NCBI GenBank assembly: GCA_017405085.1
Contig: JAFRBB010000008.1
Coordinates: 1,984 to 65,983, forward strand
DNA from: Eubacteriaceae bacterium
GTDB lineage: Bacteria > Bacillota > Clostridia > Eubacteriales > Eubacteriaceae
Length of the DNA stretch: 64,000 nucleotides
Direction: 5' to 3'
The notes below the pieces were generated by a model. The model ran no database searches. It saw only the letters and a list, made by a program, of their open reading frames with translations, and was not told the origin of the DNA. The translations under genes and the position numbers were made by a program. Of this stretch, positions 1 to 64,000 are shown piece after piece. How positions within the stretch are numbered: position 1 is the stretch's first letter; each line of letters starts with the position of its first letter.

Positions 1-302
1 ATCTGGCGATGCGTTCCGTCTTCTCCGCGAAAGCGGCTGACACCGAACTCAGAGTTGTTGACAGCATTGCTCTGGAAGCGCCCAAAACCAAAAGCGTTGT
101 CGAAATGCTTTCCGCCATTGACGCAAAAAAAGCTTTGATTGTCACACCGGAAAAGATCGATAATGTTTATCTTTCCGCTCGAAACATTCCCAAAGTTGCC
201 GCGACAACCGTCGGCGAACTCAATGTTTACGATATGCTCAAATATGACATCTTGGTTTTAACCAAGGATGCGCTTGATAAAATTGAGGAGGTATACGCAT
301 AA
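1..302 (+). CDS. rplD: 50S ribosomal protein L4, C-terminal part (5' end upstream of window)
   Basis: The frame is open from the window edge to TAA 300-302. The C-terminus ...[37 protein letters not shown] is L4-like. It is followed by L23-L2-S19 in canonical S10-operon order. Confidence 0.9.
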
Positions 303-592
303 TGAAAGATCCTCGAGATATTATCATCCAACCGATTATTTCCGAACGCAGCATGGATGCCAGCGAAGAACATAAATACACCTTCAAGGTCGCGAAAGAC
401 GCGAACAAAATCGAAATCAAAAATGCGATTGAAGAAATCTTCGACGTCACTGTCGAAAAAGTCAATACGATGAACATACGCGGAAAGGTCAAACGTCAGG
501 GACGTTTTGAAGGCAAGCGCGCCGACTGGAAAAAAGCCATCGTCAAATTGACACCGGACAGCAAGACCATCGAATTCTTCGAAGGCGTATAA
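302..592 (+). CDS. rplW: 50S ribosomal protein L23
   Basis: 96-aa ORF with L23-like sequence ([10 protein letters not shown]..., KKAIVKL). Its ATG overlaps the rplD stop (TAATG). Operon position fits. Confidence 0.95.
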
Positions 593-635
593 GCCACAGA
601 CCCGATAAGCAAAACGAAAAGGAGGTTTGCGACAT

Positions 636-1469
636 ATGGGTATTAAAAAATATAAACCGACTTCTCCCGGACGCCGTAACATGAGCGTCAACACCTATGA
701 AGAAGTAACCAAGCACGAACCGGAACGTTCATTGCTTGCCCCTTTAAAATCAAAAGCCGGCCGTAATGTCTATGGCCGCATCACCGTTCGTCACCAGGGC
801 GGCGGTGCCAAAAGAAAATATCGTATCATCGATTTTAAACGCAACAAAGACGGTGTTCCCGGCAAAGTCGCCGGCATCGAATACGATCCTAACCGCAGTG
901 CCAACATCGCACTCATTCATTACGCGGACGGCGAAAAACGCTATATCCTGGCACCTTTAAGACTGCAAGTCGGCATGAGCATCATGTCCGGTGAAGATGC
1001 CGATATCCGCGTCGGCAATTGTCTTCCGTTAAAAAACATTCCGGTTGGTACACTCGTTCACAATGTGGAACTCAAAGCCGGTAAAGGCGGACAAATGGTT
1101 CGCTCCGCGGGAGCGTCCGCACAGCTCATGGCTAAAGAAGGCAATTACGCCACCTTGCGTTTGCCCTCCGGGGAAATGCGTATGGTTCGTCTGGAATGCC
1201 GCGCCACCATCGGTACCGTCGGCAACTTAGACCATCAAAACGTACGCATCGGTAAAGCCGGTAGAAAACGTCACATGGGTATTCGTCCCACAGTCCGCGG
1301 TTCTGTCATGAACCCCAATGACCATCCCCACGGCGGTGGTGAAGGTCGCGCGCCTGTCGGTCGTCCCGGCCCGGTTACACCTTGGGGTAAACCGGCTCTT
1401 GGTTATAAGACACGTAAGAAAAACAAATCGTCGGACAAATTGATTGTCAGACGCAGAAATGCCAAGTAA
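636..1469 (+). CDS. rplB: 50S ribosomal protein L2
   Basis: [14 protein letters not shown]... with the GGGEGR/HPHGGG motifs. GGAGG at 621-625 sits 10 nt before ATG 636, so the TTG at 627 in the ORF track is probably not the start. Confidence 0.97.
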
Positions 1470-1484
1470 TTAGGAGGTTTATGA

Positions 1485-1763
1485 ATGAGTCGTTCCTTAA
1501 AAAAAGGACCTTACGTCAGCGAAAAACTGCTTAAACGCGTTGAAGAAATGAATGAATCCGGAAAAAAACAAGTGCTGAAAACTTGGTCTCGTTCATCCAC
1601 TATCTTTCCCGCAATGGTCGGACATACCATTGCCGTACACGATGGCCGCAAACATGTTCCTGTCTATTTGACAGAAGACATGGTCGGTCATAAACTCGGA
1701 GAATTCGCACCGACCAGAACATTCCGCGGTCATGCCGGTGAAAAGAAAACCGGCGGCAAATAA
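1485..1763 (+). CDS. rpsS: 30S ribosomal protein S19
   Basis: [11 protein letters not shown]... is a typical S19 N-terminus. An AGGAGG RBS lies upstream. Confidence 0.97.
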
Positions 1764-1783
1764 GAGCCGAAAGGAGAATAAAC

Positions 1784-2119
1784 ATGGAAGCAAGAGCAAC
1801 AGCTAAATATGTCCGCGTTTCATCTCGTAAGGCCAAACTTGTCGCAGACGAAATTCGCGGAAAAAAAGTTGGAGAAGCCCTCGCGATTCTTCAACTGACG
1901 CCCAACAAAGCGGCGCGGGTGATTGAAAAAGTCGTTTTATCGGCTTACGCCAATGCGGAAAACAATCACAATTTAGATACGGATACCCTGTATATCGATC
2001 AAATATACGCGAATCAGGGACCGACATTAAAACGCTATAAAGCCGGTCCTCAGGGTCGTGCATTTCCCATCAGAAAAAGAACGTCCCATATCACAGCCGT
2101 ATTGAAAGAACAAGAATAG
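1784..2119 (+). CDS. rplV: 50S ribosomal protein L22
   Basis: [27 protein letters not shown]... is L22-like. Operon order fits. Confidence 0.95.
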
Positions 2120-2132
2120 GGGGTATAAAGAT

Positions 2133-2852
2133 TTGGGTCAGAAAGTAAACGCACACGGACTTCGCGTTGGTGTCATCAAAGACTGGAACGCGAAATGGTA
2201 TGCAAATGATAAAAACTTTGCGGATTGCCTCATCGAAGACAACAAAATCCGTACATACATTAAAACCAGCCAATTCCAGGCCGGCATTTCCAAAATTGTC
2301 ATCGAACGTTTCGGAAACAAAGTGAAGATCCACATTCACACCGCGAAACCCGGTATGATCATCGGCAAAGGCGGTTCCGGTATTGAAGCGCTCCGCCTGG
2401 AACTCGCGAAAATGACCGGCAAAGAAGTGTTCATCAACATTGTCGAAGTTAAAAACATCGACTTGGATGCGCAACTCATCGCCGAAAACATCGCGGGACA
2501 ACTCGAACGCCGTATCTCATTCAGACGCGCCATGAAACAATCCATGCAGCGCGCGATGAAAGCCGGCGCAAAAGGAATTAAAACCGCTGTTGCCGGACGT
2601 TTGAACGGTGCTGAAATGGCTCGCCGCGAACATTATGCCCAAGGCAATGTTCCGATGCAGACTTTAAGAGCGGATATTTCTTACGGCTTTGCCGAAGCGG
2701 ACACCACCTATGGAAAGCTCGGCATCAAAGTTTGGGTCAACAAAGGTGAAATCCTGACCGGTCGTGAAGATATTCTGTCGGAATCCGAAAAAAACGCGCC
2801 CAAAAATGACAGACCTGCTCGCCGTAGAGCACCGCGTACGGATGCCAACTAA
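2133..2852 (+). CDS. rpsC: 30S ribosomal protein S3
   Basis: TTG start. [12 protein letters not shown]... plus KH-domain GKGGSGIE are S3-like. Confidence 0.95.
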
Positions 2853-2868
2853 AGGAGGGTTTTAAATT

Positions 2869-3297
2869 ATGTTAATGCCGAAGCGTGTAAAACGCAGAAG
2901 AGTACATAGAGGCCGCATGAAAGGCAAAGCTTCACGCGGCAATCAGGTGACCTACGGTGAATTTGGCATTCAGGCCATGGAACCCGCTTGGATCACCTCC
3001 AATCAAATCGAAGCTGCCCGTGTTGCCATGACACGTTATGTGCGGCGTGGTGGTAAAGTTTGGATCAAAATTTTCCCCGACAAACCCATTACCGCAAAAC
3101 CCGCCGAAACGCGTATGGGTTCCGGTAAAGGGGCTCCCGAATATTGGGTAGCCGTTGTTAAACCCGGCCGCGTGATGTTTGAAATCGCCGGTATTCCGGA
3201 AGAAACAGCCAGAGAAGCTCTTCGTCTCGCACAGCACAAATTGCCGATTAAAACCAAAATCGTCAAAAAAGCCGAGCAGGAAGTTGCAGGTGAATAA
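2869..3297 (+). CDS. rplP: 50S ribosomal protein L16
   Basis: [19 protein letters not shown]... is L16-like. A GGAGGG RBS is present. Confidence 0.97.
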
Positions 3298-3299
3298 GA

Positions 3300-3503
3300 A
3301 TGAACAAACAAATGAAAGAATTGCGCGATTTGAGCGTGGCCGAACTCGAAAAGAAATCAGCGGACCTGAAAGAAGAATTATTTAATCTTCGCTTTCAACA
3401 CGCAACAGGTCAGCTTGAAAATCCCATTCGAATTCGCGAAGTCAAAAGAACGTATGCCCGTGTCAGAACGATCTTAACCGAACGAGCCGCACAAGAGGCA
3501 TAG
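3300..3503 (+). CDS. rpmC: 50S ribosomal protein L29
   Basis: A 67-aa ORF ([26 protein letters not shown]) that is L29-like. Confidence 0.93.
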
Positions 3504-3518
3504 GAAGGAAGCTAACCA

Positions 3519-3773
3519 ATGGAACGTAACGAAAGAAAAACGCGTATCGGTAGAGTGGTCAGCGATAAAATGGATAAAACCATCGTCGTGGCGGTGGAAA
3601 CCTTTGTGAAACATCCCCTCTACAAAAAACGTGTTAAAAATACAGTTAAATTTAAAGCACATGACGAAAACAACGAATGCGGAATCGGTGATGTCGTAAA
3701 GATCATGGAAACAAGACCTTTGAGCAAAGATAAACACTGGCGTCTTGTCGAAATCGTCGAAAAAGCATTATAA
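3519..3773 (+). CDS. rpsQ: 30S ribosomal protein S17
   Basis: [19 protein letters not shown]...KHPLYKK is S17-like. Confidence 0.95.
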
Positions 3774-3794
3774 GATGTATAGGAGGTATACCAA

Positions 3795-4163
3795 GTGATT
3801 CAACAAGAGACTCGTTTAAAAGTCGCTGATAACACCGGTGCCAAAGAGCTCTTATGCATCCGAGTGTTGGGCGGATCCGGCAGACGCTATGCCAATATCG
3901 GCGATGTCATTGTCTGCTCGGTCAAAAGCGCTGCTCCCGGCGGTGAAGTCAAGAAAGGCGATGTCGTCAAAGCCGTCGTCGTCAGATCAAAACGCGGCAT
4001 GCGCCGAAATGACGGAAGTTACATCAAATTCGATCAAAACGCGGCAGTTCTCATCAAAGAAGACAAAAACCCCGTCGGAACTCGTATTTTCGGACCTGTC
4101 GCGAGAGAACTGAGAGACAAGCACTACATGAAAATCGTTTCGCTTGCTCCCGAAGTCCTTTAA
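3795..4163 (+). CDS. rplN: 50S ribosomal protein L14
   Basis: GTG start 8 nt after [23 protein letters not shown]... is L14-like. Confidence 0.97.
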
Positions 4164-4178
4164 TTGGAGGTGAACAAT

Positions 4179-4502
4179 ATGGCGAAAAAATTACACGTCA
4201 AAACAGGCGACACCGTTCAGGTCATCTCCGGTAAGGATATCGGTAAAACCGGAAAGGTGCTTGCTGTCAATAAAGAAAAGCATCGCGTTCGCGTTGAAGG
4301 CGTCAATGTTTTAACCAAACATAAAAAACCCAGTCAGGCTATGCAGCAGGGCGGTATCATCAAAGAAGAAGGCTTCATTGATGTGTCCAACGTGCTCCTG
4401 ATGTGCTCCGATTGCGGCAAAGGCGTTCGCACCGGCATCAAAATCAAAGATGACGGCACCAAAACACGCGTTTGCAAAAAATGCGGTAAAGAACTGGATT
4501 AA
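4179..4502 (+). CDS. rplX: 50S ribosomal protein L24 (variant with CxxC...CxxC in C-terminal half)
   Basis: MAKKLHVKTGDTVQVISGKDIGKTGKV is a KOW motif. ATG 4179 follows GGAGG at 4166-4170. The ORF-track start at 4164 is the RBS region. Confidence 0.93.
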   Translation: MAKKLHVKTGDTVQVISGKDIGKTGKVLAVNKEKHRVRVEGVNVLTKHKKPSQAMQQGGIIKEEGFIDVSNVLLMCSDCGKGVRTGIKIKDDGTKTRVCKKCGKELD

Positions 4503-4516
4503 CGGAGGAATCGTAA

Positions 4517-5056
4517 ATGACAAGAATGCAGGAAAAATACCAGAACGAAGCCGTGCCGGCTTTAATGGAAAAATTCCAATACAAAAATGTTATGGAAGTT
4601 CCTCAATTAGTCAAAGTTGTGATTAATATGGGACTCGGCGACTGCAAAGACAATTCCAAGCTTTTGGACGCCGCGGTCGGTGATCTGGCCATCATCTCCG
4701 GTCAGAAGCCCGTCGTCATCAAAGCCAGAAAATCGGTTGCCAACTTTAAAGTCCGCGAAGGCCAAAATGTCGGCGCCAAAGTGACTTTGAGAAAAGACAG
4801 AATGTATGAATTCTGCGATAAACTTTTCAATATCGCTTTGCCTCGAGTTCGAGATTTTCACGGTCTCTCCACCAAATCCTTTGACGGCCGCGGAAATTAT
4901 GCCTTCGGGATTAAAGAACAGCTCATCTTCCCGGAAATCGATTTTGACAAAGTCGAAGCGATCCGCGGAATGGATGTCATGTTTGTTACAACGGCAAAAA
5001 CCGATGAAGAAGCTCGCGAACTGCTCTCGCTTCTTGGATTGCCCTTTGAAAGATAG
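4517..5056 (+). CDS. rplE: 50S ribosomal protein L5
   Basis: [39 protein letters not shown] is L5-like. Confidence 0.97.
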
Positions 5057-5067
5057 GAGATAATTAA

Positions 5068-5253
5068 ATGGCAAAAAAAGCAATGAAGGAAAAACAGCAA
5101 AGAAAGCAGAAATATTCAACCAGAGAATATAACCGCTGCCGGATTTGCGGAAGACCTCACGCTTATTTAAGAAAATACGGAATTTGCAGAATCTGTTTCA
5201 GAGAATTGGCCTATAAGGGTGAAATCCCCGGTGTGCGCAAAGCCAGCTGGTAA
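5068..5253 (+). CDS. rpsN: 30S ribosomal protein S14 type Z (zinc-binding short form)
   Basis: A 61-aa ORF with [25 protein letters not shown] (CxxC...CxxC), in the spc-operon position between L5 and S8. Confidence 0.95.
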
Positions 5254-5294
5254 AAAGAAGCAGACTTTTTAGAAACAAAAAGGAGGACACAAGC

Positions 5295-5693
5295 ATGTCA
5301 ATGACTGATCCTATTGCAGATATGCTGACCAGAATCAGAAATGCCAACAATGCCGGTCATAAAAATGTTGAGATTCCTGCTTCTAAAGAGAAAAAGGCTA
5401 TTGCCGCCATTCTCCTTGAAGAAGGTTATATTAAAAAATACGATGTGATCGATGATGGCAAACAAGGTGTGATTAAAATCACGCTGAAATACGGCGAAGA
5501 AAAAGCTCGCGTCATTGCCGGTTTAAAACGAATTTCCAAACCCGGACTTCGCGTTTATGTCGGCAAAGAAGATGTTCCCAAGGTTTTAAACGGCCTGGGT
5601 ATTGCCATCATTTCAACGTCCAAAGGTGTTCTCACCGATAAAGCCGCCAGAAAAGCCGGCGTCGGTGGGGAAGTCATCTGCTACGTTTGGTAA
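5295..5693 (+). CDS. rpsH: 30S ribosomal protein S8
   Basis: [16 protein letters not shown]... is an S8 signature. Confidence 0.97.
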
Positions 5694-5709
5694 AAAAGGA
5701 GGAACGCAA

Positions 5710-6243
5710 ATGTCAAGAGTAGGTAATGCTCCGGTAGCGATTCCCGCCGGCGTAGATATCAAATTAGACGGACATACAATGACAGTCAAAGGTCCCAAGG
5801 GCGAACTGACCAAAACCCTGCATCCGGACATGATTATCGAAGTCGAAGACAATCAAATTGTTGTCAAAAGACCGTCCGAAAACAAAAATCACAAGTCACT
5901 TCACGGTTTGACGAGAGCCCTCATCAATAACATGGTTATCGGTGTGACCAAAGGTTTTGAAAAAACTTTGGAAATCAGCGGAATCGGTTATCGCGCTCTC
6001 AAAAAAGGCAATGTGCTGACATTGAACCTCGGCTATTCCCATCCGATTGAAATGGTTGATCCCGAAGGTATCGAAACCGTCGCGGAAACCCAGACCAAAG
6101 TCATCGTTAAGGGAATCAGCAAGGAAGCCGTCGGCGCTCATGCTGCCAATATCCGTGCGAAGAGACCCCCCGAACCTTACAAAGGTCATGGTATCAAATA
6201 CGCGGATGAACACATCCGTCGTAAGGTCGGTAAAACCGGCTAA
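5710..6243 (+). CDS. rplF: 50S ribosomal protein L6
   Basis: [21 protein letters not shown]... with ATG 5710 after AAGGAGG. The ORF-track extension to 5602 overlaps rpsH and is spurious. Confidence 0.95.
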
Positions 6244-6281
6244 TTGAAGGCCATGTTCGACAGGTAAGAAAGGAAACAAAA

Positions 6282-6650
6282 ATGATCAAAAAACCAGATA
6301 AAAATAAAGTGCGTCTTAACAGACACGCGCGCGTACGCAAAAAAATCAGCGGGACCGCTGAACGTCCCAGACTTTGCGTATTCCGCAGCAACAAAAACAT
6401 TTACGCACAAGTCATTGACGATACTGAAGGCAAAACCCTTGTCGCCGCGTCAACGCTCGATGCGGATCTCAAAGGAAACTTTGCCCATGGCGGAGACAAA
6501 CAAGCTGCCAAAGCGGTTGGCGAATCGGTTGCGAAAAAAGCGCTTGCCGCCGGTATCGACAATGTTGTTTTTGACAGAGGCGGTTATATTTATACCGGTC
6601 GTGTTCAAGAACTGGCGGATGCGGCTCGAGAAGCCGGCCTTAAATTCTAA
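6282..6650 (+). CDS. rplR: 50S ribosomal protein L18
   Basis: [37 protein letters not shown] is L18-like. Confidence 0.95.
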
Positions 6651-6668
6651 CAGAAAGAGGTCAACATC

Positions 6669-7175
6669 ATGAGAAGAAATATCATTGATTCCAGTGATCT
6701 GGAACTCCAAGACCGCGTCGTCAGTATTAATCGCGTGACCAAAGTTGTTAAGGGCGGTCGCAATTTCAGATTCAGTTGTTTGGTGATTGTCGGCGACGGC
6801 AACGGACTGGTCGGAATGGGTCGCGGTAAAGCGATGGAAATTCCCGACGCGATCCGAAAAGGCATTGAAGCGGCGAAAAAGAATTTGATTCGCGTGCCCC
6901 TCGTTGGTACAACCATTCCTCACCAGGTTGAAGGTGTGGACGGTGCCGGTCGCGTGCTGTTAAAACCCGCCGGAAAAGGGACCGGTGTTATCGCCGGCGG
7001 TCCTGTTCGTGCCGTTTGCGAGCTTGCGGGTATCAAAGATATCAGAACCAAATCTTTGGGTTCTAATAATGCGCAAAACATGGTTAACGCCACTCTTGAA
7101 GGTTTGGGACGATTGACAACCCTCGAAGAAGTTGCTGCCAAACGCGGTAAAAAACCGGAAGAAATTCTCGGTTAG
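6669..7175 (+). CDS. rpsE: 30S ribosomal protein S5
   Basis: [30 protein letters not shown] is S5-like. Confidence 0.97.
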
Positions 7176-7184
7176 GAGGCAAAA

Positions 7185-7364
7185 ATGGCTAAACTTGCAA
7201 TCACATTAAAGAAAAGTACCATTCGTCGCAAGCCCAAACAACGCGCGACGATTGAAGCGCTCGGTCTTAAAAAGATCGGCCAGACCGTTATTCACGAAGA
7301 CACTCCTCAAATTCGCGGAATGATTCACAAAACGGATTTCATGCTTGATGTTAAAGAAGTTTAG
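7185..7364 (+). CDS. rpmD: 50S ribosomal protein L30
   Basis: Hand-translated 59-aa ORF below the track cutoff: [59 protein letters not shown]. It follows a TAGGAGG RBS and sits in the expected slot between S5 and L15. Confidence 0.88.
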
Positions 7365-7375
7365 GAGGATCTTTA

Positions 7376-7819
7376 ATGAAGTTACATACACTCAGTCCTG
7401 CTAAGGGATCAAGAAAAAACCCCAAAAGAAAAGGCCGCGGGACAGCGACCGGTCAGGGAAAAACTGCCGGACGCGGTCAGGACGGTCAGAAGTCACGTTC
7501 GGGCGGCGGTGTCAGACTCGGATTTGAAGGCGGTCAGATGCCCCTCTCAAGAAGAATCCCGAAACGTGGTTTTTCAAACTATCCTTTCAAAAAAGAATAT
7601 GCCATCGTCAACGTTGGTGAACTTAACGCATTTGATGACAACACCGAAGTGACAATTGATTTGTTGTTGGAATACGGCTTTATCCGCAAGAAATTAGACG
7701 GTGTTAAAATTCTCGGCGAAGGTGATTTAGAAAAAACGCTGACCGTAAAAGTGAATAAAATCAGCAAAAGCGCTCAAGAAAAAATCGTCGCACGAGGAGG
7801 GAAGGTAGAGGTGATTTAA
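7376..7819 (+). CDS. rplO: 50S ribosomal protein L15
   Basis: [34 protein letters not shown] is L15-like. Confidence 0.95.
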
Positions 7820-9078
7820 TGATCTCTACATTACGGGAAGCATGGAGAGTGCCGGACATCCGTAAAAAAATCTTTTTTACGCTGGTTATGCTCTTCATCT
7901 ATCGATTGGGATCTTTCATCCCTGTCCCCTATATTGACTCGCAACAACTGGCGACATTAGTCAACAGCGGAGGCATTTTCGGATTATTCGATATTATTTC
8001 CGGTGGTAACTTTGGGAATTTTACCATTTTTGCCATGGGGATCACCCCTTACATCAATGCTTCCATCATCATGAACCTGTTGGTATTTGCGATTCCGGCT
8101 TTGGAAAACCTTCAAAAGGAAGGGGAAGAAGGCCGGAAAAAAATCGCGCAATACACACGCTATCTGACAATCGCACTGGCCATTATTCAGGCTCTTGGCA
8201 TGAGTCTTTCATATCAGGATTTGCTGATAGATAAAACACCTTTTACTGTGTTTGTGGTCGTGCTTGTGGTCACTGCGGGAACGACATTTTTGATGTATCT
8301 GGGCGAACAGATCACCGAATACGGTATCGGCAACGGTATATCGCTGATCATTTTCATCAGTATCGTTTCCAGAATTCCTTCGGGGATTGCCAACATCTAC
8401 AACTATGTTCAGGTCGGAACCCTTAACATCGTGTCGCTGTTGCTGCTGATTATCTTTATCATTGTGGCGACAATCGCGGTAGTCTATGTGACCGAAGGTC
8501 AGCGTAAAATTCCGATTCAATACGCCAAACGCGTTGTTGGTCGCAAAATGTACGGCGGACAGAGCACACACATTCCGCTGCGCGTGAACATGGCCGGTGT
8601 TATTCCGATCATCTTCGCGAGTTCGCTGACGCTTCTCCCGGCGACTTTGGCCAATTTCTTCCCGAATTCGTCCTTCAGTCAATGGGTATCCACCTATCTG
8701 GGTTGGGGTCAGCCCATCACCACCATCATTTATATTGTTTTGACGGTTGCGTTTACTTATTTCTACACAGCCGTTACATTCAATCCCTACGATATCGCTG
8801 ATAATATCAAAAAACAGGGTGGTTATGTCCCCGGCATTCGTCCGGGCAAACCGACTGTCGAATACTTTACCAAAATCATGAATCGCTTAACCTTGTTCGG
8901 CGGTTTCTTTCTGGCTGTTATCGCGGTTATTCCGATTATTGTCGGCGCCTTTATGGGCGGTGTCAATATTCAATTCGGCGGAACCAGTTTACTCATTGTC
9001 GTCGGTGTCGCGCTCGAAACAGTTAAACAGCTTGAATCCGAATTGACAATGCGCAACTATCAAGGATTCTTAAAATAG
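7819..9078 (+). CDS. secY: preprotein translocase subunit SecY
   Basis: A 419-aa multi-TM protein with SecY-like motifs. Its ATG overlaps the rplO stop. Confidence 0.97.
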   Translation: MISTLREAWRVPDIRKKIFFTLVMLFIYRLGSFIPVPYIDSQQLATLVNSGGIFGLFDIISGGNFGNFTIFAMGITPYINASIIMNLLVFAIPALENLQKEGEEGRKKIAQYTRYLTIALAIIQALGMSLSYQDLLIDKTPFTVFVVVLVVTAGTTFLMYLGEQITEYGIGNGISLIIFISIVSRIPSGIANIYNYVQVGTLNIVSLLLLIIFIIVATIAVVYVTEGQRKIPIQYAKRVVGRKMYGGQSTHIPLRVNMAGVIPIIFASSLTLLPATLANFFPNSSFSQWVSTYLGWGQPITTIIYIVLTVAFTYFYTAVTFNPYDIADNIKKQGGYVPGIRPGKPTVEYFTKIMNRLTLFGGFFLAVIAVIPIIVGAFMGGVNIQFGGTSLLIVVGVALETVKQLESELTMRNYQGFLK

Positions 9079-9087
9079 GAGAAAATC

Positions 9088-9741
9088 ATGCGGGTAATAT
9101 TATTAGGACCTCCTGGTGCGGGCAAAGGAACGGTTGCAAAACCGATCATCGATCGTTATCACGTGCCCCATATCTCAACCGGGGATTTATTCAGAGAAAA
9201 CTTAAAAAACAATACACCTTTGGGTCAAAAAGCGAAGGCGTATATGGATGCCGGCGAACTGGTTCCCGATGAACTGGTTGTCGACCTTGTGGAAGACCGC
9301 ATCACAAGAGATGATTGTAAAGACGGTTATCTTCTTGACGGTTTTCCCAGAACGGTAGCCCAAGCCGAAGCTTTGACCAAACTCACCGAAAAACTCGGTC
9401 AGCCTCTCGACTACGCCGTCAATATTGTCGTTCCCGATGAAATTTTGACGGATCGTGTTCTGGGCAGACGTGTCTGCACCGATTGCGGAGCCTCTTATCA
9501 CGTTAAGAATTTCCCGCCCGCAGTCGATGGCATTTGTGATCGTTGCGGCGGTGCCCTGATTCAACGGGCGGACGATAATGAAGAGACCGCGAAAAAACGT
9601 TTGAAAGTTTATTACGCGGAAACAGCTCCACTTGTAGATTACTGCACCAAAGCCGGCATTATTGTCAATATTGATGGTAATCAGACGCCTGATAAAGTGA
9701 AAGAAGCTGTATTTAAAGTTCTCGACGGCGGAGCAAAATAA
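9088..9741 (+). CDS. adk: adenylate kinase (zinc-lid type)
   Basis: MRVILLGPPGAGKGT P-loop. The lid has CTDCG...CDRCGG. Confidence 0.97.
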   Translation: MRVILLGPPGAGKGTVAKPIIDRYHVPHISTGDLFRENLKNNTPLGQKAKAYMDAGELVPDELVVDLVEDRITRDDCKDGYLLDGFPRTVAQAEALTKLTEKLGQPLDYAVNIVVPDEILTDRVLGRRVCTDCGASYHVKNFPPAVDGICDRCGGALIQRADDNEETAKKRLKVYYAETAPLVDYCTKAGIIVNIDGNQTPDKVKEAVFKVLDGGAK

Positions 9742-9745
9742 TAAT

Positions 9746-10495
9746 ATGATCAGCATCAAAAACGCAAAGCAGATTGAAAAAATGCGCGCCGCCGGTCATT
9801 TGGTAGCGGCGTGCCACGATTTGCTTTCCAAGGAAGTCAGACCCGGAATTACCACTTTGGAACTTGATGCGATTGCCGAAAAATTTTTTCGGGATCACGG
9901 CGCATATCCGACATTTTTGGGCTATCAGGGTTTTCCCAACAGCATTTGCGCGTCCATTAACGAAGAAGTTGTACACGGCATACCGTCAAACAGAAAACTG
10001 GAGGAAGGCGACATTATCAGCATTGATTTAGGCGCCACCTTAGACGGATATGTCGGCGATGCCGCAAGAACGCATGCAGTGGGAAATATTTCCGATGAAG
10101 CCAGACGCTTGATTGACGTGACGAAAGAGTCCTTTTTCAGAGGCATTGCCTATGCTAAAGAAGGATATCGCTTATCGGACATCGGACATGCCGTTCAGGC
10201 ATATGTTGAAAGCGAAGGATTCTCCGTTGTCAGAGATTATGTCGGTCACGGCATCGGACGTGAAATGCACGAAGATCCTCCGGTTCCCAATTTCGGAAAA
10301 CCGGGTCACGGTCCCAGACTTGTCAAAGGTATGTGCCTCGCCATTGAGCCGATGGTCAATATCGGCCATTACGATGTGGACGTCCTCGATAATGATTGGA
10401 CGGTTGTCACCCGAGACGGCAAATGGGCGGCACATTACGAAAACACCATTGTGATTACCGGCAAAAGCGATCCCGAAATTCTTACTTTATTGTAA
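9746..10495 (+). CDS. map: type I methionine aminopeptidase
   Basis: IKNAKQIEKMRAAGHL..., VHGIP, DLGATLDGY, HGIG and the C-terminal HYENT motif are present. Confidence 0.97.
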   Translation: MISIKNAKQIEKMRAAGHLVAACHDLLSKEVRPGITTLELDAIAEKFFRDHGAYPTFLGYQGFPNSICASINEEVVHGIPSNRKLEEGDIISIDLGATLDGYVGDAARTHAVGNISDEARRLIDVTKESFFRGIAYAKEGYRLSDIGHAVQAYVESEGFSVVRDYVGHGIGREMHEDPPVPNFGKPGHGPRLVKGMCLAIEPMVNIGHYDVDVLDNDWTVVTRDGKWAAHYENTIVITGKSDPEILTLL

Positions 10496-10505
10496 TAGGT
10501 GAAAC

Positions 10506-10784
10506 ATGAGCGAATGTGAAATCGGTCAAATTGTCAGGTCTAAAGCAGGACGTGATAAAGACAGATGGATGCTTATCGTCGGTATTGACGGCGATTATGT
10601 GTTTCTGGCCGACGGTGATCTCAGAAAGATCAGTCGTCCGAAACGAAAAAAAATCAAACATATCACAAAGACTCAATCGGTTATCACTTCTATCCAGAAA
10701 GATTTATTATCCAATAAAAAAATTCAAAATGCCGAGATTCGAAAACGATTGGAACCTTGGCAGAACAAAACGCGCCGAGATTAA
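10506..10784 (+). CDS. KOW-domain-like small protein found between map and infA in Clostridia
   Basis: A 92-aa ORF. GQIVRSKAGRDKDRWMLIV resembles a KOW motif. The conserved position is the main support. An overlapping ORF at 10516-10797 was rejected. Confidence 0.6.
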   Translation: MSECEIGQIVRSKAGRDKDRWMLIVGIDGDYVFLADGDLRKISRPKRKKIKHITKTQSVITSIQKDLLSNKKIQNAEIRKRLEPWQNKTRRD

Positions 10785-10802
10785 CGAAGGAGGTTAAATC
10801 AG

Positions 10803-11030
10803 TTGGCCAAAAAAGACGTTATTGAAGTCAAAGGAAAAGTCATTGAAGCTTTGCCGAACACCATATTTTTGGTGGAACTGGAAAACGGACACCAGGTTCA
10901 AGCCCATATTTCAGGAAAGCTGAGAATGAATTATATCCGTATTTTGCCCGGTGATGAAGTCAGCTTAGAGTTGTCGCCGTATGATTTAAACCGAGGTCGC
11001 ATCACGTGGCGCGGTAAAGGAAGATCCTAA
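10803..11030 (+). CDS. infA: translation initiation factor IF-1
   Basis: TTG start after [55 protein letters not shown] is IF-1-like. Confidence 0.95.
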
Positions 11031-11042
11031 AAGGAGAATACC

Positions 11043-11156
11043 ATGAAAGTCAGACCTTCAGTAAAACCGATGTGCGAAAAATGCAAGATCATCAAACGTC
11101 ACGGACGTGTCATGGTCATTTGCGAAAATCCGAAGCACAAACAAAAACAGGGTTAA
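11043..11156 (+). CDS. rpmJ: 50S ribosomal protein L36
   Basis: Hand-translated 37-aa ORF: [37 protein letters not shown] (zinc form). A GGAGAA RBS is present. Confidence 0.9.
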
Positions 11157-11312
11157 GGCCCAATGAACATGATCACAGGTGTGGCCGCGGCATTTTTTAC
11201 CACACTTATGATATAGAGGTTCGGGCGCGTGTCGTCCGACGGACATGGGCTGTCATCACTTCAAGCAGCTCAGATCATATTTATACATGATTTTTTAGGA
11301 GGTACATAACGT

Positions 11313-11684
11313 ATGGCAAGAATTGCCGGAGTCGATTTACCCCGTGATAAACGCGTGGAAGTCGGCTTAACCTACATTTACGGGATTGGCAGAAGCACGT
11401 CCAATCAAATTTTAGCGGAACTCAATATTGATCCCAATACACGAGTAAAAGATTTGACCGAAAGCGAAGTTAACGCGCTGCGTAATATTCTCGATGAAAA
11501 ATACACCGTCGAAGGTGACCTTCGTCGTGAAGTCAACATGAATATCAAGCGTCTCATCGAAATCGGTTCTTATCGCGGTTTGAGACATCGCCGCGGTTTA
11601 CCGGTTCGCGGTCAACGCAGCAAGACAAACGCGCGCACGCGCAAAGGTCCGAAGAAAACAGTCGGACGCGGCAAGAAGTCTTAA
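11313..11684 (+). CDS. rpsM: 30S ribosomal protein S13
   Basis: [26 protein letters not shown] is S13-like. Confidence 0.97.
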
Positions 11685-11702
11685 CTTTGAGGAGGTCAAA
11701 AA

Positions 11703-12095
11703 TTGGCTAAAAAAGTTGTCAGATCAAAAAAGAGAAAAGTCAAAAAGAATATTGAGCGCGGTATGGCGCATATTCAATCTTCTTTTAATAACACCATCGT
11801 CACCATTACCGACACCCAAGGCAACGCCTTGTCCTGGGCAAGCGCCGGCGAAATGGGCTTTCGAGGCTCCAAAAAGAGCACACCTTTTGCAGCGCAAATG
11901 GCCAGCGAACAAGCGGCCAAATTGGCAATGGAACATGGCCTGCGCACTGTGGAAGTCAATGTGAAAGGACCCGGATCCGGCAGAGAAGCTGCGATTCGTG
12001 CTCTTCAGGCAGCTGGTCTTGAAATCACCGTCATTCGTGACGTGACGCCGATTCCGCATAACGGATGCCGTCCGCCGAAGCGCAGAAGAGTTTGA
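11703..12095 (+). CDS. rpsK: 30S ribosomal protein S11
   Basis: TTG start after [37 protein letters not shown] is S11-like. Confidence 0.96.
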
Positions 12096-12108
12096 TTGGA
12101 GGTAGAAT

Positions 12109-12738
12109 ATGGCCAGATATACAAAAGCATCATGCCGTCAATGCAGACGCGAAGGCATGAAATTATACTTGAAGGGCGAAAAATGCTATGCGAAAGGCAA
12201 ATGCCCTTTTGAAAAACGTCCTACACCCCCGGGTGGCAGTCCGAAGCGCAGAGCGAAACTCTCCGAATACGGTTTGCAGCTTCGTGAAAAACAAAAGGTC
12301 AAAAGAGTTTACGGTGTGCTTGAAAAACAATTCAGACACTATTTCGATATGGCCGAAAAACAAAAAGGGATTACAGGGGAAAATCTCTTAACCCTTTTGG
12401 AAACCCGTTTTGACAACGTGGTTTACAGACTCGGTCTTGCTCAATCTAGAAAAGAAGCCCGTCAGCTTATTCTTCACGAACATTTCACGGTGAATGGGAA
12501 AAAAGTGAACGTGCCTTCATATTTGATCAAAAACGGTGATGAAATTGCCGTGAAAGCAACCAGCAAAAAATCACCCAAGTTCAAAGAAATTGTGGAAGCT
12601 ACCGAAAGCAGAGCCGTTGCGCCCTGGTTGTCGGCAGATTTGGAAAATCTGAGCGGTAAGGTTGTCGGTCAACCCACAAGAGACGATATCGACATTGAAA
12701 TTGCCGAACATCTTATCGTCGAATTGTATTCTAAGTAA
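12109..12738 (+). CDS. rpsD: 30S ribosomal protein S4
   Basis: [26 protein letters not shown] plus a C-terminal S4 RNA-binding domain. Confidence 0.97.
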
Positions 12739-12811
12739 AATAACCTTACTTAAAAATACTCACCCTCACGTTTTGGTCGTTTTGAAAGAATTTAGGAGGG
12801 TTTAGATTTTA

Positions 12812-13783
12812 ATGATTGAATCCAATAGAATCGAATTTGATAAAATAAGAATCGACACCGTAGATAAAACCGAAGATAACACTTACGGAAAATTTATCGT
12901 CGAACCATTGGAAAGAGGATATGGCACAACGCTCGGCAACAGCCTCAGAAGAATTATGCTCTCATCGCTGCCCGGCGTTGCCATTACCAGTGTGAAAATT
13001 GAAGGCGTGGTCAACGAATTTACGACGATTCCCGGCATCAAAGAAGACGTCATTGAGATTTTGTTAAATCTCAAAGGACTTTGCGCCAAGATGTATACCG
13101 ATGAAACGCGCACGCTGCGGATTGACGCCTTCGGTGAAGGCGAAATCACGGCTGCCGACATCCAGACCGACGCGGATGTGGAAATCGTCAATCAGGACAT
13201 GCATATTTGCACCATGGCCAGCGATGCCGAATTGCACATGGAAATGCTCATTCAGACCGGGCGCGGCTATGTGCCTTCGGAAAAAAATAAATATGAAGGC
13301 ATGCCTGCCGGAACCATTCCGATGGATTCAATTTTCTCACCGATTCGAAAAGTGAATTTCCGTGTTGAGGATACACGTCACGGTCAGGATATCAATTATG
13401 ATAAACTGATTTTGGAAGTATGGACCGACGGCACAAAAACGCCGGAAGAAGCATTGTCATTTGCGGCTCAGGTGCTGAACAAGCATCTCAATCTTTTCAT
13501 CAACTTGACAGATACCGTCAGCATTGTGGAAATCAAAGATGAAAAAGAAGTTGATCAAAATGACCGCATCCGCGAAATGTCGATCGAAGAATTGGAATTG
13601 TCTGTACGTTCCAGCAATTGTCTGAGACGCGCGAATATTGACACGGTTGAAAAACTGACACAAAAAACCGAAGAAGACATGATCAAAGTCCGCAACCTGG
13701 GCCGTAAATCATTAAATGAAATCAAGCATAAGCTTGCGGAAATCGGTTTGTCTCTCAGTCAGGAAGAAAAAGCGAAAGATTGA
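12812..13783 (+). CDS. rpoA: DNA-directed RNA polymerase subunit alpha
   Basis: The N-terminal domain has GKFIVEPLERGYGTTLGNSLRRIMLSSLPG. The C-terminal domain has ELELSVRSSNCLRRANI. Confidence 0.97.
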   Translation: MIESNRIEFDKIRIDTVDKTEDNTYGKFIVEPLERGYGTTLGNSLRRIMLSSLPGVAITSVKIEGVVNEFTTIPGIKEDVIEILLNLKGLCAKMYTDETRTLRIDAFGEGEITAADIQTDADVEIVNQDMHICTMASDAELHMEMLIQTGRGYVPSEKNKYEGMPAGTIPMDSIFSPIRKVNFRVEDTRHGQDINYDKLILEVWTDGTKTPEEALSFAAQVLNKHLNLFINLTDTVSIVEIKDEKEVDQNDRIREMSIEELELSVRSSNCLRRANIDTVEKLTQKTEEDMIKVRNLGRKSLNEIKHKLAEIGLSLSQEEKAKD

Positions 13784-14014
13784 CGCCGGGATTTTCGGAA
13801 AGATCTTAAAAAATACGATTCGCTCGCTAGGCAGACCGGTAGGACAATCTGACGGTTTGACAGTTTCGACCCTGCAAGACGCGCCGGTCGAAACATGAAC
13901 GCGACAAATAAAGGCTCATAGCGAATGTGTATGAAAAGATGACAAAACATTGTGCCTGGCATGATGGAATTGCCGCTTTTCCATGAGCCGAATCAAGAAG
14001 GCAAAGGAGAAATA

Positions 14015-14356
14015 ATGGCTGGATATAGAAAATTAGGACGTCCCAGTGATCAAAGAAAAGCCATGCTGCGCAATTTGACGACTTCTCTTTTGGAACACGG
14101 TAAAATTGAAACCACAGTTGACCGTGCCAAAGAAGTCAGACGCGTTGCGGAAAAAATGATCACGCTGGGTAAACGCGGTGATTTGCACGCCAGAAGACAG
14201 GCGCTCGCTTATATCACCAAAGAGGATGTCGTCACGCGCTTATTTGAAGATGTGGCGCCGAAATATAAAGATCGTCAGGGTGGTTACACCCGTATCTATC
14301 GCATCGGACCGCGCAGAGGCGATGCGGCGGAGCTGGCTGTGATTGAACTCGTCTAA
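14015..14356 (+). CDS. rplQ: 50S ribosomal protein L17
   Basis: [21 protein letters not shown] after AAAGGAGA. The ORF-track start at 13952 is an upstream extension. Confidence 0.95.
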
Positions 14357-14378
14357 GTCGGCATACGATTTACAAATC

Positions 14379-14412
14379 GAGGGGTTAGACCGAAGGGTTT
14401 AACCTCTTTTTT
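14379..14412 (+). terminator. rho-independent terminator after rplQ
   Basis: An imperfect GC hairpin (GAGGGGTTAGACC...GGTTTAACCTC) followed by TTTTTT. Confidence 0.7.
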
Positions 14413-14431
14413 CTTATTAGCGAATATTGAA

Positions 14432-15274
14432 ATGGAACATTTGATAGAAGTCAAAAATCTAAGTTATGTTTATCCCGCGACAGAGGAACATCCCGCGGAG
14501 CAAGCGCTTTTTGATGTGTCGTTTTCTGTAAAAAAAGGGGAGTTCCTTGGCATTATCGGTCACAACGGTTCGGGTAAGTCCACCTTGGCCAAATTGCTAA
14601 ATGCCATCATTATGCCCACATCGGGGGATGTGGTTGTCGCCGGACATAATACTAAAGATGAGTCGAAAATCTGGGATATCCGCCAGACTGCCGGAATGGT
14701 CTTTCAAAATCCGGACAATCAATTGGTGGCGACGATTGTCGAGGACGATGTGGCTTTCGGTCCGGAAAACCTGGGTGTGATGCCCGAGGAAATCCGCTTA
14801 CGGGTGGACGAAGCTTTAAAGACCGTTGATATGTATGATTTTCGATCAAAAAAACCGCATCAGTTATCGGGCGGACAAAAGCAGCGCATTGCCATCGCTG
14901 GGATTTTGGCCATGGCGCCGGACTGTATTATTTTTGATGAACCGACGGCGATGCTCGATCCCTACGGACGAAAAGATGTGATGAACACCATCGCCAAGCT
15001 CAATCGGGAGCGGCATATGACGGTTTTGCATATTACCCATTATATGACGGAGCTGGCGGGAGCCGACCGCATTATTGTGTTAAATCACGGACGCATTGTG
15101 ATGGAAGGGTCGCCGAAATCAGTTTTTTCCCGGGTGGATGAGCTACATGAGATCGGGCTTGACGTCCCGCAGATGACAGAGCTCGCCCACGCGCTTAGGC
15201 AAAAGGGATACGACATTCCGGCGGATGTTTTAACAATTGATGAAATGGCGGAGAGCATATGGCACTTGAAATAA
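14432..15274 (+). CDS. ecfA1: energy-coupling factor (ECF) transporter ATPase EcfA1
   Basis: Walker A GHNGSGKST, signature LSGGQKQR and Walker B IIFDEP. It is the first of a tandem ATPase pair followed by the T component. Confidence 0.92.
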   Translation: MEHLIEVKNLSYVYPATEEHPAEQALFDVSFSVKKGEFLGIIGHNGSGKSTLAKLLNAIIMPTSGDVVVAGHNTKDESKIWDIRQTAGMVFQNPDNQLVATIVEDDVAFGPENLGVMPEEIRLRVDEALKTVDMYDFRSKKPHQLSGGQKQRIAIAGILAMAPDCIIFDEPTAMLDPYGRKDVMNTIAKLNRERHMTVLHITHYMTELAGADRIIVLNHGRIVMEGSPKSVFSRVDELHEIGLDVPQMTELAHALRQKGYDIPADVLTIDEMAESIWHLK

Positions 15275-16122
15275 AACAGCTTTCTCATATTTATTCCAAA
15301 GGCAGTCCTTTTGAATCGGTGGCCTTGAAGGACATTGACGCCGTGATTGAAACCGGGGAATTTATCGGGCTGATCGGTCATACAGGCTCGGGAAAATCCA
15401 CGCTCATTCAGCATTTAAACGGGATTTTAAAGCCGACGTCGGGAACCGTTTGTATTGACGGCAAAGACGTGTTCGCGCAGAAGAAAAAAGATATGATTGC
15501 CCTCAGGCATGCCGTTGGGCTTGTGTTTCAATATCCGGAGCATCAGCTTTTTGAGGAGACGGTGTATAAGGATGTGGCCTTTGGTCCCAAAAATTTGAAA
15601 CTGGACGAGAAGACCATCGACAGACGTGTACGGGATGCTGTGACTTTGGTGGGTCTGCCTGAGACGGTTCTTGATAAGTCGCCTTTTTCGCTCTCCGGCG
15701 GTCAAATGCGCCGGGTGGCCATTGCCGGGGTCGTGGCCATGGAGCCACAGATCCTCATTTTGGACGAACCGACAGCGGGCCTTGATCCCCACGGCCGGGA
15801 TGAGATTTTGCGTGAGATCAAAAAGCTTCATGCCGAAAAAAAGATGACGGTGATTTTGGTTTCCCACAGCATGGAAGACATCAGCCGTATCGCGGACAGA
15901 ATTTTGGTGCTTCACCAAGGCGAGAAGGTGTTTTTTGATACGCCTGCCGCTGTGTTCAGAGAGGTGGAGACCTTGGAGAAAATCGGACTTGCGGCGCCGG
16001 AGATTTCGTACTTGATCAAACGGCTTCGGGTGAAATATCCCGAGATTCCCGATGATATTTTCACTGTGGAGGATGCCGCCGCGGCCATTGATCACGTGCT
16101 CGGAGGTGGGCGTCGTGTTTAA
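15259..16122 (+). CDS. ecfA2: ECF transporter ATPase EcfA2
   Basis: GHTGSGKST, LSGGQMRR and ILILDEP. It overlaps the end of ecfA1. Confidence 0.92.
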   Translation: MALEIKQLSHIYSKGSPFESVALKDIDAVIETGEFIGLIGHTGSGKSTLIQHLNGILKPTSGTVCIDGKDVFAQKKKDMIALRHAVGLVFQYPEHQLFEETVYKDVAFGPKNLKLDEKTIDRRVRDAVTLVGLPETVLDKSPFSLSGGQMRRVAIAGVVAMEPQILILDEPTAGLDPHGRDEILREIKKLHAEKKMTVILVSHSMEDISRIADRILVLHQGEKVFFDTPAAVFREVETLEKIGLAAPEISYLIKRLRVKYPEIPDDIFTVEDAAAAIDHVLGGGRRV

Positions 16123-16939
16123 AGATATTACAATCGGTCAATATTATCCGACGGGGTCGGTGATTCACAGGCTCGATCCCAGAACGAAGTTGCTCCTCAC
16201 TTTCGGTTTTATCGTGCTTCTCTTTGTTGCCCGGAATTTGTGGGGCTATCTGGTGGCGGCGGTTTTTATCACTGTTGTCGTTTTGGTTTCCAAAATTCCT
16301 TTTTCGTATGTCCTTCGGGGACTCAAGGGCATTATTTTTATCATCTGCTTGACGATGATCCTCAATGTGTTTATGACACCGGGAGAGGCCGTCGCGAAAA
16401 TTGGATTTTTGACCATCACTAAAGAGGGGATCGCGGTCTCGGTCTATATGGCGGTGCGGCTCATTCTTTTGGTGGCCGGCACCAGTGTCATGACCCTTGC
16501 CACCACGCCGATGGATTTGACCGACGGGATGGAATATGGCCTCAGGCTCATCCCGGGGTTTAAGCGCTTTGCCCATGAATTGTCGATGATGATGTCCATC
16601 GCCCTTCGCTTTATCCCGACACTGATGGAGGAAACGGACAAAATCATCAAAGCCCAGAAAGCCCGGGGCGCTGATTTTGAATCGGGCAATCTCGTGGCCC
16701 GCGCCAAGGCGTTAGTGCCGATTATGGTGCCGCTTTTTGTCTCGGCATTCAGACGGGCGGATGAGCTGGCCACAGCGATGGAAGCTCGGTGCTACCGCGG
16801 CGGTGAAAACAGAACCCGGATGAAGGTGCTGAAGATGACGAGCCTTGACGCCTGGGCGTTTGTGGTGTTCGCGCTGTTTACGGTGGTGATCATTGCGATG
16901 AATCACTTGCCGTTACCGCTGCCCTTCCCTTTTAATTAA
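16115..16939 (+). CDS. ecfT: ECF transporter transmembrane T component
   Basis: VFKDITIGQYYPTGSVIHRLDPRTKL and the ARGA motifs are EcfT-like. GTG 16115 sits 7 nt after GGAGG and overlaps the ecfA2 stop. The ORF-track start at 16052 lies inside ecfA2. Confidence 0.9.
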   Translation: MFKDITIGQYYPTGSVIHRLDPRTKLLLTFGFIVLLFVARNLWGYLVAAVFITVVVLVSKIPFSYVLRGLKGIIFIICLTMILNVFMTPGEAVAKIGFLTITKEGIAVSVYMAVRLILLVAGTSVMTLATTPMDLTDGMEYGLRLIPGFKRFAHELSMMMSIALRFIPTLMEETDKIIKAQKARGADFESGNLVARAKALVPIMVPLFVSAFRRADELATAMEARCYRGGENRTRMKVLKMTSLDAWAFVVFALFTVVIIAMNHLPLPLPFPFN

Positions 16940-16948
16940 CATGTTTTT

Positions 16949-17719
16949 ATGATGATGAATGATTTAGATCAAAGGCGCAACATCAAGCTGACCATTGCCT
17001 ACAAGGGGACGCGTTATGCCGGTTGGCAGATTCAAAAAAACGCGCCGACCGTAGAGGCGGAGATCAAAGCCGCCATTCGCAAAATTACCGGTGAAGACAC
17101 CACGGTTTACGGCGCGGGCAGAACCGACGCCGGGGTTCACGCCCTGGGGCAAACGGCGAATTTTTTTACGACCTCAAGCATTCCCGCCGAGCGCGTCGCG
17201 CTGGCCCTAAACGCCAATTTGCCGGCGGACATCCGAATTGTTAAAAGCGAAGCGGTCCCCGCGTCTTTTCACAGTCGTTTTTGCGCCATCGGTAAGATTT
17301 ACAGCTATCGCATTGATACGGGCGCGGTCTATAATCCGCTGTTTGCTGAATTGGCTTGGCATTTGCCTTACCCCATGGATATTGATCGGATGAGGGGCGC
17401 CTCGCGCTGTTTGATCGGTACCCATGATTTCAGGTGTTTTATGGCTTCGGGCAGCTCGGTTAAGGATACGGTTCGGACCATTGAAGCCATTGATATCAAA
17501 AAAGAGAATCACTTCGTTATCCTGACTTTTCGGGGAAACGGTTTTTTGTATAACATGGTGCGCATCATCGTCGGGACCCTTTCGGAAATTGGGATGGAGA
17601 TGCGTGAAGGAGACGACATGCCTTTAATTTTGGCGTCACGAAACCGCTTGAAAGCGGGGAAGACCGCGCCGGCCAAGGGCCTTGTGATGGAGAAAGTAAT
17701 TTATACGTCTACGGATTGA
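16949..17719 (+). CDS. truA: tRNA pseudouridine(38-40) synthase TruA
   Basis: IAYKGTRYAGWQIQ and GAGRTDAGVHALGQ (catalytic Asp motif). Which of three consecutive ATGs is the start is uncertain. Confidence 0.93.
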   Translation: MMMNDLDQRRNIKLTIAYKGTRYAGWQIQKNAPTVEAEIKAAIRKITGEDTTVYGAGRTDAGVHALGQTANFFTTSSIPAERVALALNANLPADIRIVKSEAVPASFHSRFCAIGKIYSYRIDTGAVYNPLFAELAWHLPYPMDIDRMRGASRCLIGTHDFRCFMASGSSVKDTVRTIEAIDIKKENHFVILTFRGNGFLYNMVRIIVGTLSEIGMEMREGDDMPLILASRNRLKAGKTAPAKGLVMEKVIYTSTD

Positions 17720-17756
17720 AAAACCTTCATTTTTTTCATAAACTGCAAAAAAATGA

Positions 17757-17786
17757 TTGACAGTGAAGGGGCGTTTCGTCTAAAAT
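17757..17786 (+). promoter_or_regulatory. sigma-70-type promoter of rplM-rpsI
   Basis: TTGACA (17757-17762), an 18-nt spacer, then TAAAAT (17781-17786). Confidence 0.65.
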
Positions 17787-17793
17787 ATCATTT

Positions 17794-17897
17794 GGATGTC
17801 CTGCATCAAAAGCCCCGATGCAGCACGGCCGGATAATCCCCCACTTTTATCCGCGCATCCGAAAAATAGATTTTCGAAGACAAAGGAGGTTCCTAAG
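17794..17897 (+). promoter_or_regulatory. structured 5' leader of rplM (candidate L13-leader-type autoregulatory RNA)
   Basis: A ~100-nt untranslated leader with nested pairings GGATG...CATCC and CTGCATC...GATGCAG, ahead of AAGGAGG and ATG 17898. Confidence 0.4.
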
Positions 17898-18335
17898 ATG
17901 AATGCAAATGCCACCAAAATGGCTAAGTCTCAGGAAGTCGAACATAAATGGTATGTTGTTGACGCTACCGATAAAGTGCTTGGGCGTCTGGCAACGGAAG
18001 TCGCTACAATTCTGCGCGGAAAGAACAAACCGTTCTTTACACCCCATGTGGATTGCGGCGATTATGTGATCATTGTTAATGCCGATAAGGTCAAACTTAC
18101 CGGTAAGAAACTTGATCAAAAAGTATATAAAACTTTTTCCGGTTATCCCGGCGGTTTGAAAGAAGTCACCTATCGCAAGATGATGGAAGACAAACCGGAA
18201 GTTGTCGTGTATCACGCGGTTCGCGGTATGGTGCCCCATGGTGCTTTGGGTGACGCGGTGATGAAGAAGCTTCGCGTTTACGCAGGCCCCGATCATCCCC
18301 ACGCTGCTCAACAGCCGGAAGCGCTTTCAATTTAA
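17898..18335 (+). CDS. rplM: 50S ribosomal protein L13
   Basis: [45 protein letters not shown] is L13-like. The ORF-track start at 17796 covers the leader. Confidence 0.95.
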
Positions 18336-18355
18336 CAGTCGGGAGGTAATACATT

Positions 18356-18748
18356 ATGGCAAAAGTACAATATTTTGGAACAGGCAGAAGAAAGACTTCC
18401 GTCGCCCGTGTGCGTTTACTCCCCGGCGATGGCAAGTTTGTCATTAACGGCCGTGATATCGATGATTATTTCGGTCTTGAAACCCTCAAGATGGTTGCTC
18501 GTCAACCGTTGAATCTGACCAACACCATCGACAGCTTTGACGTGATTGTCAATGTGTACGGCGGCGGCACCACCGGTCAGGCCGGTGCCATTCGTCACGG
18601 CATTGCCCGTGCGCTGATCGAAGCGGATCCCAATCTGCGTTCCGAACTCAAACGCGCCGGTTATCTCACCCGTGATTCCCGTATGGTCGAACGTAAGAAA
18701 TACGGTCTCAAAAAAGCTCGTCGCGCGCCGCAGTTCAGCAAACGTTAA
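18356..18748 (+). CDS. rpsI: 30S ribosomal protein S9
   Basis: [16 protein letters not shown]... and a C-terminal [12 protein letters not shown] are S9-like. Confidence 0.97.
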
Positions 18749-18788
18749 TTTGAATTTGCGGCACGACATCAAACGACAATTTCAAAAT

Positions 18789-18817
18789 CGCGTAGCCTTT
18801 GGTTACGCGGTTTTTTT
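18789..18817 (+). terminator. rho-independent terminator after rpsI
   Basis: CGCGTAGCC-TTT-GGTTACGCG forms a 9-bp stem (one G-U pair), followed by G and TTTTTTT. Confidence 0.85.
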
Positions 18818-18989
18818 ATGTGAGAATGACTTTGTTGGTTTATATAAATATAAATGATTAATTATATGGATAGTCGATTTGATCGTCAGGGATGAACATC
18901 TTTTATCATTATAGCTTAAAAACATATCATTCACTTAAGTTATATATATGATAGAATAAAATGACAGGTATAAAAAGCTAGAGAAATCC

Positions 18990-19018
18990 TTTCGCGGAAT
19001 AATAAATTCTGCGAAAAA
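18990..19018. repeat. left inverted repeat / candidate recombinase core site
   Basis: TTTCGCGGAATAATAAATTCTGCGAAAAA. It is internally dyad-symmetric, with 10-nt arms around AATAA. Confidence 0.9.
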
Positions 19019-19048
19019 TTAAGATGAAATTTCAGAAACTTTAAAGCT

Positions 19049-19077
19049 ATTTTACTATGTAAACGGATTTATGTCAA
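19049..19077 (-). promoter_or_regulatory. consensus sigma-70-type promoter pointing out of the element across the left repeat
   Basis: The minus strand reads TTGACA (19077-19072), a 17-nt spacer, then TAAAAT (19054-19049). Confidence 0.7.
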
Positions 19078-19162
19078 TTGGTGACACTACAAAAACAAGA
19101 CGGTTGATTTCTTTACTTTTTATCCTAAAACGCTTTAGGAAATGAGAAAGGAGATAAGTCGA

Positions 19163-20233
19163 ATGTCCAATTATTTTTTCAGTAATGCTGAGCTATCAGA
19201 ACGAATTGATCAAAAAATCTTGTATGTCTCATCCGATAAGTATATCGATCTGTCGAACCTTCAACCTGCCGAGGAGCGGTCGACCGACAATAAAACATCT
19301 TTTTCAGAAGTTGCGGGCGCATGGCTGAAATGGATTGAGCCGCGTCTAAAACTATCCAGTAAGAATAAATATGAATATATCACGAACTGTCATCTGCTTC
19401 CGGAATTTGGCAGTTTTTTTATTGAAGATATTTCAAGAACGGATGTTACGGTGTTTCGCGATACTTTAATGTTTCGGCTAGAGAGCAAATTACAAACGCC
19501 GCTGTCATCCGCAACGATCTCAGGCATTCTCAGCGTTTTGAAAAGTATATTTCGTTTTTCATCTGATGAACTCAATCTGAAAGTATTTGACATTGGCGGT
19601 ATTTCCGTGAAAACTGCGCAGAAGCCCCTTCAAATCCTCAGTCAAAGTGAACAACAAATTTTGAGTGATTATTTATTCGCAAATTATTCGTCAACGCATT
19701 TGGGTATCTTGATCTCATTATATATGGGACTTCGGTTAGGTGAAGTCTGTGCGCTTCAATGGCAAGATGTTTCCTTTGCTGATCAAACGATATTCGTACG
19801 GCAAACGATGCAACGCTTGAGATCAGACGAAGATCCTACGACACGAACAAAAGTCATTATTTCTGAGCCAAAAAGCGGACAATCTGTCAGACATGTGCCA
19901 ATTCCGGACAAACTCATGCATTTGTTTTGGGTATTGAATAAAGAAGATGGCGCCTTTGTTTTAAGCGGGAAAAAAGAAAAAGTTGTTGAGCCGAGAACAA
20001 TGCAAAATCGTTTTAAAACCATCCTGCGAAAATGTGGCATTAGAGATATCAACTATCACGCGCTCAGACACACTTTTGCCACACGAAGTGTAGAAGTTGG
20101 ATGTGATGTGAAAAGTCTCAGCGAAATTTTGGGTCATGCCTCTGTCGGCATAACTCTCAATCGATATGTTCATCCCTCAATGAAAATAAAAAAAGAACAA
20201 ATCAATCGTGTGTCGGATTTGTTCTCTGACTAA
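19163..20233 (+). CDS. tyrosine-type site-specific recombinase/integrase
   Basis: GLRLGEVCALQWQDV (Arg I), HALRHTFATR (His-x-x-Arg) and LGHASVGITLNRYVH (His/Tyr). An N-terminal SAM-like domain is present. ATG 19163 sits 9 nt after AAAGGAG, and the ORF could start at 19142. Confidence 0.9.
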   Translation: MSNYFFSNAELSERIDQKILYVSSDKYIDLSNLQPAEERSTDNKTSFSEVAGAWLKWIEPRLKLSSKNKYEYITNCHLLPEFGSFFIEDISRTDVTVFRDTLMFRLESKLQTPLSSATISGILSVLKSIFRFSSDELNLKVFDIGGISVKTAQKPLQILSQSEQQILSDYLFANYSSTHLGILISLYMGLRLGEVCALQWQDVSFADQTIFVRQTMQRLRSDEDPTTRTKVIISEPKSGQSVRHVPIPDKLMHLFWVLNKEDGAFVLSGKKEKVVEPRTMQNRFKTILRKCGIRDINYHALRHTFATRSVEVGCDVKSLSEILGHASVGITLNRYVHPSMKIKKEQINRVSDLFSD

Positions 20234-20241
20234 AAAGTATC

Positions 20242-20271
20242 GGCGTTACCTTTGTGTAACGTCGTTTTTTT
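20242..20271 (+). terminator. rho-independent terminator of the recombinase gene, just inside the right repeat
   Basis: GGCGTTAC-CTTTGT-GTAACGTC forms an 8-bp stem (one G-U pair). It is followed by G and TTTTTTT, and the T-run overlaps the right repeat. Confidence 0.75.
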
Positions 20272-20295
20272 CGCAGAATTTATTATTCCGCGAAA
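20267..20295. repeat. right inverted repeat / candidate recombinase core site
   Basis: TTTTTCGCAGAATTTATTATTCCGCGAAA is the reverse complement of 18990-19018 at 29 of 29 positions. Confidence 0.9.
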
Positions 20296-20542
20296 TGGTG
20301 GATACATTATAACTGATTTTGTGGAGAAGGGGTAGTATTTAAGGAAAAATTGTCGCTTTTCTTTAGAGATTATTCAACTAGATGATTGTGTCGCTCAAGT
20401 ACGTTATAAGGCTTTGTGAATGAATAGCAATGAATTGAAATGGACTTTATTTGGTTGAACTAGTGTTTACGGAAAAGAAATGAAGAGCGATAAATTATGG
20501 CACCCGCGCCGCGGCGCGTCGGATTCGAGAAGGGAGTTACTC

Positions 20543-23500
20543 ATGAAAAAGAAGATCACATCGGTTTTGATTATTTTGTTGTGCGTGTTGATGGCGGTGC
20601 CCTGGGGGGTGTTTGCTCAGGCGGTGAACGCGGAAAAGAGCGCGGAGAACACACAGCAGCAAGCCACCGCGCCGGCGCCAACCCCGACAACTGAGCAGCC
20701 GGCAGAGACGTCTGCCGAACCGCGGGATGAATCGGCAAGCACCTTGGCGGATTATCCTGCCGGGAGAGCGGTGCTACGTAACGGGGAATATTTGCATAGC
20801 GTTTTTAGACAATTAAGTGGAGATATGTCAGACGAACTATATTCAAACAGTACTATCAAAGCGATTTTGCGATCAAATAGTCCCGCACCGTCCAGTGTGT
20901 CAACCATAAATCTTTCTATTAGCGATGTGTCCGTCACGGCCTGGTGGAACGCTAGCAGTCAAACAATCTACTGGTATTCGGAAGATGCGAAACCGATGCT
21001 CAACGCAGATTCAAGAAACATGTTTCGTAAATTAGGCAGTGTTAAAAAGATAGATGTTTCACATTTTGACACCTCGAAAGTAAAAGATATGAGATATATG
21101 TTTTGGGATTGTTATAGCTTGACCGAACTTGACGTCTCAAGCATTGATACCTCGAACGTGACGGATATGGGCTATATGTTTTTCGAATGCCGTAGCTTAA
21201 CCGGTCTGAATCTATCAAGCTTTGACACATCGAACGTGACGAATATGAGCAGTATGTTTTCCGGTTGTTCAAAATTAACCTATCTGGATGTATCAAACTT
21301 TGACACATCAAAAGTGACTGATATGAATGGTATGTTTTCGGACTGTGAAAGCTTAACCAGCCTTGATTTATCTAATTTTGACACCTCAAAAGTGACAGAT
21401 ATGAACGGTATGTTTATGGAATGCGGGAGCTTAACCAGCCTTGATTTATCTAATTTTGACACATCGAAAGTGCTAGATATGGGTTGGATGTTTAGGGAGT
21501 CTGGACAATTAAAAACAATTTATGTTTCTGAAAGCTTCACAACTGTAGATGCTGAATATGCTGAATCCATTTACTATATGTTTGGTAGTTGTTATTCTTT
21601 AGTCGGCGGAAATGGCACCAAATACGATTCCAGCCATAAGGATGCGGAATACGCCCGCATCGACAAGCCCGGTCAGCCGGGATATTTCACGTATAAAAAA
21701 TCATCACTCATACCGAAACCCATCATACCAACTCCAACGCCGGTAACACCAACACCGGATCCGGAAATAGAACCCTTTAAATGGGGTGTGGATAATTTTA
21801 GTTTTGAAAATATATCTGAAAATTTTTATACAATTTTAGATTACACAATAGGAAAAATTACAGGTCGAAAATATAAAACATATCGAACGCTGATTAATGG
21901 TAAATATCAAAATGCTTTGAAAAGCAAACTATCTCCGAAAGAATATTCCCGTATACTTGGTGTTGATGTTAACTATGAGAGGCCGCTTTGGATTGACAAT
22001 AAAGGAGAAAAACATTATGAATCAGAGATTGACAAAGAATGGGGTGGTTCATGCCAGGGGATGTCCACTTTGGTGCTTTTAGGAAAAGCAGGAATGGTGC
22101 CTTATTCTGAGTATGGTGGCTCAAGCATCCATTCTCTGCCGATGCCTAAAGACAATGATGATCTCTGTTCGCTGATTAACTATTATCAATTAACGCAAAG
22201 TACAGATACACTTAGGCAATTAATCTTGGAGACATACAAGAAGACAGATAAACATAATATACAACAGATTTTAGTTGAATTAAAGAAAAATGGAACGGTG
22301 CTTGTTGGATATAATTATCCAGGAGAAGGGCATGCTGTGATTGCCTATGGTGAAGGGGACGGTAGGATAATAGACGGCAAAACCTATGATAAATCCATCA
22401 AGATATGCGATCCCAATGATACTACGGAAAATAGTAATAATTTTATCTATTATGACTCCAATACATATGATTGGATTATTCCTAAAAAAAATAAAAATAT
22501 TAAGTCTTCTGCAGGAGCGAAAATAAGTAATGTTCTATCAGATCCCATTATGGCGAATCATAGTGGTTATTTAAGTTTAAGCGTTAAAACAAACGTGGAT
22601 ACCGCGATGGACAATGGCGATATTTCGACATTAGAAAATAAGACTTATATCGCGAGATTGGAAATCTATCAAGGCAATGTCAGCGGCATCAAAAAAGTCA
22701 CCAAAGACATTAACGGCAATTATGTCGAAAAAGCCGATCAGGGTGACGGCAGCGACATTGTTAAAGAAACAATCTACTCAGGCGATCAAGACGCCAAAGG
22801 CACGCCCGGCTACACCTTAAGCGACGCCGAATCGGCCTATCAAGTCACTCAGGACACCGCCGGCCCCATGGAATTGGTCTTGGATTATGAAAACACCCTG
22901 TATCACGTTCGCGCGGAAAAAGCAAAATCCGTCATCTTCGATAAAAACGGCTTTGTCTCCGTGGATGCCGACAAAGGCAACTGCGCCGTGGAAATGACAA
23001 ACAACAACGACAACCCGACAGATTGGTTCACCAATTACGCCAAAACCACCGATGCGACCAAGCTATCCATGACCAAAACAAAAGAAGGTTATGAAGTGGC
23101 CTCCGACAACTTGAAAGACACCAAAGTCATGGCCGCCAATAAAGAAGAAACAAAAGAAGAAAATGTATCCACGCAGAAAGACAAAATGATCATCTGTGAA
23201 ACGAAAAAAGATCTGGATGTGAAAGTGGACAACACCGGCGATGGAAAATATGAAACATCCATCGTGGACAATGATAAACCCTCGGGCGATCAAGCCATCG
23301 CCTACCGCACCCACGTGCAAAATGTGGGCTGGCAACCCTATATGACCAACGGGACCATCGCGGGCACCAGCGGTTTCGGCTATCGTCTGGAAGCCATGAA
23401 CATTAATCTGCAGAATCAAAAATACACAGGAGACATCGAATACCGCACCCATATTGAAAACATCGGTTGGGAAAGCGAATGGAAAAAGAACGACGCCATG

Positions 23501-24259
23501 AGCGGCACCAGCAACAGAGGGCTTCGCCTGGAAGCCATGCAAGTTCGCCTGACCGGCGAAATGGCGGAAAAATATGATGTTTATTATCGGGTGCACGCGC
23601 AAAATATCGGCTGGCTCGGTTGGGCGAAAAACGGCGAAGAGTCCGGCACAGCGGGCTATGGCTATCGTCTGGAAGCCATGCAGATCATGTTGGTGGACAA
23701 AGGCGGGGCTGCGCCGACGATTGCCCCGACTTCGGCAACGGACAAACCCTTTGTGGAAAAATTTAAAGATAATGTGAAAACAGACAGCCTCGTCGCTTAT
23801 CAAAACCACGTGCAAAACGTGGGTTGGCAGAACTACGCGGTGGACGGCGGGGTTGCCGGCACCAGCGGCCTTGGTTATCGTTTGGAAGGCATGAAGATTT
23901 TTCTGAATAATCCGAAATACAAAGGGGATATTGAATACCGTACGCACATTGAGAACATCGGCTGGGAAAATGAATGGAAAAAGAATGACGCCATGAGCGG
24001 CACCAGCGGCCTCGGGTATCGTTTGGAAGCCATGCAGGTGCGCCTGACTGGTGAGATGGCGAGTCACTATGATGTGTATTATCGTGTTCACGCACAGAAT
24101 TTCGGCTGGCTTGGCTGGGCGAAAAACGGAGAAGAATCCGGCACAGAGGGCTATGGATACCGTCTGGAAGCCATGCAGATTGTGTTGGTGGATAAAGACC
24201 TCGCGGCACTGAATATTTTACTGGCAAATAATGAAAACAGTCCCTTTGTTCAGAAATAG
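20543..24259 (+). CDS. secreted modular surface protein: signal peptide, P/T linker, DUF285/BspA-type LRR array, Cys-His-Asp peptidase-like domain, 6 ChW repeats
   Basis: MKKKITSVLIILLCVLMAVPWGVFAQAVNA signal peptide after a GGGAG RBS. About six FDTSKVTDMxxMFxxCxSLTxLDLSN units are present. GGSCQGMS, GEGHAVIAYG and ICDPND motifs follow. Six YRTHVQNVGWQ...GTSG...RLEAM repeats (ChW, Pfam PF07538-like) end the protein. The ORF-track start at 20480 is an upstream extension. Confidence 0.9.
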   Translation: MKKKITSVLIILLCVLMAVPWGVFAQAVNAEKSAENTQQQATAPAPTPTTEQPAETSAEPRDESASTLADYPAGRAVLRNGEYLHSVFRQLSGDMSDELYSNSTIKAILRSNSPAPSSVSTINLSISDVSVTAWWNASSQTIYWYSEDAKPMLNADSRNMFRKLGSVKKIDVSHFDTSKVKDMRYMFWDCYSLTELDVSSIDTSNVTDMGYMFFECRSLTGLNLSSFDTSNVTNMSSMFSGCSKLTYLDVSNFDTSKVTDMNGMFSDCESLTSLDLSNFDTSKVTDMNGMFMECGSLTSLDLSNFDTSKVLDMGWMFRESGQLKTIYVSESFTTVDAEYAESIYYMFGSCYSLVGGNGTKYDSSHKDAEYARIDKPGQPGYFTYKKSSLIPKPIIPTPTPVTPTPDPEIEPFKWGVDNFSFENISENFYTILDYTIGKITGRKYKTYRTLINGKYQNALKSKLSPKEYSRILGVDVNYERPLWIDNKGEKHYESEIDKEWGGSCQGMSTLVLLGKAGMVPYSEYGGSSIHSLPMPKDNDDLCSLINYYQLTQSTDTLRQLILETYKKTDKHNIQQILVELKKNGTVLVGYNYPGEGHAVIAYGEGDGRIIDGKTYDKSIKICDPNDTTENSNNFIYYDSNTYDWIIPKKNKNIKSSAGAKISNVLSDPIMANHSGYLSLSVKTNVDTAMDNGDISTLENKTYIARLEIYQGNVSGIKKVTKDINGNYVEKADQGDGSDIVKETIYSGDQDAKGTPGYTLSDAESAYQVTQDTAGPMELVLDYENTLYHVRAEKAKSVIFDKNGFVSVDADKGNCAVEMTNNNDNPTDWFTNYAKTTDATKLSMTKTKEGYEVASDNLKDTKVMAANKEETKEENVSTQKDKMIICETKKDLDVKVDNTGDGKYETSIVDNDKPSGDQAIAYRTHVQNVGWQPYMTNGTIAGTSGFGYRLEAMNINLQNQKYTGDIEYRTHIENIGWESEWKKNDAMSGTSNRGLRLEAMQVRLTGEMAEKYDVYYRVHAQNIGWLGWAKNGEESGTAGYGYRLEAMQIMLVDKGGAAPTIAPTSATDKPFVEKFKDNVKTDSLVAYQNHVQNVGWQNYAVDGGVAGTSGLGYRLEGMKIFLNNPKYKGDIEYRTHIENIGWENEWKKNDAMSGTSGLGYRLEAMQVRLTGEMASHYDVYYRVHAQNFGWLGWAKNGEESGTEGYGYRLEAMQIVLVDKDLAALNILLANNENSPFVQK
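21275..21500 (+). repeat. in-frame tandem repeats of the LRR coding unit, including a perfect 35-bp duplicate spaced 78 bp apart
   Basis: AGCTTAACCAGCCTTGATTTATCTAATTTTGACAC occurs at 21350 and again at 21428. The flanking units are highly similar. Confidence 0.8.
23291..24195 (+). repeat. ChW x6 coding block, copy A of a near-identical dispersed direct repeat
   Basis: It aligns without gaps to 24608-25512 (offset 1317) and to 29379-30283 (offset 6088). A-C similarity extends upstream to 22646 and 28734. Confidence 0.9.
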
Positions 24260-24487
24260 GATGGTGAATAAAATAATTTCGAGCGCTCTGATGGTCACAC
24301 TTACCCCATTTGTATAAAAGCAACACAACGCAACAAAGACAATCGAAAATGAAAATGCAAATTTTCAGTGAAATCAAGAAACAAAAAAACCGGAGGTGCG
24401 CAAAAGAAAATATAAAAGCAACAAACCATCATTTTGAATTGACCTTTACTGCCCATGAGATTCAAATAATTAATGAAAGGAAAACAT

Positions 24488-26572
24488 ATGAAAACCAAAT
24501 CTAAAGTTTTATTGAGTTTGATTGTTCTGATGGCGATGATGATCTTTTCGGCACCGGCGATGGCGCAGAATGCGGAAGGCAACGGTACTGCCAATGCGAC
24601 AGATAATCAAGCCATTGCCTACCGCACCCATGTGGAAAATGTGGGCTGGCAACCCTATATGACCAATGGCACCATCGCGGGTACCAGCGGTTTCGGTTAT
24701 CGTCTGGAAGCCATGAACATTAATCTGCAGAATCAAAAATACACCGGCGACATTGAATACCGCACCCACATAGAAAATATCGGTTGGGAAAATGAATGGA
24801 AAAAGAATGACGCCATGAGCGGCACCAGCAACAGAGGGCTTCGCCTGGAAGCCATGCAGGTGCGTTTGACTGGAGAGATGGCGGAAAAATATGATGTGTA
24901 CTACCGTGTTCACGCGCAAAATATCGGCTGGCTCGGCTGGGCGAAAAACGGAGAAGAGTCCGGCACGGCGGGCTATGGCTATCGCCTGGAAGCCATGCAG
25001 ATCATGCTGGTGGATAAAGGCGGGGCTGCGCCGACGATTGCCCCGACCTCGGCAACGGACAAATCCTTTGTGGAAAAATTTAAAGATAACGTGAAAACGG
25101 ATAGCCTCGTCGCTTATCAAAACCACGTGCAAAATGTGGGCTGGCAGAATTACGCGGTGGACGGCGGCGTTGCCGGCACCAGCGGCCTGGGTTATCGTTT
25201 GGAAGGCATGAAGATCTTTCTGAATAATCCGAAATACAAAGGGGATATTGAATATCGTACGCACATTGAGAATATCGGCTGGGAAAATGAATGGAAAAAG
25301 AATAACGCCATGAGCGGCACTAGTGGGCTCGGGTATCGTCTGGAAGCCATGCAAATTCGTTTGACCGGTGAAATGGCGGAAAAATATGATGTGTATTACC
25401 GTGTGCACGCGCAGAATATTGGATGGCTCGGTTGGGCGAAAAACGGAGAAGAATCCGGCACGGCGGGCTATGGCTACCGTCTGGAAGCCATGCAGATTGT
25501 GTTGGTGGACAAAGGCGGCAAGGCGCCGAACATTTCGCCGGCGAGCAATGACAACAGAGCGTTTATTGATAAAAACGCGCAGCCTGTACAACCCGTCGAA
25601 CCGGATAAACCCACATCAGACAGAGCGGTGCTGGATACCGGGAAAAATGTAAACACCGCTATCAAACAACTTAGCGGACAGGATGTTAGACAAGATATTG
25701 AAGCATACTATTCAGCAAATAATACAATAAAAGCGATTTTACGTTCAAAAAGTCCGGCTCCGTCAAGTATGACAACAAAAAATCTTTCGACAACAAGTAT
25801 GTCGGTCACAGCTTGGTGGGATGCAAACAGTCAAACAATTTATTGGTATTCGGAAGATTCGAATCCGATGTTAAACGAAGATTCCAGTCATATGTTTGCT
25901 AGGTTACTTGTTGTGGAAAACATAGATTTATCATATTTTGATACATCAAAAGTAACAAATATGTGTGGTATGTTTAGCGGTGATATTATGAGCGTTAATA
26001 GATTAGCCAATCTGGACGTTTCACATTTTGACACATCCCAGGTGACGAATATGAATGCCATGTTTGCCGATTGTGGCTTAACCGATCTGGACTTATCAAA
26101 CTTTGATACATCGAAGGTGACGAATATGAGTCAGATGTTTTACGGCTGTAGTAGCTTAATCAATCTGGACTTATCAAACTTTGACACATCGAAGGTGACG
26201 AATATGGGAAGTATGTTTAGCGGCTGTAATAGTTTAACCAGTCTGAACATGACGAATTTTAACACATCGAACGTGACGGGTATGTCCAATATGTTTGCTT
26301 ACTGTAAAAATATGACTGCTCTGGATGTATCGAACTTTGACACATCAAAAGTGACAGAGATGGCTAATATGTTTTCTGATTGCAATAAGTTAAAAACGAT
26401 ATACGTTTCCGACAAATTTACAACCCAAAGTGTAAATTCAAATTGGTGGATGTTTAGTGGTTGTTACTCTTTAATCGGTGGCAACGGCACCCCATATGAC
26501 GATAATCATAGAGATAAGGAATACGCCCGCATCGACAAACCGGGTCAGCCGGGATATTTTACACAGAAATAA
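24488..26572 (+). CDS. secreted surface protein: signal peptide, 6 ChW repeats, linker, DUF285/BspA-type LRR array
   Basis: MKTKSKVLLSLIVLMAMMIFSAPAMA signal peptide. The ChW block is followed by AILRSKSPAPS..., about seven FDTSKVTNM... units and a ...YARIDKPGQPGYFTQK C-terminus. The start could instead be 24473. Confidence 0.9.
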   Translation: MKTKSKVLLSLIVLMAMMIFSAPAMAQNAEGNGTANATDNQAIAYRTHVENVGWQPYMTNGTIAGTSGFGYRLEAMNINLQNQKYTGDIEYRTHIENIGWENEWKKNDAMSGTSNRGLRLEAMQVRLTGEMAEKYDVYYRVHAQNIGWLGWAKNGEESGTAGYGYRLEAMQIMLVDKGGAAPTIAPTSATDKSFVEKFKDNVKTDSLVAYQNHVQNVGWQNYAVDGGVAGTSGLGYRLEGMKIFLNNPKYKGDIEYRTHIENIGWENEWKKNNAMSGTSGLGYRLEAMQIRLTGEMAEKYDVYYRVHAQNIGWLGWAKNGEESGTAGYGYRLEAMQIVLVDKGGKAPNISPASNDNRAFIDKNAQPVQPVEPDKPTSDRAVLDTGKNVNTAIKQLSGQDVRQDIEAYYSANNTIKAILRSKSPAPSSMTTKNLSTTSMSVTAWWDANSQTIYWYSEDSNPMLNEDSSHMFARLLVVENIDLSYFDTSKVTNMCGMFSGDIMSVNRLANLDVSHFDTSQVTNMNAMFADCGLTDLDLSNFDTSKVTNMSQMFYGCSSLINLDLSNFDTSKVTNMGSMFSGCNSLTSLNMTNFNTSNVTGMSNMFAYCKNMTALDVSNFDTSKVTEMANMFSDCNKLKTIYVSDKFTTQSVNSNWWMFSGCYSLIGGNGTPYDDNHRDKEYARIDKPGQPGYFTQK
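24608..25512 (+). repeat. ChW x6 coding block, copy B
   Basis: It matches copies A and C. B-C similarity continues to about 25640 and 30411. Confidence 0.9.
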
Positions 26573-26720
26573 CGGCTCGTAGTTAATAGGAAAAATATTT
26601 CGGGCGCTCACAAGAGCGCCCCGCATCCCCGTTCAATCGGGGATGAAAAGAAAAGGGAGAGCATAAAGTTTTTTACGGCACCGGCGCCGCGGCGCATTGG
26701 ATTCGAGAAGGGAGTTTCTC

Positions 26721-29700
26721 ATGAAAAAGAAGATTACATCGGTTTTGATTATTATGCTGTGCGTGTTGATGGCGGTGCCCTGGGGTGTGTTTGCCCAGGC
26801 GGTGAACGCGGAAAAGAGCGCGGAGAACACACAGCAGCAGACCACTGCGCCCGCGCCAACCCCGACGCCGGAGACCACCGTGCCCGCGGCGGAGCCGACA
26901 CCGGAAGAACCGACGGTGACGCCTTCACCGGAGCCCACTACGACTGCGCCAGAGCCGACGCCAAATCAACCGGCGGAGACACCTCAGGAATCTCAGGATG
27001 AATCGGTGAGCACCTTGGCGGATTATCCCGACGGGAGAGCGGTGTTGGATACCGGGGATAACGTAAACTACGCGATTAAGCAACTGACCGGACAGGATAT
27101 GAAAAGATACAGGGGGAACGAAACAATACAAGCGATTCTACGTTCAAACAGTCCGGCGCCGGCAGGTGTGACGACAAAAAACCTTTCCATCAGCCGTGTG
27201 CCGGTGATAGCTTGGTGGGACGCGCAAGCTAAAACAATTTACTGGTATTCGAAAGATTCGAAACCGATGCTAAACGCGGATTCCGTACGTATATTCAGCT
27301 ACTTTACGCAATTAACCAGACTGGATTTATCACACTTTGACACATCGAAGGTGACAGATATGGGCGCGATGTTCGCTTACTGTGGTAAGCTAACTAGCTT
27401 GGATGTAACGCGTTTTAACACGTCGAATGTGACTAGTATGGAAAGTATGTTTGCAAACTGTCATGCAACCAGTTTGGATTTATCACATTTTGACACCTCG
27501 AAGGTGACAGATATACGTAATATGTTTTGGGGTTGTTCCGGTTTAACAAGGCTTGATTTATCTCGGTTTAACACATCGAAAGTGACTAATATGAGTTATA
27601 TGTTTTACTGTTGTACAAGTTTAACCAGACTGGATATATCAAATTTCGATACATCAAAAGTGACTAATATGAGTTTTATGTTTCTCCATTGCAGAAGTTT
27701 AAAAACCATTTACGCGTCTGAAAAATTTAAAACTCTCAATGTAACAGAATCAGATAATATGTTTAATGACTGTATTGCTTTGATTGGTGGCAACGGTACA
27801 GGATACGACGCTAACCATACAGATATTGAATACGCTCGCATCGACAAGCCGGGTCAACCGGGATATTTCACGGAAAAAGAAGCCTTTGAATGGGGTGTGG
27901 ATAATTTTAACTTTACCAATGAACGTTTAAATTTTTATACACTTGGAGAATTATTTACACCCAATGTAAAAACATATAGAACACTGATCAATTCTAAGTA
28001 TGTTCATGCTTTAGGTGATAAATTAACTGCGAAAGAATTTGCGTACATTTTGAGTGGCTATAATCCAACCGGAGAACCGTTGTGGGCAGACAAAGAAGGC
28101 AATGAACATTATGAACCAAGGATTGACCAAAATTGGTTTGGGGCGTGTAATGGCATGTCTTCTTTGGTTCTTTTGGGAAAAGCGGGAATGGTGCCGTATT
28201 CAGAGTATGGCGGATCAAGCATTCATTCTCTTTCTAAACCTGTTGATAATGATGAACTCAGTTCTCTAATTACCTATTATCAATTATTACAGTTTAAAGA
28301 TTGGAATTGGCGATTGAGTAGTAGGACATTAAAGCAAACTCATGCGACTAACATACAGAATATCTTGAAAGGTTTGAAGAAAAAGGGAACTGTGCTTGTT
28401 GGTTATCAATCCTCGCATGGTGGACACGTCGTAATTGCGTATGGTGAAGGAGACGGCAGGACTATAAACGGAAGAATGTATGATAAATGTATCAAGATAT
28501 GTGATCCCAATGATACTTCGGAAAACAGTGATAACTTTCTGTATTATGATTCAAAAACATATGATTGGATTATTCCCAAAAATGAAAAGATTATTTCTGC
28601 GGAAGGAGCGAAAATAAATACTGTTTTATCAAATCCTGCTGATGTAAATCATGACGGATATTTGAGTACCAATATCAGAACATACTCGGACGATACAACT
28701 GATGATGATATTTCGCTATTAGAAGACGCACCATATATTGCGAGATTGGAAATCTATCAAGGTAATGTCAGTGGCATCAAAAAAGTCACTAAAGACGCGA
28801 ACGGCAATTATGTCGAAAAAGCCGAACAAGGTGACGGCAGCGATATTGTGAAAGAAACATTTTATTCAGGTGATCAGGATGACAAAGGCATACCCGGTTA
28901 CACCTTAAGCGACGCCGAATCGGCGTATAAAGTCACTCAGAATACTGCCGGTCCCATGGAATTAATCCTGGATTATGAAAACACCCTGTATCACGTTCGC
29001 GCGGAAAAGGCCAAATCTGTCATCTTCGATAAAAACGGTTTTGTCTCTGTGGATGCCGACAAAGGCAACTGCGCCGTTGAAATGACAAACAACAACGACA
29101 ATCCGACGGATTGGTTTACCAATTACGCCAAAACCACCGACGCCACCAAGCTCTCCATGACCAAGACAAACCAAGGTTATGAAGTGGCCTCCGACAACTT
29201 AAAAGACACCAAAGTCATGGCCGCCAATAAAGAAGAAACCAAAGAAGAAAAGGTATCAACGCAGAAAGACAAAATGATCATCTGCGAAACGAAAAAAGAT
29301 TTGGATGTGAAAGTGGACAACACCGGCGATGGAAAATATGAAACATCTATCGTGGACGAGGCTAAACCCTCGGACGAGCAAGCCATCGCCTACCGCACTC
29401 ATGTGCAAAATGTCGGATGGCAACCCTATATGACCAACGGAACTATCGCGGGTACCAGCGGTTTCGGTTATCGTCTGGAAGCCATGAACATTAATCTGCA
29501 GAATCAAAAATACACCGGCGACATTGAATACCGCACCCACATTGAAAACATCGGTTGGGAAAATGAATGGAAAAAGAATGACGCCATGAGCGGCACCAGC
29601 GGTCTCGGGTATCGTCTGGAAGCAATGCAGATCCGTTTGACTGGAGGGATGGCGGAAAAATATGATGTGTACTACCGGGTGCACGCGCAAAATATCGGCT

Positions 29701-31631
29701 GGCTCGGTTGGGCGAAAAACGGAGAAGAGTCCGGTACAGCAGGCTATGGCTATCGTCTGGAAGCCATGCAGATTATGCTGGTGGACAAAGGCGGGGCTGC
29801 GCCAACAATCGCGCCGACTTCGGCAACGGACAAACCCTTTGTGGAAAAATTTAAAAATAACGTGAAAACGGATAGCCTCGTCGCTTATCAAAACCACGTG
29901 CAAAATGTGGGCTGGCAGAATTACGCGGTGGACGGCGGCGTTGCCGGGACCAGCGGCCTTGGTTATCGTTTGGAAGGCATGAAGATCTTTCTGAATAATC
30001 CGAAATACAAAGGGGATATTGAATACCGTACGCACATTGAGAACATCGGCTGGGAAAATGAATGGAAAAAGAATGACGCCATGAGCGGCACCAGTGGTCT
30101 CGGGTATCGTCTGGAAGCCATGCAGATCCGTTTGACCGGTGAGATGGCCAATCACTACGATGTTTATTATCGTGTTCATGCGCAGAATATCGGATGGCTC
30201 GGCTGGGCGAAAAACGGAGAAGAGTCCGGCACGGCGGGCTATGGCTACCGCCTGGAAGCCATGCAGATTGTGTTGGTGGACAAAGGTGGCAAGGCGCCGA
30301 ACATTTCGCCGGCGAGCAATGACAACAGAGCGTTTATTGATAAAAACGCGCAGCCTGTACAACCCGTCGAACCGGATAAACCCACATCAGACAGAGCGGT
30401 GTTGGATACCGGGAAAAATGTGAATACCTCGATCAAACAATTGAGCGGAGACGGTTCAAACTACAATGATGATAACAAAACGATAAAAGCGGTTGTACGA
30501 TCGAACAGTCCGGCGCCGTCAGGTGTGACAACCAAGAATTTGTCTACAACAAGTGTGCCGATCACAGCCTGGTGGGTCGCGAGCAGCCAAACAATTTATT
30601 GGTATTCAAAAGATCCGAAACCGATGCTCAACGCGGATTCCAGCTATATGTTTGCAGATTTATATGTTGTAGAAAATATAGATGCAGCGCACTTTGACAC
30701 ATCGAACGTGACGAATATGAGCAATATGTTTGTTTCCTGTGAAAGTTTAACTGATTTGAATGTGAAAAACTTAGATACATCGAAAGTAACTGATATGCAC
30801 GATATGTTTTTCGGCTGTAAGGGTTTAACCAGTCTTGACTTGAAAAATTTCAACACATCGAACGTGACAAGCATGTTCGCTATGTTTTCTGGTTGTGAAA
30901 GCTTAACCAATTTGAACGTCACGCATTTTAATACATCGAAAGTGACTGATATGAATTATATGTTTTCCGAATGTAAAAGTTTAGCCAATTTGGATGTCAC
31001 ACATTTTGACACATCGAATGTGACTGAGTTTCAAGCTATGTTTAGGAATTGTGATAGCTTAACCAGTCTGGATGTTACGCATTTTGACACATCGAAAGTA
31101 GCTACAATGGAGAGTATGTTTGAAAGCTGTGATAGATTAACTAATCTGGACGTCACACATTTCGACACTTCGAATGTAACGACTATGCGTATGATGTTTT
31201 GCTTATGTAAAAGTTTAGTCGATTTGGACGTCACACATTTTAACACATCGAATGTGACGAATATGCTGGATATGTTTATAGGATGCAGTAATTTAACCAA
31301 TTTGGACGTCACGCACTTTGACACATCGAATGTGACTAATATGAACGGTATGTTTGCTAACTGTGATAGCTTAACCAGTCTGGATGTCACAAGTTTTAAC
31401 ACATCGAATGTGACTTCAATGAGCAGCATGTTTGCTAGTTGTAAAAATTTAAAAACGATATACGCATCCAATGAATTCACAATAGGGAATGATCAGTCTT
31501 CTAGCAGAATGTTTATATATTCCTCCGCTTTAGTCGGGGGCAAAGGCACCGCATATGACGCCAACCATACGGATGGCGAATACGCTCGAATTGATAAGGA
31601 AGGTCAGCCGGGCTATTTCACACAGAAATAA
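26721..31631 (+). CDS. secreted giant surface protein: signal peptide, P/T linker, LRR array 1, Cys-His-Asp peptidase-like domain, 6 ChW repeats, linker, LRR array 2 (about 11 units)
   Basis: It shares its leader and signal peptide with the 20543 gene (MKKKITSVLIIMLCVLMAVPWGVFAQAVNA). FGACNGMS, HGGHVVIAYG and ICDPND motifs are present. The ChW block and the C-terminal half are colinear with the 24488 gene. Confidence 0.9.
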   Translation: MKKKITSVLIIMLCVLMAVPWGVFAQAVNAEKSAENTQQQTTAPAPTPTPETTVPAAEPTPEEPTVTPSPEPTTTAPEPTPNQPAETPQESQDESVSTLADYPDGRAVLDTGDNVNYAIKQLTGQDMKRYRGNETIQAILRSNSPAPAGVTTKNLSISRVPVIAWWDAQAKTIYWYSKDSKPMLNADSVRIFSYFTQLTRLDLSHFDTSKVTDMGAMFAYCGKLTSLDVTRFNTSNVTSMESMFANCHATSLDLSHFDTSKVTDIRNMFWGCSGLTRLDLSRFNTSKVTNMSYMFYCCTSLTRLDISNFDTSKVTNMSFMFLHCRSLKTIYASEKFKTLNVTESDNMFNDCIALIGGNGTGYDANHTDIEYARIDKPGQPGYFTEKEAFEWGVDNFNFTNERLNFYTLGELFTPNVKTYRTLINSKYVHALGDKLTAKEFAYILSGYNPTGEPLWADKEGNEHYEPRIDQNWFGACNGMSSLVLLGKAGMVPYSEYGGSSIHSLSKPVDNDELSSLITYYQLLQFKDWNWRLSSRTLKQTHATNIQNILKGLKKKGTVLVGYQSSHGGHVVIAYGEGDGRTINGRMYDKCIKICDPNDTSENSDNFLYYDSKTYDWIIPKNEKIISAEGAKINTVLSNPADVNHDGYLSTNIRTYSDDTTDDDISLLEDAPYIARLEIYQGNVSGIKKVTKDANGNYVEKAEQGDGSDIVKETFYSGDQDDKGIPGYTLSDAESAYKVTQNTAGPMELILDYENTLYHVRAEKAKSVIFDKNGFVSVDADKGNCAVEMTNNNDNPTDWFTNYAKTTDATKLSMTKTNQGYEVASDNLKDTKVMAANKEETKEEKVSTQKDKMIICETKKDLDVKVDNTGDGKYETSIVDEAKPSDEQAIAYRTHVQNVGWQPYMTNGTIAGTSGFGYRLEAMNINLQNQKYTGDIEYRTHIENIGWENEWKKNDAMSGTSGLGYRLEAMQIRLTGGMAEKYDVYYRVHAQNIGWLGWAKNGEESGTAGYGYRLEAMQIMLVDKGGAAPTIAPTSATDKPFVEKFKNNVKTDSLVAYQNHVQNVGWQNYAVDGGVAGTSGLGYRLEGMKIFLNNPKYKGDIEYRTHIENIGWENEWKKNDAMSGTSGLGYRLEAMQIRLTGEMANHYDVYYRVHAQNIGWLGWAKNGEESGTAGYGYRLEAMQIVLVDKGGKAPNISPASNDNRAFIDKNAQPVQPVEPDKPTSDRAVLDTGKNVNTSIKQLSGDGSNYNDDNKTIKAVVRSNSPAPSGVTTKNLSTTSVPITAWWVASSQTIYWYSKDPKPMLNADSSYMFADLYVVENIDAAHFDTSNVTNMSNMFVSCESLTDLNVKNLDTSKVTDMHDMFFGCKGLTSLDLKNFNTSNVTSMFAMFSGCESLTNLNVTHFNTSKVTDMNYMFSECKSLANLDVTHFDTSNVTEFQAMFRNCDSLTSLDVTHFDTSKVATMESMFESCDRLTNLDVTHFDTSNVTTMRMMFCLCKSLVDLDVTHFNTSNVTNMLDMFIGCSNLTNLDVTHFDTSNVTNMNGMFANCDSLTSLDVTSFNTSNVTSMSSMFASCKNLKTIYASNEFTIGNDQSSSRMFIYSSALVGGKGTAYDANHTDGEYARIDKEGQPGYFTQK
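29379..30283 (+). repeat. ChW x6 coding block, copy C
   Basis: It matches copy A (offset 6088) and copy B (offset 4771) without gaps. Confidence 0.9.
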
Positions 31632-31734
31632 AGGCGCATTATTGCTAGAAAAAATGAATTTCGGGCGCTCGCAAGAGCGCCCGCATCCCATGAAGCGATA
31701 AAGCATCAATACAAAGAGAGAGGAGATAAGATTA

Positions 31735-34020
31735 ATGAAAAAGAAATTGACAGTGTTGATGGCAGTCCTTTGTCTGTGCTTGGGAATGAATATCATGGCG
31801 CAATCAACCGTTCAATCGAGCGGCATGACTTTTGCGATTGGTGACCCGCGGACTGCTTCCCTTGTTCAAATGGAAGATGCCGCAGTAAAAGATGGAAAAC
31901 TGGTGATTCCTGAGACGATTTCCACCGAAAACGGCGAAGCGCGGGTGACAGACATCGGCGTGAACGCGCTCAAAACGACGGCTCCGATTAGCTTGATTGA
32001 GATTCCCGCGTCGGTTGGCAACATAGACCTCACCAATGCCGACTATTTAAAAGACGCGACGATTGTTTGCGCAAAGGGAAGCGTGGCGGATGAATTCGCG
32101 AGGAGACAACACATCGCCGTGTCCTACACTGAGGATAGCGGGTCTAAATCAGACCAAAGCGAAGCCAGCGAACCAATAAAACCGTCGATGACTCTGGATG
32201 AAATCAAAAACGCTTTTTCTTATCGTGCTCATGTGGCCAATATTGGATGGCAACCTGCGGTGCGTCTTGGGAAGACAGCGGGAACCACAGGCAGAGGATT
32301 TGGCCTGGAAGCGCTGGAAATCGACACCGGTATTGCCGATAAAACAAAACTCGGAATTTCTGCCGAGGCCCATGTTGCCAATGTCGGTTGGATGAATCCG
32401 GTAACGGACGGACAAATGGTGGGCACCACGGGACAGGGCAATGCCATCGAGGCCATCAAAATCAGCTTGACGGGAAGCGATGCCGGCGCCTTTGATCTTT
32501 ACTATCGGATCCACGTTCAAAACTATGGATGGCTGGATTGGGCCAAAAACGGAGAAAAGGCCGGAACCGAAGGCTTTGGTTATCAAACAGAAGCGATTGA
32601 GATCATGATCGTCGCGAAGGATGACGCCGCGCCCGGAAAAACAGATCGTCCTTTTGTGGATAGCTCCCTTTTAACAAACGGAAGCATCACCTACCGGGCG
32701 CACAGTCAAAATCTTGGATGGCAAAATGATGTGGCTGCCGGTGAAACAGCCGGAGCGGAAGGGCTTCGAATGGAGGCTTTTCAAATCAACGCGACAGTTG
32801 ACAATTTGCCGGAAGGCGAAGCCAAGGTCCAATACCGCGCCCATGTGCAAAATATTGGTTGGCAGGGTTGGAAACGGGATGGTCAGATTGCCGGAACCAC
32901 GGGTAAGGGCTATCGCGTGGAAGCAATCGAGATGAAACCCTCGCCCCAAATGGAAAAAGCGTATGATGTCTATTATCGGGTCTCAATCGCCCATTTCGGC
33001 TGGCTGGATTGGGCCAAAAACGGCCAGAGCGCCGGCAGTACTAGCATGAGTTTTCAAATAGAGAGAGTGCAGGTGGTTTTGCTTCCCAAAGGCAGCGAAG
33101 CTCCCGGAGAGACAGCTCGACCTTTTGTTACACCAGATTATGTAAGGTCATTATGTGACGTTGAATACCAAGGGCATGTCCAAAATATCGGTTGGATGGA
33201 TTGGACCAAAAACGGGAACCACATCGGAACGATGGGTAGTGGACTCCGGCTTGAAGCTTTTTCGATGAAACTTGGCGGTCATTTCGCGCAAAATTCAAGT
33301 GTCTCCTATCAAGCACACCTTCAAAGTACCGGATGGCAGGGATGGAAGACCCAAGGACAAACCGCCGGAGAAACCGGAACGGCAAAACGCATTGAATGTT
33401 TTCAGGTGAGTTTAAACGGTGAAGCTGCTGCGGTTTATGACGTCTACTATCATGCCTATGTGCAAAACTATGGCTGGCTGGATTGGGCGAAAAACGGAGG
33501 ATGGGCCGGTACAACGGACGGAAGCCTCCGCATCGAAGCGATTTCTGTGATGTTAGTTCCCAAAGGTCAGCCCGCGCCGGGTCCGACGTTAAGACCGTAT
33601 ATCAAAATTGAGAAATATCCCCAGGCTTCGGCAGTGTTAAATCGAATCGGACGAAGTTTGCCGGCGGCCTTTGCCTGGTCGGTTAATATGCCTTACCAAA
33701 CCATGGCAACATCACCGGTGCTCTCATGCAGACAATACGCCGATTATGGGTTTGTCCATTACCGCGGCAATTGCTATGTATATGCGTCTACATTCTGTGA
33801 AATGGCAAAAGCCTTGGGCTATAGAGCTTTCTTTGTTGCCGGTTCGGTTCCTAGTCTCAGCGGTGGTTTAACACCCCACGGATGGGTTGAAATTGAAGAA
33901 CCTGATGGGTTATGGGTTTATGACCCTGAATTCCAGCATGAAACCGGGTTAAATGGTTATCGTTTCCGTTATGGGCAACACAACACCTGGATGTATGCCG
34001 GCGGACATCGAGTGAATTAG
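31735..34020 (+). CDS. secreted protein: signal peptide, short LRR_5-like N-domain, 9 ChW repeats, C-terminal transglutaminase-like cysteine peptidase domain
   Basis: MKKKLTVLMAVLCLCLGMNIMAQS signal peptide. Nine Y(R/Q)xHVxNxGW repeats fall in three triplets. The C-terminus has YRGNCYVYAS...HGWVEIEEPDGLWVYDPE, a Cys/His/Asp transglutaminase-core pattern. Confidence 0.85.
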   Translation: MKKKLTVLMAVLCLCLGMNIMAQSTVQSSGMTFAIGDPRTASLVQMEDAAVKDGKLVIPETISTENGEARVTDIGVNALKTTAPISLIEIPASVGNIDLTNADYLKDATIVCAKGSVADEFARRQHIAVSYTEDSGSKSDQSEASEPIKPSMTLDEIKNAFSYRAHVANIGWQPAVRLGKTAGTTGRGFGLEALEIDTGIADKTKLGISAEAHVANVGWMNPVTDGQMVGTTGQGNAIEAIKISLTGSDAGAFDLYYRIHVQNYGWLDWAKNGEKAGTEGFGYQTEAIEIMIVAKDDAAPGKTDRPFVDSSLLTNGSITYRAHSQNLGWQNDVAAGETAGAEGLRMEAFQINATVDNLPEGEAKVQYRAHVQNIGWQGWKRDGQIAGTTGKGYRVEAIEMKPSPQMEKAYDVYYRVSIAHFGWLDWAKNGQSAGSTSMSFQIERVQVVLLPKGSEAPGETARPFVTPDYVRSLCDVEYQGHVQNIGWMDWTKNGNHIGTMGSGLRLEAFSMKLGGHFAQNSSVSYQAHLQSTGWQGWKTQGQTAGETGTAKRIECFQVSLNGEAAAVYDVYYHAYVQNYGWLDWAKNGGWAGTTDGSLRIEAISVMLVPKGQPAPGPTLRPYIKIEKYPQASAVLNRIGRSLPAAFAWSVNMPYQTMATSPVLSCRQYADYGFVHYRGNCYVYASTFCEMAKALGYRAFFVAGSVPSLSGGLTPHGWVEIEEPDGLWVYDPEFQHETGLNGYRFRYGQHNTWMYAGGHRVN

Positions 34021-34038
34021 AAAGGGGAGTAAGATAAG

Positions 34039-34836
34039 ATGAAACGAAAACTAATTTTAGCAACTGGATTATTGATAGCGATGTTGTTGTTTGCCGGTTG
34101 CGGTGCTGAACAAAAGACGATTGGCGAAAAAGCCGAGGGCGAGCATATCTATCAGGTTAACGTGACCAATGATACAGAAAAGGTCATCACAAAAGTGCAA
34201 GTGAAAGACAACAGCATGAAGGACTACTCGGACAATATGCTTAAAAAGGATGAGACCTTCGCGGCAGGCGAAACGAGAACGATGTATGTTGACAGCGAAG
34301 CGGCGAAAGCGGCGGCAAAGAATAATTCAAAGACAAAAGAAAGCTATCAGATAAAAGTGACTTTTGATGATAAAAGCGAAAAAACATTGTCGGATGTGCC
34401 CTTTTCGGATATGAAAGCTTGCATTATCAAATGGGATAAAGATAATAAAGTGGCCTATTTGACCTACGAATCAGAAAAAGACGGCAAGAGCGTTTCAACG
34501 AAAGAAGCGGAAATCAAAAGAAAAAAAGACGCCGAGAAAAAAGCTGCTGAAAAAAAGGCGGCTGAGAAACAAGCCGCCGAACAAAAAAAGACCCAGGAAA
34601 GTCAGGCGGCGCAAGCAAGCAATGCCGGCTCTGGTGATGCGGGGACTCAGCAGGAAAACTCTGCGGCTTACGACAACAGCGGCACAAGCTATTCGGAAGG
34701 AACCAGCGGTGATTATAGCGGCGGTGCTGCTCAATCGGCGGACAGCGGCAGCAGCGCCCCGGCAGCCGGCGGCGCGAGCTCCGGTCAGGCTACGGCGTCA
34801 TCGGGCGGTTGTGTCAACGGCGGGCTGATGAACTGA
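34039..34836 (+). CDS. lipoprotein with low-complexity K/A/E and S/G-rich C-terminal half
   Basis: MKRKLILATGLLIAMLLFAGC has a lipobox (LFAGC). Confidence 0.75.
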   Translation: MKRKLILATGLLIAMLLFAGCGAEQKTIGEKAEGEHIYQVNVTNDTEKVITKVQVKDNSMKDYSDNMLKKDETFAAGETRTMYVDSEAAKAAAKNNSKTKESYQIKVTFDDKSEKTLSDVPFSDMKACIIKWDKDNKVAYLTYESEKDGKSVSTKEAEIKRKKDAEKKAAEKKAAEKQAAEQKKTQESQAAQASNAGSGDAGTQQENSAAYDNSGTSYSEGTSGDYSGGAAQSADSGSSAPAAGGASSGQATASSGGCVNGGLMN

Positions 34837-35918
34837 TGAAACAGCAAGATACACAATTTCAGTCGGAGCCGATAAAGGGGTACGTTTATCTCCGTGTAAT
34901 AGCCTGTCTGGCCATTGTGATTTTGCACACAGCATACGGTGCAGCATTCCAGTTTGAGGAAGTCATATCATCGTTTCAACATACTGGTGCAATGGTGGTG
35001 ACAAATAGCATGATGTGGGCGGTGCCCTGCTTTGTGATGGTTACCGGCGCGCTGCTGCTTCCGCCGGAAAAAGACATTTCCTACGACAAGCTGTTTAAAA
35101 AATACATTTTTCGGGTGGCGCGCGCGCTGGTGATCTGCGGTTTGGCTTTTCGACTTTTCGATATGGTCATGGACGGCGAGCCCATGACCTTCATGGGATT
35201 TTTGTACGGATTTGCCGAGATTTTTACCGGGCAGGGTTGGTCGCATTTATGGTATCTCTATCTGTTGATCGGCCTGTATTTGCTCCTGCCTTTTTATAAA
35301 AAAGTGACGGCGAACAGCAGTGACCGCGAGATGATTTATCTGCTGGCCGTCGGCGGCATCTTTACCGCTCTGTTGCCGATGCTCGAAGCTTTTCACGTCA
35401 GCTGCGCTTTTTATATTCATGTCGCGACGATTTATCCTTTCTATCTGCTGATGGGCTATGCTTTGCGAAAGGGCATTGTCAAGGTGACGAAATGGCAGGC
35501 TTTGGGATTGATTGTCCTTTCGTTGGCGGCCATTATCGGCATGACTGTCTATCGGTGGCAAAACGGAAGCGAGGCTTTTGAAGCGCTTTTGGGATACAAT
35601 TCATTGTTTGTGGCGGCGCTTGCTGTCGGCGTTTTTTCACTGGTGAGCAGCGTGCGTTTGACGTTGCCGAAAGCGCTGGAACGATTCATCAAATCCATCG
35701 ATTACTGCTCTTTCGGCATTTATCTCATCCATATGGTGTTTGTGCGATTAGTCCTGCGTTATTGGCGTTTTAATCCCTTTACCCACGGCGGGGTCATCGC
35801 CTTTGCGGGGATTGTCATCGGCGTGTTTATCGTATCTTTTGTGTTGGTATGGCTTGGAAAGAAAGGCATTTTGTTATTAAAGGCTTTACGATTTACTTCA
35901 AAGACAGATGGGAATTAA
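34836..35918 (+). CDS. acyltransferase family 3 integral membrane protein (putative glycan O-acyltransferase)
   Basis: It is polytopic and hydrophobic, with an N-terminal ...LRVIACLAIVILH motif typical of acyltransferase_3. ATG 34836 overlaps the upstream TGA (TGATG). The alternative start is 34809. Confidence 0.7.
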   Translation: MKQQDTQFQSEPIKGYVYLRVIACLAIVILHTAYGAAFQFEEVISSFQHTGAMVVTNSMMWAVPCFVMVTGALLLPPEKDISYDKLFKKYIFRVARALVICGLAFRLFDMVMDGEPMTFMGFLYGFAEIFTGQGWSHLWYLYLLIGLYLLLPFYKKVTANSSDREMIYLLAVGGIFTALLPMLEAFHVSCAFYIHVATIYPFYLLMGYALRKGIVKVTKWQALGLIVLSLAAIIGMTVYRWQNGSEAFEALLGYNSLFVAALAVGVFSLVSSVRLTLPKALERFIKSIDYCSFGIYLIHMVFVRLVLRYWRFNPFTHGGVIAFAGIVIGVFIVSFVLVWLGKKGILLLKALRFTSKTDGN

Positions 35919-36129
35919 GGGGTTTTCTTTTGAACAAACGTATTTTAAGCGGCCATGGAGGTGACGGTAATCTGTTGGTTTGAACTGTCATTAACAAAGT
36001 TTTTATTTAAAATACGTTAAAAAGTCTGTCGGGTGAAAAGACTAAATTATACATGTTGTACTTGAAAGCCTGCAGTAGGATTTTATGTAAAAAAGTAAAA
36101 TATGTATGCTTCAAGATGAGGAGAGAATC

Positions 36130-37650
36130 ATGGCAAATTTTTGCGGAAAATGCGGCGCGCCTTTGGAAGACGGAGATCGGTTTTGCATGAATTGCGGCGA
36201 ACCGGTTAAAACGCTTGATGAGGAATTGACGGTTCCTTTAAAATCTTCCGACGAAAAGGAAATTCCTAAAGAGCCGAAGGGTTCAGAGAACGCGTCGGAA
36301 AAGAAAATCGGTTTGGCAGCTCGGGCTGTGCGTCAATCGGATAACAGTCATGAAATATCGCAGGATATTTCAAAAGAAGAAAAAGGAAATGCGGGAGAAA
36401 GCGCAGACGCAGATGATGTTCTAGAACAAAAAGTAACGGAAAATCGGCGTAATGATCATTCAACAAAAGATGAAGCGTCTCAACGAAAATCACCTGAAAA
36501 AACGCCGGGTATACCGAAAGCAGCGCCGCCAAAGAAGAACAACAAGACCATTTTCATCATCGTTGGCATTGTTGTCGGCATTATCGCGATCGGCGCGCTC
36601 ATCTATTGTTTTGCTACCGGTATTTTGCCGCCGAAAACGACGGTGCCGATTGCTTTCAAGATTAATATTGATAATGGTTTTAACAATGAGTCAACGCCGA
36701 TTGTGGCTAAAATCACGGATAAATCAAACAAAGATAATGTGACCTATGCCGCATTCACATCAGACGGCGGGAGCAATACGGAAGTGAATGTGCCGCAGGG
36801 AGAATATGATATTACGCTTATCAGTCCAATTAATGCCGATGGCTCAATTTATGACATGGGTAAAACCGTGACGGTCAACACAGAGTCGGAGAACGAACGA
36901 AACGTGAGCACAAGCTGCAAACGCGTCCCCGCGGACAATGTGACATCCGCACAGCTTCAAGATATTGTGGATGCGCTGAACGCGGCCAATCAAAGTGCTA
37001 AATTGCCGGATGGTTCTTTGGACAATGCCAACAAGCGCTTGGATTCAAAAAAAGAAGCAGAAGAAAAACAAAAATTAGAGCAAGAGGCATATGATTCTAT
37101 CATCGAACAATATAATCATGCCATTTCGGCAAATTATACCATAAGCCAACTTGATAATGAAAAATTAAGTGATAAGTTTTATCAATCTTACTACAGTGGT
37201 TCATCGGGAACATCGAGAAGTTTCGGCTATGCATTGATGGATATAGACGGCGACGGTACACGCGAACTGCTCATCGGAGAAGTCGGAGAGCCCAAAATTT
37301 ATGATATGTATACCATCAAAAACGGTCAGGCAGAAAGATTGTTTTATTCTCGCGGACGTTCATATTACAATTATGCCGGAGGAAATAAAATATTGCATGA
37401 TGGGAGTAATGGCGCTTCTTCACATGTCTGGGAACTCTATGAATATAATCAGGATCTTGTTAAAATTGACGGTGCCGAAAGTAAAGGAACATATAGTAAT
37501 TCCAAAGAAATCGTAGATTATTATGTTTTTGATAACGGCGATATGAGGCAGACTGACCAATCGGAATACACGAGCAAGTATCAATCATTAGAGGCAATGA
37601 AAGAAACCTATGAAATGACCCTGTTTCCGACTTTACAGCAAGGGCCATGA
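36130..37650 (+). CDS. zinc-ribbon membrane protein (N-terminal CxxC...CxxC, one TM helix, extracytoplasmic domain)
   Basis: MANFCGKCGAPLEDGDRFCMNCGEPV, with TM segment IFIIVGIVVGIIAIGALIYCFA. ATG 36130 follows GAGGAG. Confidence 0.8.
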   Translation: MANFCGKCGAPLEDGDRFCMNCGEPVKTLDEELTVPLKSSDEKEIPKEPKGSENASEKKIGLAARAVRQSDNSHEISQDISKEEKGNAGESADADDVLEQKVTENRRNDHSTKDEASQRKSPEKTPGIPKAAPPKKNNKTIFIIVGIVVGIIAIGALIYCFATGILPPKTTVPIAFKINIDNGFNNESTPIVAKITDKSNKDNVTYAAFTSDGGSNTEVNVPQGEYDITLISPINADGSIYDMGKTVTVNTESENERNVSTSCKRVPADNVTSAQLQDIVDALNAANQSAKLPDGSLDNANKRLDSKKEAEEKQKLEQEAYDSIIEQYNHAISANYTISQLDNEKLSDKFYQSYYSGSSGTSRSFGYALMDIDGDGTRELLIGEVGEPKIYDMYTIKNGQAERLFYSRGRSYYNYAGGNKILHDGSNGASSHVWELYEYNQDLVKIDGAESKGTYSNSKEIVDYYVFDNGDMRQTDQSEYTSKYQSLEAMKETYEMTLFPTLQQGP

Positions 37651-37724
37651 TGCGATGCATTAGAATATAAAAAGATTAAAAATAGATACACAAAATCAAC
37701 GGTGACAAAAACGAGGAGATCATC

Positions 37725-39089
37725 ATGTCAAAATATTGCGGAAAATGCGGCGCGCCATTAGAAACCGGAGATCGTTTTTGCATGAACTGCGGTGAGCCGG
37801 TCAAAACGGTTGACGAAGATTTAACGGTTCCTTTAAAACCTTCCGTTGAAAAGGATATTTCTAAAGAAACGAACGGTTCAGAGAACGCGCCGGAAAAAAA
37901 AACAGGCTTGGCCGCGCGGGCGGTTCGCGGGTCGGATGTTAACCCTAAAGGGATGAACGGAAATGCGGATGACGCGGATGATGTGCTAAAGCAGATGAAA
38001 GCGGATAATCGGCAAAATGCACAATCGTTCAATCAAGAGAAGCCTCACATTAATGAACCGAAAAAAGATGAGGACAAACTAAAATCAGTCCCGTTCAAGG
38101 AAAACGGCACTGATAAAGCGAAAACAGTACCGTCAAAGAAAAATAACAAAACCATTTTCATCATCGTTGGCGTTGTTGTTGGCGTCATCGCGATTGGCTC
38201 GCTCATCTATTGTTTTGCCACCGGTATTTTACCGCCGAAATCTACGGTTCCGATTTCGTTTAGGATTAATATTGACGATGGATTCACCAAAGATTCCACA
38301 CCCATTGTCGCCAAAATCACCGACCAATCCGACAAAAGCAAAGTGACGTATACCACGTTCACGCCGGAAGACAAAAACGGCAAAGAAATTGAGATGCCAA
38401 AAGGGCAATACGAGATTGAAATGATCAGCCCTGTCAATGCGGACGGCTCGATTTATGATATGGGCAAAACTATGTCGGTTGATACAGCAACGGAAGAAGA
38501 AAGAAACATTAACACAAATTGCAAACGCATTGCCGCGGAGAATGTCACATCCGCTCAGATTCAAGGCATCGCGGACGCGTTAAAAGAAGCATCCGCTAAC
38601 GAATCTGTTGAAATTTCGGAAAGCGAAATAACCAAAGCCAATGAGCGCGTAAAAGCGAAACAGATCCAAGAAGAAAAACAGAGGAAAGCCGCGGAAAAAC
38701 AGGCGGCTATTGATAACGCGATTGCGCAAGGGTATGATCAAATCGTGACCGGCAAAGTGCTGATGCTAGACGATCAAGCTAGTGTGGATGATTATTTTCC
38801 GGATAATCTAAAATATGCGGGTCAAATGAGTAAGAGTTATAAAACGCCTTACGCATTGCTGTGTTTTGATTCAGCACAAGATATTAGTGCTTTGGGATAT
38901 GGCAGTCCCGCTCGTGTGAAACAGGTGACGGAGATTAATCTTCAAACCGATCCGGAGATTTGGCGTGCCTATAACGGTCAAACTGTGACGGCCGCGATTA
39001 ACACAAATGACGGCCATTGGCCATCGGGTCTTAATCCCTTGCAGGGAACAGCATCTTTTAAAAATGCTATGTTTGTTTGGAAGGATTAA
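37725..39089 (+). CDS. zinc-ribbon membrane protein, tandem paralog of the 36130 gene
   Basis: MSKYCGKCGAPLETGDRFCMNCGEPV. The TM and proximal ectodomain (ILPPK.TVPI.F.INID.GF...STPIVAKITD) are shared with the neighbor, while the C-terminal third differs. Confidence 0.8.
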   Translation: MSKYCGKCGAPLETGDRFCMNCGEPVKTVDEDLTVPLKPSVEKDISKETNGSENAPEKKTGLAARAVRGSDVNPKGMNGNADDADDVLKQMKADNRQNAQSFNQEKPHINEPKKDEDKLKSVPFKENGTDKAKTVPSKKNNKTIFIIVGVVVGVIAIGSLIYCFATGILPPKSTVPISFRINIDDGFTKDSTPIVAKITDQSDKSKVTYTTFTPEDKNGKEIEMPKGQYEIEMISPVNADGSIYDMGKTMSVDTATEEERNINTNCKRIAAENVTSAQIQGIADALKEASANESVEISESEITKANERVKAKQIQEEKQRKAAEKQAAIDNAIAQGYDQIVTGKVLMLDDQASVDDYFPDNLKYAGQMSKSYKTPYALLCFDSAQDISALGYGSPARVKQVTEINLQTDPEIWRAYNGQTVTAAINTNDGHWPSGLNPLQGTASFKNAMFVWKD

Positions 39090-39444
39090 GACAAGCAACA
39101 TAAACGATGGAACTGTCAAGAAAAGCATTTTTGTTTTTGAAAAAACTTGATCGTGTCATGATTTTCTCATTTTATGTTTTGCCCCCTTTCGAGGCAGGCG
39201 TAATTATGGTAGTATAAAAATGATCCACGGATGTCTTACTGTTTGAGTTGTTTGTGGTCATTCATAAGATATGTGGATTCACTTCGGATTGCTTTTCGAT
39301 CGTTATTCGGTTTGATTGCTATCATTGATTTGATAAAAATCTTTCGATGATCAAGCATGTCGAAAAGAATCATTTTGCCAAAACCCACCCTCGGCCGGTC
39401 AATAGCCGGCCATGATGATCATTTTAAACGAAAAGAGAAAAACA

Positions 39445-40071
39445 ATGAACGTATACGACTTCGATCAAACCATTTATCAAAACGACAGTTCCGTGGATTT
39501 TTACAAATATTGTTTATCGTGCTATCCGGAGATCGCGAGACTCTGGCCGAAGCAGATCAAAGCTTTTGTTAGGTATCAATCCGGCGAGCACAACAACATC
39601 CGCAAGACGGAAATGAAATCCGTGTTTTTTTCCTATGTGGCGAGAATTGACGATATCCCCGAGATGGTGCGCACCTTTTGGAATATTCACGAAAACGGCA
39701 TCAAACAATGGTATGTTGGTCAGCAAAAAGAAGATGATCTGATCATCTCGGCGTCACCGGAATTTTTGCTCAAAGACATTTGCGGGCGCCTCGGCATTAA
39801 GCATTTGATCGCCTCCGATGTCAATCCCGATACCGGACAATTTTTAAGACCCAATTGCCACGATTACGAAAAGGTTAGGCTCATCAAAAAAGTTGCTGAC
39901 CTCAGTCAAATCGACGCCTTTTATTCCGATTCCTATTCCGACTCGCCCCTTGCTGTTTTTGCCAAAAAGGCCTATATCGTCAAAGGAAACGAGATATCGC
40001 CCTGGGATGAGCAAAAGGCCGTGGCGTATTTTAAAAAGCATCCGGTGCCGAATTTTAAGGAGGACAAATAA
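39445..40071 (+). CDS. HAD-superfamily hydrolase (subfamily IB-like)
   Basis: MNVYDFDQTIY carries the DxDxT motif I. A distal SDSYSD motif is present. The alternative start at 39412 is less likely. Confidence 0.7.
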   Translation: MNVYDFDQTIYQNDSSVDFYKYCLSCYPEIARLWPKQIKAFVRYQSGEHNNIRKTEMKSVFFSYVARIDDIPEMVRTFWNIHENGIKQWYVGQQKEDDLIISASPEFLLKDICGRLGIKHLIASDVNPDTGQFLRPNCHDYEKVRLIKKVADLSQIDAFYSDSYSDSPLAVFAKKAYIVKGNEISPWDEQKAVAYFKKHPVPNFKEDK

Positions 40072-40740
40072 ATGGAGAATACCGTGATTTTGGCCTGCTC
40101 ATCCTTCGCGCGTTACATCCGGGCCGCTCAGGAAAAAGCGGGCACACAGATTCCCGTCATTTGGTTAAATCAAATCTATCATCGCGATCCCAAAGAAATG
40201 CGCGAACAGGTGACGAAAGCCCTCGCAGGACTCAAACCCGATGTCAAAACCGTTTTGGTGTGCATGGGTTATTGCGGCGGTTCGTGGCGGGAGGTGAAGA
40301 CGCCGGTGCGGACGGTCTTTCCCCGGGTGGACGACTGCGTGAGCTGCGCCCTGACCCGGCCGGGCGTCCGAGGTTATGCCCTAAAACAATCTGGACATTT
40401 ATACGTCAAAAATCCTAATCCTCGAAACGAATCCTTCAAAGGGATATTTGAGCGGCTGACCGCGGGGGAGAGCCCCGAAAAAATCGAGGAACAGCATAAA
40501 CTTTGGTGTTCGATGTTTGAATCGATCGATATTGTCGATACCGGCGTGTTTGATATTCGGGATCCGGAATATATCAAACCGGTGTGTGAAGACGCGGTGT
40601 TTTTGGATGCCGAGGTGGATGTGGTGCCCGGCAGCAATCTCGTGGTCGAGAAACTCATTTTAGGGGACTGGGATGAACATTTTGTCATTTTCGGCCCGGG
40701 AGAGACGATTACCGAGGAAAGACTGAGGAATAATCAATAA
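40072..40740 (+). CDS. DUF1638-like protein
   Basis: The pattern HRDPKEMREQV...VLVCMGYCGG...PRVDDCVS resembles DUF1638 family members. The ATG lies immediately after the upstream stop. Confidence 0.55.
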   Translation: MENTVILACSSFARYIRAAQEKAGTQIPVIWLNQIYHRDPKEMREQVTKALAGLKPDVKTVLVCMGYCGGSWREVKTPVRTVFPRVDDCVSCALTRPGVRGYALKQSGHLYVKNPNPRNESFKGIFERLTAGESPEKIEEQHKLWCSMFESIDIVDTGVFDIRDPEYIKPVCEDAVFLDAEVDVVPGSNLVVEKLILGDWDEHFVIFGPGETITEERLRNNQ

Positions 40741-40830
40741 TTTTGGAAAAACTCGAAAAATCCGAGTTTTCACCAGAATGATGAATGATAAATCGCTTCC
40801 GTAAAGGATTGAAAATTATTGAAAAAACCC

Positions 40831-40859
40831 TTGTGATTATGTAAATTATGATGTAAAAT
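40831..40859 (+). promoter_or_regulatory. sigma-70-type promoter upstream of typA
   Basis: TTGTGA (40831-40836), a 17-nt spacer, then TAAAAT (40854-40859). Confidence 0.55.
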
Positions 40860-40932
40860 ATTCATGTTACAGCCAATGTATCGGGGAAACTCCCCGATTT
40901 TTTATTGAAATCTCTAAATTGAAGGCAGGCAA

Positions 40933-42750
40933 ATGAAAGAAGAACAACCGATTATCAATATTGCTGTCATCGCCCACGTCGATGCCGGCAAATCCACGTT
41001 GGTCGACGCGTTTTTGGCCCAGAGCGGGGTTTTCCGCGAAAATCAGCAAGTCGTTGACTGCATCATGGACAGTAACGATTTGGAACGGGAACGGGGGATC
41101 ACCATCTATTCCAAAAACTGTTCGGTCATGCACGACAACATTAAAATCAACATTGTGGACACCCCGGGCCACGCCGATTTCTCATCGGAGGTTGAACGGA
41201 TTTTAAGAACCGTGGACACGGTCATTCTGTTGGTGGATTCCAGCGAGGGACCGATGCCCCAGACCCGTTTCGTGCTCAAAAAATCCCTCGAGCAGGGACT
41301 TCGCCCGATTTTGTTCATCAACAAAATCGACAAAAAAGATCAGCGGGCCGAAGAAGTCGTCGATGAGGTCTTTGACCTCTTTGTGGAGCTTAACGCCAAT
41401 GATGAACAGCTTGATTTTCCCATTCTCTACGGCGTGGCCAAAGAAGGCGTGGCCAAATATGAACTGGATGACGACAGCACCGATCTGACGCCATTGTTCG
41501 ACACCATCATCAAACACGTCGGCACCCCCGAGGACAAGAGTCTTGAACCGCTCAAAATGCAGATTTCCTCGCTGGCCTACGACGATTATATCGGACGTCT
41601 CGGCATCGGCCGCATTTCCGAAGGCACCATCCGTGGCGGCGACAAGCTGGAAGTGGCCAAACGCGACGGCTCCTTTGAAAAGGTCAAAATCGGACAGGTC
41701 TTTGTCTATCGCGGCCTTTCCCGGGTGGAAGTGGCGGAAGCCAAAGCCGGCGATATCGCCGTGATTTCGGGCATTGCCGATATTTCCATTGGGGAGACCA
41801 TCGGCGAAATCGATCAGGTTCAGCCGATGCCGATGATTCCCATCGAAGAACCCACGTTGTCCATGAATTTCCTCGTCAACACCTCGCCCTTCGCCGGAAA
41901 GGTGGGCAAATTCGTGACGACCCGCCACATTAAAGCCCGTCTCGAAAAAGAATTGGAAGTTAATGTGGGGATGACCGTCGAGCCTCTGCCCGACACCACC
42001 GAAGGCTACAAGGTCTCCGGACGGGGTGAACTTCACCTGTCCATCCTCATTGAAAACATGCGGCGAGAAGGCTATGAACTGGCGGTCTCCAAACCTCAGG
42101 TCATTTTCCGCACCGACAAAACCGGCCACAAAGTGGAGCCGGTGGAGGAAGTGATCATCAACGTTCCGGATCAATATTCGGGAACCGTCATTGCCAAGCT
42201 CAACCTGCGCAAGGGCATGATGACGTCGATGAACACGGCGGACGGTTGGACCGATATGGCCTTTCGCGTGCCGACCCGCGGCCTTTTGGGCTATCAAAGC
42301 GAATTCATCAACGACACTCACGGAGAAGGCACCCTCGTGCGCCGCTTTGATTCCTTCGAACGCTATATGGGCGACATTCCCGGCCGGACCAACGGCGTGC
42401 TGATTTCCGGCGTCACCGGCGAGACCATGGCTTATTCGCTGTTTAACCTCTCCGACCGCGGCACCTTAATGGTGGATCCCGGCACACCGGTTTACGAAGG
42501 CATGATCATTGGGATCAATAACCGCAGCGATGACATGGTCGTCAATCCCATCAAAAACAAAAAGCTGACCAACACCCGCGCGTCCGGCTCCGACGAAGCC
42601 TTAAAGCTCGTCACGCCGAAGGTGTTTTCCCTGGAAGAAGCCCTTGAATTTATCGAAGACGACGAGCTGGTCGAGGTCACACCGACGGATATTCGCATCC
42701 GCAAAAAAATTCTGACCGATCTCGATCGCAGAAGAGAAAGACGCCATTAA
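40933..42750 (+). CDS. typA: translational GTPase TypA/BipA
   Basis: NIAVIAHVDAGKSTLVD, DTPGHADF and NKID G-motifs. The 605-aa EF-G-like architecture is typical of BipA. Confidence 0.95.
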   Translation: MKEEQPIINIAVIAHVDAGKSTLVDAFLAQSGVFRENQQVVDCIMDSNDLERERGITIYSKNCSVMHDNIKINIVDTPGHADFSSEVERILRTVDTVILLVDSSEGPMPQTRFVLKKSLEQGLRPILFINKIDKKDQRAEEVVDEVFDLFVELNANDEQLDFPILYGVAKEGVAKYELDDDSTDLTPLFDTIIKHVGTPEDKSLEPLKMQISSLAYDDYIGRLGIGRISEGTIRGGDKLEVAKRDGSFEKVKIGQVFVYRGLSRVEVAEAKAGDIAVISGIADISIGETIGEIDQVQPMPMIPIEEPTLSMNFLVNTSPFAGKVGKFVTTRHIKARLEKELEVNVGMTVEPLPDTTEGYKVSGRGELHLSILIENMRREGYELAVSKPQVIFRTDKTGHKVEPVEEVIINVPDQYSGTVIAKLNLRKGMMTSMNTADGWTDMAFRVPTRGLLGYQSEFINDTHGEGTLVRRFDSFERYMGDIPGRTNGVLISGVTGETMAYSLFNLSDRGTLMVDPGTPVYEGMIIGINNRSDDMVVNPIKNKKLTNTRASGSDEALKLVTPKVFSLEEALEFIEDDELVEVTPTDIRIRKKILTDLDRRRERRH

Positions 42751-42759
42751 TTCACAGAG

Positions 42760-42787
42760 AGTCCGGCAAAAGCCGGGCTTTCTTTTT
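42760..42787 (+). terminator. rho-independent terminator after typA
   Basis: GTCCGGC-AAAA-GCCGGGC hairpin followed by TTTCTTTTTT. Confidence 0.7.
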
Positions 42788-42813
42788 TGAGAAAGCTGTA
42801 CTATAATAAAGTC

Positions 42814-43443
42814 ATGAAAATCATATGCGCACGTCATACCGAAACCGAAGGAAATGTCCGGGGGTATTACAACGGCGTCTCCGAATCGCCCTACACCCAA
42901 AAAGGACTTAAGCAAAAGGCCGCCCTGGAAAATGAACTCACCCGCCTAGGTAAGGGCGAGAGCGTCGCTCGGGTCTACGCGAGTCCCATTTTAAGGGCCG
43001 CTTGCATCGGCGAGACCGTGGCGGACCGTCTCTCGGTTCCCTTTGAGACGGCTTGCGCCTTGCGGGAATTTCATTTCGGCATTTTTGAAGGGATGACCTA
43101 CCGGGAGGCCGAGGCAAAACATCCGAAAGAGTGGCAGGCATGGATGGCCGATTATGATGGCTACGCCATTCCCGGGGGAGACAGCTTTCACGACTATCAT
43201 CGTCGGGTGGCGGACTTTATCGAAGAAATCAAAACAATACATGCCGATGACACAATTGTGATGGTGGCCCATGGCGGCACGGTGTTAAGCGTTTTGGTGA
43301 CGCTTTTGGGTTTGCCTGTGGAGGCGCGCTGGCATTTTAAAATTGAGCTCGGATCCATCGCGATTGTGGATTGCCCCGAGGGATACGGCATCTTAAACAC
43401 ACTCTATGTGCCGGCGTATCCGGACAATACAGCGGCCGATTAA
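42814..43443 (+). CDS. histidine phosphatase family protein (phosphoglycerate mutase/CobC-like)
   Basis: MKIICARHTETEGN carries the RH(G/T)xT catalytic motif, with a distal VAHGG. The ORF-track TTG at 42787 lies in the typA terminator. Confidence 0.8.
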   Translation: MKIICARHTETEGNVRGYYNGVSESPYTQKGLKQKAALENELTRLGKGESVARVYASPILRAACIGETVADRLSVPFETACALREFHFGIFEGMTYREAEAKHPKEWQAWMADYDGYAIPGGDSFHDYHRRVADFIEEIKTIHADDTIVMVAHGGTVLSVLVTLLGLPVEARWHFKIELGSIAIVDCPEGYGILNTLYVPAYPDNTAAD

Positions 43444-43565
43444 CATCCCGGCATTTTCTTAAAAAACATGATCCCCTCATGATTGTCCGGTAAGCTGGTC
43501 GAAAGACCGCTCTGGATGATATTGATATTCGAAAAAATTCGGTTCGTAAGAAAGGTTCTGCTTAT

Positions 43566-44570
43566 TTGAAAAACACGACGACAACTATCAAGGACATCTC
43601 GGCGGAGACCGTAAAAAAAGTCTTCGGTCCTTATGATGAAAATATAAAACTTTTGGAATCGCGTTTTGACTGCGACATCGGTCATCGCGATGAAGGCATC
43701 CGCGTCTATGGTGGCGAAGAGAAGGCCCACGCCGCGAAGCGCGTGTTGTCCGCGATGATCGCTCACGCCGCCAAGCAAGGGAGCATTGATATCGAGACGA
43801 CGCGCTATCTCATCACCTTGGAGGAAAAAGGAATGGCGGATTCCTTTGAGTCGATTCAGGACGACATCATCTGTTTTACCACCCGGGGAAAACCCGTCAA
43901 AGCCAAAACCGTCGGGCAGCATCGTTATATCGAAGCCATTCGCCAAAACGACATGGTCTTCGGCGTCGGACCCGCTGGAACGGGAAAAACCTATCTCGCC
44001 ATGGCCATGGCCATCACCGCCTTTAAAAACGGTGAAGTGGATCGGTTGATTCTCACGCGGCCGGCGGTGGAAGCCGGGGAGAAACTCGGTTTTTTGCCCG
44101 GTGATTTGCAGGACAAAGTCGATCCCTATTTGCGTCCGCTCTATGACGCTTTGTTTGACATTATGGGGCCTGAAGCCTTTGAGCGCAACATGGAAAAGGG
44201 CCTTATTGAAGTGGCGCCTTTGGCCTATATGCGCGGCAGAACCCTGGAGAATGCCTATATCATCCTCGACGAAGCCCAAAACACAACCCCGGAGCAGATG
44301 AAAATGTTTCTCACCCGCTTCGGTTCGGGCTCCAAGGTCATTGTCACCGGGGATATTACCCAGATTGATTTGCCCGACGGCAAACGTTCGGGCCTCAAGG
44401 AAGCCGCGCGGATTTTACGAAAAATCAAAGGCATTGCCTTTATCACCTTTGACAAGCACGATGTGGTCAGACACCGCCTCGTACAAATGATTATCGAGGC
44501 CTACGATCAAGACGCCAAACGCCAAAAACCCAAGGAGAAAGCCCATGCTAAACGTGAATCCAAGCAATGA
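43566..44570 (+). CDS. phoH: PhoH-family ATPase (YbeZ-like)
   Basis: VFGVGPAGTGKTYLAMAMA Walker A and ILDEAQN Walker B. It lies upstream of ybeY as usual. The TTG start is uncertain. Confidence 0.9.
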   Translation: MKNTTTTIKDISAETVKKVFGPYDENIKLLESRFDCDIGHRDEGIRVYGGEEKAHAAKRVLSAMIAHAAKQGSIDIETTRYLITLEEKGMADSFESIQDDIICFTTRGKPVKAKTVGQHRYIEAIRQNDMVFGVGPAGTGKTYLAMAMAITAFKNGEVDRLILTRPAVEAGEKLGFLPGDLQDKVDPYLRPLYDALFDIMGPEAFERNMEKGLIEVAPLAYMRGRTLENAYIILDEAQNTTPEQMKMFLTRFGSGSKVIVTGDITQIDLPDGKRSGLKEAARILRKIKGIAFITFDKHDVVRHRLVQMIIEAYDQDAKRQKPKEKAHAKRESKQ

Positions 44571-45015
44571 GACCGACCGGGTGCTCACCGACGAATTGCT
44601 CGCAAAGATACAAACGGCTATCGAGCGGACACTAACCTTCGAGAATATTGATGTTGACAACCGTGATGTGGAAATCGACTATTCGTGGGTGACCCCCGAA
44701 ACCATCCGCACATTAAACCGTGACTATCGGGACAATGACAATGAAACTGACGTGTTGTCCTTTCCCCAGTTTAACCTGCCGGATGAGTCAGATCTCGTGT
44801 TCGCCCCTTCCGATATGCCGCTGCTTTTGGGGGACATCATTGTCAATCCCGCCCGGGCGGAAGAGCAGGCAGAGACTTACGGCACGGGATTTGAGCGGGA
44901 GATTTGCTATCTCGCGGTCCATTCGGTGCTGCATCTTCTCGGGTATGATCACATTGATCCCGAAGATAAAAAAATCATGCGAAGCCGTGAAAAACGGATT
45001 ATGGGAGATGATTGA
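44545..45015 (+). CDS. ybeY: rRNA maturation endoribonuclease YbeY
   Basis: HSVLHLLGYDH zinc-binding motif in a 156-aa protein. Confidence 0.93.
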   Translation: MLNVNPSNETDRVLTDELLAKIQTAIERTLTFENIDVDNRDVEIDYSWVTPETIRTLNRDYRDNDNETDVLSFPQFNLPDESDLVFAPSDMPLLLGDIIVNPARAEEQAETYGTGFEREICYLAVHSVLHLLGYDHIDPEDKKIMRSREKRIMGDD

Positions 45016-45145
45016 CAGCCCCAAACCCATCGGCTCTACCGGGGCTTTCTATCAGTTTTCTTCTATTATTAAAAATTATCTTACAACACAACAGAACCCA
45101 AAACATGGATGACGCGCGGCGCGTCCGTGACTAAGAGAGGTAACC

Positions 45146-46045
45146 ATGGCACAAACAAGCTATCGTTCCGGCTTTGTGGCCTTGATCGGCCGCCCCAATG
45201 TAGGCAAATCAACGCTGATCAATCAAATCATGGAGGAAAAGATTGTCATCACATCGGCCAAGCCTCAGACAACGCGAAACAGCATTCGTTGTATCCGTTC
45301 CGATGACAATTCCCAAATGGTTTTTATCGACACGCCGGGGGTTCACAAACCGAAGAATAAACTCGGCGAATACATGAAGCGCACCATTCGCACCACCCTG
45401 GAGGATGTGGATGCTGTGCTCTATCTGGTGGAGCCGGAAGCTGAAATCGGCGCCGGCGATGCCTACATCTTAAAGGTGCTTGCCAAGGTCACAACGCCGG
45501 TGATTTTACTGATTAACAAGACCGACACCATCGAAAAAACAGCGCTTTTGGAAGTGATGGCCACCTACGGAGAATATGATTTCATCAAAGCCATTGTTCC
45601 GATTTCGGCCAAGACCGGCGACGGTGTGGATGAACTTTTAGATCTCATCAAAGACAACCTGCCCGAGGGGCCGCAATATTTCCCCGATGACATGATTGTC
45701 GATCAATCCGAGCGATTCATCGTGGCGGAACTCATTCGCGAAAAAGCTCTGGATCACTTGCGCGACGAAGTCCCCCACGGCATTGCCGTTGAAGTAAATG
45801 CCATGAAAACCAGAGCCGCCAAGGATTTGGTGGATATCGAGGCGACAATCTTTTGCGAGCGGGAATCTCACAAAGGCATTGTCATCGGGAAAAAAGGCGC
45901 GATGCTCAAACGCATCGGCTCCGATGCCAGAGCCGATATTGAGTTTTTCCTAAAACAGCCCGTCAATTTGCAATTATGGGTCAAAGTGCGCGCGGGCTGG
46001 CGGGAAAAAGTGTACGATTTAAAAGATTTGGGGTACGACGCTTAA
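45146..46045 (+). CDS. era: GTPase Era
   Basis: GFVALIGRPNVGKSTLIN, DTPG and NKTD motifs plus a C-terminal KH domain. Confidence 0.96.
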   Translation: MAQTSYRSGFVALIGRPNVGKSTLINQIMEEKIVITSAKPQTTRNSIRCIRSDDNSQMVFIDTPGVHKPKNKLGEYMKRTIRTTLEDVDAVLYLVEPEAEIGAGDAYILKVLAKVTTPVILLINKTDTIEKTALLEVMATYGEYDFIKAIVPISAKTGDGVDELLDLIKDNLPEGPQYFPDDMIVDQSERFIVAELIREKALDHLRDEVPHGIAVEVNAMKTRAAKDLVDIEATIFCERESHKGIVIGKKGAMLKRIGSDARADIEFFLKQPVNLQLWVKVRAGWREKVYDLKDLGYDA

Positions 46046-46792
46046 ATGGCACTGGTCAAAACGAAAGCGCTGGTCATTCGCGAACAGCCTTATCAGGATC
46101 ATGACAAACTGCTGACGCTGTTTACGGAAAAAGAAGGCAAACAGCGGGCCATCGCCAAAGGCGCCAGACGGCGGAAAAGCGGCATGGCCTCGGCGGTGCA
46201 GCTCTTTGCTTTTTCGGAGATGGTCTATTACCCCGGGAAAAATTTCGCGTCGATCAATGAGGCAAGGCTCATCGAGTCCTTTTATCCCTTACGAAATCAT
46301 ATCGGGCGGATGACGCTAGCCTCTTATATCACGGAGCTCCTCGACGTGTTTTACGATTTTTATCAAGGCTCTGACATCATCTTAAAAGGCGTGACCCACA
46401 TTTTGTATTATCTGTCTGAGAATAAAGCCAAATGCGACGAAGCCCTCGCTTTGGCGCTGCAGCTTAAGCTTTGCAAATTAAACGGCATCGGTCCGGTGCT
46501 GGACCGTTGCGTGAACTGCGGACAGGCCGAAGACCTTACTGGTTTTTCGGTGGGCGGCGGCGGGACGGTGTGCGCCCGTTGCAAAAGTCCCGGAGGACAA
46601 AAACTCAATGCCGCAGAGCTTGACACTTTGCGCTTTTGCATGCGCTCGCCCTTCAAGCTCGTGCGCGACACAGACTTTGATGAGAATATGGTTCGAAGAC
46701 TGTTTACCATGATGAACTTCTATATTTCAAAGCAACTTGACCGAAAAATGAAGAGCTTTGAATTTTATACCTCGGTTTTATCCGGTTTTTAG
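46046..46792 (+). CDS. recO: DNA repair protein RecO
   Basis: The N-terminal OB region is TKALVIREQPYQDHDKLLTLFT. A zinc motif CVNCG...CARC is present. It follows era as usual. Confidence 0.93.
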   Translation: MALVKTKALVIREQPYQDHDKLLTLFTEKEGKQRAIAKGARRRKSGMASAVQLFAFSEMVYYPGKNFASINEARLIESFYPLRNHIGRMTLASYITELLDVFYDFYQGSDIILKGVTHILYYLSENKAKCDEALALALQLKLCKLNGIGPVLDRCVNCGQAEDLTGFSVGGGGTVCARCKSPGGQKLNAAELDTLRFCMRSPFKLVRDTDFDENMVRRLFTMMNFYISKQLDRKMKSFEFYTSVLSGF

Positions 46793-46807
46793 AAAGGAGA
46801 ATGGTTT

Positions 46808-47191
46808 ATGCCCGGTTGTAAAATGATTCATGTGATGATTCGTGTGTTTGATCTTGACAAATCCATCGCGTTTTATCAAGACGCCCTGAACATGCACGAA
46901 ACGCGAAGAAAGGTCAAAGCCGATAAAAATTTCACATTGGTTTATCTCGGCGATGACCACAGTGATTTTGAATTGGAACTGACGTACAATTACGATCCCG
47001 AAAAGCCCTATGATTTGGGAACGGGTTACGGTCATATTGCCGTGGAGGTGGATGATCTGCTTGCCAGCTATGAAGAACACAAGGCCAAGGGTTACGAAGT
47101 CGGTCCCCTCAAAGGTCTCGGCGATACCAAGGATTATTATTTCCTGACGGACCCCGACGGCTATAAGATTGAAGTGATGCGAAAAAAGTGA
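46808..47191 (+). CDS. gloA: VOC-family lactoylglutathione lyase (glyoxalase I)-like protein
   Basis: [22 protein letters not shown]...[10 protein letters not shown]...[11 protein letters not shown]...DPDGYKIEV is glyoxalase-I-like. Confidence 0.8.
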
Positions 47192-47715
47192 GGGGCCCCG
47201 TGATTGAACTGGTGCTCGGAGACATTACCAAAAATCATGGGGTTGACGCCATTGTCAACGCGGCCAACATTTCGCTTCTCGGCGGAGGCGGCGTGGACGG
47301 CGCCATTCACAGAGCGGCGGGTCCGAATTTGCTCAAAGAATGCCGGACTTTAGGCGGCTGTGAAACCGGCAAGGCCAAAATCACCGGTGCTTACAACCTG
47401 CCGTGCCGGTATGTCATTCACACCCCGGGGCCCATTTGGAACGGAGGCGGTCACGATGAGGATAGACTCTTAGCGTCTTGCTATCTCAACTGTTTGGATG
47501 TCGCGATGAATCACGGCGTCAAAGCCATTGCCTTTCCGTCGATTTCGACGGGGGTCTATCATTTTCCCCTTGAGCGCGCCGCCGGCATTGCCGTCAAAAC
47601 CGTCGAAAGTTTTTTGTCCGCTCATCCGGACGCTTTTGACCGCGTGGTTTTCGTGCTCTTTGACCGAACGACTTACGCGGCGTATGAAGGCGCGGTGCGT
47701 GGGCTGAAGGGTTGA
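47188..47715 (+). CDS. macro-domain protein (O-acetyl-ADP-ribose deacetylase, YmdB-like)
   Basis: [35 protein letters not shown] is a macro-domain signature. The start is GTG 47188 or GTG 47200. Confidence 0.85.
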
Positions 47716-47774
47716 GTCTGAAGAAAATGTTGACGAAGAAAATTAGCAATCATCTCAAATAACACATTAATCAA

Positions 47775-47805
47775 ACCCCCGTCGTAAAAGGCGGGGGATT
47801 TGCTT
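47775..47805 (+). terminator. rho-independent terminator after the macro-domain gene
   Basis: CCCCCG...CGGGGG hairpin followed by ATTTGCTTT. Confidence 0.6.
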
Positions 47806-47940
47806 TAAAAAGAAAAAAACTATAAAATTAACATAAACTTAAAAAAGACTTGACAAATTTCAGAACGAGCCTATATCATTAAACTAAGTACAATTATTGT
47901 TGAAAAGAATGGCATTTTTGATTAAGCAAAGGATAAAACA

Positions 47941-50067
47941 ATGAAAGCAAAAAAAGTATCGTTATTATTAATTGTATTGATGATTTGTTTTATGATGTTG
48001 GGAGGTAATACATTTGCTCAAGAAAAGACAAAAGACTCCATCATTCTCAATCAAGGTAGCCAAGTGGGCGAAGTTGATATTGTAGAGGGAACCGAAACAT
48101 TAACACCGGAAGAAAGAGCAGCAGATAGCGATGTTAATTTAAACGACCTAAAAGATAGTAGCGTTAAAACCATGAACTTCAACGAACCGATTGTCGAAGG
48201 CGATTGGGAATATGTTATTGATGATAGCAAATATCAAGAAGCGTGGATGACCCCTTGTGTCAGACCAAGAAATTGCGCGGTTATCACAAATTACCTTGGA
48301 AACGCGAAAGAAGTAACGATCCCGTCAGAACTCGGTGGAAAACCGGTTGTAATGATTGATAATGGTTTTTGGGGAAATAAAACCGTAGAAAAAGTTATTG
48401 TCTCTGAAGGTATAATTGACATTGCCGCTTGTGTTTTTGTTGATTGTACGAATTTAAAAGAAGTATCTTTGCCAAGTACACTTAAATACATTGGAAAAAA
48501 TGCGTTTTTTAACTGTACTTCATTAAGAAACATTACAATCCCGGAATCTGTGTGTATCATTTACGAAGCAGCATTTTCTGTTAATGATGGAACCGCATCA
48601 GATTATACTCCACTTCCAAATTTAAATATTACCCTTGAAGCTCCCATGATTCGCTATGGGAAAAACGCAAACGCCGCATATATCAAAGACAACCACGTAG
48701 ATGTCAAAATGGCCGTTGATTATGATGCTTCCAAGCGTGTCGCTGAAATGATTAATGAAGATCGTGCTGATTGCCCATCGGAAAGGAAACCCCTTAAAAT
48801 CAGTAAAGAATTAACAGAACATGCTATGATTCGAGCTGTGGAATGTATGTTGTATTTTGACCATCAAAGCCCAACCGGATTAGATTTAAATACAAGTAAT
48901 ATCAATTATCCTGCATTGGAAAACATCGCAATCGGCGGTTATGGAGAAACAAATGTTGAAATAGCCGAAAGCTTGCAAGGTGTTCTCCTTAACTCTTGGG
49001 GACATCATATGGCAATGAGATCAAAAGACAATGTTACAATGGGTGTTGGCTTTACAACATTCGGAGATGACAGTGTCGTGGTTCAAGAATTCGGTCAACA
49101 AATCCCGGAACCGGAAGCAGATGATGAACTCCCCAGTGGTTCTGTAGATAAAGTCACAACAGTTTATTACTCACCGACATTTTTCGATATGCGCAGTGAA
49201 TTCCATGACGCGTCTGTTAATGATACTCTAGCATACGCGAATGATGGTTATTACGCAATTGATAATTTAACGTTAAATCCGGGAAATACTAAAAATATGG
49301 AATTGGCGGTTTATACAACAACCGGAAGAGAATCAATGGAATCTCATGGTGGTATGCGCCGCGTTAATCGCCGTGTTAATGCCAAAGCAACATGGGTAAG
49401 TTCCAATCCGGATGTTGTTGAAGTAGATGATAATGGAAAAATAATCGCTAAAAAAGAAGGAACTGCTCAGATTACCGCCACTACAGGAACCGTTTCCAAT
49501 ACACTTCCCGTCACTGTTACAAGCACAAAGCAAAGTGAACAGAAGTCACAAGAAGATTCTAAACCGACAACAACTCCTTCTACAGAAAAAGAACAAAAGG
49601 TGGCTTATCGAACCCATGTTCAAAACGTCGGCTGGCAACCTTATGTTACTAACGGTTTGATGGCAGGAACAAGCGGACGTTCTCTTCGTTTGGAAGGTAT
49701 GAATATTAAACTTGTTGATCAGAAATATGAAGGTGATATTGAATACCGTACTCATATCCAAAACATTGGTTGGGAAAACGGCTTTAAAAGGAATGATGCT
49801 ATGTCCGGGACAGAAGGACGATCACTTCGATTAGAAGCCATGGAAGTCAAATTAACCGGCGAAATGGCAAAACATTATGATATTTATTACCGTGTTCACG
49901 CTCAAAATATTGGTTGGATGGCTTGGGCTAAAAACGGAGAAAGCGCAGGCACTGCCGGACACTCCTATCGCCTTGAAGGAATGCAGATTGTCCTTGTTGA
50001 AAAAGGGCAATCACCGCCAAACATGGACCCACCGGCAAATTACGATCAAGCGTTCAAGCAAAAATGA
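47941..50067 (+). CDS. secreted surface protein: signal peptide, LRR_5 (BspA-type) repeats, CAP/SCP-like domain, Big_2 domain, 3 ChW repeats
   Basis: MKAKKVSLLLIVLMICFMMLGGNTFA signal peptide. LRR_5 region: VTIPSELGG...VEKVIVSEGIIDIAACVFVDCTNLKEVSLPSTLKYIGKNAFFNCTSLRNITIP. CAP-like region: ...NSWGHHMAMRS.... Big_2-like region: ATWVSSNPDVVEVDDNGKIIAKKEGTAQITA. Three YRTH(V/I)QN(V/I)GW repeats follow. Confidence 0.85.
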   Translation: MKAKKVSLLLIVLMICFMMLGGNTFAQEKTKDSIILNQGSQVGEVDIVEGTETLTPEERAADSDVNLNDLKDSSVKTMNFNEPIVEGDWEYVIDDSKYQEAWMTPCVRPRNCAVITNYLGNAKEVTIPSELGGKPVVMIDNGFWGNKTVEKVIVSEGIIDIAACVFVDCTNLKEVSLPSTLKYIGKNAFFNCTSLRNITIPESVCIIYEAAFSVNDGTASDYTPLPNLNITLEAPMIRYGKNANAAYIKDNHVDVKMAVDYDASKRVAEMINEDRADCPSERKPLKISKELTEHAMIRAVECMLYFDHQSPTGLDLNTSNINYPALENIAIGGYGETNVEIAESLQGVLLNSWGHHMAMRSKDNVTMGVGFTTFGDDSVVVQEFGQQIPEPEADDELPSGSVDKVTTVYYSPTFFDMRSEFHDASVNDTLAYANDGYYAIDNLTLNPGNTKNMELAVYTTTGRESMESHGGMRRVNRRVNAKATWVSSNPDVVEVDDNGKIIAKKEGTAQITATTGTVSNTLPVTVTSTKQSEQKSQEDSKPTTTPSTEKEQKVAYRTHVQNVGWQPYVTNGLMAGTSGRSLRLEGMNIKLVDQKYEGDIEYRTHIQNIGWENGFKRNDAMSGTEGRSLRLEAMEVKLTGEMAKHYDIYYRVHAQNIGWMAWAKNGESAGTAGHSYRLEGMQIVLVEKGQSPPNMDPPANYDQAFKQK

Positions 50068-50088
50068 CAATTTATAATTCTTCTCTCA

Positions 50089-50116
50089 AAGAGTCTCAAT
50101 TTTGAGGCTCTTTTTT
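50089..50116 (+). terminator. rho-independent terminator
   Basis: GAGTCTCA-ATTT-TGAGGCTC followed by TTTTTT. Confidence 0.8.
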
Positions 50117-50387
50117 ATATAATAGGAACGATGCTATCACACAGATAAAATAATGAGAACTCACAATTAAAGCATATATTGAAAATCACTTAAACCTTGC
50201 ATTTGAGATTTGGATTTTTGCCTTCAACATGATATAATAATTTGAAATGAATGATTTCGCGAGCGGATTAACCGCCAAATAAGCGATTGTTGGTTATCCG
50301 GCAATGCTGATCATTTTAATCGCATTTAGAAAGTGTGGATCATACTAAAAATCGCAAAATGTATGATCATGATGAAGGTATTTTAGA

Positions 50388-51179
50388 ATGAAAGAGTATT
50401 TATCTTCTCCGGGCAGTGTGCCGCAATGGATTGAAGCGACGCAAATTGCCATGAAAAGCGGGGATTTTTCCCGAATTAAATATCATAAACGGGATCAAAT
50501 CATCACGGCAAAATATGGTTCGGACACCATCTCAGTGCTCATCGAGCCCAAAGACAGCGTCCATGTCAATTTGATCATCGAAGCTTCCGACAAGCAGGTG
50601 CTCGATTGGTTTAAGCATTGCGTGGCCGATGTGATGCTCCATCCCGAGCGGTATGAGGACGGCGCGCACAAAACGACTCGCAGGGAAGCTTTGGCCGCTG
50701 AGCGGGCCAATCGAAAAAAAGAACGGGAAAAACGAGAAGCCCTCGCGGAGCAAAATGATGTCGAAGAAGTTGAGACCGACGATATTTATCCGGATGAAGA
50801 AACGGAACTGCTCGAAACCGGCGGTTTTTGGGTTCGCTTCAAAATCATCAAAGAGCGAATGGAGCAAAAAAAATGGTTTCTCATTTTGATGCTCTTTGTT
50901 TTGCCGCCCTACGGCATTTATATCATGCATCATCAAAAGCGGTTCGGTTTTTTGATGCGCTGGGTGATGACGTTGCTTTTCGTGTGTTATTTTCTGTTTG
51001 TCTGGCTTGGCTTTTTCGGGGTCAACACCGGACTCAATAAAGCGCGTATCGACAGCTGGACGGCGGGCATCAGGCAGACGATGAGCGACACGGTTTATCA
51101 CATCAAAGACCGAACGTCACCGACACCGACGCCGACGCCGACCCCGACCCCCGAAGGGCAGATTCCCGCCGGGCAATAA
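50388..51179 (+). CDS. hypothetical membrane protein with charged coiled segment, two TM helices and a PTPTPTPTPTP tail
   Basis: The ORF has hydrophobic segments FLILMLFVLPPYGIYIM and VMTLLFVCYFLFVWLGFFGV. I recognise no family. Confidence 0.6.
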   Translation: MKEYLSSPGSVPQWIEATQIAMKSGDFSRIKYHKRDQIITAKYGSDTISVLIEPKDSVHVNLIIEASDKQVLDWFKHCVADVMLHPERYEDGAHKTTRREALAAERANRKKEREKREALAEQNDVEEVETDDIYPDEETELLETGGFWVRFKIIKERMEQKKWFLILMLFVLPPYGIYIMHHQKRFGFLMRWVMTLLFVCYFLFVWLGFFGVNTGLNKARIDSWTAGIRQTMSDTVYHIKDRTSPTPTPTPTPTPEGQIPAGQ

Positions 51180-51213
51180 GCCGAATGAGAGACACGCATC
51201 ATTTAAACTAAAC

Positions 51214-51250
51214 AAAAGACCTGGGAAGTTTGTTTCCGCAGGTCTTTTTG
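51214..51250. terminator. bidirectional terminator between convergent genes
   Basis: AAAAGACCTG...CAGGTCTTTTT, a hairpin flanked by an A-run and a T-run. Confidence 0.75.
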
Positions 51251-51275
51251 ATTTTGTGTTTATCTTATCGTTTTA

Positions 51276-52736
51276 TTATTCTGCCAGGGCAGCCAGAGTC
51301 GCGATGACGAGCTGCCAGACCCGCTCCGTGGAGGAGATGGAGAGTCTTTCCGCCGGAGTGTGAACATCCAAAATATTCGGACCGATGGAGATGATGTCCA
51401 TGTCGGGACATTTTTTCGCGAACAGCGCGCATTCCAAGCCGCCGTGGGTGACGTCTTTGACCAGGGGAGTTCCGAAAAGTTTTTCGTTTTCTTCGTTCAT
51501 CACGGTGTAGAGCGGGGAGTCGGATTTTGGCGTCCAGGCGGGATAGACGCCGGTCACAACGGCGGTACCGCCCAGATATTTGGTGAAGGCTTCAATTTTG
51601 TCGCCCAATAAATCGCGGTCGTTGTCCACATTGCTTCTGAGATGGGTGATGAGTTCGAAGGTGGTTTCGGTGGTTTTCATGATGCCGAGATTAAGGGAGG
51701 TGTCCACGCGGCCGGCAAGGACGCGGCCCATGCTTTGGACGCCGTCGGGCATGATGTTGAGGGCCATCAAGCAGCGTTTTTCCGATTCAGGATCCATGAC
51801 GTCATAGGTGCCCTGATCGCCGAATCGGGCGGAAATGAAGAGGTTTTTGTCGCCCTGTTCAGCGCTTTGCCTTAAGTTTTCCTGCAGGCGGGACAGGATC
51901 AGGCCGAGTTTTTCTCTGTCTTCGGGATTGATGACGATGTGGGCTTTGGCGCTTTGGGGGATGGCGTTGACTTTGTTGCCGCCGGTGAGGTCGGCGATTT
52001 TGAAGGTGATATCTTTTCCGAGGGAGAAGAGGATGTTGCCGAGGAGAATATCGGCGTTGTAGCCGAAGCGGTGGATGCTCATGCCGGAATGGCCTCCCTG
52101 GAGAGCGCCGACGGCAAGGCTGACGATCAAGCCGGTTTCGTCGGTGCGGGTGACGGGAAATTTGAGACCCATTTCGGAGCCGCCAGCACAGCCGATGGTC
52201 GCGATGCCTTCTTCTTCGGAATCGATGTTGATCAGGCGTTTCGCGCCGTCAAACACAACAGGGTCAAGGGCGTAGGCGCCGTCCATGCCGACTTCCTCTT
52301 CGACGGTCAGGACGATGATGGTTTTAGGATGGACCATTTGATCTTTTTCCGCCATCAAGGCGAGGCACATGGCCACGGCAATGCCGTCGTCGCCGCCTAA
52401 GGTTGTGCCCTCAGCGGTGAGATAGTCGCCATCGATGGTGAGGGCGAGGGGGTCTTTTTCAAAATTGTGGGCATGGCCTTCTTCTTTCTCACAGACCATA
52501 TCGAGATGACCTTGCAGCACAACGGGCGGAGCCCCTTCGCGGCCGGGGGAGGCTTCTAGGGTCGCGATGACGTTGCCGGCGCCGTCTTTGACGGCGGGCA
52601 CGCCGCATTGCTTGGCGACGCCTAAGCAATAATCGGCGATGGCTTCGGTGTTGTAGGAACCGTGGGGAATTTTTGCGATTTCATTGAAATAGTGAAAGAC
52701 TTTTTCGGGCTTTAATGTTTGAATTTCAGTTGTCAT
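51276..52736 (-). CDS. pepD: aminoacyl-histidine dipeptidase (PepD, M20 family)
   Basis: N-terminal VFHYFNEIAKIPHGSYN and GHLDMV motifs in a 486-aa protein. Confidence 0.9.
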   Translation of the reverse strand: MTTEIQTLKPEKVFHYFNEIAKIPHGSYNTEAIADYCLGVAKQCGVPAVKDGAGNVIATLEASPGREGAPPVVLQGHLDMVCEKEEGHAHNFEKDPLALTIDGDYLTAEGTTLGGDDGIAVAMCLALMAEKDQMVHPKTIIVLTVEEEVGMDGAYALDPVVFDGAKRLINIDSEEEGIATIGCAGGSEMGLKFPVTRTDETGLIVSLAVGALQGGHSGMSIHRFGYNADILLGNILFSLGKDITFKIADLTGGNKVNAIPQSAKAHIVINPEDREKLGLILSRLQENLRQSAEQGDKNLFISARFGDQGTYDVMDPESEKRCLMALNIMPDGVQSMGRVLAGRVDTSLNLGIMKTTETTFELITHLRSNVDNDRDLLGDKIEAFTKYLGGTAVVTGVYPAWTPKSDSPLYTVMNEENEKLFGTPLVKDVTHGGLECALFAKKCPDMDIISIGPNILDVHTPAERLSISSTERVWQLVIATLAALAE

Positions 52737-52900
52737 TTTTTCCTTCCTTAAATATAATCCATTGATATGTTGATTGATTTGGTTGGGGTCAAACCCTTTT
52801 CAAAAGGCGGGATCAGCGGACGATCTGCCCAACATATGCCGGGCGGCTTTATCAGATTTCGCTCAGAAAGCCGCGGAGCCTACATTTGCGACGATCTCTC

Positions 52901-54054
<1,154 letters not shown>

Positions 54055-54115
54055 GATGGCTGACGGGTTCGCCCGCGCGGGAAGTTTTGCTGTCGGCGGC
54101 TTTTCGTACGCATCG

Positions 54116-54670
54116 ATTAATAATGAATAATGAATGATTAATGATGAATAATTCTGGATGAAACTCGGCTTTGCCGAGTTTTTGATTTTAGAATAAGTTG
54201 CTGAGTACACAGCCTTCCCTAGATTAGGAATACCCTAGGGCACCTTCTCTGTTGCCCCGCCCATCAGGCGGCGTGGCAACATTCACCTTGAGGTGGCATC
54301 TCGCTTTTGGCGAGATGACGGAAGGGTTCTTTGGCGTGAGCTTTTCGCTATCCTTTTTTGGGCAGTTTTCTCGCTTTGCTCGAAAACATCCGTTTGGGAC
54401 AGCGATCCCTCACTTAAGTGGGCATCCAAATTTTAATTTGGCCTATGCGAACTTATCGAGCGAAGCGGGTGGACAAGCGCCCCTCGTCACGCTCGGGCTT
54501 ACCCCTCAGTCGCCTTCGGCGCCCCTACCATCAGTCATGCTTGCGCATGACAGCTCCCTCCCCGGAGGGGAAGAAGCCTTTTTGAGGCAGGTTTTTGGGT
54601 CAATGCGCTCAGCAAGTTTATTTTCAATTTGAAATTCGGCTCGGTCGGATTTCTACATGAATCATTAATC
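54116..54670. repeat. MITE-like, hairpin-rich intergenic repeat element, copy 1
   Basis: AT-rich termini (GATTAATAATGAATAATGAATGATTAATGA... and ...ACATGAATCATTAATC) are inverted relative to each other. Each terminus is followed inward by a hairpin and a GCTGAG box. The interior is a chain of short GC hairpins. It is related to 56863-57311. The left-end hairpin AAACTCGGC-TTT-GCCGAGTTT plus T-run doubles as the mnmA terminator. Confidence 0.65.
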
Positions 54671-54739
54671 GGGGAAGGAATTTTTTTGTCACGATGCAGT
54701 TTTTTTTGAGAGAGGGGAAGAAGTCTTTTTTTGTTTGGC

Positions 54740-56023
54740 TTAGTTGGTTTCGCCGCATCCGATGAGATGGGTGATGAATTGTTCGGCGGTGCGGCCCGAA
54801 CGGTTTAGGTGTCTGAGTTCCCAGGTAATGGCTTCCCGGGTGAGGTCGTCGTCACGCATGGTGATGCCGGCGGTTTTGGCCATTTCCCGGACAATGGTCA
54901 GGTATTCTTTTTGATTTGGCGCGGTGAAGCTTAAGACGAGTCCGAAACGGCTGCTCAGGGACAGTTTTTCTTCCATGACATCTTTGGCGTGAACGGCGTC
55001 GGTGCGTTCACTCATGCTTTCGGAAACGAGATGGCGTTTGTTGGAGGTGGCATAGATGCGCACGTTGGGGGTGTTGTCCTCCAGGGAACCTTCCAAGACG
55101 TTTTTGAAGCGTTTAAAGTCGTTTTCTTTGTCATCGAAGGACAGGTCGTCCACAAAAATGATGAAGGCATAGGGGCGGTCTTTAATGGAGGAGATGATGG
55201 TCGGCAGAGCGCCGATTCGTTCTTTGGTGATTTCGATCATGCGCAGATCGGTGTCCGCAAAGGTATCGAGCAGGGCTTTGACCATGGTGGATTTGCCGGT
55301 GCCCATGTCGCCTTTGAGCAGGGCGTTTAAGCCGGCGCGGTGCTCGACAAAGGCCCGGGTGTTGTCCGTCAATTGGTTTTTTTGAAGGTCATAGCCGATG
55401 AGGGAGGTCATCGGTTTGTATTGTCTTCGGGGAATGGGCACGAGGGCACCGGTGGCGTCGTCGATTTTGAAACATTGATGGGATTCGAAGATGCCGAGGC
55501 CGTGGCGCAGCACATAGGCGTTTAAGGCGGTGAAGGCCGCGGTTTCGTCATCTTGGTCGAAGGCTTTATGAAGGGCTTCGTCTTTGATATGGTCAAATAT
55601 GTTTAATTCGAAGATATTTTGAGTATCCAGCGGGTTTTCGTCTAAAAAAGTCTGCCAGTCAAAATGATAGACCGACAGCAGCACACGCAGGTCACCGAGC
55701 ATGCTCGGGTAAAAGGGGTGGGTTGGCAAGAGCTGTTCTTTTTCGAAAAGGCGGGTTAAGGGGTTGTCATCGGCCAGGATTCGGGAGAGGACAAAATCGT
55801 GCCACAGCGCCTTAGCGTAGCGGTCGTCGTCGGGGCGGGACAGGGCGTAGGCGCTGACATCGGCTTTCAGGGTGAAATAGGCGGTTTTTAGATCTTGATA
55901 AGACGCGCTTTGGCCGTTTTCGCCCAAAAGGCATTCGAAGGCTTTGAAGGTCGGGTGATCGGCAAAGTCTCTGAAAAAGGTGAAATCGGGATATCGGGGA
56001 TGGTCGGGCATTTGGTGTTTCAA
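54740..56023 (-). CDS. DUF815-type AAA+ ATPase (COG2607-like)
   Basis: LLKGDMGTGKSTMVKAL Walker A and FIIFVDDLSF Walker B. A TTG at 56023 sits 6 nt after AAGGAG. The ORF stays open up to 56146. Confidence 0.8.
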   Translation of the reverse strand: MKHQMPDHPRYPDFTFFRDFADHPTFKAFECLLGENGQSASYQDLKTAYFTLKADVSAYALSRPDDDRYAKALWHDFVLSRILADDNPLTRLFEKEQLLPTHPFYPSMLGDLRVLLSVYHFDWQTFLDENPLDTQNIFELNIFDHIKDEALHKAFDQDDETAAFTALNAYVLRHGLGIFESHQCFKIDDATGALVPIPRRQYKPMTSLIGYDLQKNQLTDNTRAFVEHRAGLNALLKGDMGTGKSTMVKALLDTFADTDLRMIEITKERIGALPTIISSIKDRPYAFIIFVDDLSFDDKENDFKRFKNVLEGSLEDNTPNVRIYATSNKRHLVSESMSERTDAVHAKDVMEEKLSLSSRFGLVLSFTAPNQKEYLTIVREMAKTAGITMRDDDLTREAITWELRHLNRSGRTAEQFITHLIGCGETN

Positions 56024-56205
56024 TAGATTCTCCTTTGGCTGTGATGGTGGTATGAGTATACCATAATTTAAATGGATGCGTGCCGGTTTTCCCGATTGTT
56101 CTGGTGAAAACCGTAAATTGTCGGTTACGAAGCCTTGTCGCGGCATGTACGTTGTGATAAAATAGTTATGAAATCATTTCCAAGCGATATACGCGGGGAG
56201 GTTAT

Positions 56206-56874
56206 ATGGCCAAACGAACGCAGCTTTCGCCTTTTGATATGGCGCTGAATTATCTGTCTTATCGCGACCGGACGGAAAAGGAAATGCGTGATTATCTCGC
56301 GGGGCATCACATTCGCGAGACGGCGATTGACGCGGTGATCGATAAGTTGAAGGATTATGATTATATCAACGATGAGCGTCTTTTTCGCAGGCTGTGTGAG
56401 CAGAACGCAGAGGGCAAACGTTTCGGAAAACGGCGACTGAGGCACGATTTGAAGCAAATGGGATTTGCCGATTCGCTCATCGCCCGGATGGACACGCTCA
56501 TTGATGACCAAACCGAACAGGCTTGTTTGGCTTTTCATTTCGCGAAGGCCGAGAAGCGCTACGCGGGGGACGCGCTCGCGGGGCGGCGGCGCAAGATATC
56601 CGCATATCTTATGCGCCGGGGATTTGGCTATGAAGCCCTCGTTCCGTTTTTTGACAGCATGGCGGACAGCGGCAACGCGGCGTCTGACGGGTCGGATGCG
56701 GATGATGACAAGCTTTTGTATTATTATGAAAAATATATGCGGATGCAATCCAGGAAAGGTTACACCGGTCGGGAGCTTAAGCTCCGGGTTCGCCGCAATT
56801 TGGCGCAGCGGGGCTTTAGACGTGAAGCCATTGACTGGGTTATGTCGGGGCATGCGCCTCGGATTAATGATTAA
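56206..56874 (+). CDS. recX: recombination regulator RecX
   Basis: ALNYLSYRDRTEKEMRDYL...DYDYINDERLFRRL...GKRRLRHDLKQMGF are RecX helical repeats. Confidence 0.88.
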   Translation: MAKRTQLSPFDMALNYLSYRDRTEKEMRDYLAGHHIRETAIDAVIDKLKDYDYINDERLFRRLCEQNAEGKRFGKRRLRHDLKQMGFADSLIARMDTLIDDQTEQACLAFHFAKAEKRYAGDALAGRRRKISAYLMRRGFGYEALVPFFDSMADSGNAASDGSDADDDKLLYYYEKYMRMQSRKGYTGRELKLRVRRNLAQRGFRREAIDWVMSGHAPRIND

Positions 56875-57311
56875 TAATGAATAATGAATAATTTAGGATG
56901 AAACTCAATCGAGCTGAGTTTCGGATTGGATTTTTGGGGATGGGCTTTGTAAGTCGTTTGTAACGTGGCTGAGTACATGGCCTCCCCTCCACCCGCTTCG
57001 CTCGATAAGTTCGCATGGTCCAAATCAAATATTTGGATGCTCACTTATAAATTAGGGGAGGTGGCGCCCGAAGGGCGTCGGAAGGGTTCTTCCTCGAACA
57101 GCTAACGAGAATTGACGTGTTTCAAAGGCTTTTTACGAGAGAACCCTTCAGTCCGGCATAGCCGAACAGCTTCCCTTATCAAGGGAAGGCTTTTTGCCGC
57201 GTTGCATTTAGGCTTTGACAAAGTCGACTGACTTGTGTGTTCAGTAAGCTTTTCAAATTTGAAATCCTGCTTGCCGGATTTCCACATGAATCATTAATCA
57301 TTCATCATTCA
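56863..57311. repeat. MITE-like, hairpin-rich intergenic repeat element, copy 2
   Basis: It has the same AT-rich inverted termini and subterminal hairpins as copy 1. Its left terminus supplies the last codons and stop of recX plus a hairpin and T-run. Confidence 0.65.
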
Positions 57312-57328
57312 CCAGGGGGTAATTTAAA

Positions 57329-58276
57329 TTGAAAATCGTCATTATGGAACCTCTCGGGATCACCGAGGATACGCTTAAAACGCTCACGATGCTGCTTAAA
57401 GCCGACGGTCATGAGATTGTCGCATACCCAGACAGAGCGCGGACCGACGATGAATTGGTTTCCCGCATTGCCGATGCCGAGGTGTTGATTCTAGCCAATC
57501 AGCCGCTTCGGGAGCCTGTAATTTCACGTTGCGATCGGTTAAAGCTCGTCGACATCGCCTTCACCGGAGTGGATCATGTGGACATCGCGCCCCTCAAGGC
57601 ACGGGGGGTGACGATTTGCAATGCCGCCGGCTATGCCACCAACGCTGTGGCGGAGCTGGTGTTCGGCCTCATCATTGATTTATACCGGGATATCACGCCC
57701 TATGACGCGGCCACCCGTAACGCCGGCGCGCGCAGCGGGGTTGGCCGTGAAATCGCGGGGAAGACTTTCGGCATTATCGGGACGGGCGCGATCGGTCTGC
57801 ATACGGCGTCGATTGCCAAGGCTTGCGGCTGCCGTGTTTTGGCTTACAGCCGGACGGAACGGAAAGCCGGCATCCAAGCCGGCATCGACTATGTGGATTT
57901 GGACACTTTGCTTCGCACGTCGGACATTGTCTCGCTCCACGTGCCTTTGACCGACGAGACGGCAGGGCTGATCGGCAGGCGGGAACTGGCGCTGATGAAA
58001 AAAAGCGCGGTGCTCATCAACACGTCTCGGGGGCCTGTGGTGGACAGTGACGCCTTGGCGGCAGCGCTTGAAACCGGCGGGATCGCCGGCGCCGGCATTG
58101 ACGTGTATGAGATGGAGCCGCCCATTCCGGCCGATCATCCTTTGGTCGGAGCACCCCACACGATTTTGACGCCGCATCTTGCCTTTGCCACGGAGGAATC
58201 CCTCTATCAGCGGGCGGTCATTGTGTTTGACAATGTGCGCAAATGGCTGGAAGGCCATCCGCAGAATATCGTTTAA
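57329..58276 (+). CDS. D-isomer-specific 2-hydroxyacid dehydrogenase family protein
   Basis: GIIGTGAIG NAD-binding motif. The distal ...LINTSRGPVVD... and TPHLA motifs are present. TTG start. Confidence 0.88.
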   Translation: MKIVIMEPLGITEDTLKTLTMLLKADGHEIVAYPDRARTDDELVSRIADAEVLILANQPLREPVISRCDRLKLVDIAFTGVDHVDIAPLKARGVTICNAAGYATNAVAELVFGLIIDLYRDITPYDAATRNAGARSGVGREIAGKTFGIIGTGAIGLHTASIAKACGCRVLAYSRTERKAGIQAGIDYVDLDTLLRTSDIVSLHVPLTDETAGLIGRRELALMKKSAVLINTSRGPVVDSDALAAALETGGIAGAGIDVYEMEPPIPADHPLVGAPHTILTPHLAFATEESLYQRAVIVFDNVRKWLEGHPQNIV

Positions 58277-58300
58277 TCCATCCATCCGGAGGTGATGTTT

Positions 58301-59026
58301 ATGTTGAATGAAAAAATCACGGATAAAACACCGATGATCAAAATTTTGCAGGCGGTGGATCCGGCGATTATGCCGGATTTCGGCGGCGGTGATCGGGATA
58401 TGACACGTATGGCCCAGACCCTGATGCAGGATTTGTTCGCCATGCAGACCATCTATCGTGCGGCAATTAAGGAGATCAGCACGAAGCTTGAAATTTTAAA
58501 CGATGAATTTCAAAGCACCCATCAGCGCAACCCGATTCACAATATGTCTTCTCGGGTGAAATCCCCGAAGAGCATTGTAGAAAAGCTCTCCCGCAAGGGA
58601 TTTCCGGTGACGGCCGAGGCCGCCCGGACCTATCTGGACGACATTGCCGGGGTTCGGATTATCTGCCCGTACATTGAAGATATTTATACGGTCAAGGCGA
58701 TGATCGAGGCCCGGGACGACATCGAGGTCACGCGGATTACGGATTATATCGAACATCCCAAGGACAACGGCTATCGCTCGCTGCATCTGATTGTGCGGCT
58801 GCCGGTTTTTTTCTCGGATCACAAGGTGCTGGTGCGCATCGAGATTCAAATCCGCACCATTGCCATGGATTTTTGGGCGAGCCTGGAGCATCAGCTGCGC
58901 TATAAAGCCATCGAACCCGGGCGCATTCCCGAGGAGGTGTCGGCGGAACTTAAAGAGTGCGCCGATACCATTGCCGAGACGGACCGACGAATGCAGGATA
59001 TTCACAACACCTATGTGAAGGATTAA
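58301..59026 (+). CDS. small alarmone synthetase (RelA/SpoT-domain GTP pyrophosphokinase, RelQ/RelP-like)
   Basis: IAGVRIICPY...YRSLHLIV...IEIQIRTIAMDFWASLEHQLRYK synthetase motifs. ATG 58301 sits 9 nt after GGAGG. Confidence 0.88.
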   Translation: MLNEKITDKTPMIKILQAVDPAIMPDFGGGDRDMTRMAQTLMQDLFAMQTIYRAAIKEISTKLEILNDEFQSTHQRNPIHNMSSRVKSPKSIVEKLSRKGFPVTAEAARTYLDDIAGVRIICPYIEDIYTVKAMIEARDDIEVTRITDYIEHPKDNGYRSLHLIVRLPVFFSDHKVLVRIEIQIRTIAMDFWASLEHQLRYKAIEPGRIPEEVSAELKECADTIAETDRRMQDIHNTYVKD

Positions 59027-59087
59027 GGTCAAAAATCCGCCGCCGGCGGGTTTTTTGCTTAGAGCGGTGCTTGATTGGAGGATGGGG

Positions 59088-60356
59088 ATGGAACAGAAAC
59101 TTTTTACAGAATTTCGCGCGCTTTATGGCACAAGTCGGAAGTATCCAAACGTAATCAGAATCAGAATTCGTATGGACGTGCCAATCGATCCGGACGCCTT
59201 TCGCGCAGCTGTGGATTTGACGATGAGACGCTATCCTTATTTTTGCGTTGAATTGCGAAAACGCGATGGGCAATATGTGTTCGCGGACAATCACAGACCT
59301 GTGGTGATTGCCGATTCGCTTCGGGGAGTTGAGTTAAATTCGGAAGCGTCCAATTATCATATGATTGCTTTTTCAAGAACCGATGACGTGATGATGATGG
59401 ACGTGTTTCACGGGCTCACGGACGGCATCGGGGCTTACGCGGTTTTGGAGACGCTGTTGTATTATTACCGGTTGGCGCGGGATGGACAGACCCCGGGCAA
59501 GGCAGTGGTCCCTCCGGCCGGGGAGACCGCGACTCCGGAAGAATGGGCGGATCCAGTGATCGGGCGAACCGATCTCAAGGCGTCCGGACGGCAGGCGCTC
59601 TCAAAGGCATTGAATCTGGCGGAATGCGCCGGGCTTCAGCATGACCCGATGGGAACGGTCCACTGTGTGACGCTGTCGGAAAAGGATTTTATGCGGTTTG
59701 TGAAAGGGCATCACGGCAGTCCGGCTACGATGATCTCGCTGCTTTTTTGCCGCGCGGTCGCGAAACTTTATCCCGACGAAAAGGATGTAATCCGGATTGT
59801 CATGTGCGTGAATCAGAGAAAGGCGCTTCACGCGCCGCATGCGCGTCACAATTTGGTTGGCGGTGCGATGTTGGATTTTGATGAAACCCTGCGGGATTTG
59901 CCCTTTGACCGGCAGATCAAGGCCATGCGCGATATGGTTTTCGCGGACACCCGGGAAGAAAAGGTGCTTGAGGGGGTTGCGGCTCAACGGGACATGACCC
60001 GCGCGATGCTTGCCAAAGCATCGGATCGGGAAAGGGTGGATTTTTTCACTACCGCGGAACGCGCCGCCAAAAGGGTGATCACGGCCACCTTCAGCTATGC
60101 GGGAAAAGCCGATTTTCATGAAGCTGAAAAGATGATTTCCGAATTCAGATCGTGGACCAGCCCGCCGGAAAGCGGGATGTGCATTCAGATGTCCGCCGTC
60201 AATGGGCGGTTTACGATTGAGTTTTTACAGCGTTATGCAAACCCCGTTTTTGTGAAGGCTTTTTTAAAAGAACTGGCGCGTTTCGGCATCGCTTATGAGG
60301 ATCGGGGCACTGAGCCGCTGGAACTGGCCAATATCCGATTGCCGTGGTCGGGTTAA
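59088..60356 (+). CDS. hypothetical protein with condensation/acyltransferase-like HxxxDG motif
   Basis: MMMDVFHGLTDGIG resembles the HHxxxDG active-site motif of the condensation/CAT-fold superfamily. ATG 59088 sits 6 nt after GGAGG. Confidence 0.55.
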   Translation: MEQKLFTEFRALYGTSRKYPNVIRIRIRMDVPIDPDAFRAAVDLTMRRYPYFCVELRKRDGQYVFADNHRPVVIADSLRGVELNSEASNYHMIAFSRTDDVMMMDVFHGLTDGIGAYAVLETLLYYYRLARDGQTPGKAVVPPAGETATPEEWADPVIGRTDLKASGRQALSKALNLAECAGLQHDPMGTVHCVTLSEKDFMRFVKGHHGSPATMISLLFCRAVAKLYPDEKDVIRIVMCVNQRKALHAPHARHNLVGGAMLDFDETLRDLPFDRQIKAMRDMVFADTREEKVLEGVAAQRDMTRAMLAKASDRERVDFFTTAERAAKRVITATFSYAGKADFHEAEKMISEFRSWTSPPESGMCIQMSAVNGRFTIEFLQRYANPVFVKAFLKELARFGIAYEDRGTEPLELANIRLPWSG

Positions 60357-60589
60357 GGGGTCCCACGATGATTCACGGTTCAACATCGGTCAACAAAACG
60401 TCTGATCGGGCCGCCGCTTGATTTTCACGCTCACACGGCGATTAATTTATTGCGATGATTTTCAACTCGCGTCAAGTCGGTTATAATAGAGAAAAAACAA
60501 AGGCGAATCCATCGGCCGGGATCATCCCGCGGCTTTTGGGTTTCGCCCGTGACGACCGAAGACAGTCGGTCATTGAAGGAGGTATGATG

Positions 60590-61300
60590 ATGAAATTAAC
60601 GGTTCTCGGCAACAGAGGTGCTTATCCCAAAGCGGGCACGGCTTGCTCGGGCTATTTACTTGAAACCCAAAAGGCGAAAATTGTGCTTGATCTCGGCGCC
60701 GGCACCTTAGCGAATCTTTTGTCGGTCTGCCGGCTTGAAGATGTTTCGGCGATTGTCATTACCCATCTGCATTGGGATCATTTTTCCGATATGATGGTGT
60801 TGCAATACGCGTTGGATGAAAAAAATTTAACTATCCCCGTGTATTGCCCGGCAGAGCCCGAAGCCCATTTCAATCTTTTGATGGGTTCATCGCATTTTGA
60901 ATTGCATCCGATATCGGAAGGAGAGAGCGTCACCATCGGCGACGCGGCATTGGATTTTTCCGAATTGTCGCATCCGGTGAAGAATTTCGGCGTTCGCGTG
61001 ACGGAAGGCCGCTTTGTCTTCGGCTATACCGGGGATACCGCCAAATGCGACGCGCTGGATAAATTTTTGGAACCGGTTCAAACCCTGCTTTGCGACACCA
61101 CCTTTTTCGATGATGTGGAATCCGACAAGCATATGAGTGTGATGCAAGCCCTTGATGTCGCGGGGAAGAATGGTGTGCGCCGGCTGATTATGACGCATTT
61201 TCCCGCCGATGCCAGACCTCAAGCCTATTTAGACAAGGCCCGGGATCGTTTTAACGGGCGCATTTCCATGACGGATATGATGCAGGTGATACAACTTTAA
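60590..61300 (+). CDS. MBL-fold metallo-hydrolase
   Basis: MKLTVLGNRG... and the ITHLHWDH (HxHxDH) motif. Three consecutive ATGs follow GGAGG. The ORF-track start at 60455 is an upstream extension. Confidence 0.85.
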   Translation: MKLTVLGNRGAYPKAGTACSGYLLETQKAKIVLDLGAGTLANLLSVCRLEDVSAIVITHLHWDHFSDMMVLQYALDEKNLTIPVYCPAEPEAHFNLLMGSSHFELHPISEGESVTIGDAALDFSELSHPVKNFGVRVTEGRFVFGYTGDTAKCDALDKFLEPVQTLLCDTTFFDDVESDKHMSVMQALDVAGKNGVRRLIMTHFPADARPQAYLDKARDRFNGRISMTDMMQVIQL

Positions 61301-61469
61301 ACATAATCATGATGTCATGCCGGCCGAAGGACAATGACGAACCGGGCAGCGCTCGTTTGATGATGCTTATTTAGCGAGCGCCGCTTGTTTTATGTCATGA
61401 TCGATAGAGCCGGTGACATTATCGGACGTCAAACTCGAAGATCAGATAGATTTTATCTAATCGGACAAC

Positions 61470-63815
61470 ATGAAAGCATGGAACAAAACGGAGGAAAGGG
61501 TGAAAAGACCGGCACTATGGGCACTGGGGTGCGTTGTTCTCGCGATTCTTTTGACTTATTATGAAGCACCTTTTTGGCTTTACGCTTTTCCTGTGATGCT
61601 CTTGCTGGTGCTGCCTTTTGCCGTTGATGGGCTTGATTTCAGACGAACGGCAGTGTTTGGCTTAGTCTATCTGTTGACTGTTTTTGTGTCTTTATCGGCT
61701 TTTTCCATCGGAAATGTCATTGCGCCGTGGGACGGCAGTATTGTCACGGTTTCGGGCGTTGTTGACTCCGTCCCGGGAGAAAGCGAGAAAAAAGATAGCT
61801 TTCTGGTGGCGGTCAGACAAATTGAAGGGCAGAATACCGCAACCCGCATTGCCGTGAGTGATTATACCGATAACGCGGAGCGAAAAGCGGTGAATCCCGG
61901 TGACGTTGTGCGAATCAAAGGCAGGCTTCGTCTTCCCGATGCCGGCCGCAATCCCGGCGGCTTCAATTACAGGCTTTATCTCCTCGGTCAGCGTGTCGCG
62001 GGGGTGATGTCGGTTTCGGACGCGGAGAATATGACGGTTCTCGGAAGCGCGCCCTCTGTCATCCACCGTATCGAAGGTTTACGAATTCGCTTGAGTGAGT
62101 CTGTCGACCGGGCCTTCTCGCCGGAAGAAGCCGCATTGATCCGGGGTATTCTTTTTGGGGATAAGACGATTTCCGATCGGGTTCAGACACTGTTTTCCGA
62201 CGCCGGACTCTCCCATGTTCTGGCGGTGTCGGGTCTTCATGTCGGATTTTTATTCGCCGCGGTTGCCTGGCTTTTGTCACGCATTAAACTAAAAGAAAAA
62301 TACTATTTTCCGGTTTTACTACCACTATTGGTCTTTTATATTGTGCTCACGGGCATGTCGGCATCGGTGGTTCGCGCGTCTCTCATGCTCACGGCGGTGG
62401 TTCTCGGCCGGGTGGTCAAACGCCATTATGATATGCTCTCGGGCATTGCCGTCGCCGCGATCATCATTCTCATCGCTTCGCCGGCACAGCTTTTCGCGGC
62501 GGGTTTTCAAATGAGCTTCGGTGCTGTGATCGGCATCTGTTTCTTTTTTAAACCTCTTTGTCATTTGATAGAAAAGCATGTTAAAAAACCAGGTTCTCTG
62601 CTCTCCGCCCTTGTCTTAACCCTGTGCGCGACGGCGGGGACATTGCCGGCAACGCTATATCATTTTCAAACGGTCAACTTAATCGGGTTTTTAACGAATC
62701 CCGTGGTTGTTCCTATTGTCGGTGTCCTTTTGACCCTTTGTTTTGTGGCGGTGCCTTTGATGACATTGCTGCCGCCCCTTGCTCCGGTTTTGGCTTTTGT
62801 TCCGTCAGTCATCGCGAAAATCATCATAGCGCTCACGGGCTTTTTCGCGTCCTTCGATTTTCTTCGATTTCACCGCGGCGCTCTCAATGTCTGGGAATTT
62901 GCCATGATAGCGCTGCTCATGTTTTTGATTGCCGGCTATTTCAACGTCAAACGAATGAAGCCGACGATTGCCGCGAGCGCTCTCGTTTCCGTCTGCGTCA
63001 TCGGCATCGTTGTGACGTCAATATGGCCGAAGCCTTTTACGGTGACTTATCTCGATGTGGGACAGGGAGACGCTGCCCTTGTCGAAACGCCTTCCGGCGG
63101 CGCCTATCTGATCGACGGCGGAGGCTATGAAGATGCCGTTAACACGTCGCAATCCCGGGTGCCGATTTCGGAAAAAGTGCTTTTACCCGCCTTATACAGT
63201 AAAAACATTACTCGGCTTGACGGCGTGTTCATCAGCCATAACCATAAAGATCATGCCCAGGGAATTGAGGAGATTTTGACGAAAATCCCCGTTGAGACGA
63301 TCTATCTCACGCCGAAATACAACGGGGAAGGGCTGGCGCTTCAAAGCAAAATACCCGTTACAATTATCGCCGAGGGCTCTCATCTCGAAACCAAGGACGG
63401 GCTGTCCGTCGATGTTTTTTGGCCTGACGCTCATCCGGAGGCATTGCCCGACGATAAACAAAACGAAGCGTCCTGCGTGATGGCGCTAACCTACGGCAAA
63501 CGGCGTTTTCTTTTTACGGGAGACGCGGGATTTGAGACGGAGAGCAAATTAAAGCCTGCATTGATCGATTGCGATGTGTTAAAAGTCGGCCACCACGGCA
63601 GCAAATATTCAACCGATGCGGCTTTTCTCTCCGGCGCAACTCCTGCGATTGCCGTCATTTCCGTCGGTAAAAACAACACGTATGGTCATCCTGCACCGGA
63701 GACGCTAAAACGATTGACCGCCATCGGCGCGAAGACCGTCCGAACCGATCAAAGCGGAGCGGTTGAAATCAAGACCGACGGTGATGGGTTAAGCATGCAT
63801 TGCTTTAGTCCCTGA
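61470..63815 (+). CDS. comEC: DNA internalization-related competence protein ComEC/Rec2
   Basis: A 781-aa protein with an N-terminal OB-like domain, a polytopic competence domain (SHVLAVSGLHVG) and a C-terminal MBL domain (LDVGQGDA...HHGS). Confidence 0.92.
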   Translation: MKAWNKTEERVKRPALWALGCVVLAILLTYYEAPFWLYAFPVMLLLVLPFAVDGLDFRRTAVFGLVYLLTVFVSLSAFSIGNVIAPWDGSIVTVSGVVDSVPGESEKKDSFLVAVRQIEGQNTATRIAVSDYTDNAERKAVNPGDVVRIKGRLRLPDAGRNPGGFNYRLYLLGQRVAGVMSVSDAENMTVLGSAPSVIHRIEGLRIRLSESVDRAFSPEEAALIRGILFGDKTISDRVQTLFSDAGLSHVLAVSGLHVGFLFAAVAWLLSRIKLKEKYYFPVLLPLLVFYIVLTGMSASVVRASLMLTAVVLGRVVKRHYDMLSGIAVAAIIILIASPAQLFAAGFQMSFGAVIGICFFFKPLCHLIEKHVKKPGSLLSALVLTLCATAGTLPATLYHFQTVNLIGFLTNPVVVPIVGVLLTLCFVAVPLMTLLPPLAPVLAFVPSVIAKIIIALTGFFASFDFLRFHRGALNVWEFAMIALLMFLIAGYFNVKRMKPTIAASALVSVCVIGIVVTSIWPKPFTVTYLDVGQGDAALVETPSGGAYLIDGGGYEDAVNTSQSRVPISEKVLLPALYSKNITRLDGVFISHNHKDHAQGIEEILTKIPVETIYLTPKYNGEGLALQSKIPVTIIAEGSHLETKDGLSVDVFWPDAHPEALPDDKQNEASCVMALTYGKRRFLFTGDAGFETESKLKPALIDCDVLKVGHHGSKYSTDAAFLSGATPAIAVISVGKNNTYGHPAPETLKRLTAIGAKTVRTDQSGAVEIKTDGDGLSMHCFSP

Positions 63816-63889
63816 ATCATCGGCGGACATCATCATTGCATGTTTTGTGAAACGGTTGAATAGAATCTCTTAACCGAAGAGGATAATCA

Positions 63890-64000
63890 ATGATTCAATT
63901 GACCTATGGACACACCAATACATTTTTAATCGAGGGGAGCATTGGTTATTTGCTCGTCGATACCGATTATGCGGGAAAGCTATCCGCGTTCTATCAAGCC
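63890..64000 (+). CDS. MBL-fold hydrolase-like protein, N-terminal fragment (continues beyond window)
   Basis: Hand translation gives MIQLTYGHTNTFLIEGSIGYLLVDTDYAGKLSAFYQA after a GAAGAGG RBS. The frame is open to the window end. Confidence 0.5.
   Translation, partial: MIQLTYGHTNTFLIEGSIGYLLVDTDYAGKLSAFYQA

What the first reader, a model, noticed from the sequence alone, without database searches (positions are those of the whole stretch)
18990..20542. Self-contained tyrosine-recombinase inverton with an outward consensus promoter, apparently OFF, upstream of a 1238-aa surface-protein gene
Seen directly: TTTCGCGGAATAATAAATTCTGCGAAAAA (18990-19018) is the exact reverse complement of 20267-20295, 29 of 29 positions. 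Each copy is itself an imperfect dyad. The arms TTCGCGGAAT and ATTCTGCGAA are complementary at 9 of 10 positions around a 5-nt AATAA centre. This is the layout of a tyrosine-recombinase core site, with two binding arms around an asymmetric crossover spacer. The spacer and the G/A arm asymmetry have opposite polarity at the two sites, which predicts inversion rather than excision. The only gene between the sites is a 356-aa tyrosine recombinase with intact Arg, His-x-x-Arg and Tyr motifs. About 30-60 nt inside the left repeat, the minus strand carries TTGACA-17 nt-TAAAAT (19077-19049), firing out of the element. At present it points into a ~170-bp AT-rich stretch with no ORF that ends at the rpsI terminator. 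At the other end, an intrinsic terminator (20242-20271) blocks recombinase read-through. The ~250 nt between the right repeat and ATG 20543 show no convincing -35/-10. Flipping 19019-20266 would place the consensus promoter at about 20208-20236 on the plus strand, roughly 300 nt upstream of the LRR/ChW gene. That would be an ON/OFF phase switch captured in the OFF state. A recombinase inside the invertible segment is classical for serine invertases (Hin/Gin). As far as I know, a self-contained tyrosine-recombinase version gating a BspA-LRR/ChW surface-protein cluster has not been described.
Basis: partly seen in the sequence, partly recalled or inferred. Interest (0 to 1): 0.88.

Follow-up and report, generated by a model that had tools for sequence, protein, structure and literature searches.

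The report
Self-contained tyrosine-recombinase promoter switch
A 1.3-kb DNA cassette carrying its own recombinase and a strong outward promoter can flip between two 29-base inverted repeats. It very probably switches a neighbouring surface-protein gene on and off, and it belongs to a large family of such cassettes in gut Clostridia that I could not find described.

Summary

1. Two sister-strain contigs are 99% identical to each other (L096 is 96% identical to the window). They carry the same cassette in opposite orientations between the same two flanks.
2. The recombinase has all six catalytic residues and dN/dS of about 0.19.
3. The site layout is a 10-nt arm, a 5-nt spacer and a 10-nt arm. 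It recurs in about 88 genome stretches, mostly Lachnospiraceae and other Clostridia. Sites occur in inverted pairs with exactly reverse-complementary, pair-specific spacers. No direct pair was found.
4. In 27 of 33 recombinase-containing cassettes, an 11-12/12 TTGACA-17-TATAAT promoter points outward at the end far from the recombinase. It occurs in 0 of 33 cases in each of three control positions.
5. Two other family members, each with an identical recombinase protein, were assembled in both orientations between 96-100% identical flanks. A variant outer arm stays with its flank, which places the crossover inside the site.

Family targets are surface proteins, glycosyltransferase operons, type VII secretion genes and TnpB-like genes.

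Not shown: flipping in this exact strain, promoter activity, or dependence of the LRR/ChW gene on the switch.

Novelty: a new variant of a known kind. No paper describing the cassette was found. A 2025 survey reports a possibly related Clostridia inverton group.

The parts
18990..19018 (.). Left inverted repeat. The core recombination site is 18991-15: outer arm TTCGCGGAAT, spacer AATAA, inner arm ATTCTGCGAA.
   Evidence: 29/29 complementary to 20267-20295. Unique in the window. Same site layout in about 88 genome stretches.
19019..20266 (.). Invertible segment, 1248 nt between the repeats.
   Evidence: Found in the opposite orientation relative to both flanks in L007 versus L096, at 99% identity.
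19049..19077 (-). Outward promoter TTGACA-17-TAAAAT, firing leftwards through the left repeat in this orientation.
   Evidence: 11/12 match. Both hexamers invariant in 4 strains. Same position and direction in 27/33 family cassettes versus 0/33 in controls.
19163..20233 (+). Tyrosine recombinase, 356 aa. Catalytic residues R191, K237, H299, R302, H325, Y335. It lacks the N-terminal arm-binding domain seen in most relatives.
   Evidence: Pfam. Alignment to Tn1549 Int, 6EN0. Catalytic residues invariant in 30/30 cassette recombinases. dN/dS 0.19.
20241..20271 (+). Intrinsic terminator after the recombinase gene. Its T-run overlaps the right repeat.
   Evidence: 9-bp stem with 5 GC pairs, followed by T7.
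20267..20295 (.). Right inverted repeat. Inner arm TTCGCAGAAT, spacer TTATT, outer arm ATTCCGCGAA.
20296..20542 (+). Leader between the switch and the target gene, with no promoter-like or terminator-like site on the plus strand.
   Evidence: No Rfam family.
20543..24259 (+). Putative switched gene: a secreted ChW/DUF285/BspA-LRR surface protein of 1238 aa. It is the first of a paralogue cluster: 24473-26572, 26697-31631 and 31735-34020.
   Evidence: Pfam. ORFs.
18784..18814 (.). rpsI terminator hairpin. It would also stop the outward promoter's transcript in the present orientation.
   Evidence: 14-bp stem. On the minus strand the hairpin is followed by ATTTTGAAA (read).
18930..18957 (+). Promoter-like site outside the left repeat, reading into the cassette: TTCACT-16-TAGAAT with TG upstream. 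It might drive the recombinase only in the present orientation. This is speculative.
   Evidence: 9/12 with an extended -10. The -10 and TG are conserved in L096 and L007.

Best explanation
The segment 19019-20266 is an autonomous invertible promoter cassette. Its own tyrosine recombinase binds the two 10-nt arms of each 25-nt site. It exchanges strands within or next to the 5-nt asymmetric spacer. Because the two sites are inverted, the reaction flips the 1.25-kb segment. The segment carries a near-consensus sigma-70 promoter about 50 nt inside the recombinase-distal end, pointing outwards. In the orientation in this window the promoter faces the 3' end of rpsI and its terminator. The recombinase's own terminator blocks read-through towards the other side. 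The ChW/LRR surface-protein gene at 20543 has no recognisable promoter of its own, so it is predicted to be OFF. After inversion the promoter would sit at 20208-20236 (+) and read through the right repeat and a 250-nt leader into that gene, giving ON. Shown here: the repeats, the intact and selected recombinase, conservation of the promoter, in-situ inversion between sister strains, and the same architecture and inversion across a large family. Inferred: promoter activity, dependence of the downstream gene on it, switching in this particular strain, and the exact cleavage positions.
For: Anatomy. In-situ inversion: L007 versus L096 is 99.0% identical over the 1303-nt cassette (+/+), 98.7% over 771 nt of rpsI flank (+/-), and shares the first 8 nt of the other flank (+/-). 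Graph-branch signatures: L098 and L099, assembled separately (one ENA scaffold, one Logan contig), both end at ...TTTATTATTCC, one base before the only position where the two outer arms of that strain differ. L100 runs from repeat to repeat, with 0 and 2 nt to spare. Recombinase function: dN/dS 0.19. All six catalytic residues align with Tn1549 Int and are invariant in 30/30 relatives. Family sites: 88 genome stretches carry TTCGCRGAAT-N5-ATTCYGCGAA. Every pair is inverted with exactly complementary spacers, even where the arms carry 1-5 mismatches, and there are no direct pairs. The recombinase 3' end lies about 50-70 nt inside one site. Family promoter: an outward 11-12/12 promoter in 27/33 cassettes versus 0/33 in each of three controls. 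Both orientations elsewhere: P0033 (L101 versus L102, flanks 100% identical) and P0117 (L110 versus L112). In both, the variant outer arm stays with its flank. Homologous flanking genes occur on either side of the cassette, for example TnpB-like genes 5 ON and 5 OFF in the first 23-locus survey (the wider sets give about 7 and 6), and GT4 genes 1 and 1. Targets are typical phase-variable functions: surface proteins, GT operons, T7SS.
Against: No contig of the window's own strain (L001-L006) shows the flipped orientation. The 31 nt of non-rpsI flank in L007 match L096 for only 8 nt, so the gene switched ON there is unknown. The promoter is a consensus match only, with no transcript data. The simple scan could miss a non-consensus promoter in the 250-nt leader. 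The palindromic site in the 5' UTR could affect expression. The nearest solved relative is a conjugative-transposon integrase (Tn1549), a family that tolerates non-homologous crossover regions. Homology-directed inversion is therefore inferred from the spacer pattern, not from family membership.
Confidence: 0.82

Rival explanations
1. The cassette is a small mobile element: a mini-transposon with terminal inverted repeats, a tyrosine transposase and an outward promoter. On this view the opposite orientations in different strains come from independent insertions or excision and re-insertion, not from in-place inversion.
For: The cassettes are multi-copy in some genomes and spread over many genera. 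Recurrent spacers (TGGAT, TGGGT) are shared across genomes. The cassette is AT-rich relative to its flanks. The nearest structure is a Tn916-family integrase. Several cassettes travel with TnpB-like or PDDEXK_2 transposase-like genes.
Against: Both junctions are identical to the base in the two orientations, within 96-100% identical flanks, in three independent cases. Both outer arms are conserved parts of complete palindromic sites rather than variable target DNA. The variant outer arm stays with the flank. Partner spacers are always exact reverse complements and never direct. No target-site duplication is visible at 18980-18989 versus 20296-20305. No empty site or circular junction was seen. 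Past mobility of the family is not excluded and is compatible with inversion being the present activity.
Confidence: 0.06
2. The segment inverts, but the promoter does not gate the ChW/LRR gene. Instead the inversion mainly regulates the recombinase itself, or produces antisense or terminated transcripts, and the downstream gene has its own promoter.
For: The leader is 250 nt here and about 650 nt in L096. The downstream region differs between the window and L096 from 16 nt beyond the right repeat. A conserved promoter-like site outside the left repeat reads into the cassette.
Against: No plus-strand promoter of 9/12 or better lies in the leader. Across the family, the gene on the read-through side usually starts 0-150 nt from the site and always reads away from the cassette. 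The non-target flank typically has a T-run straight after the palindromic site: mean 5.5 of 9 bases versus 2.3 on the target side, n=18. That is the design expected of an ON/OFF promoter switch.
Confidence: 0.1
3. The feature is the remnant of a degraded integrated element whose integrase happens to be flanked by an inverted repeat, with no present function.
For: The protein is annotated only as 'site-specific integrase', and phage-type integrases are common.
Against: The ORF is intact under purifying selection. A 29/29 repeat has 0 chance expectation. The family-wide architecture is conserved. No phage genes are nearby. The site motif gave only 1 hit in 2.9 million viral contigs.
Confidence: 0.01

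Closest known systems
E. coli fimS switch with FimB/FimE, and related ipuS, hyxS and mrp switches
   Same: A tyrosine recombinase inverts a promoter-bearing segment between short inverted repeats to turn a surface-structure gene on or off.
   Different: The fim recombinase genes lie outside the 314-bp element, the repeats are 9 bp, and host factors (IHF, Lrp) are needed. Here the recombinase gene is inside a 1.25-kb element. The sites are 25-nt palindromic-arm sites with a 5-nt spacer. The protein is not a FimB-type invertase: NF007370 scores E=0.008, far below its cutoff.
Clostridioides difficile RecV switches (cwpV, flgB, cmrRST, pdcB)
   Same: A Clostridia tyrosine recombinase drives inversion-based ON/OFF control of a cell-wall or surface protein (papers listed).
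   Different: RecV is a single unlinked recombinase serving several short switches. cwpV is regulated through a terminator rather than by promoter delivery. Here each cassette carries its own recombinase and a consensus promoter.
Bacteroides promoter invertons (Mpi; Tsr recombinases)
   Same: Many promoter switches per genome, with a shared repeat motif, control capsule and surface genes. This family also includes recombinase-less short invertons with the same sites.
   Different: Mpi is a serine recombinase. The Tsr tyrosine recombinases lie beside, not within, the inverted DNA. The promoters follow the Bacteroides consensus, not TTGACA-17-TATAAT.
Hin/Gin/Cin/Pin serine invertase cassettes
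   Same: The recombinase gene lies inside the invertible segment. In the Hin case an outward promoter sits at one end.
   Different: Those are serine recombinases that depend on an enhancer and Fis, with 26-bp hix/gix sites and a 2-bp crossover. Here the enzyme is a tyrosine recombinase.
Phase-variable type I restriction hsdS loci with an embedded tyrosine recombinase (S. pneumoniae CreX/PsrA and relatives)
   Same: A tyrosine recombinase gene lies within or between the inverting repeats, so 'self-contained' tyrosine systems do exist (my own knowledge; related papers PMC7096588 and PMC7672463 are listed).
   Different: Those repeats are inside coding sequence and shuffle hsdS domains. No promoter is delivered.
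Tn916/Tn1549 conjugative-transposon integrases
   Same: Closest solved structure, 6EN0/6EMY. Two thirds of family members carry the same type of N-terminal RKRxDGRWEGRY domain.
   Different: There is no Xis and there are no conjugation genes. Both ends are complete palindromic sites with complementary spacers. The outcome observed is inversion. The window protein lacks the N-terminal arm-binding domain.
'Inverton group 139 / invertase group 35' of PMC11892184 (Microbiome 2025)
   Same: 32 of its 33 invertons are from Clostridia. Repeats are about 25 nt (one example given). The group is statistically linked to a nearby tyrosine recombinase group, and flipping was seen in reads.
   Different: Those invertons are about 230 bp with the recombinase nearby, not inside. 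The repeat motif is not given in the text held, so identity with this family could not be tested.

Membership tests
Tyrosine site-specific recombinase (PF00589) | Catalytic domain with the R-K-H-R-H/W-Y residues. | tested here: met
   PF00589 E=2.5e-24. R191, K237, H299, R302, H325 and Y335 align with Tn1549 Int and are invariant in 30/30 relatives.
Promoter inverton (invertible promoter phase switch) | Inverted repeats flanking a segment that carries an outward-facing promoter. | tested here: met
   29/29 repeat. 11/12 promoter pointing out of the segment. Conserved in the strains and in the family.
Promoter inverton (invertible promoter phase switch) | Both orientations exist at the same locus. 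| tested here: met
   Met for sister strains 96-99% identical (L007 versus L096) and for two other family members. Contig-end signatures agree. Not observed in the window's own strain.
Promoter inverton (invertible promoter phase switch) | Expression of the adjacent gene depends on orientation. | not testable with these tools
   Needs RNA-seq or a reporter assay. The only indirect evidence is that no other promoter is seen in the leader.
Simple two-arm core site with an asymmetric crossover spacer (lox/FRT/dif type) | Two inverted recombinase-binding arms around a short asymmetric spacer, with partner sites sharing the spacer. | tested here: met
   10+5+10 nt layout. Spacers were exactly reverse-complementary in every pair examined (about 50) and were never direct. 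Cleavage positions are unknown.
FimB/FimE-type DNA invertase (NF007370) | Sequence membership above the curated cutoff. | tested here: not met
   15.8 bits against a cutoff of 221.
XerC/XerD/XerS/XerA chromosome-dimer resolvases | Equivalog score; a single dif-like site. | tested here: not met
   Best 86.6 bits against cutoffs of 220-335. There are two inverted sites flanking the gene.
Tn916-family conjugative or mobilisable transposon | Int with an N-terminal arm-binding domain, Xis, transfer genes, and variable coupling sequences at the ends. | tested here: not met
   The catalytic domain is most similar to Tn1549 Int. But the window protein lacks the RKRxDGRWEGRY N-terminus, the recombinase is the only gene in the segment, and both ends are complete conserved sites.
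Serine DNA invertase cassette (Hin/Gin) | Serine recombinase (resolvase domain). | tested here: not met
   No resolvase domain. The protein is PF00589.
Insertion sequence or transposon with terminal inverted repeats | Target-site duplication; the same element at unrelated loci with variable flanks adjoining the repeats. | tested here: not met
   No direct repeat flanks the element. There is one copy in the window. Orientation variants share both junctions. Family-level mobility was not excluded.
Prophage or phage integrase | Adjacent phage genes; attL/attR as direct repeats. | tested here: not met
   The neighbours are rpsI and surface-protein genes. The repeats are inverted. There was 1 motif hit in the viral contig collection.

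The most novel reading that the evidence does not exclude
The window holds one member of a large superfamily of autonomous promoter-plus-tyrosine-recombinase inversion cassettes in gut Clostridia, which I could not find described as such. The cassettes are 1.1-3.9 kb. They have palindromic 10-nt arms and pair-specific 5-nt spacers, a consensus outward promoter at one end, and a site that doubles as a terminator on the non-target side. They sit in front of surface proteins, glycosyltransferase operons, type VII secretion genes and, repeatedly, TnpB-like nuclease genes. Recombinase-less short invertons share the same sites. Published inverton surveys would miss the cassettes because one restricted its training set to sequences under 300 bases and another reports examples of about 230 bp.
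Probability: 0.55. Interest if true: 0.85.

Novelty: new variant of a known kind. Interest (0 to 1): 0.74.

Why it matters
Phase variation by promoter inversion is well mapped in Bacteroides, E. coli and C. difficile. It is hardly mapped in the Lachnospiraceae, Eubacteriaceae and Oscillospiraceae that dominate animal guts.

This locus and its relatives show a compact, portable design. One cassette supplies the recombinase, its sites, a strong promoter and often a terminator. Any gene next to it could therefore become phase-variable.

The design gives a simple sequence signature: recombinase 3' end, then site; complementary 5-nt spacers; and an outward TTGACA-17-TATAAT. That signature could be used to catalogue switchable surface proteins, capsule or glycosylation operons and secretion systems in uncultured gut Firmicutes.

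It also suggests that read-based inverton surveys restricted to short elements under-count such switches.

The repeated link to TnpB-like genes hints that expression of transposon-associated RNA-guided nucleases may itself be phase-variable. I am not aware of any description of that.

The short sites with programmable spacers could also be useful as orthogonal inversion tools.

Tried and rejected
1. An exact-site scan of JGI metagenome contigs gave 0 hits, so no extra orientation data came from there.
2. Literature searches found only primers and unrelated text for the arm sequence. Combinations of inverton, tyrosine recombinase, Lachnospiraceae, Clostridia and TnpB found no description of the cassette. 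Jiang et al. 2019 is not held. The group-139 motif of PMC11892184 is not in the supplement text held.
3. Rfam found no family anywhere in the window, so the leader holds no known riboswitch or leader RNA.
4. The isolate 'Bacterium 1xD42-87' has a 2294-nt contig running exactly from repeat to repeat, plus two contig ends at the same site (L034, L043, L058). I do not count this as proof of flipping. The repeat there is about 35 nt and the assembler's k-mer size is unknown, so the repeat alone may have broken the assembly.
5. I considered whether the L098/L099 contig ends reflect a mix with the window strain. The nearest strain-specific SNP is 36 nt upstream, so a k=31 graph would have merged 6 nt earlier. 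The break instead falls at the outer-arm polymorphism (reasoning). A third strain with a variant at that base cannot be excluded.
6. No target-site duplication flanks the element.
7. A search for direct-orientation partner sites found none.
8. No recombinase lies within 8 kb of the short invertons, so those must be served in trans.
9. One sampled homologue (P0079, L115) showed no site pair under my strict palindrome criteria. I did not pursue it.
Full report
**1. The observation**

- Positions 18990-19018 (TTTCGCGGAATAATAAATTCTGCGAAAAA) and 20267-20295 are perfect reverse complements, 29/29, with 1248 nt between them.
- The 25-nt core is found only at these two places in the 64-kb window even with three mismatches allowed. 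None is expected in 100 dinucleotide-preserving shuffles.
- Each copy is an imperfect dyad. TTCGCGGAAT and ATTCTGCGAA are complementary at 9/10 around AATAA. The spacer points in opposite directions at the two sites.
- The only credible gene between the sites is 19163-20233 (+), 356 aa, with an RBS GGAGA 8 nt upstream. It matches Phage_integrase (E=2.5e-24) and Phage_int_SAM_3.
- TTGACA-17-TAAAAT lies on the minus strand at 19077-19049. It scores 11/12, the best promoter-like site in the 2.7 kb scanned.
- A terminator hairpin at 20241-20264 is followed by seven T that run into the right repeat.
- No plus-strand promoter-like site of 9/12 or better lies in 20296-20542.
- Upstream are rplM and rpsI with a strong terminator at 18784-18814. 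Downstream is a 1238-aa ChW/DUF285/BspA-LRR protein with a signal peptide. It is the first of four ChW paralogues.

**2. Is the recombinase alive?**

- The closest solved structures are the Tn1549 (Tn916-family) integrase complexes 6EN0/6EMY.
- R191, K237, H299, R302, H325 and Y335 align with the catalytic residues. They are invariant in 30 of 30 related cassette recombinases.
- Against the 85%-identical allele of a sister strain, dN/dS is 0.19: 0.16 in the N-terminal half and 0.10 in the C-terminal half.
- The protein is not a member of the Xer, integron or FimB-type equivalog families.
- It lacks the N-terminal RKRxDGRWEGRY arm-binding domain that about two thirds of its relatives carry.

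**3. Does this element invert?**

The identical protein (P0001, from a MAG labelled Eubacteriaceae) occurs on several contigs, all in the window's orientation. The 90%-identity cluster of P0002 gave the decisive material.

- L096 is a 43.6-kb contig, 96% identical to the window over 9.2 kb. It has the window's orientation: rpsI, then recombinase, then ChW-type surface genes.
- L007 comes from another sample. It is 99.0% identical to L096 across the 1303-nt cassette on the same strand.
- L007 is 98.7% identical to L096 across 771 nt of rpsI flank on the opposite strand. The 8 nt adjoining the other repeat also match in reverse.
- So the same cassette sits between the same two junctions in the opposite orientation.

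Contig ends give further support.
- In the L096 strain the two outer arms differ at one base: TTTCGTGGAAT against TTTCGCGGAAT.
- Two separately assembled contigs, one ENA scaffold (L098) and one Logan contig (L099), both stop at ...TTTATTATTCC, exactly one base before that position.
- A de Bruijn graph would branch at that point if the inner end of the cassette is joined to either outer arm in the reads.
- The nearest difference from the co-occurring window strain is 36 nt upstream, so it would not produce a break there at k=31.
- L100, from a further sample, runs from repeat to repeat with 0 and 2 nt to spare.

I count these contig ends as supporting evidence, not proof.

**4. The family**

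Sites and pairing:
- Scanning one genome per species for TTCGCRGAAT-N5-ATTCYGCGAA gave 88 stretches. Almost all come from Lachnospiraceae, Oscillospiraceae, Eubacteriaceae and other Clostridia, including isolates.
- The consensus is TTCGCAGAAT-N5-ATTCTGCGAA: perfect palindromic arms and a variable 5-nt spacer.
- Wherever two sites lie in one stretch, their spacers are exact reverse complements: TGGAT/ATCCA, TGGGT/ACCCA, CCGGC/GCCGG and so on.
- A looser search found about 22 more partners with 1-5 arm mismatches but still exact spacer complements. It found no partner in direct orientation.
- Seven more pairs are split across adjacent 8-kb blocks of one contig.

Architecture:
- A homologue of the window's recombinase (32-49% identity) lies inside most pairs. 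Its 3' end is typically 50-70 nt from one site.
- Thirty-three non-redundant cassettes were oriented with the recombinase on the plus strand. In 27 of them an 11-12/12 TTGACA-17-TATAAT promoter points outward within 160 nt of the recombinase-distal end.
- None of the 33 has such a site in the inward direction at that end, or in either direction at the other end.
- Cassettes are 1.1-3.9 kb. The longer ones carry extra genes, PDDEXK_2 or Uma2-like.

Closer homologues with different arms:
- Homologues 46-51% identical to the window's recombinase use the same layout with other arm sequences: TTCGTAGAGT-GTCAT-ACTCTACGAA, TCTCAGAGT-AAATC-ACTCTGAGA and TACGCAGAGT-GTTTT-ACTCTGCGTA.
- So the family is wider than the motif I scanned for.

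Other observations:
- Short recombinase-less invertons (161-407 nt) with the same sites and 11-12/12 promoters also exist. No recombinase lies within 8 kb of them.
- Only one hit was found in 2.9 million viral contigs.

**5. Inversion in the family**

- P0033 is an identical protein seen in 176 blocks of the collection. It is assembled with YukD/EssC (type VII secretion) genes on the promoter side in L101 and on the recombinase-3' side in L102-L104.
- L101 and L102 have 100% identical 2813-nt flanks on both sides, inverted relative to the 1480-nt cassette. The one outer arm that carries a variant base (TTCTTAGAGT) stays with its flank in both.
- P0117 behaves the same way with an HTH-GT2-GT2 operon (L110 against L112).
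- This places the crossover inside the site, as expected for a tyrosine recombinase acting on a lox-like core.
- Homologous flanking genes are found on either side in different genomes. TnpB-like genes are five on the promoter side and five on the other in the first 23-locus survey (the wider sets give about seven and six), and GT4 genes are one and one.

**6. How it most likely works**

- The recombinase binds the four arms, synapses the two sites and exchanges strands around the 5-nt spacer. An odd-length spacer can never be palindromic, so it always gives the site a direction. Inverted sites therefore give inversion.
- The promoter fires through the distal site. In one orientation it reads into the target gene.
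- In the other orientation it reads into a non-target flank. In the family that flank usually begins with a T-run: mean 5.5 of 9 bases against 2.3 on the target side, n=18. The palindromic site plus the T-run then resembles an intrinsic terminator.
- In the window the non-target side has no clean T-run, but the rpsI terminator lies 175 nt further on. No minus-strand ORF longer than 43 aa lies between.
- The recombinase's own terminator prevents read-through into the target in the present orientation.
- The window is therefore read as OFF for the 20543 gene. This last step, and the promoter's activity, are inferred.

**7. Comparison with what is known**

- In function this is a fimS-like, RecV-like or Bacteroides-like promoter inverton.
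- In layout it resembles the Hin cassette, with the recombinase inside and the promoter at one end, but it uses a tyrosine enzyme whose catalytic domain is closest to Tn916-family integrases.
- Tyrosine recombinases inside inverting DNA are known for hsdS shufflons (my own knowledge).
- PMC11892184 reports a Clostridia inverton group with 25-nt repeats, about 230 bp long, statistically linked to a tyrosine recombinase group and seen flipping in reads. It may correspond to the short satellites found here, but its motif is not available as text.
- One published survey restricted its training set to invertons shorter than 300 bases. PMC11892184 reports examples of about 230 bp. Cassettes of 1.1 kb or more are therefore likely to have been missed.
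- Eight literature searches found no description of the cassette architecture. Subscription-only papers were not searchable.

**8. Verdict**

- Confidence is about 0.8 that this is an autonomous invertible promoter cassette gating the adjacent surface-protein gene.
- Confidence is above 0.9 that the segment inverts in this lineage.
- It is a new variant of a known kind.
- The wider interest lies in the size and regularity of the family and in its unexpected association with TnpB-like genes.

Noticed in passing
L025, L041, L053, L059, L067, L012, L105 (promoter side); L028, L050, L051, L075, L086, L068 (recombinase-3' side): A TnpB-like gene of 434-472 aa (PF07282, Cas12f1-like TNB domain) starts 0-100 nt outside the repeat of about 13 cassettes. 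It always reads away from the cassette and lies on either side in different genomes. This suggests phase-variable expression of a transposon-associated nuclease.
   Followed up: partly
window 54124-54145 / 57290-57311 and 54432-54473 / 56988-57029: Two nested inverted-repeat pairs (22 nt at 95% and 42 nt at 93%) enclose a DUF815 AAA-ATPase gene (54740-56146, minus strand) and a 242-aa ORF with no Pfam family. They lie between mnmA and a 2-hydroxyacid dehydrogenase gene. There is no recombinase inside, and the repeats are unlike the switch sites.
   Followed up: partly
window 19163-20233 versus L007 202-1272: The recombinase is a mosaic between strains. Synonymous divergence is 0.96 in the N-terminal half and 0.11 in the C-terminal half, while the flanking housekeeping DNA is about 96% identical. 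This suggests allelic exchange or fast turnover of the DNA-binding half.
   Followed up: partly
family cassettes, flanks next to the sites (for example L025, L059, L066, L071, L085, L112): The flank on the non-target side usually begins with a T-run straight after the palindromic site: mean 5.5 T in 9 bases against 2.3 on the target side, n=18. The site itself would then act as an intrinsic terminator on that side.
   Followed up: partly
L040, L094, L010, L035, L076, L016, L048, L057, L074, L061: Short invertons (161-407 nt; L076 is 1159 nt with a Uma2-like gene) share the family's sites. Several have 11-12/12 promoters. None has a recombinase within the 8-kb block. One rabbit-gut MAG (CANRPS...) has four of about 200 nt. 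These are presumably served in trans.
   Followed up: partly
window 18930-18957 (+): A promoter-like site with an extended -10 (TTCACT-16-TGaTAGAAT) lies just outside the left repeat and reads into the cassette. Its -10 is conserved in L096 and L007. It could express the recombinase only in the present orientation, a form of orientational control.
   Followed up: no
window 20311 onwards versus L096 9149 onwards: The window and L096 are 96% identical up to 16 nt beyond the right repeat and then diverge. L096 has an extra CHAP/ricin-lectin/ChW gene (827 aa) and a 650-nt leader. The gene placed under the switch therefore differs between close strains.
   Followed up: partly
window 20543-34020 and 47941-50067: This is a cluster of ChW/DUF285/LRR paralogues with long near-identical internal repeats. 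One example is the 78-nt periodic LRR units at 20975-21493. There are also 426-495-nt segments repeated at about 23.3, 24.6, 25.1, 29.4 and 29.9 kb. Such repeats are a likely substrate for recombination among surface-protein genes.
   Followed up: no
L046 site at contig position 39849 and L032 site at 46828 (contig CAMODT010000138.1): A third site with the complementary spacer (AAGGC against GCCTT) lies 7 kb from a cassette's site. This hints at multi-site, shufflon-like arrangements in some genomes.
   Followed up: no
L028, L041, L050; L025, L034, L086, L076: The longer cassettes carry passenger genes between the promoter and the recombinase. Some carry one or two PDDEXK_2 'transposase' genes; others carry a 193-201-aa Uma2-like protein.
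   Followed up: partly

Follow-up and report, generated by a model that had tools for sequence, protein, structure and literature searches.

Modules of surface-protein genes re-joined at a putative wall-binding ChW block, and a candidate inverton, in a strain-variable island of a Eubacteriaceae species

Introduction

The pneumococcal proteins PspA and PspC, the streptococcal M-like proteins and the Listeria internalins form mosaic paralogous families that arise through homologous recombination and gene conversion. The locus described here resembles them in having a conserved, putatively wall-binding module, variable heads, mosaic tracts and swaps at the module, but it lacks the silent cassettes and the dedicated expression site. 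Programmed antigenic variation of the cassette type (pilE/pilS, vlsE) was considered for this locus and rejected, since its genes 1-3 are all complete open reading frames (ORFs), each with a start codon and a signal peptide, and promoterless truncated cassettes are absent.

Proteins with clostridial hydrophobic W (ChW) repeats were first described in Clostridium acetobutylicum. In Clostridia, ChW repeats (Pfam PF07538) occur in multiples of three and accompany varied functional domains in secreted proteins, and the triplet has been proposed as a functional unit for surface interaction (PMC5817068). Both properties recur here, with six, six, six and nine repeats in four neighbouring genes and three in other genes of the same island. 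Described ChW proteins are mostly endolysins or wall hydrolases, whereas the ChW6 (six-repeat) blocks of this locus are combined with PARCEL/BspA-type leucine-rich repeats (LRR) and a rare papain-like domain; in gene 3 the block is internal to the protein, and in gene 2 it immediately follows the signal peptide. ChW6 modules in other database proteins are joined to many different, mostly cell-wall-active, enzyme domains. PARCEL/DUF285 and BspA-family LRR proteins are secreted proteins with a variable number of 26-aa (78-nt) repeats (here 5, 6 and 5 + 10), and the dyad symmetry of PARCEL coding DNA is found here too. The accessory, horizontally variable setting of the present genes matches what Roske et al. 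(2010, PMC2996958) described for PARCEL genes; in Mollicutes these encode lipoproteins, whereas here anchoring would be provided by ChW in a Gram-positive wall.

A further group of systems bears on the start of the island. In the Salmonella Hin/H segment, E. coli fimS (FimB/FimE), the Clostridioides difficile RecV switches and the tyrosine-recombinase invertons of Bacteroides, short perfect inverted repeats (IRs) enclose a segment that has a terminal promoter and precedes genes for surface structures. The cassette reported below has the same position, and its recombinase gene lies inside the segment, as in Hin, although Hin is a serine recombinase and the enzyme here is of the tyrosine type; location of the recombinase gene within the invertible segment occurs occasionally (PMC5903667). 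In contrast to the known switches, the promoter here precedes the recombinase gene and faces away from it, the segment measures about 1.3 kb, and a single orientation is present in every assembly compared across an IR arm.

Results and discussion

Surface-protein genes in a strain-variable island

The window analysed here is a 64,000-nt stretch of contig JAFRBB010000008.1 (assembly GCA_017405085.1) from a Eubacteriaceae species known from metagenome assemblies, whose sample names suggest the ruminant gut as habitat; source samples include SRR12529039, SRR12529046 and SRR12529053, along with the ENA assemblies ERZ28018966 and ERZ28654617. This gut bacterium is host to three neighbouring modular surface-protein genes (genes 1-3), which are the core of a 20.7-kb strain-variable island. 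The features discussed in this and the following two sections are:

18752-39443, no strand: strain-variable island, 20.7 kb, between rpsI and a HAD-family gene
20543-24259, + strand (ORF from 20480): gene 1, 1238 aa (ORF list, domain searches); signal peptide, low-complexity linker, PARCEL/DUF285 LRR (about 20765-21700) with 5 motif copies, Cys-His-Asp papain-like plus beta-rich domain (21776-23290), ChW6 block A, 21-codon tail
23291-24195, + strand: ChW6 block A, made up of two 495-nt ChW triplets that share about 75% identity
24196-24259, + strand: C-terminal tail and stop codon of gene 1, with homology to the linker that follows ChW6 in genes 2 and 3
24488-26572, + strand (ORF from 24473): gene 2 (protein P0132), 694 aa; signal peptide, ChW6 block B, linker, PARCEL LRR with six motif copies
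24608-25512, + strand: ChW6 block B, aligned without gaps
26601-26621, no strand: GC-rich hairpin (GGGCGCTC-loop-GAGCGCCC) downstream of gene 2
26721-31631, + strand (ORF from 26697): gene 3, 1636 aa; signal peptide, linker, LRR with 5 motif copies, papain-like domain (27871-29378), ChW6 block C, linker (30284-30411), LRR with 10 motif copies
29379-30283, + strand: ChW6 block C, with a short conversion tract at columns about 223-237
31735-34020, + strand: gene 4; signal peptide, N-terminal domain, nine ChW repeats, transglutaminase-like core

Alignment of the flanks revealed nine conspecific assemblies without the island, with a 401-nt intergenic region in its place and flanks 98-99% identical to those of the window. 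Homology breaks 3 nt past the rpsI stop codon (18751) and returns at the ATG of the HAD-family gene (39444). The island ends carry no att-like direct repeats (longest shared word at most 10 nt) and the whole intergenic region is swapped, for which reasons an integrase-mobilised genomic island was rejected. An Rfam search of the island, covering elements such as riboswitches, returned none. The presence/absence polymorphism is joined by variation in content: two island haplotypes were found, and with only two the order of events is weakly constrained.

According to Pfam, genes 1-3 have six ChW repeats apiece (301-306 bits, cut-off 22; E about 1e-92) and gene 4 has nine (381 bits); DUF285 (PF03382) was detected in genes 1-3 as well, and the NCBIfam PARCEL repeat model TIGR02167 scored 184-450 bits against a cut-off of 30, with a period of 78 nt (26 aa). 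Signal-peptide-like N-termini are seen in the translations of genes 1-4. Genes 1-3 encode paralogous secreted surface proteins that display PARCEL/BspA-type LRR and papain-like Cys-His-Asp domains, and their ChW repeats would hold them non-covalently on the cell wall; gene 4 is a more distant paralogue, with about 36% amino-acid identity in the ChW region. The domain orders proposed in the first-pass annotation are borne out by Pfam and NCBIfam: signal peptide-LRR-middle domain-ChW6 in gene 1, signal peptide-ChW6-linker-LRR in gene 2, and signal peptide-LRR-middle domain-ChW6-linker-LRR in gene 3. Gene 3 is organised, as that annotation also stated, like a fusion of gene 1 with gene 2, being colinear with gene 1 (71% amino-acid identity over gene 3 residues 2-1216) and then with gene 2 (77% over residues 889-1519).

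The resemblance extends to non-coding DNA. The 5' UTR of gene 1 recurs before gene 3, and the 3' flank of gene 2, including its hairpin, recurs after gene 3, where a similar hairpin lies at 31661-31683; the gene 2 hairpin is also kept upstream of gene 3 and upstream of both gene-1-like genes of a second haplotype (L007). The gene 1 protein (P0002) and the gene 3 protein (P0001) were each found identical on three contigs, and an exact look-up of the gene 3 protein returned no record. In protein searches with gene 3 and its ChW6-linker region, most matches were unspecific DUF285 or ChW proteins; close relatives were limited to proteins of the window itself, a gene-1-like protein of the second haplotype (P0003, 62%) and a partial protein (P0026, 63%).

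The middle domain had been labelled peptidase-like. The label holds at the level of motifs, since C93 (GSCxGM), H186 (GGHAV) and D212 (CDPN) are invariant in nine sequences with identity as low as 24%, and the putative catalytic Cys, His and Asp follow the canonical order of papain-like (clan CA) enzymes; it is less secure at the level of fold. Pfam Peptidase_C70 matched with E = 0.015, below the cut-off, and a PDB sequence search with the domain gave nothing relevant. The best Foldseek matches of an AF2 model (pLDDT 82) were clan CA proteins (Josephin-like, IdeS/IdeC, SpeB and MCF), all with E > 0.1, and neither of two Foldseek searches gave a significant match.

Shared blocks and traces of past recombination

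The three ChW6 blocks align without gaps over 905 nt at the offsets given in the first-pass annotation, with identities of 91.6% for A-B (offset 1317), 91.3% for A-C (offset 6088) and 93.0% for B-C (offset 4771). Its outer limits are likewise confirmed: similarity between genes 1 and 3 reaches upstream to 22646 (91.2% over 22646-24195), that between genes 2 and 3 reaches downstream to about 25640 (93.7% over 24608-25640), and beyond these limits identity drops at once to about 28%, the random level. Because 1317 = 3 x 439 and genes 1 and 2 share a frame, a crossover between A and B would be in frame, as had been predicted. The differences between copies had been described as scattered substitutions; they are instead clustered and mosaic, with longest exact runs of 50-114 nt.

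Synonymous divergence between genes 1 and 3 changes along their length. The LRR and the beginning of the middle domain give dS values from about 0.9 up to saturation, against 0.32 for the signal peptide; from 22676 to 24176 most windows fall at 0.16-0.57, with two higher ones (0.71 and 1.08), and dN in this interval never exceeds 0.08. Five ChW6 copies from the two haplotypes (A, B, C, L7X and L7g1b) were subjected to the gene-conversion check that had been called for, using run-length, four-gamete and PHI-like tests, and proved to be a mosaic rather than the product of one tree. Four-gamete failures affected 701 of the 1378 informative site pairs, the PHI-like test gave p = 0.02, and the longest identical runs were significant for B-C, B-L7X, C-L7g1b and A-C (permutation p <= 0.001). 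B and C are 100% identical over columns 76-150 and B and L7X over columns 151-225, while block C has private substitutions, and a derived 15-nt tract in the second ChW repeat of gene 3 is identical to the second-triplet copies (ChW5-to-ChW2). A mosaic for which a single tree is statistically rejected points to gene conversion or unequal crossover, and a role of the ChW6 blocks as past recombination substrates is well supported by these alignments.

The second haplotype (L007/L009) belongs to the same species, with a core flank 99.1% identical to that of the window. It contains a protein with Ig domains that carries ChW6-linker-LRR, 91.6% identical to 29375-31359, so that the gene-3-type module sits on a different N-terminus and homology begins at the 5' edge of ChW6. 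This swap of a module between haplotypes is accompanied by gene-1-type genes with the same tail and by a truncated gene 4. The second haplotype has neither the gene-2-type (signal peptide-ChW6-linker-LRR) nor the gene-3-type architecture, so that neither can be dated. The ChW6 copies differ from one another by 7-12%, and no genome has homogenised its own set. They are 91.3-93.0% identical to each other in the window and 88.1% in L007, against 89.5-94.1% for comparisons between the two genomes; as copies within a genome are no closer than copies between genomes, concerted evolution is not indicated.

Origin of gene 3

The first-pass annotation considered that an ancestral fused gene might later have split, on the grounds that the gene 1 tail resembles a linker. 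The homology itself is confirmed, at 74-76% nucleotide identity between the tail and the linker of genes 2 and 3. A tail-like element, with 63-65% nucleotide identity to the gene 1 tail, is however also located between the two ChW triplets of each block, and this weakens the argument for a later split; the tail/linker element looks like a part of the ChW-triplet unit. Similar-looking linker motifs were noticed by eye in the translation after the gene 4 triplets. In addition, the gene 1 tail shares 94% nucleotide identity with the tail of a gene-1-like gene of L007, and this conservation in the second haplotype indicates that the gene-1-type terminus is old. Fusion by one unequal crossover, following tandem duplication of the gene 1-gene 2 pair, would be the simpler direction.

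The explanation that we favour, with a probability of roughly 0.75, is tandem duplication followed by an unequal-crossover fusion that generated gene 3 and by later conversion, all of it historical and not programmed variation. We infer both the direction (fusion rather than split) and the duplication step. The gene 1-gene 2 pair would first have been duplicated in tandem, with gene 3 starting 6178 bp, one unit, after gene 1. In the second copy, an unequal homologous crossover near the 5' end of the two ChW6 blocks would then have removed the equivalent of the 1317-bp interval, that is, the tail, the stop codon, the intergenic region and the signal peptide. Short-tract gene conversion would afterwards have acted in ChW6, at the end of the domain upstream and in the signal-peptide region, leaving the LRR parts to diverge much further than the converted regions. 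Such events would be RecA-type exchanges on modular repeats in the past, with no programmed variation system. The N-terminal half of gene 3 could also derive from a more distant paralogue instead of a direct copy of gene 1, and the saturated dS in the LRR parts is consistent with that source.

Whether the repeats still generate variants is a separate matter. The first-pass annotation predicted fusion, split and deletion variants, and a locus acting as a contingency mechanism for surface variation would now yield deletion, duplication and fusion alleles of 1317, 4771 and 6088 bp. The direct repeats are 0.9-1.55 kb long, 91-94% identical and in frame, their exact runs of up to 114 nt exceed the usual minimal length for RecA pairing, and earlier exchange is evident, the second haplotype showing that modules can be re-joined. 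Nevertheless, the copies are 7-12% diverged and no closer within a genome than between genomes, and homeologous recombination at such divergence is, as a rule, strongly suppressed. Independent assemblies have the same structure, in one independent contig with 99.98% identity at the DNA level, although these are consensus assemblies from which rare alleles could escape. No fusion of genes 1 and 2, and no deletion product, was present among the closest matches in a search of 5.8 billion proteins. Variants arising now are thus not supported, and we regard active recombination as unlikely. At the opposite extreme, the ChW6 similarity could reflect purifying selection on an old duplication, without later conversion or crossover. 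Very low dN/dS in ChW6 (dN 0-0.08) and the 88-94% identity of all copies, whatever their genome, would agree with this; yet dS shifts several-fold along one alignment, the run-length and four-gamete tests reject a single tree, and discrete pair-specific identical tracts are present, the ChW5-to-ChW2 tract being visible, which renders static paralogues improbable.

Two further alternatives are given very little weight. A metagenome chimera of gene-1-like and gene-2-like sequence, joined through ChW6, might be suspected because the window apparently derives from a metagenome assembly and the repeats measure about 0.9-1.5 kb. The longest exact match (114 nt), however, is shorter than the k of 141 implied by the contig names (k141_...) of two supporting assemblies, the identical 1636-aa protein is found on three contigs, and block C has private substitutions of its own. 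An independent contig (L130) runs from the last part of gene 1 through genes 2 and 3 and is 99.98% identical to the window over 22727-31788. A paralogue-derived origin of the two L130 SNPs by micro-conversion was checked and ruled out. Site-specific shuffling of the surface genes by the adjacent tyrosine recombinase, in the style of a shufflon or of Mycoplasma vsa/vpma, is suggested by the recombinase gene that heads the cluster and by the existence of such shuffling in Mycoplasma surface lipoproteins (PMC2268961). Against it, the 29-nt recombinase site occurs only twice, both copies flanking the recombinase's own gene, and a shufflon-type mechanism was rejected on this basis; the repeats of the surface genes are direct, long and diverged instead of short conserved sites, and no significant inverted repeats link the genes.

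The sharing of modules at this locus is ordinary recombination-driven evolution of a surface-protein family. As a clean example of how Gram-positive gut bacteria re-join existing modules at a conserved, putatively wall-binding repeat, it has the two parent architectures and the fused product standing side by side, inside a presence/absence island. It also carries a warning for annotation, as such loci are readily collapsed or mis-joined.

A candidate inverton at the island start

A cassette at the start of the island, with a tyrosine recombinase gene inside perfect 29-bp inverted repeats, had been overlooked in the first-pass annotation. Its features are:

18990-19018, + strand: left inverted-repeat arm (TTTCGCGGAATAATAAATTCTGCGAAAAA), perfect, 29 nt
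19049-19077, - strand: predicted sigma-70-like promoter, TTGACA-17-TAAAAT, 11/12, by consensus match only
19163-20233, + strand: tyrosine recombinase gene, 356 aa, Phage_integrase and SAM-like N domain, between the inverted repeats
20241-20264, + strand: terminator-like hairpin and T-run, immediately 3' of the recombinase gene and adjoining the right IR
20267-20295, - strand: right inverted-repeat arm, 29 nt

The 29-nt repeat has two copies in the window, with 0 expected by chance, and similarity between the two island haplotypes stops exactly at the outer edge of the right IR. The predicted promoter is the best in the region; it is located about 30 nt inside the left arm, and transcription from it would leave the cassette across that arm, in the direction opposite to gene 1. 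Recombinase genes flanked by IRs were also found in relatives, at 32-40% identity (L018, L020, L064/L076, L098, L099 and L101). The promoter geometry is kept in L009, L098, L099, L101 and L020, and an equivalent outward promoter, again by consensus match, lies 26-37 nt from the left IR in six of the eight cassettes. An IR-bounded segment with a recombinase gene and a predicted promoter that would face the regulated genes once flipped is the layout of an inverton, and these features give the cassette the appearance of an invertible switch. This predicted invertible promoter cassette probably gates expression of the cluster. We propose more tentatively, at somewhat less than even odds, that the cassette (18990-20295, ~1.3 kb) represents an uncharacterised, recurrent class of self-contained invertons that control surface structures in Firmicutes.

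Among the consensus assemblies compared, the inverted orientation was not found: L001-L006 (with an identical recombinase), L009 and the window are all alike, and the cassettes of L064 and L076 are co-oriented too. A recombinase scan of metagenome and genome contigs yielded relatives at no more than 43% identity and no further strains of the species.

If the inverton reading is true, a flip would switch the whole ChW surface-protein island on, while other loci would toggle one promoter between two divergent operons. Tad pili (L099, L101), an S8 surface protease (L098) and InlB-repeat proteins (L064) would be controlled in a like manner. Module shuffling would then constitute a slow evolutionary layer of surface variation and the inverton a fast programmed one. 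A cassette that inverts would amount to a switch that recurs in little-studied Clostridia and acts on pili, proteases and adhesins, which makes it the most useful lead from this locus. The left junction of the flipped cassette is predicted to read ATTCTGCGAAAAA joined to AACGACGTTACACAAAGG.

Gene layout, shared blocks and domains

The ORF listing gives four successive plus-strand genes at the locus, with starts chosen from the conserved RBS, signal-peptide alignments and database proteins, and likely to be the true ones:

20543-24259, plus strand: gene 1 (ORF, likely start); middle domain at 21776-23290
24488-26572, plus strand: gene 2 (ORF, likely start)
26721-31631, plus strand: gene 3 (ORF, likely start); middle domain at 27871-29378
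31735-34020, plus strand: gene 4 (ORF, likely start)

The six-repeat ChW blocks (ChW6) of genes 1, 2 and 3, here A, B and C, share ungapped identities over 905 nt of 91.6% (A-B), 91.3% (A-C) and 93.0% (B-C). Ungapped identity is 91.2% between 22646-24195 and 28734-30283 (genes 1 and 3) and 93.7% between 24608-25640 and 29379-30411 (genes 2 and 3), and drops to about 28% beyond these limits; the repeat offsets of the first-pass annotation are exact. Its description of gene 3 as the gene 1 architecture joined to gene 2 is borne out by alignment of gene 3 residues 2-1216 with gene 1 and 889-1519 with gene 2, and the A/B crossover it envisaged would indeed stay in frame, because 1317 = 3 x 439 and genes 1 and 2 share a frame. 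An assembly artefact is made very unlikely by the short exact matches between block copies (the longest being 50, 107 and 114 nt), by identical proteins on separate contigs (three for gene 1, four for gene 2, three for gene 3), and by an independent contig, L130, which covers the end of gene 1 with genes 2 and 3 and over 22727-31788 matches the window at 99.98% identity.

Pfam assigns six ChW repeats and DUF285/LRR to each of genes 1-3, and nine ChW repeats with a transglutaminase-like core to gene 4. The literature treats the ChW repeat as a triplet-based module for interaction with the wall or surface (PMC5817068), and the nearest ChW6 relatives are joined to L,D-transpeptidase, amidase, GH25, M23, CHAP, CAP, transglutaminase-like and similar domains. 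The LRR of genes 1-3 is the 26-residue PARCEL repeat (NCBIfam), in agreement with the 78-nt periodicity of the DNA. Short inverted repeats dotted over the LRR regions (21287-21309, 25925-25947, 26096-26112 and others) were rejected as recombinase sites; they are the dyad symmetry described for PARCEL coding repeats (PMC2996958).

The middle domain is of a rare family: a word-indexed search gave about 11 matches at 27-44% identity, most of them bearing dockerin or SLH modules. The Cys, His and Asp residues of the family are invariant, and behind the putative catalytic part comes a beta-rich domain of about 250 residues. Pfam and PDB gave no significant match, and Foldseek searches with AF2 models of reasonable quality (pLDDT 77.5 and 82.3) returned weak clan-CA resemblances only; the label 'peptidase-like' is thus plausible but unproven.

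A strain-variable island with two haplotypes

A look-up of the identical S9 protein yielded ten conspecific loci, nine of which (L008, L010-L017) have just a 401-nt spacer from rpsI to a HAD-family gene, at the position where the window holds 20.7 kb (18752-39443). The whole cluster is an island. Homology stops 3 nt past the rpsI stop codon and returns at the HAD start codon, and no att-like repeats were found at the two ends. The distal island holds the following genes:

34809-35918: Acyl_transf_3 acyltransferase
36106-37650 and 37725-39089: two paralogous zinc-ribbon proteins

A second, strongly diverged island haplotype occurs in L009 plus L007 (also in L131, and in the NCBI MAG GCA_017434635.1), in this order:

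1: recombinase cassette
2: CHAP-Ricin-ChW3
3: gene-1-like gene
4: ChW3 protein
5: Ig-domain protein with C-terminal ChW6-linker-LRR
6: second gene-1-like gene, with a TGG-to-TAG change in the fifth ChW repeat
7: short ChW3-transglutaminase gene, equivalent to the gene 4 tail
8: zinc-ribbon genes

The zinc-ribbon genes are kept at 79-84% nucleotide identity, and the acyltransferase region is not in any window segment to which L007 matched. The TAG (L007 13850-13852) replaces a conserved Trp codon and either truncates the protein or is a sequencing error.

Over 29375-31359 of gene 3, the Ig-ChW6-linker-LRR gene matches it at 91.6% identity, so homology begins at the ChW6 edge; within one species, the two haplotypes thus attach one C-terminal module to N-terminal parts unrelated to each other. 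Comparison across strains thus makes fusion at the ChW6 hinge visible on an evolutionary scale, through this re-joined module; the nine other loci lack the island.

Outside the island, similarity to island-less conspecific assemblies stops at 47705. The gene at 47941-50067 encodes a further ChW3 protein with BspA LRR, CAP and Big_2 domains, and from 47706 onward there is probably another surface-protein locus that varies between strains.

Recombination in the past, and probably rare today

In the codon alignment of genes 1 and 3, synonymous divergence (Nei-Gojobori dS) has a high and a low regime. From the LRR through the first two thirds of the middle domain it is about 0.9 to saturated. The signal peptide has a dS of 0.32, and over 22676-24176 most windows give 0.16-0.57 (two are higher, 0.71 and 1.08), with dN there not exceeding 0.08. 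Judged from these codon comparisons, such a several-fold step cannot come from selection on protein sequence; the low-dS segments share more recent ancestry. In a gapless alignment of the window's three ChW6 copies with two of L007 (L7X and L7g1b), all five are mosaics: B and C are 100% identical over columns 76-150, B and L7X 100% over columns 151-225, and C and L7g1b 99% over columns 376-450. Past recombination is also supported by a GENECONV-style permutation of polymorphic sites (p <= 0.001 in four pairs), by the four-gamete test (failed by 701 of 1378 informative site pairs) and by a PHI-like statistic (p = 0.02). A single conversion tract is legible in the sequence itself: the second ChW repeat of gene 3 has 'GGTCTCGGGTATCGT', identical to second-triplet copies, where all four other first-triplet copies have 'AACAGAGGGCTTCG(C/T)'.

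As an active process, however, recombination finds no such support. ChW6 identities within a genome (91.3-93.0% in the window, 88.1% in L007) are no higher than those between the two (89.5-94.1%), hence concerted evolution is absent; divergence among the copies is 7-12%, against 99.1% identity between the two haplotypes in the core flank. Neither the protein database searched nor the other contigs examined contained fusion or deletion alleles. On these sequence comparisons the repeats are old paralogues between which exchange has been patchy, and present-day rearrangement, possible but unproven, is probably rare. What stands of the first-pass proposal is the history, in which modules were re-joined and patched by homologous recombination, the ordinary evolutionary mode of repeat-anchored surface-protein families.

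As to direction, the start of gene 3 lies 6178 bp after that of gene 1, precisely one unit of genes 1 and 2. A copy of the 48-nt 5' leader of gene 1 precedes gene 3, and the 3' flank and hairpin of gene 2 recur behind it. The gene 1-gene 2 pair was probably duplicated in tandem, after which a single unequal crossover near the ChW6 5' end would have made gene 3; block C, with A-like sequence upstream of it and B-like from about column 76 on, fits this sequence of events. The alternative, a fused ancestor later split, had been suggested, as one of two directions, from the gene 1 tail, which is homologous to the gene 2/3 linker (74-76% nucleotide identity) and 94% conserved in the second haplotype. 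Yet a tail-like element (63-65% identity to the tail) also lies between both ChW triplets of each block, and gene 4 triplets are followed by linker motifs of like appearance (translation read by eye), so the tail looks like part of the ChW-triplet unit and not a split relic. We infer that fusion is the simpler direction.

Separately, a GC-rich hairpin (GGGCGCTC-loop-GAGCGCCC) is conserved between surface genes at 26601-26650, 31661-31690 and, in L007, ~200-300 and ~9870-9950, followed in three of the four places by a second (CATCCCCG...CGGGGATG); these hairpins have no plus-strand T-run after them and no Rfam match.

A putative invertible recombinase cassette

The unexpected element of the locus, unmentioned in the first-pass annotation, is a putative inverton heading this presence/absence island:

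18990-19018 and 20267-20295: 29-nt perfect inverted repeats flanking the recombinase gene
19077..19049, minus strand: predicted promoter TTGACA-17-TAAAAT, best consensus match in 15.6 kb
19163-20233: tyrosine recombinase gene

The promoter lies 30 nt inside the left repeat, facing outward, and a predicted terminator follows the recombinase gene just short of the right repeat; from there to gene 1 no plus-strand promoter-like site was found. Inversion would turn the promoter toward gene 1 and carry the terminator away; the cassette is a candidate switch, working by inversion, for the surface-protein genes. Every assembly compared has the same orientation and the inverted one was not found, so the switch is predicted rather than demonstrated. 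Hin likewise has its gene within the segment that inverts (PMC5903667); the cassette here would be a tyrosine-recombinase version, of which a limited literature search found no description. In the second haplotype the cassette is 88.5% conserved, and similarity runs precisely to the right repeat's outer edge and stops there. Relatives of the recombinase in other Firmicutes (32-40% identity) also lie between inverted repeats, of 20-28 nt and differing sequence. A strong promoter match facing outward lies 26-37 nt inside the left repeat of six of eight cassettes, and the co-directional neighbours of the relatives' cassettes are genes for surface or secretion structures, namely an S8 surface protease, the Tad pilus and InlB-repeat proteins.
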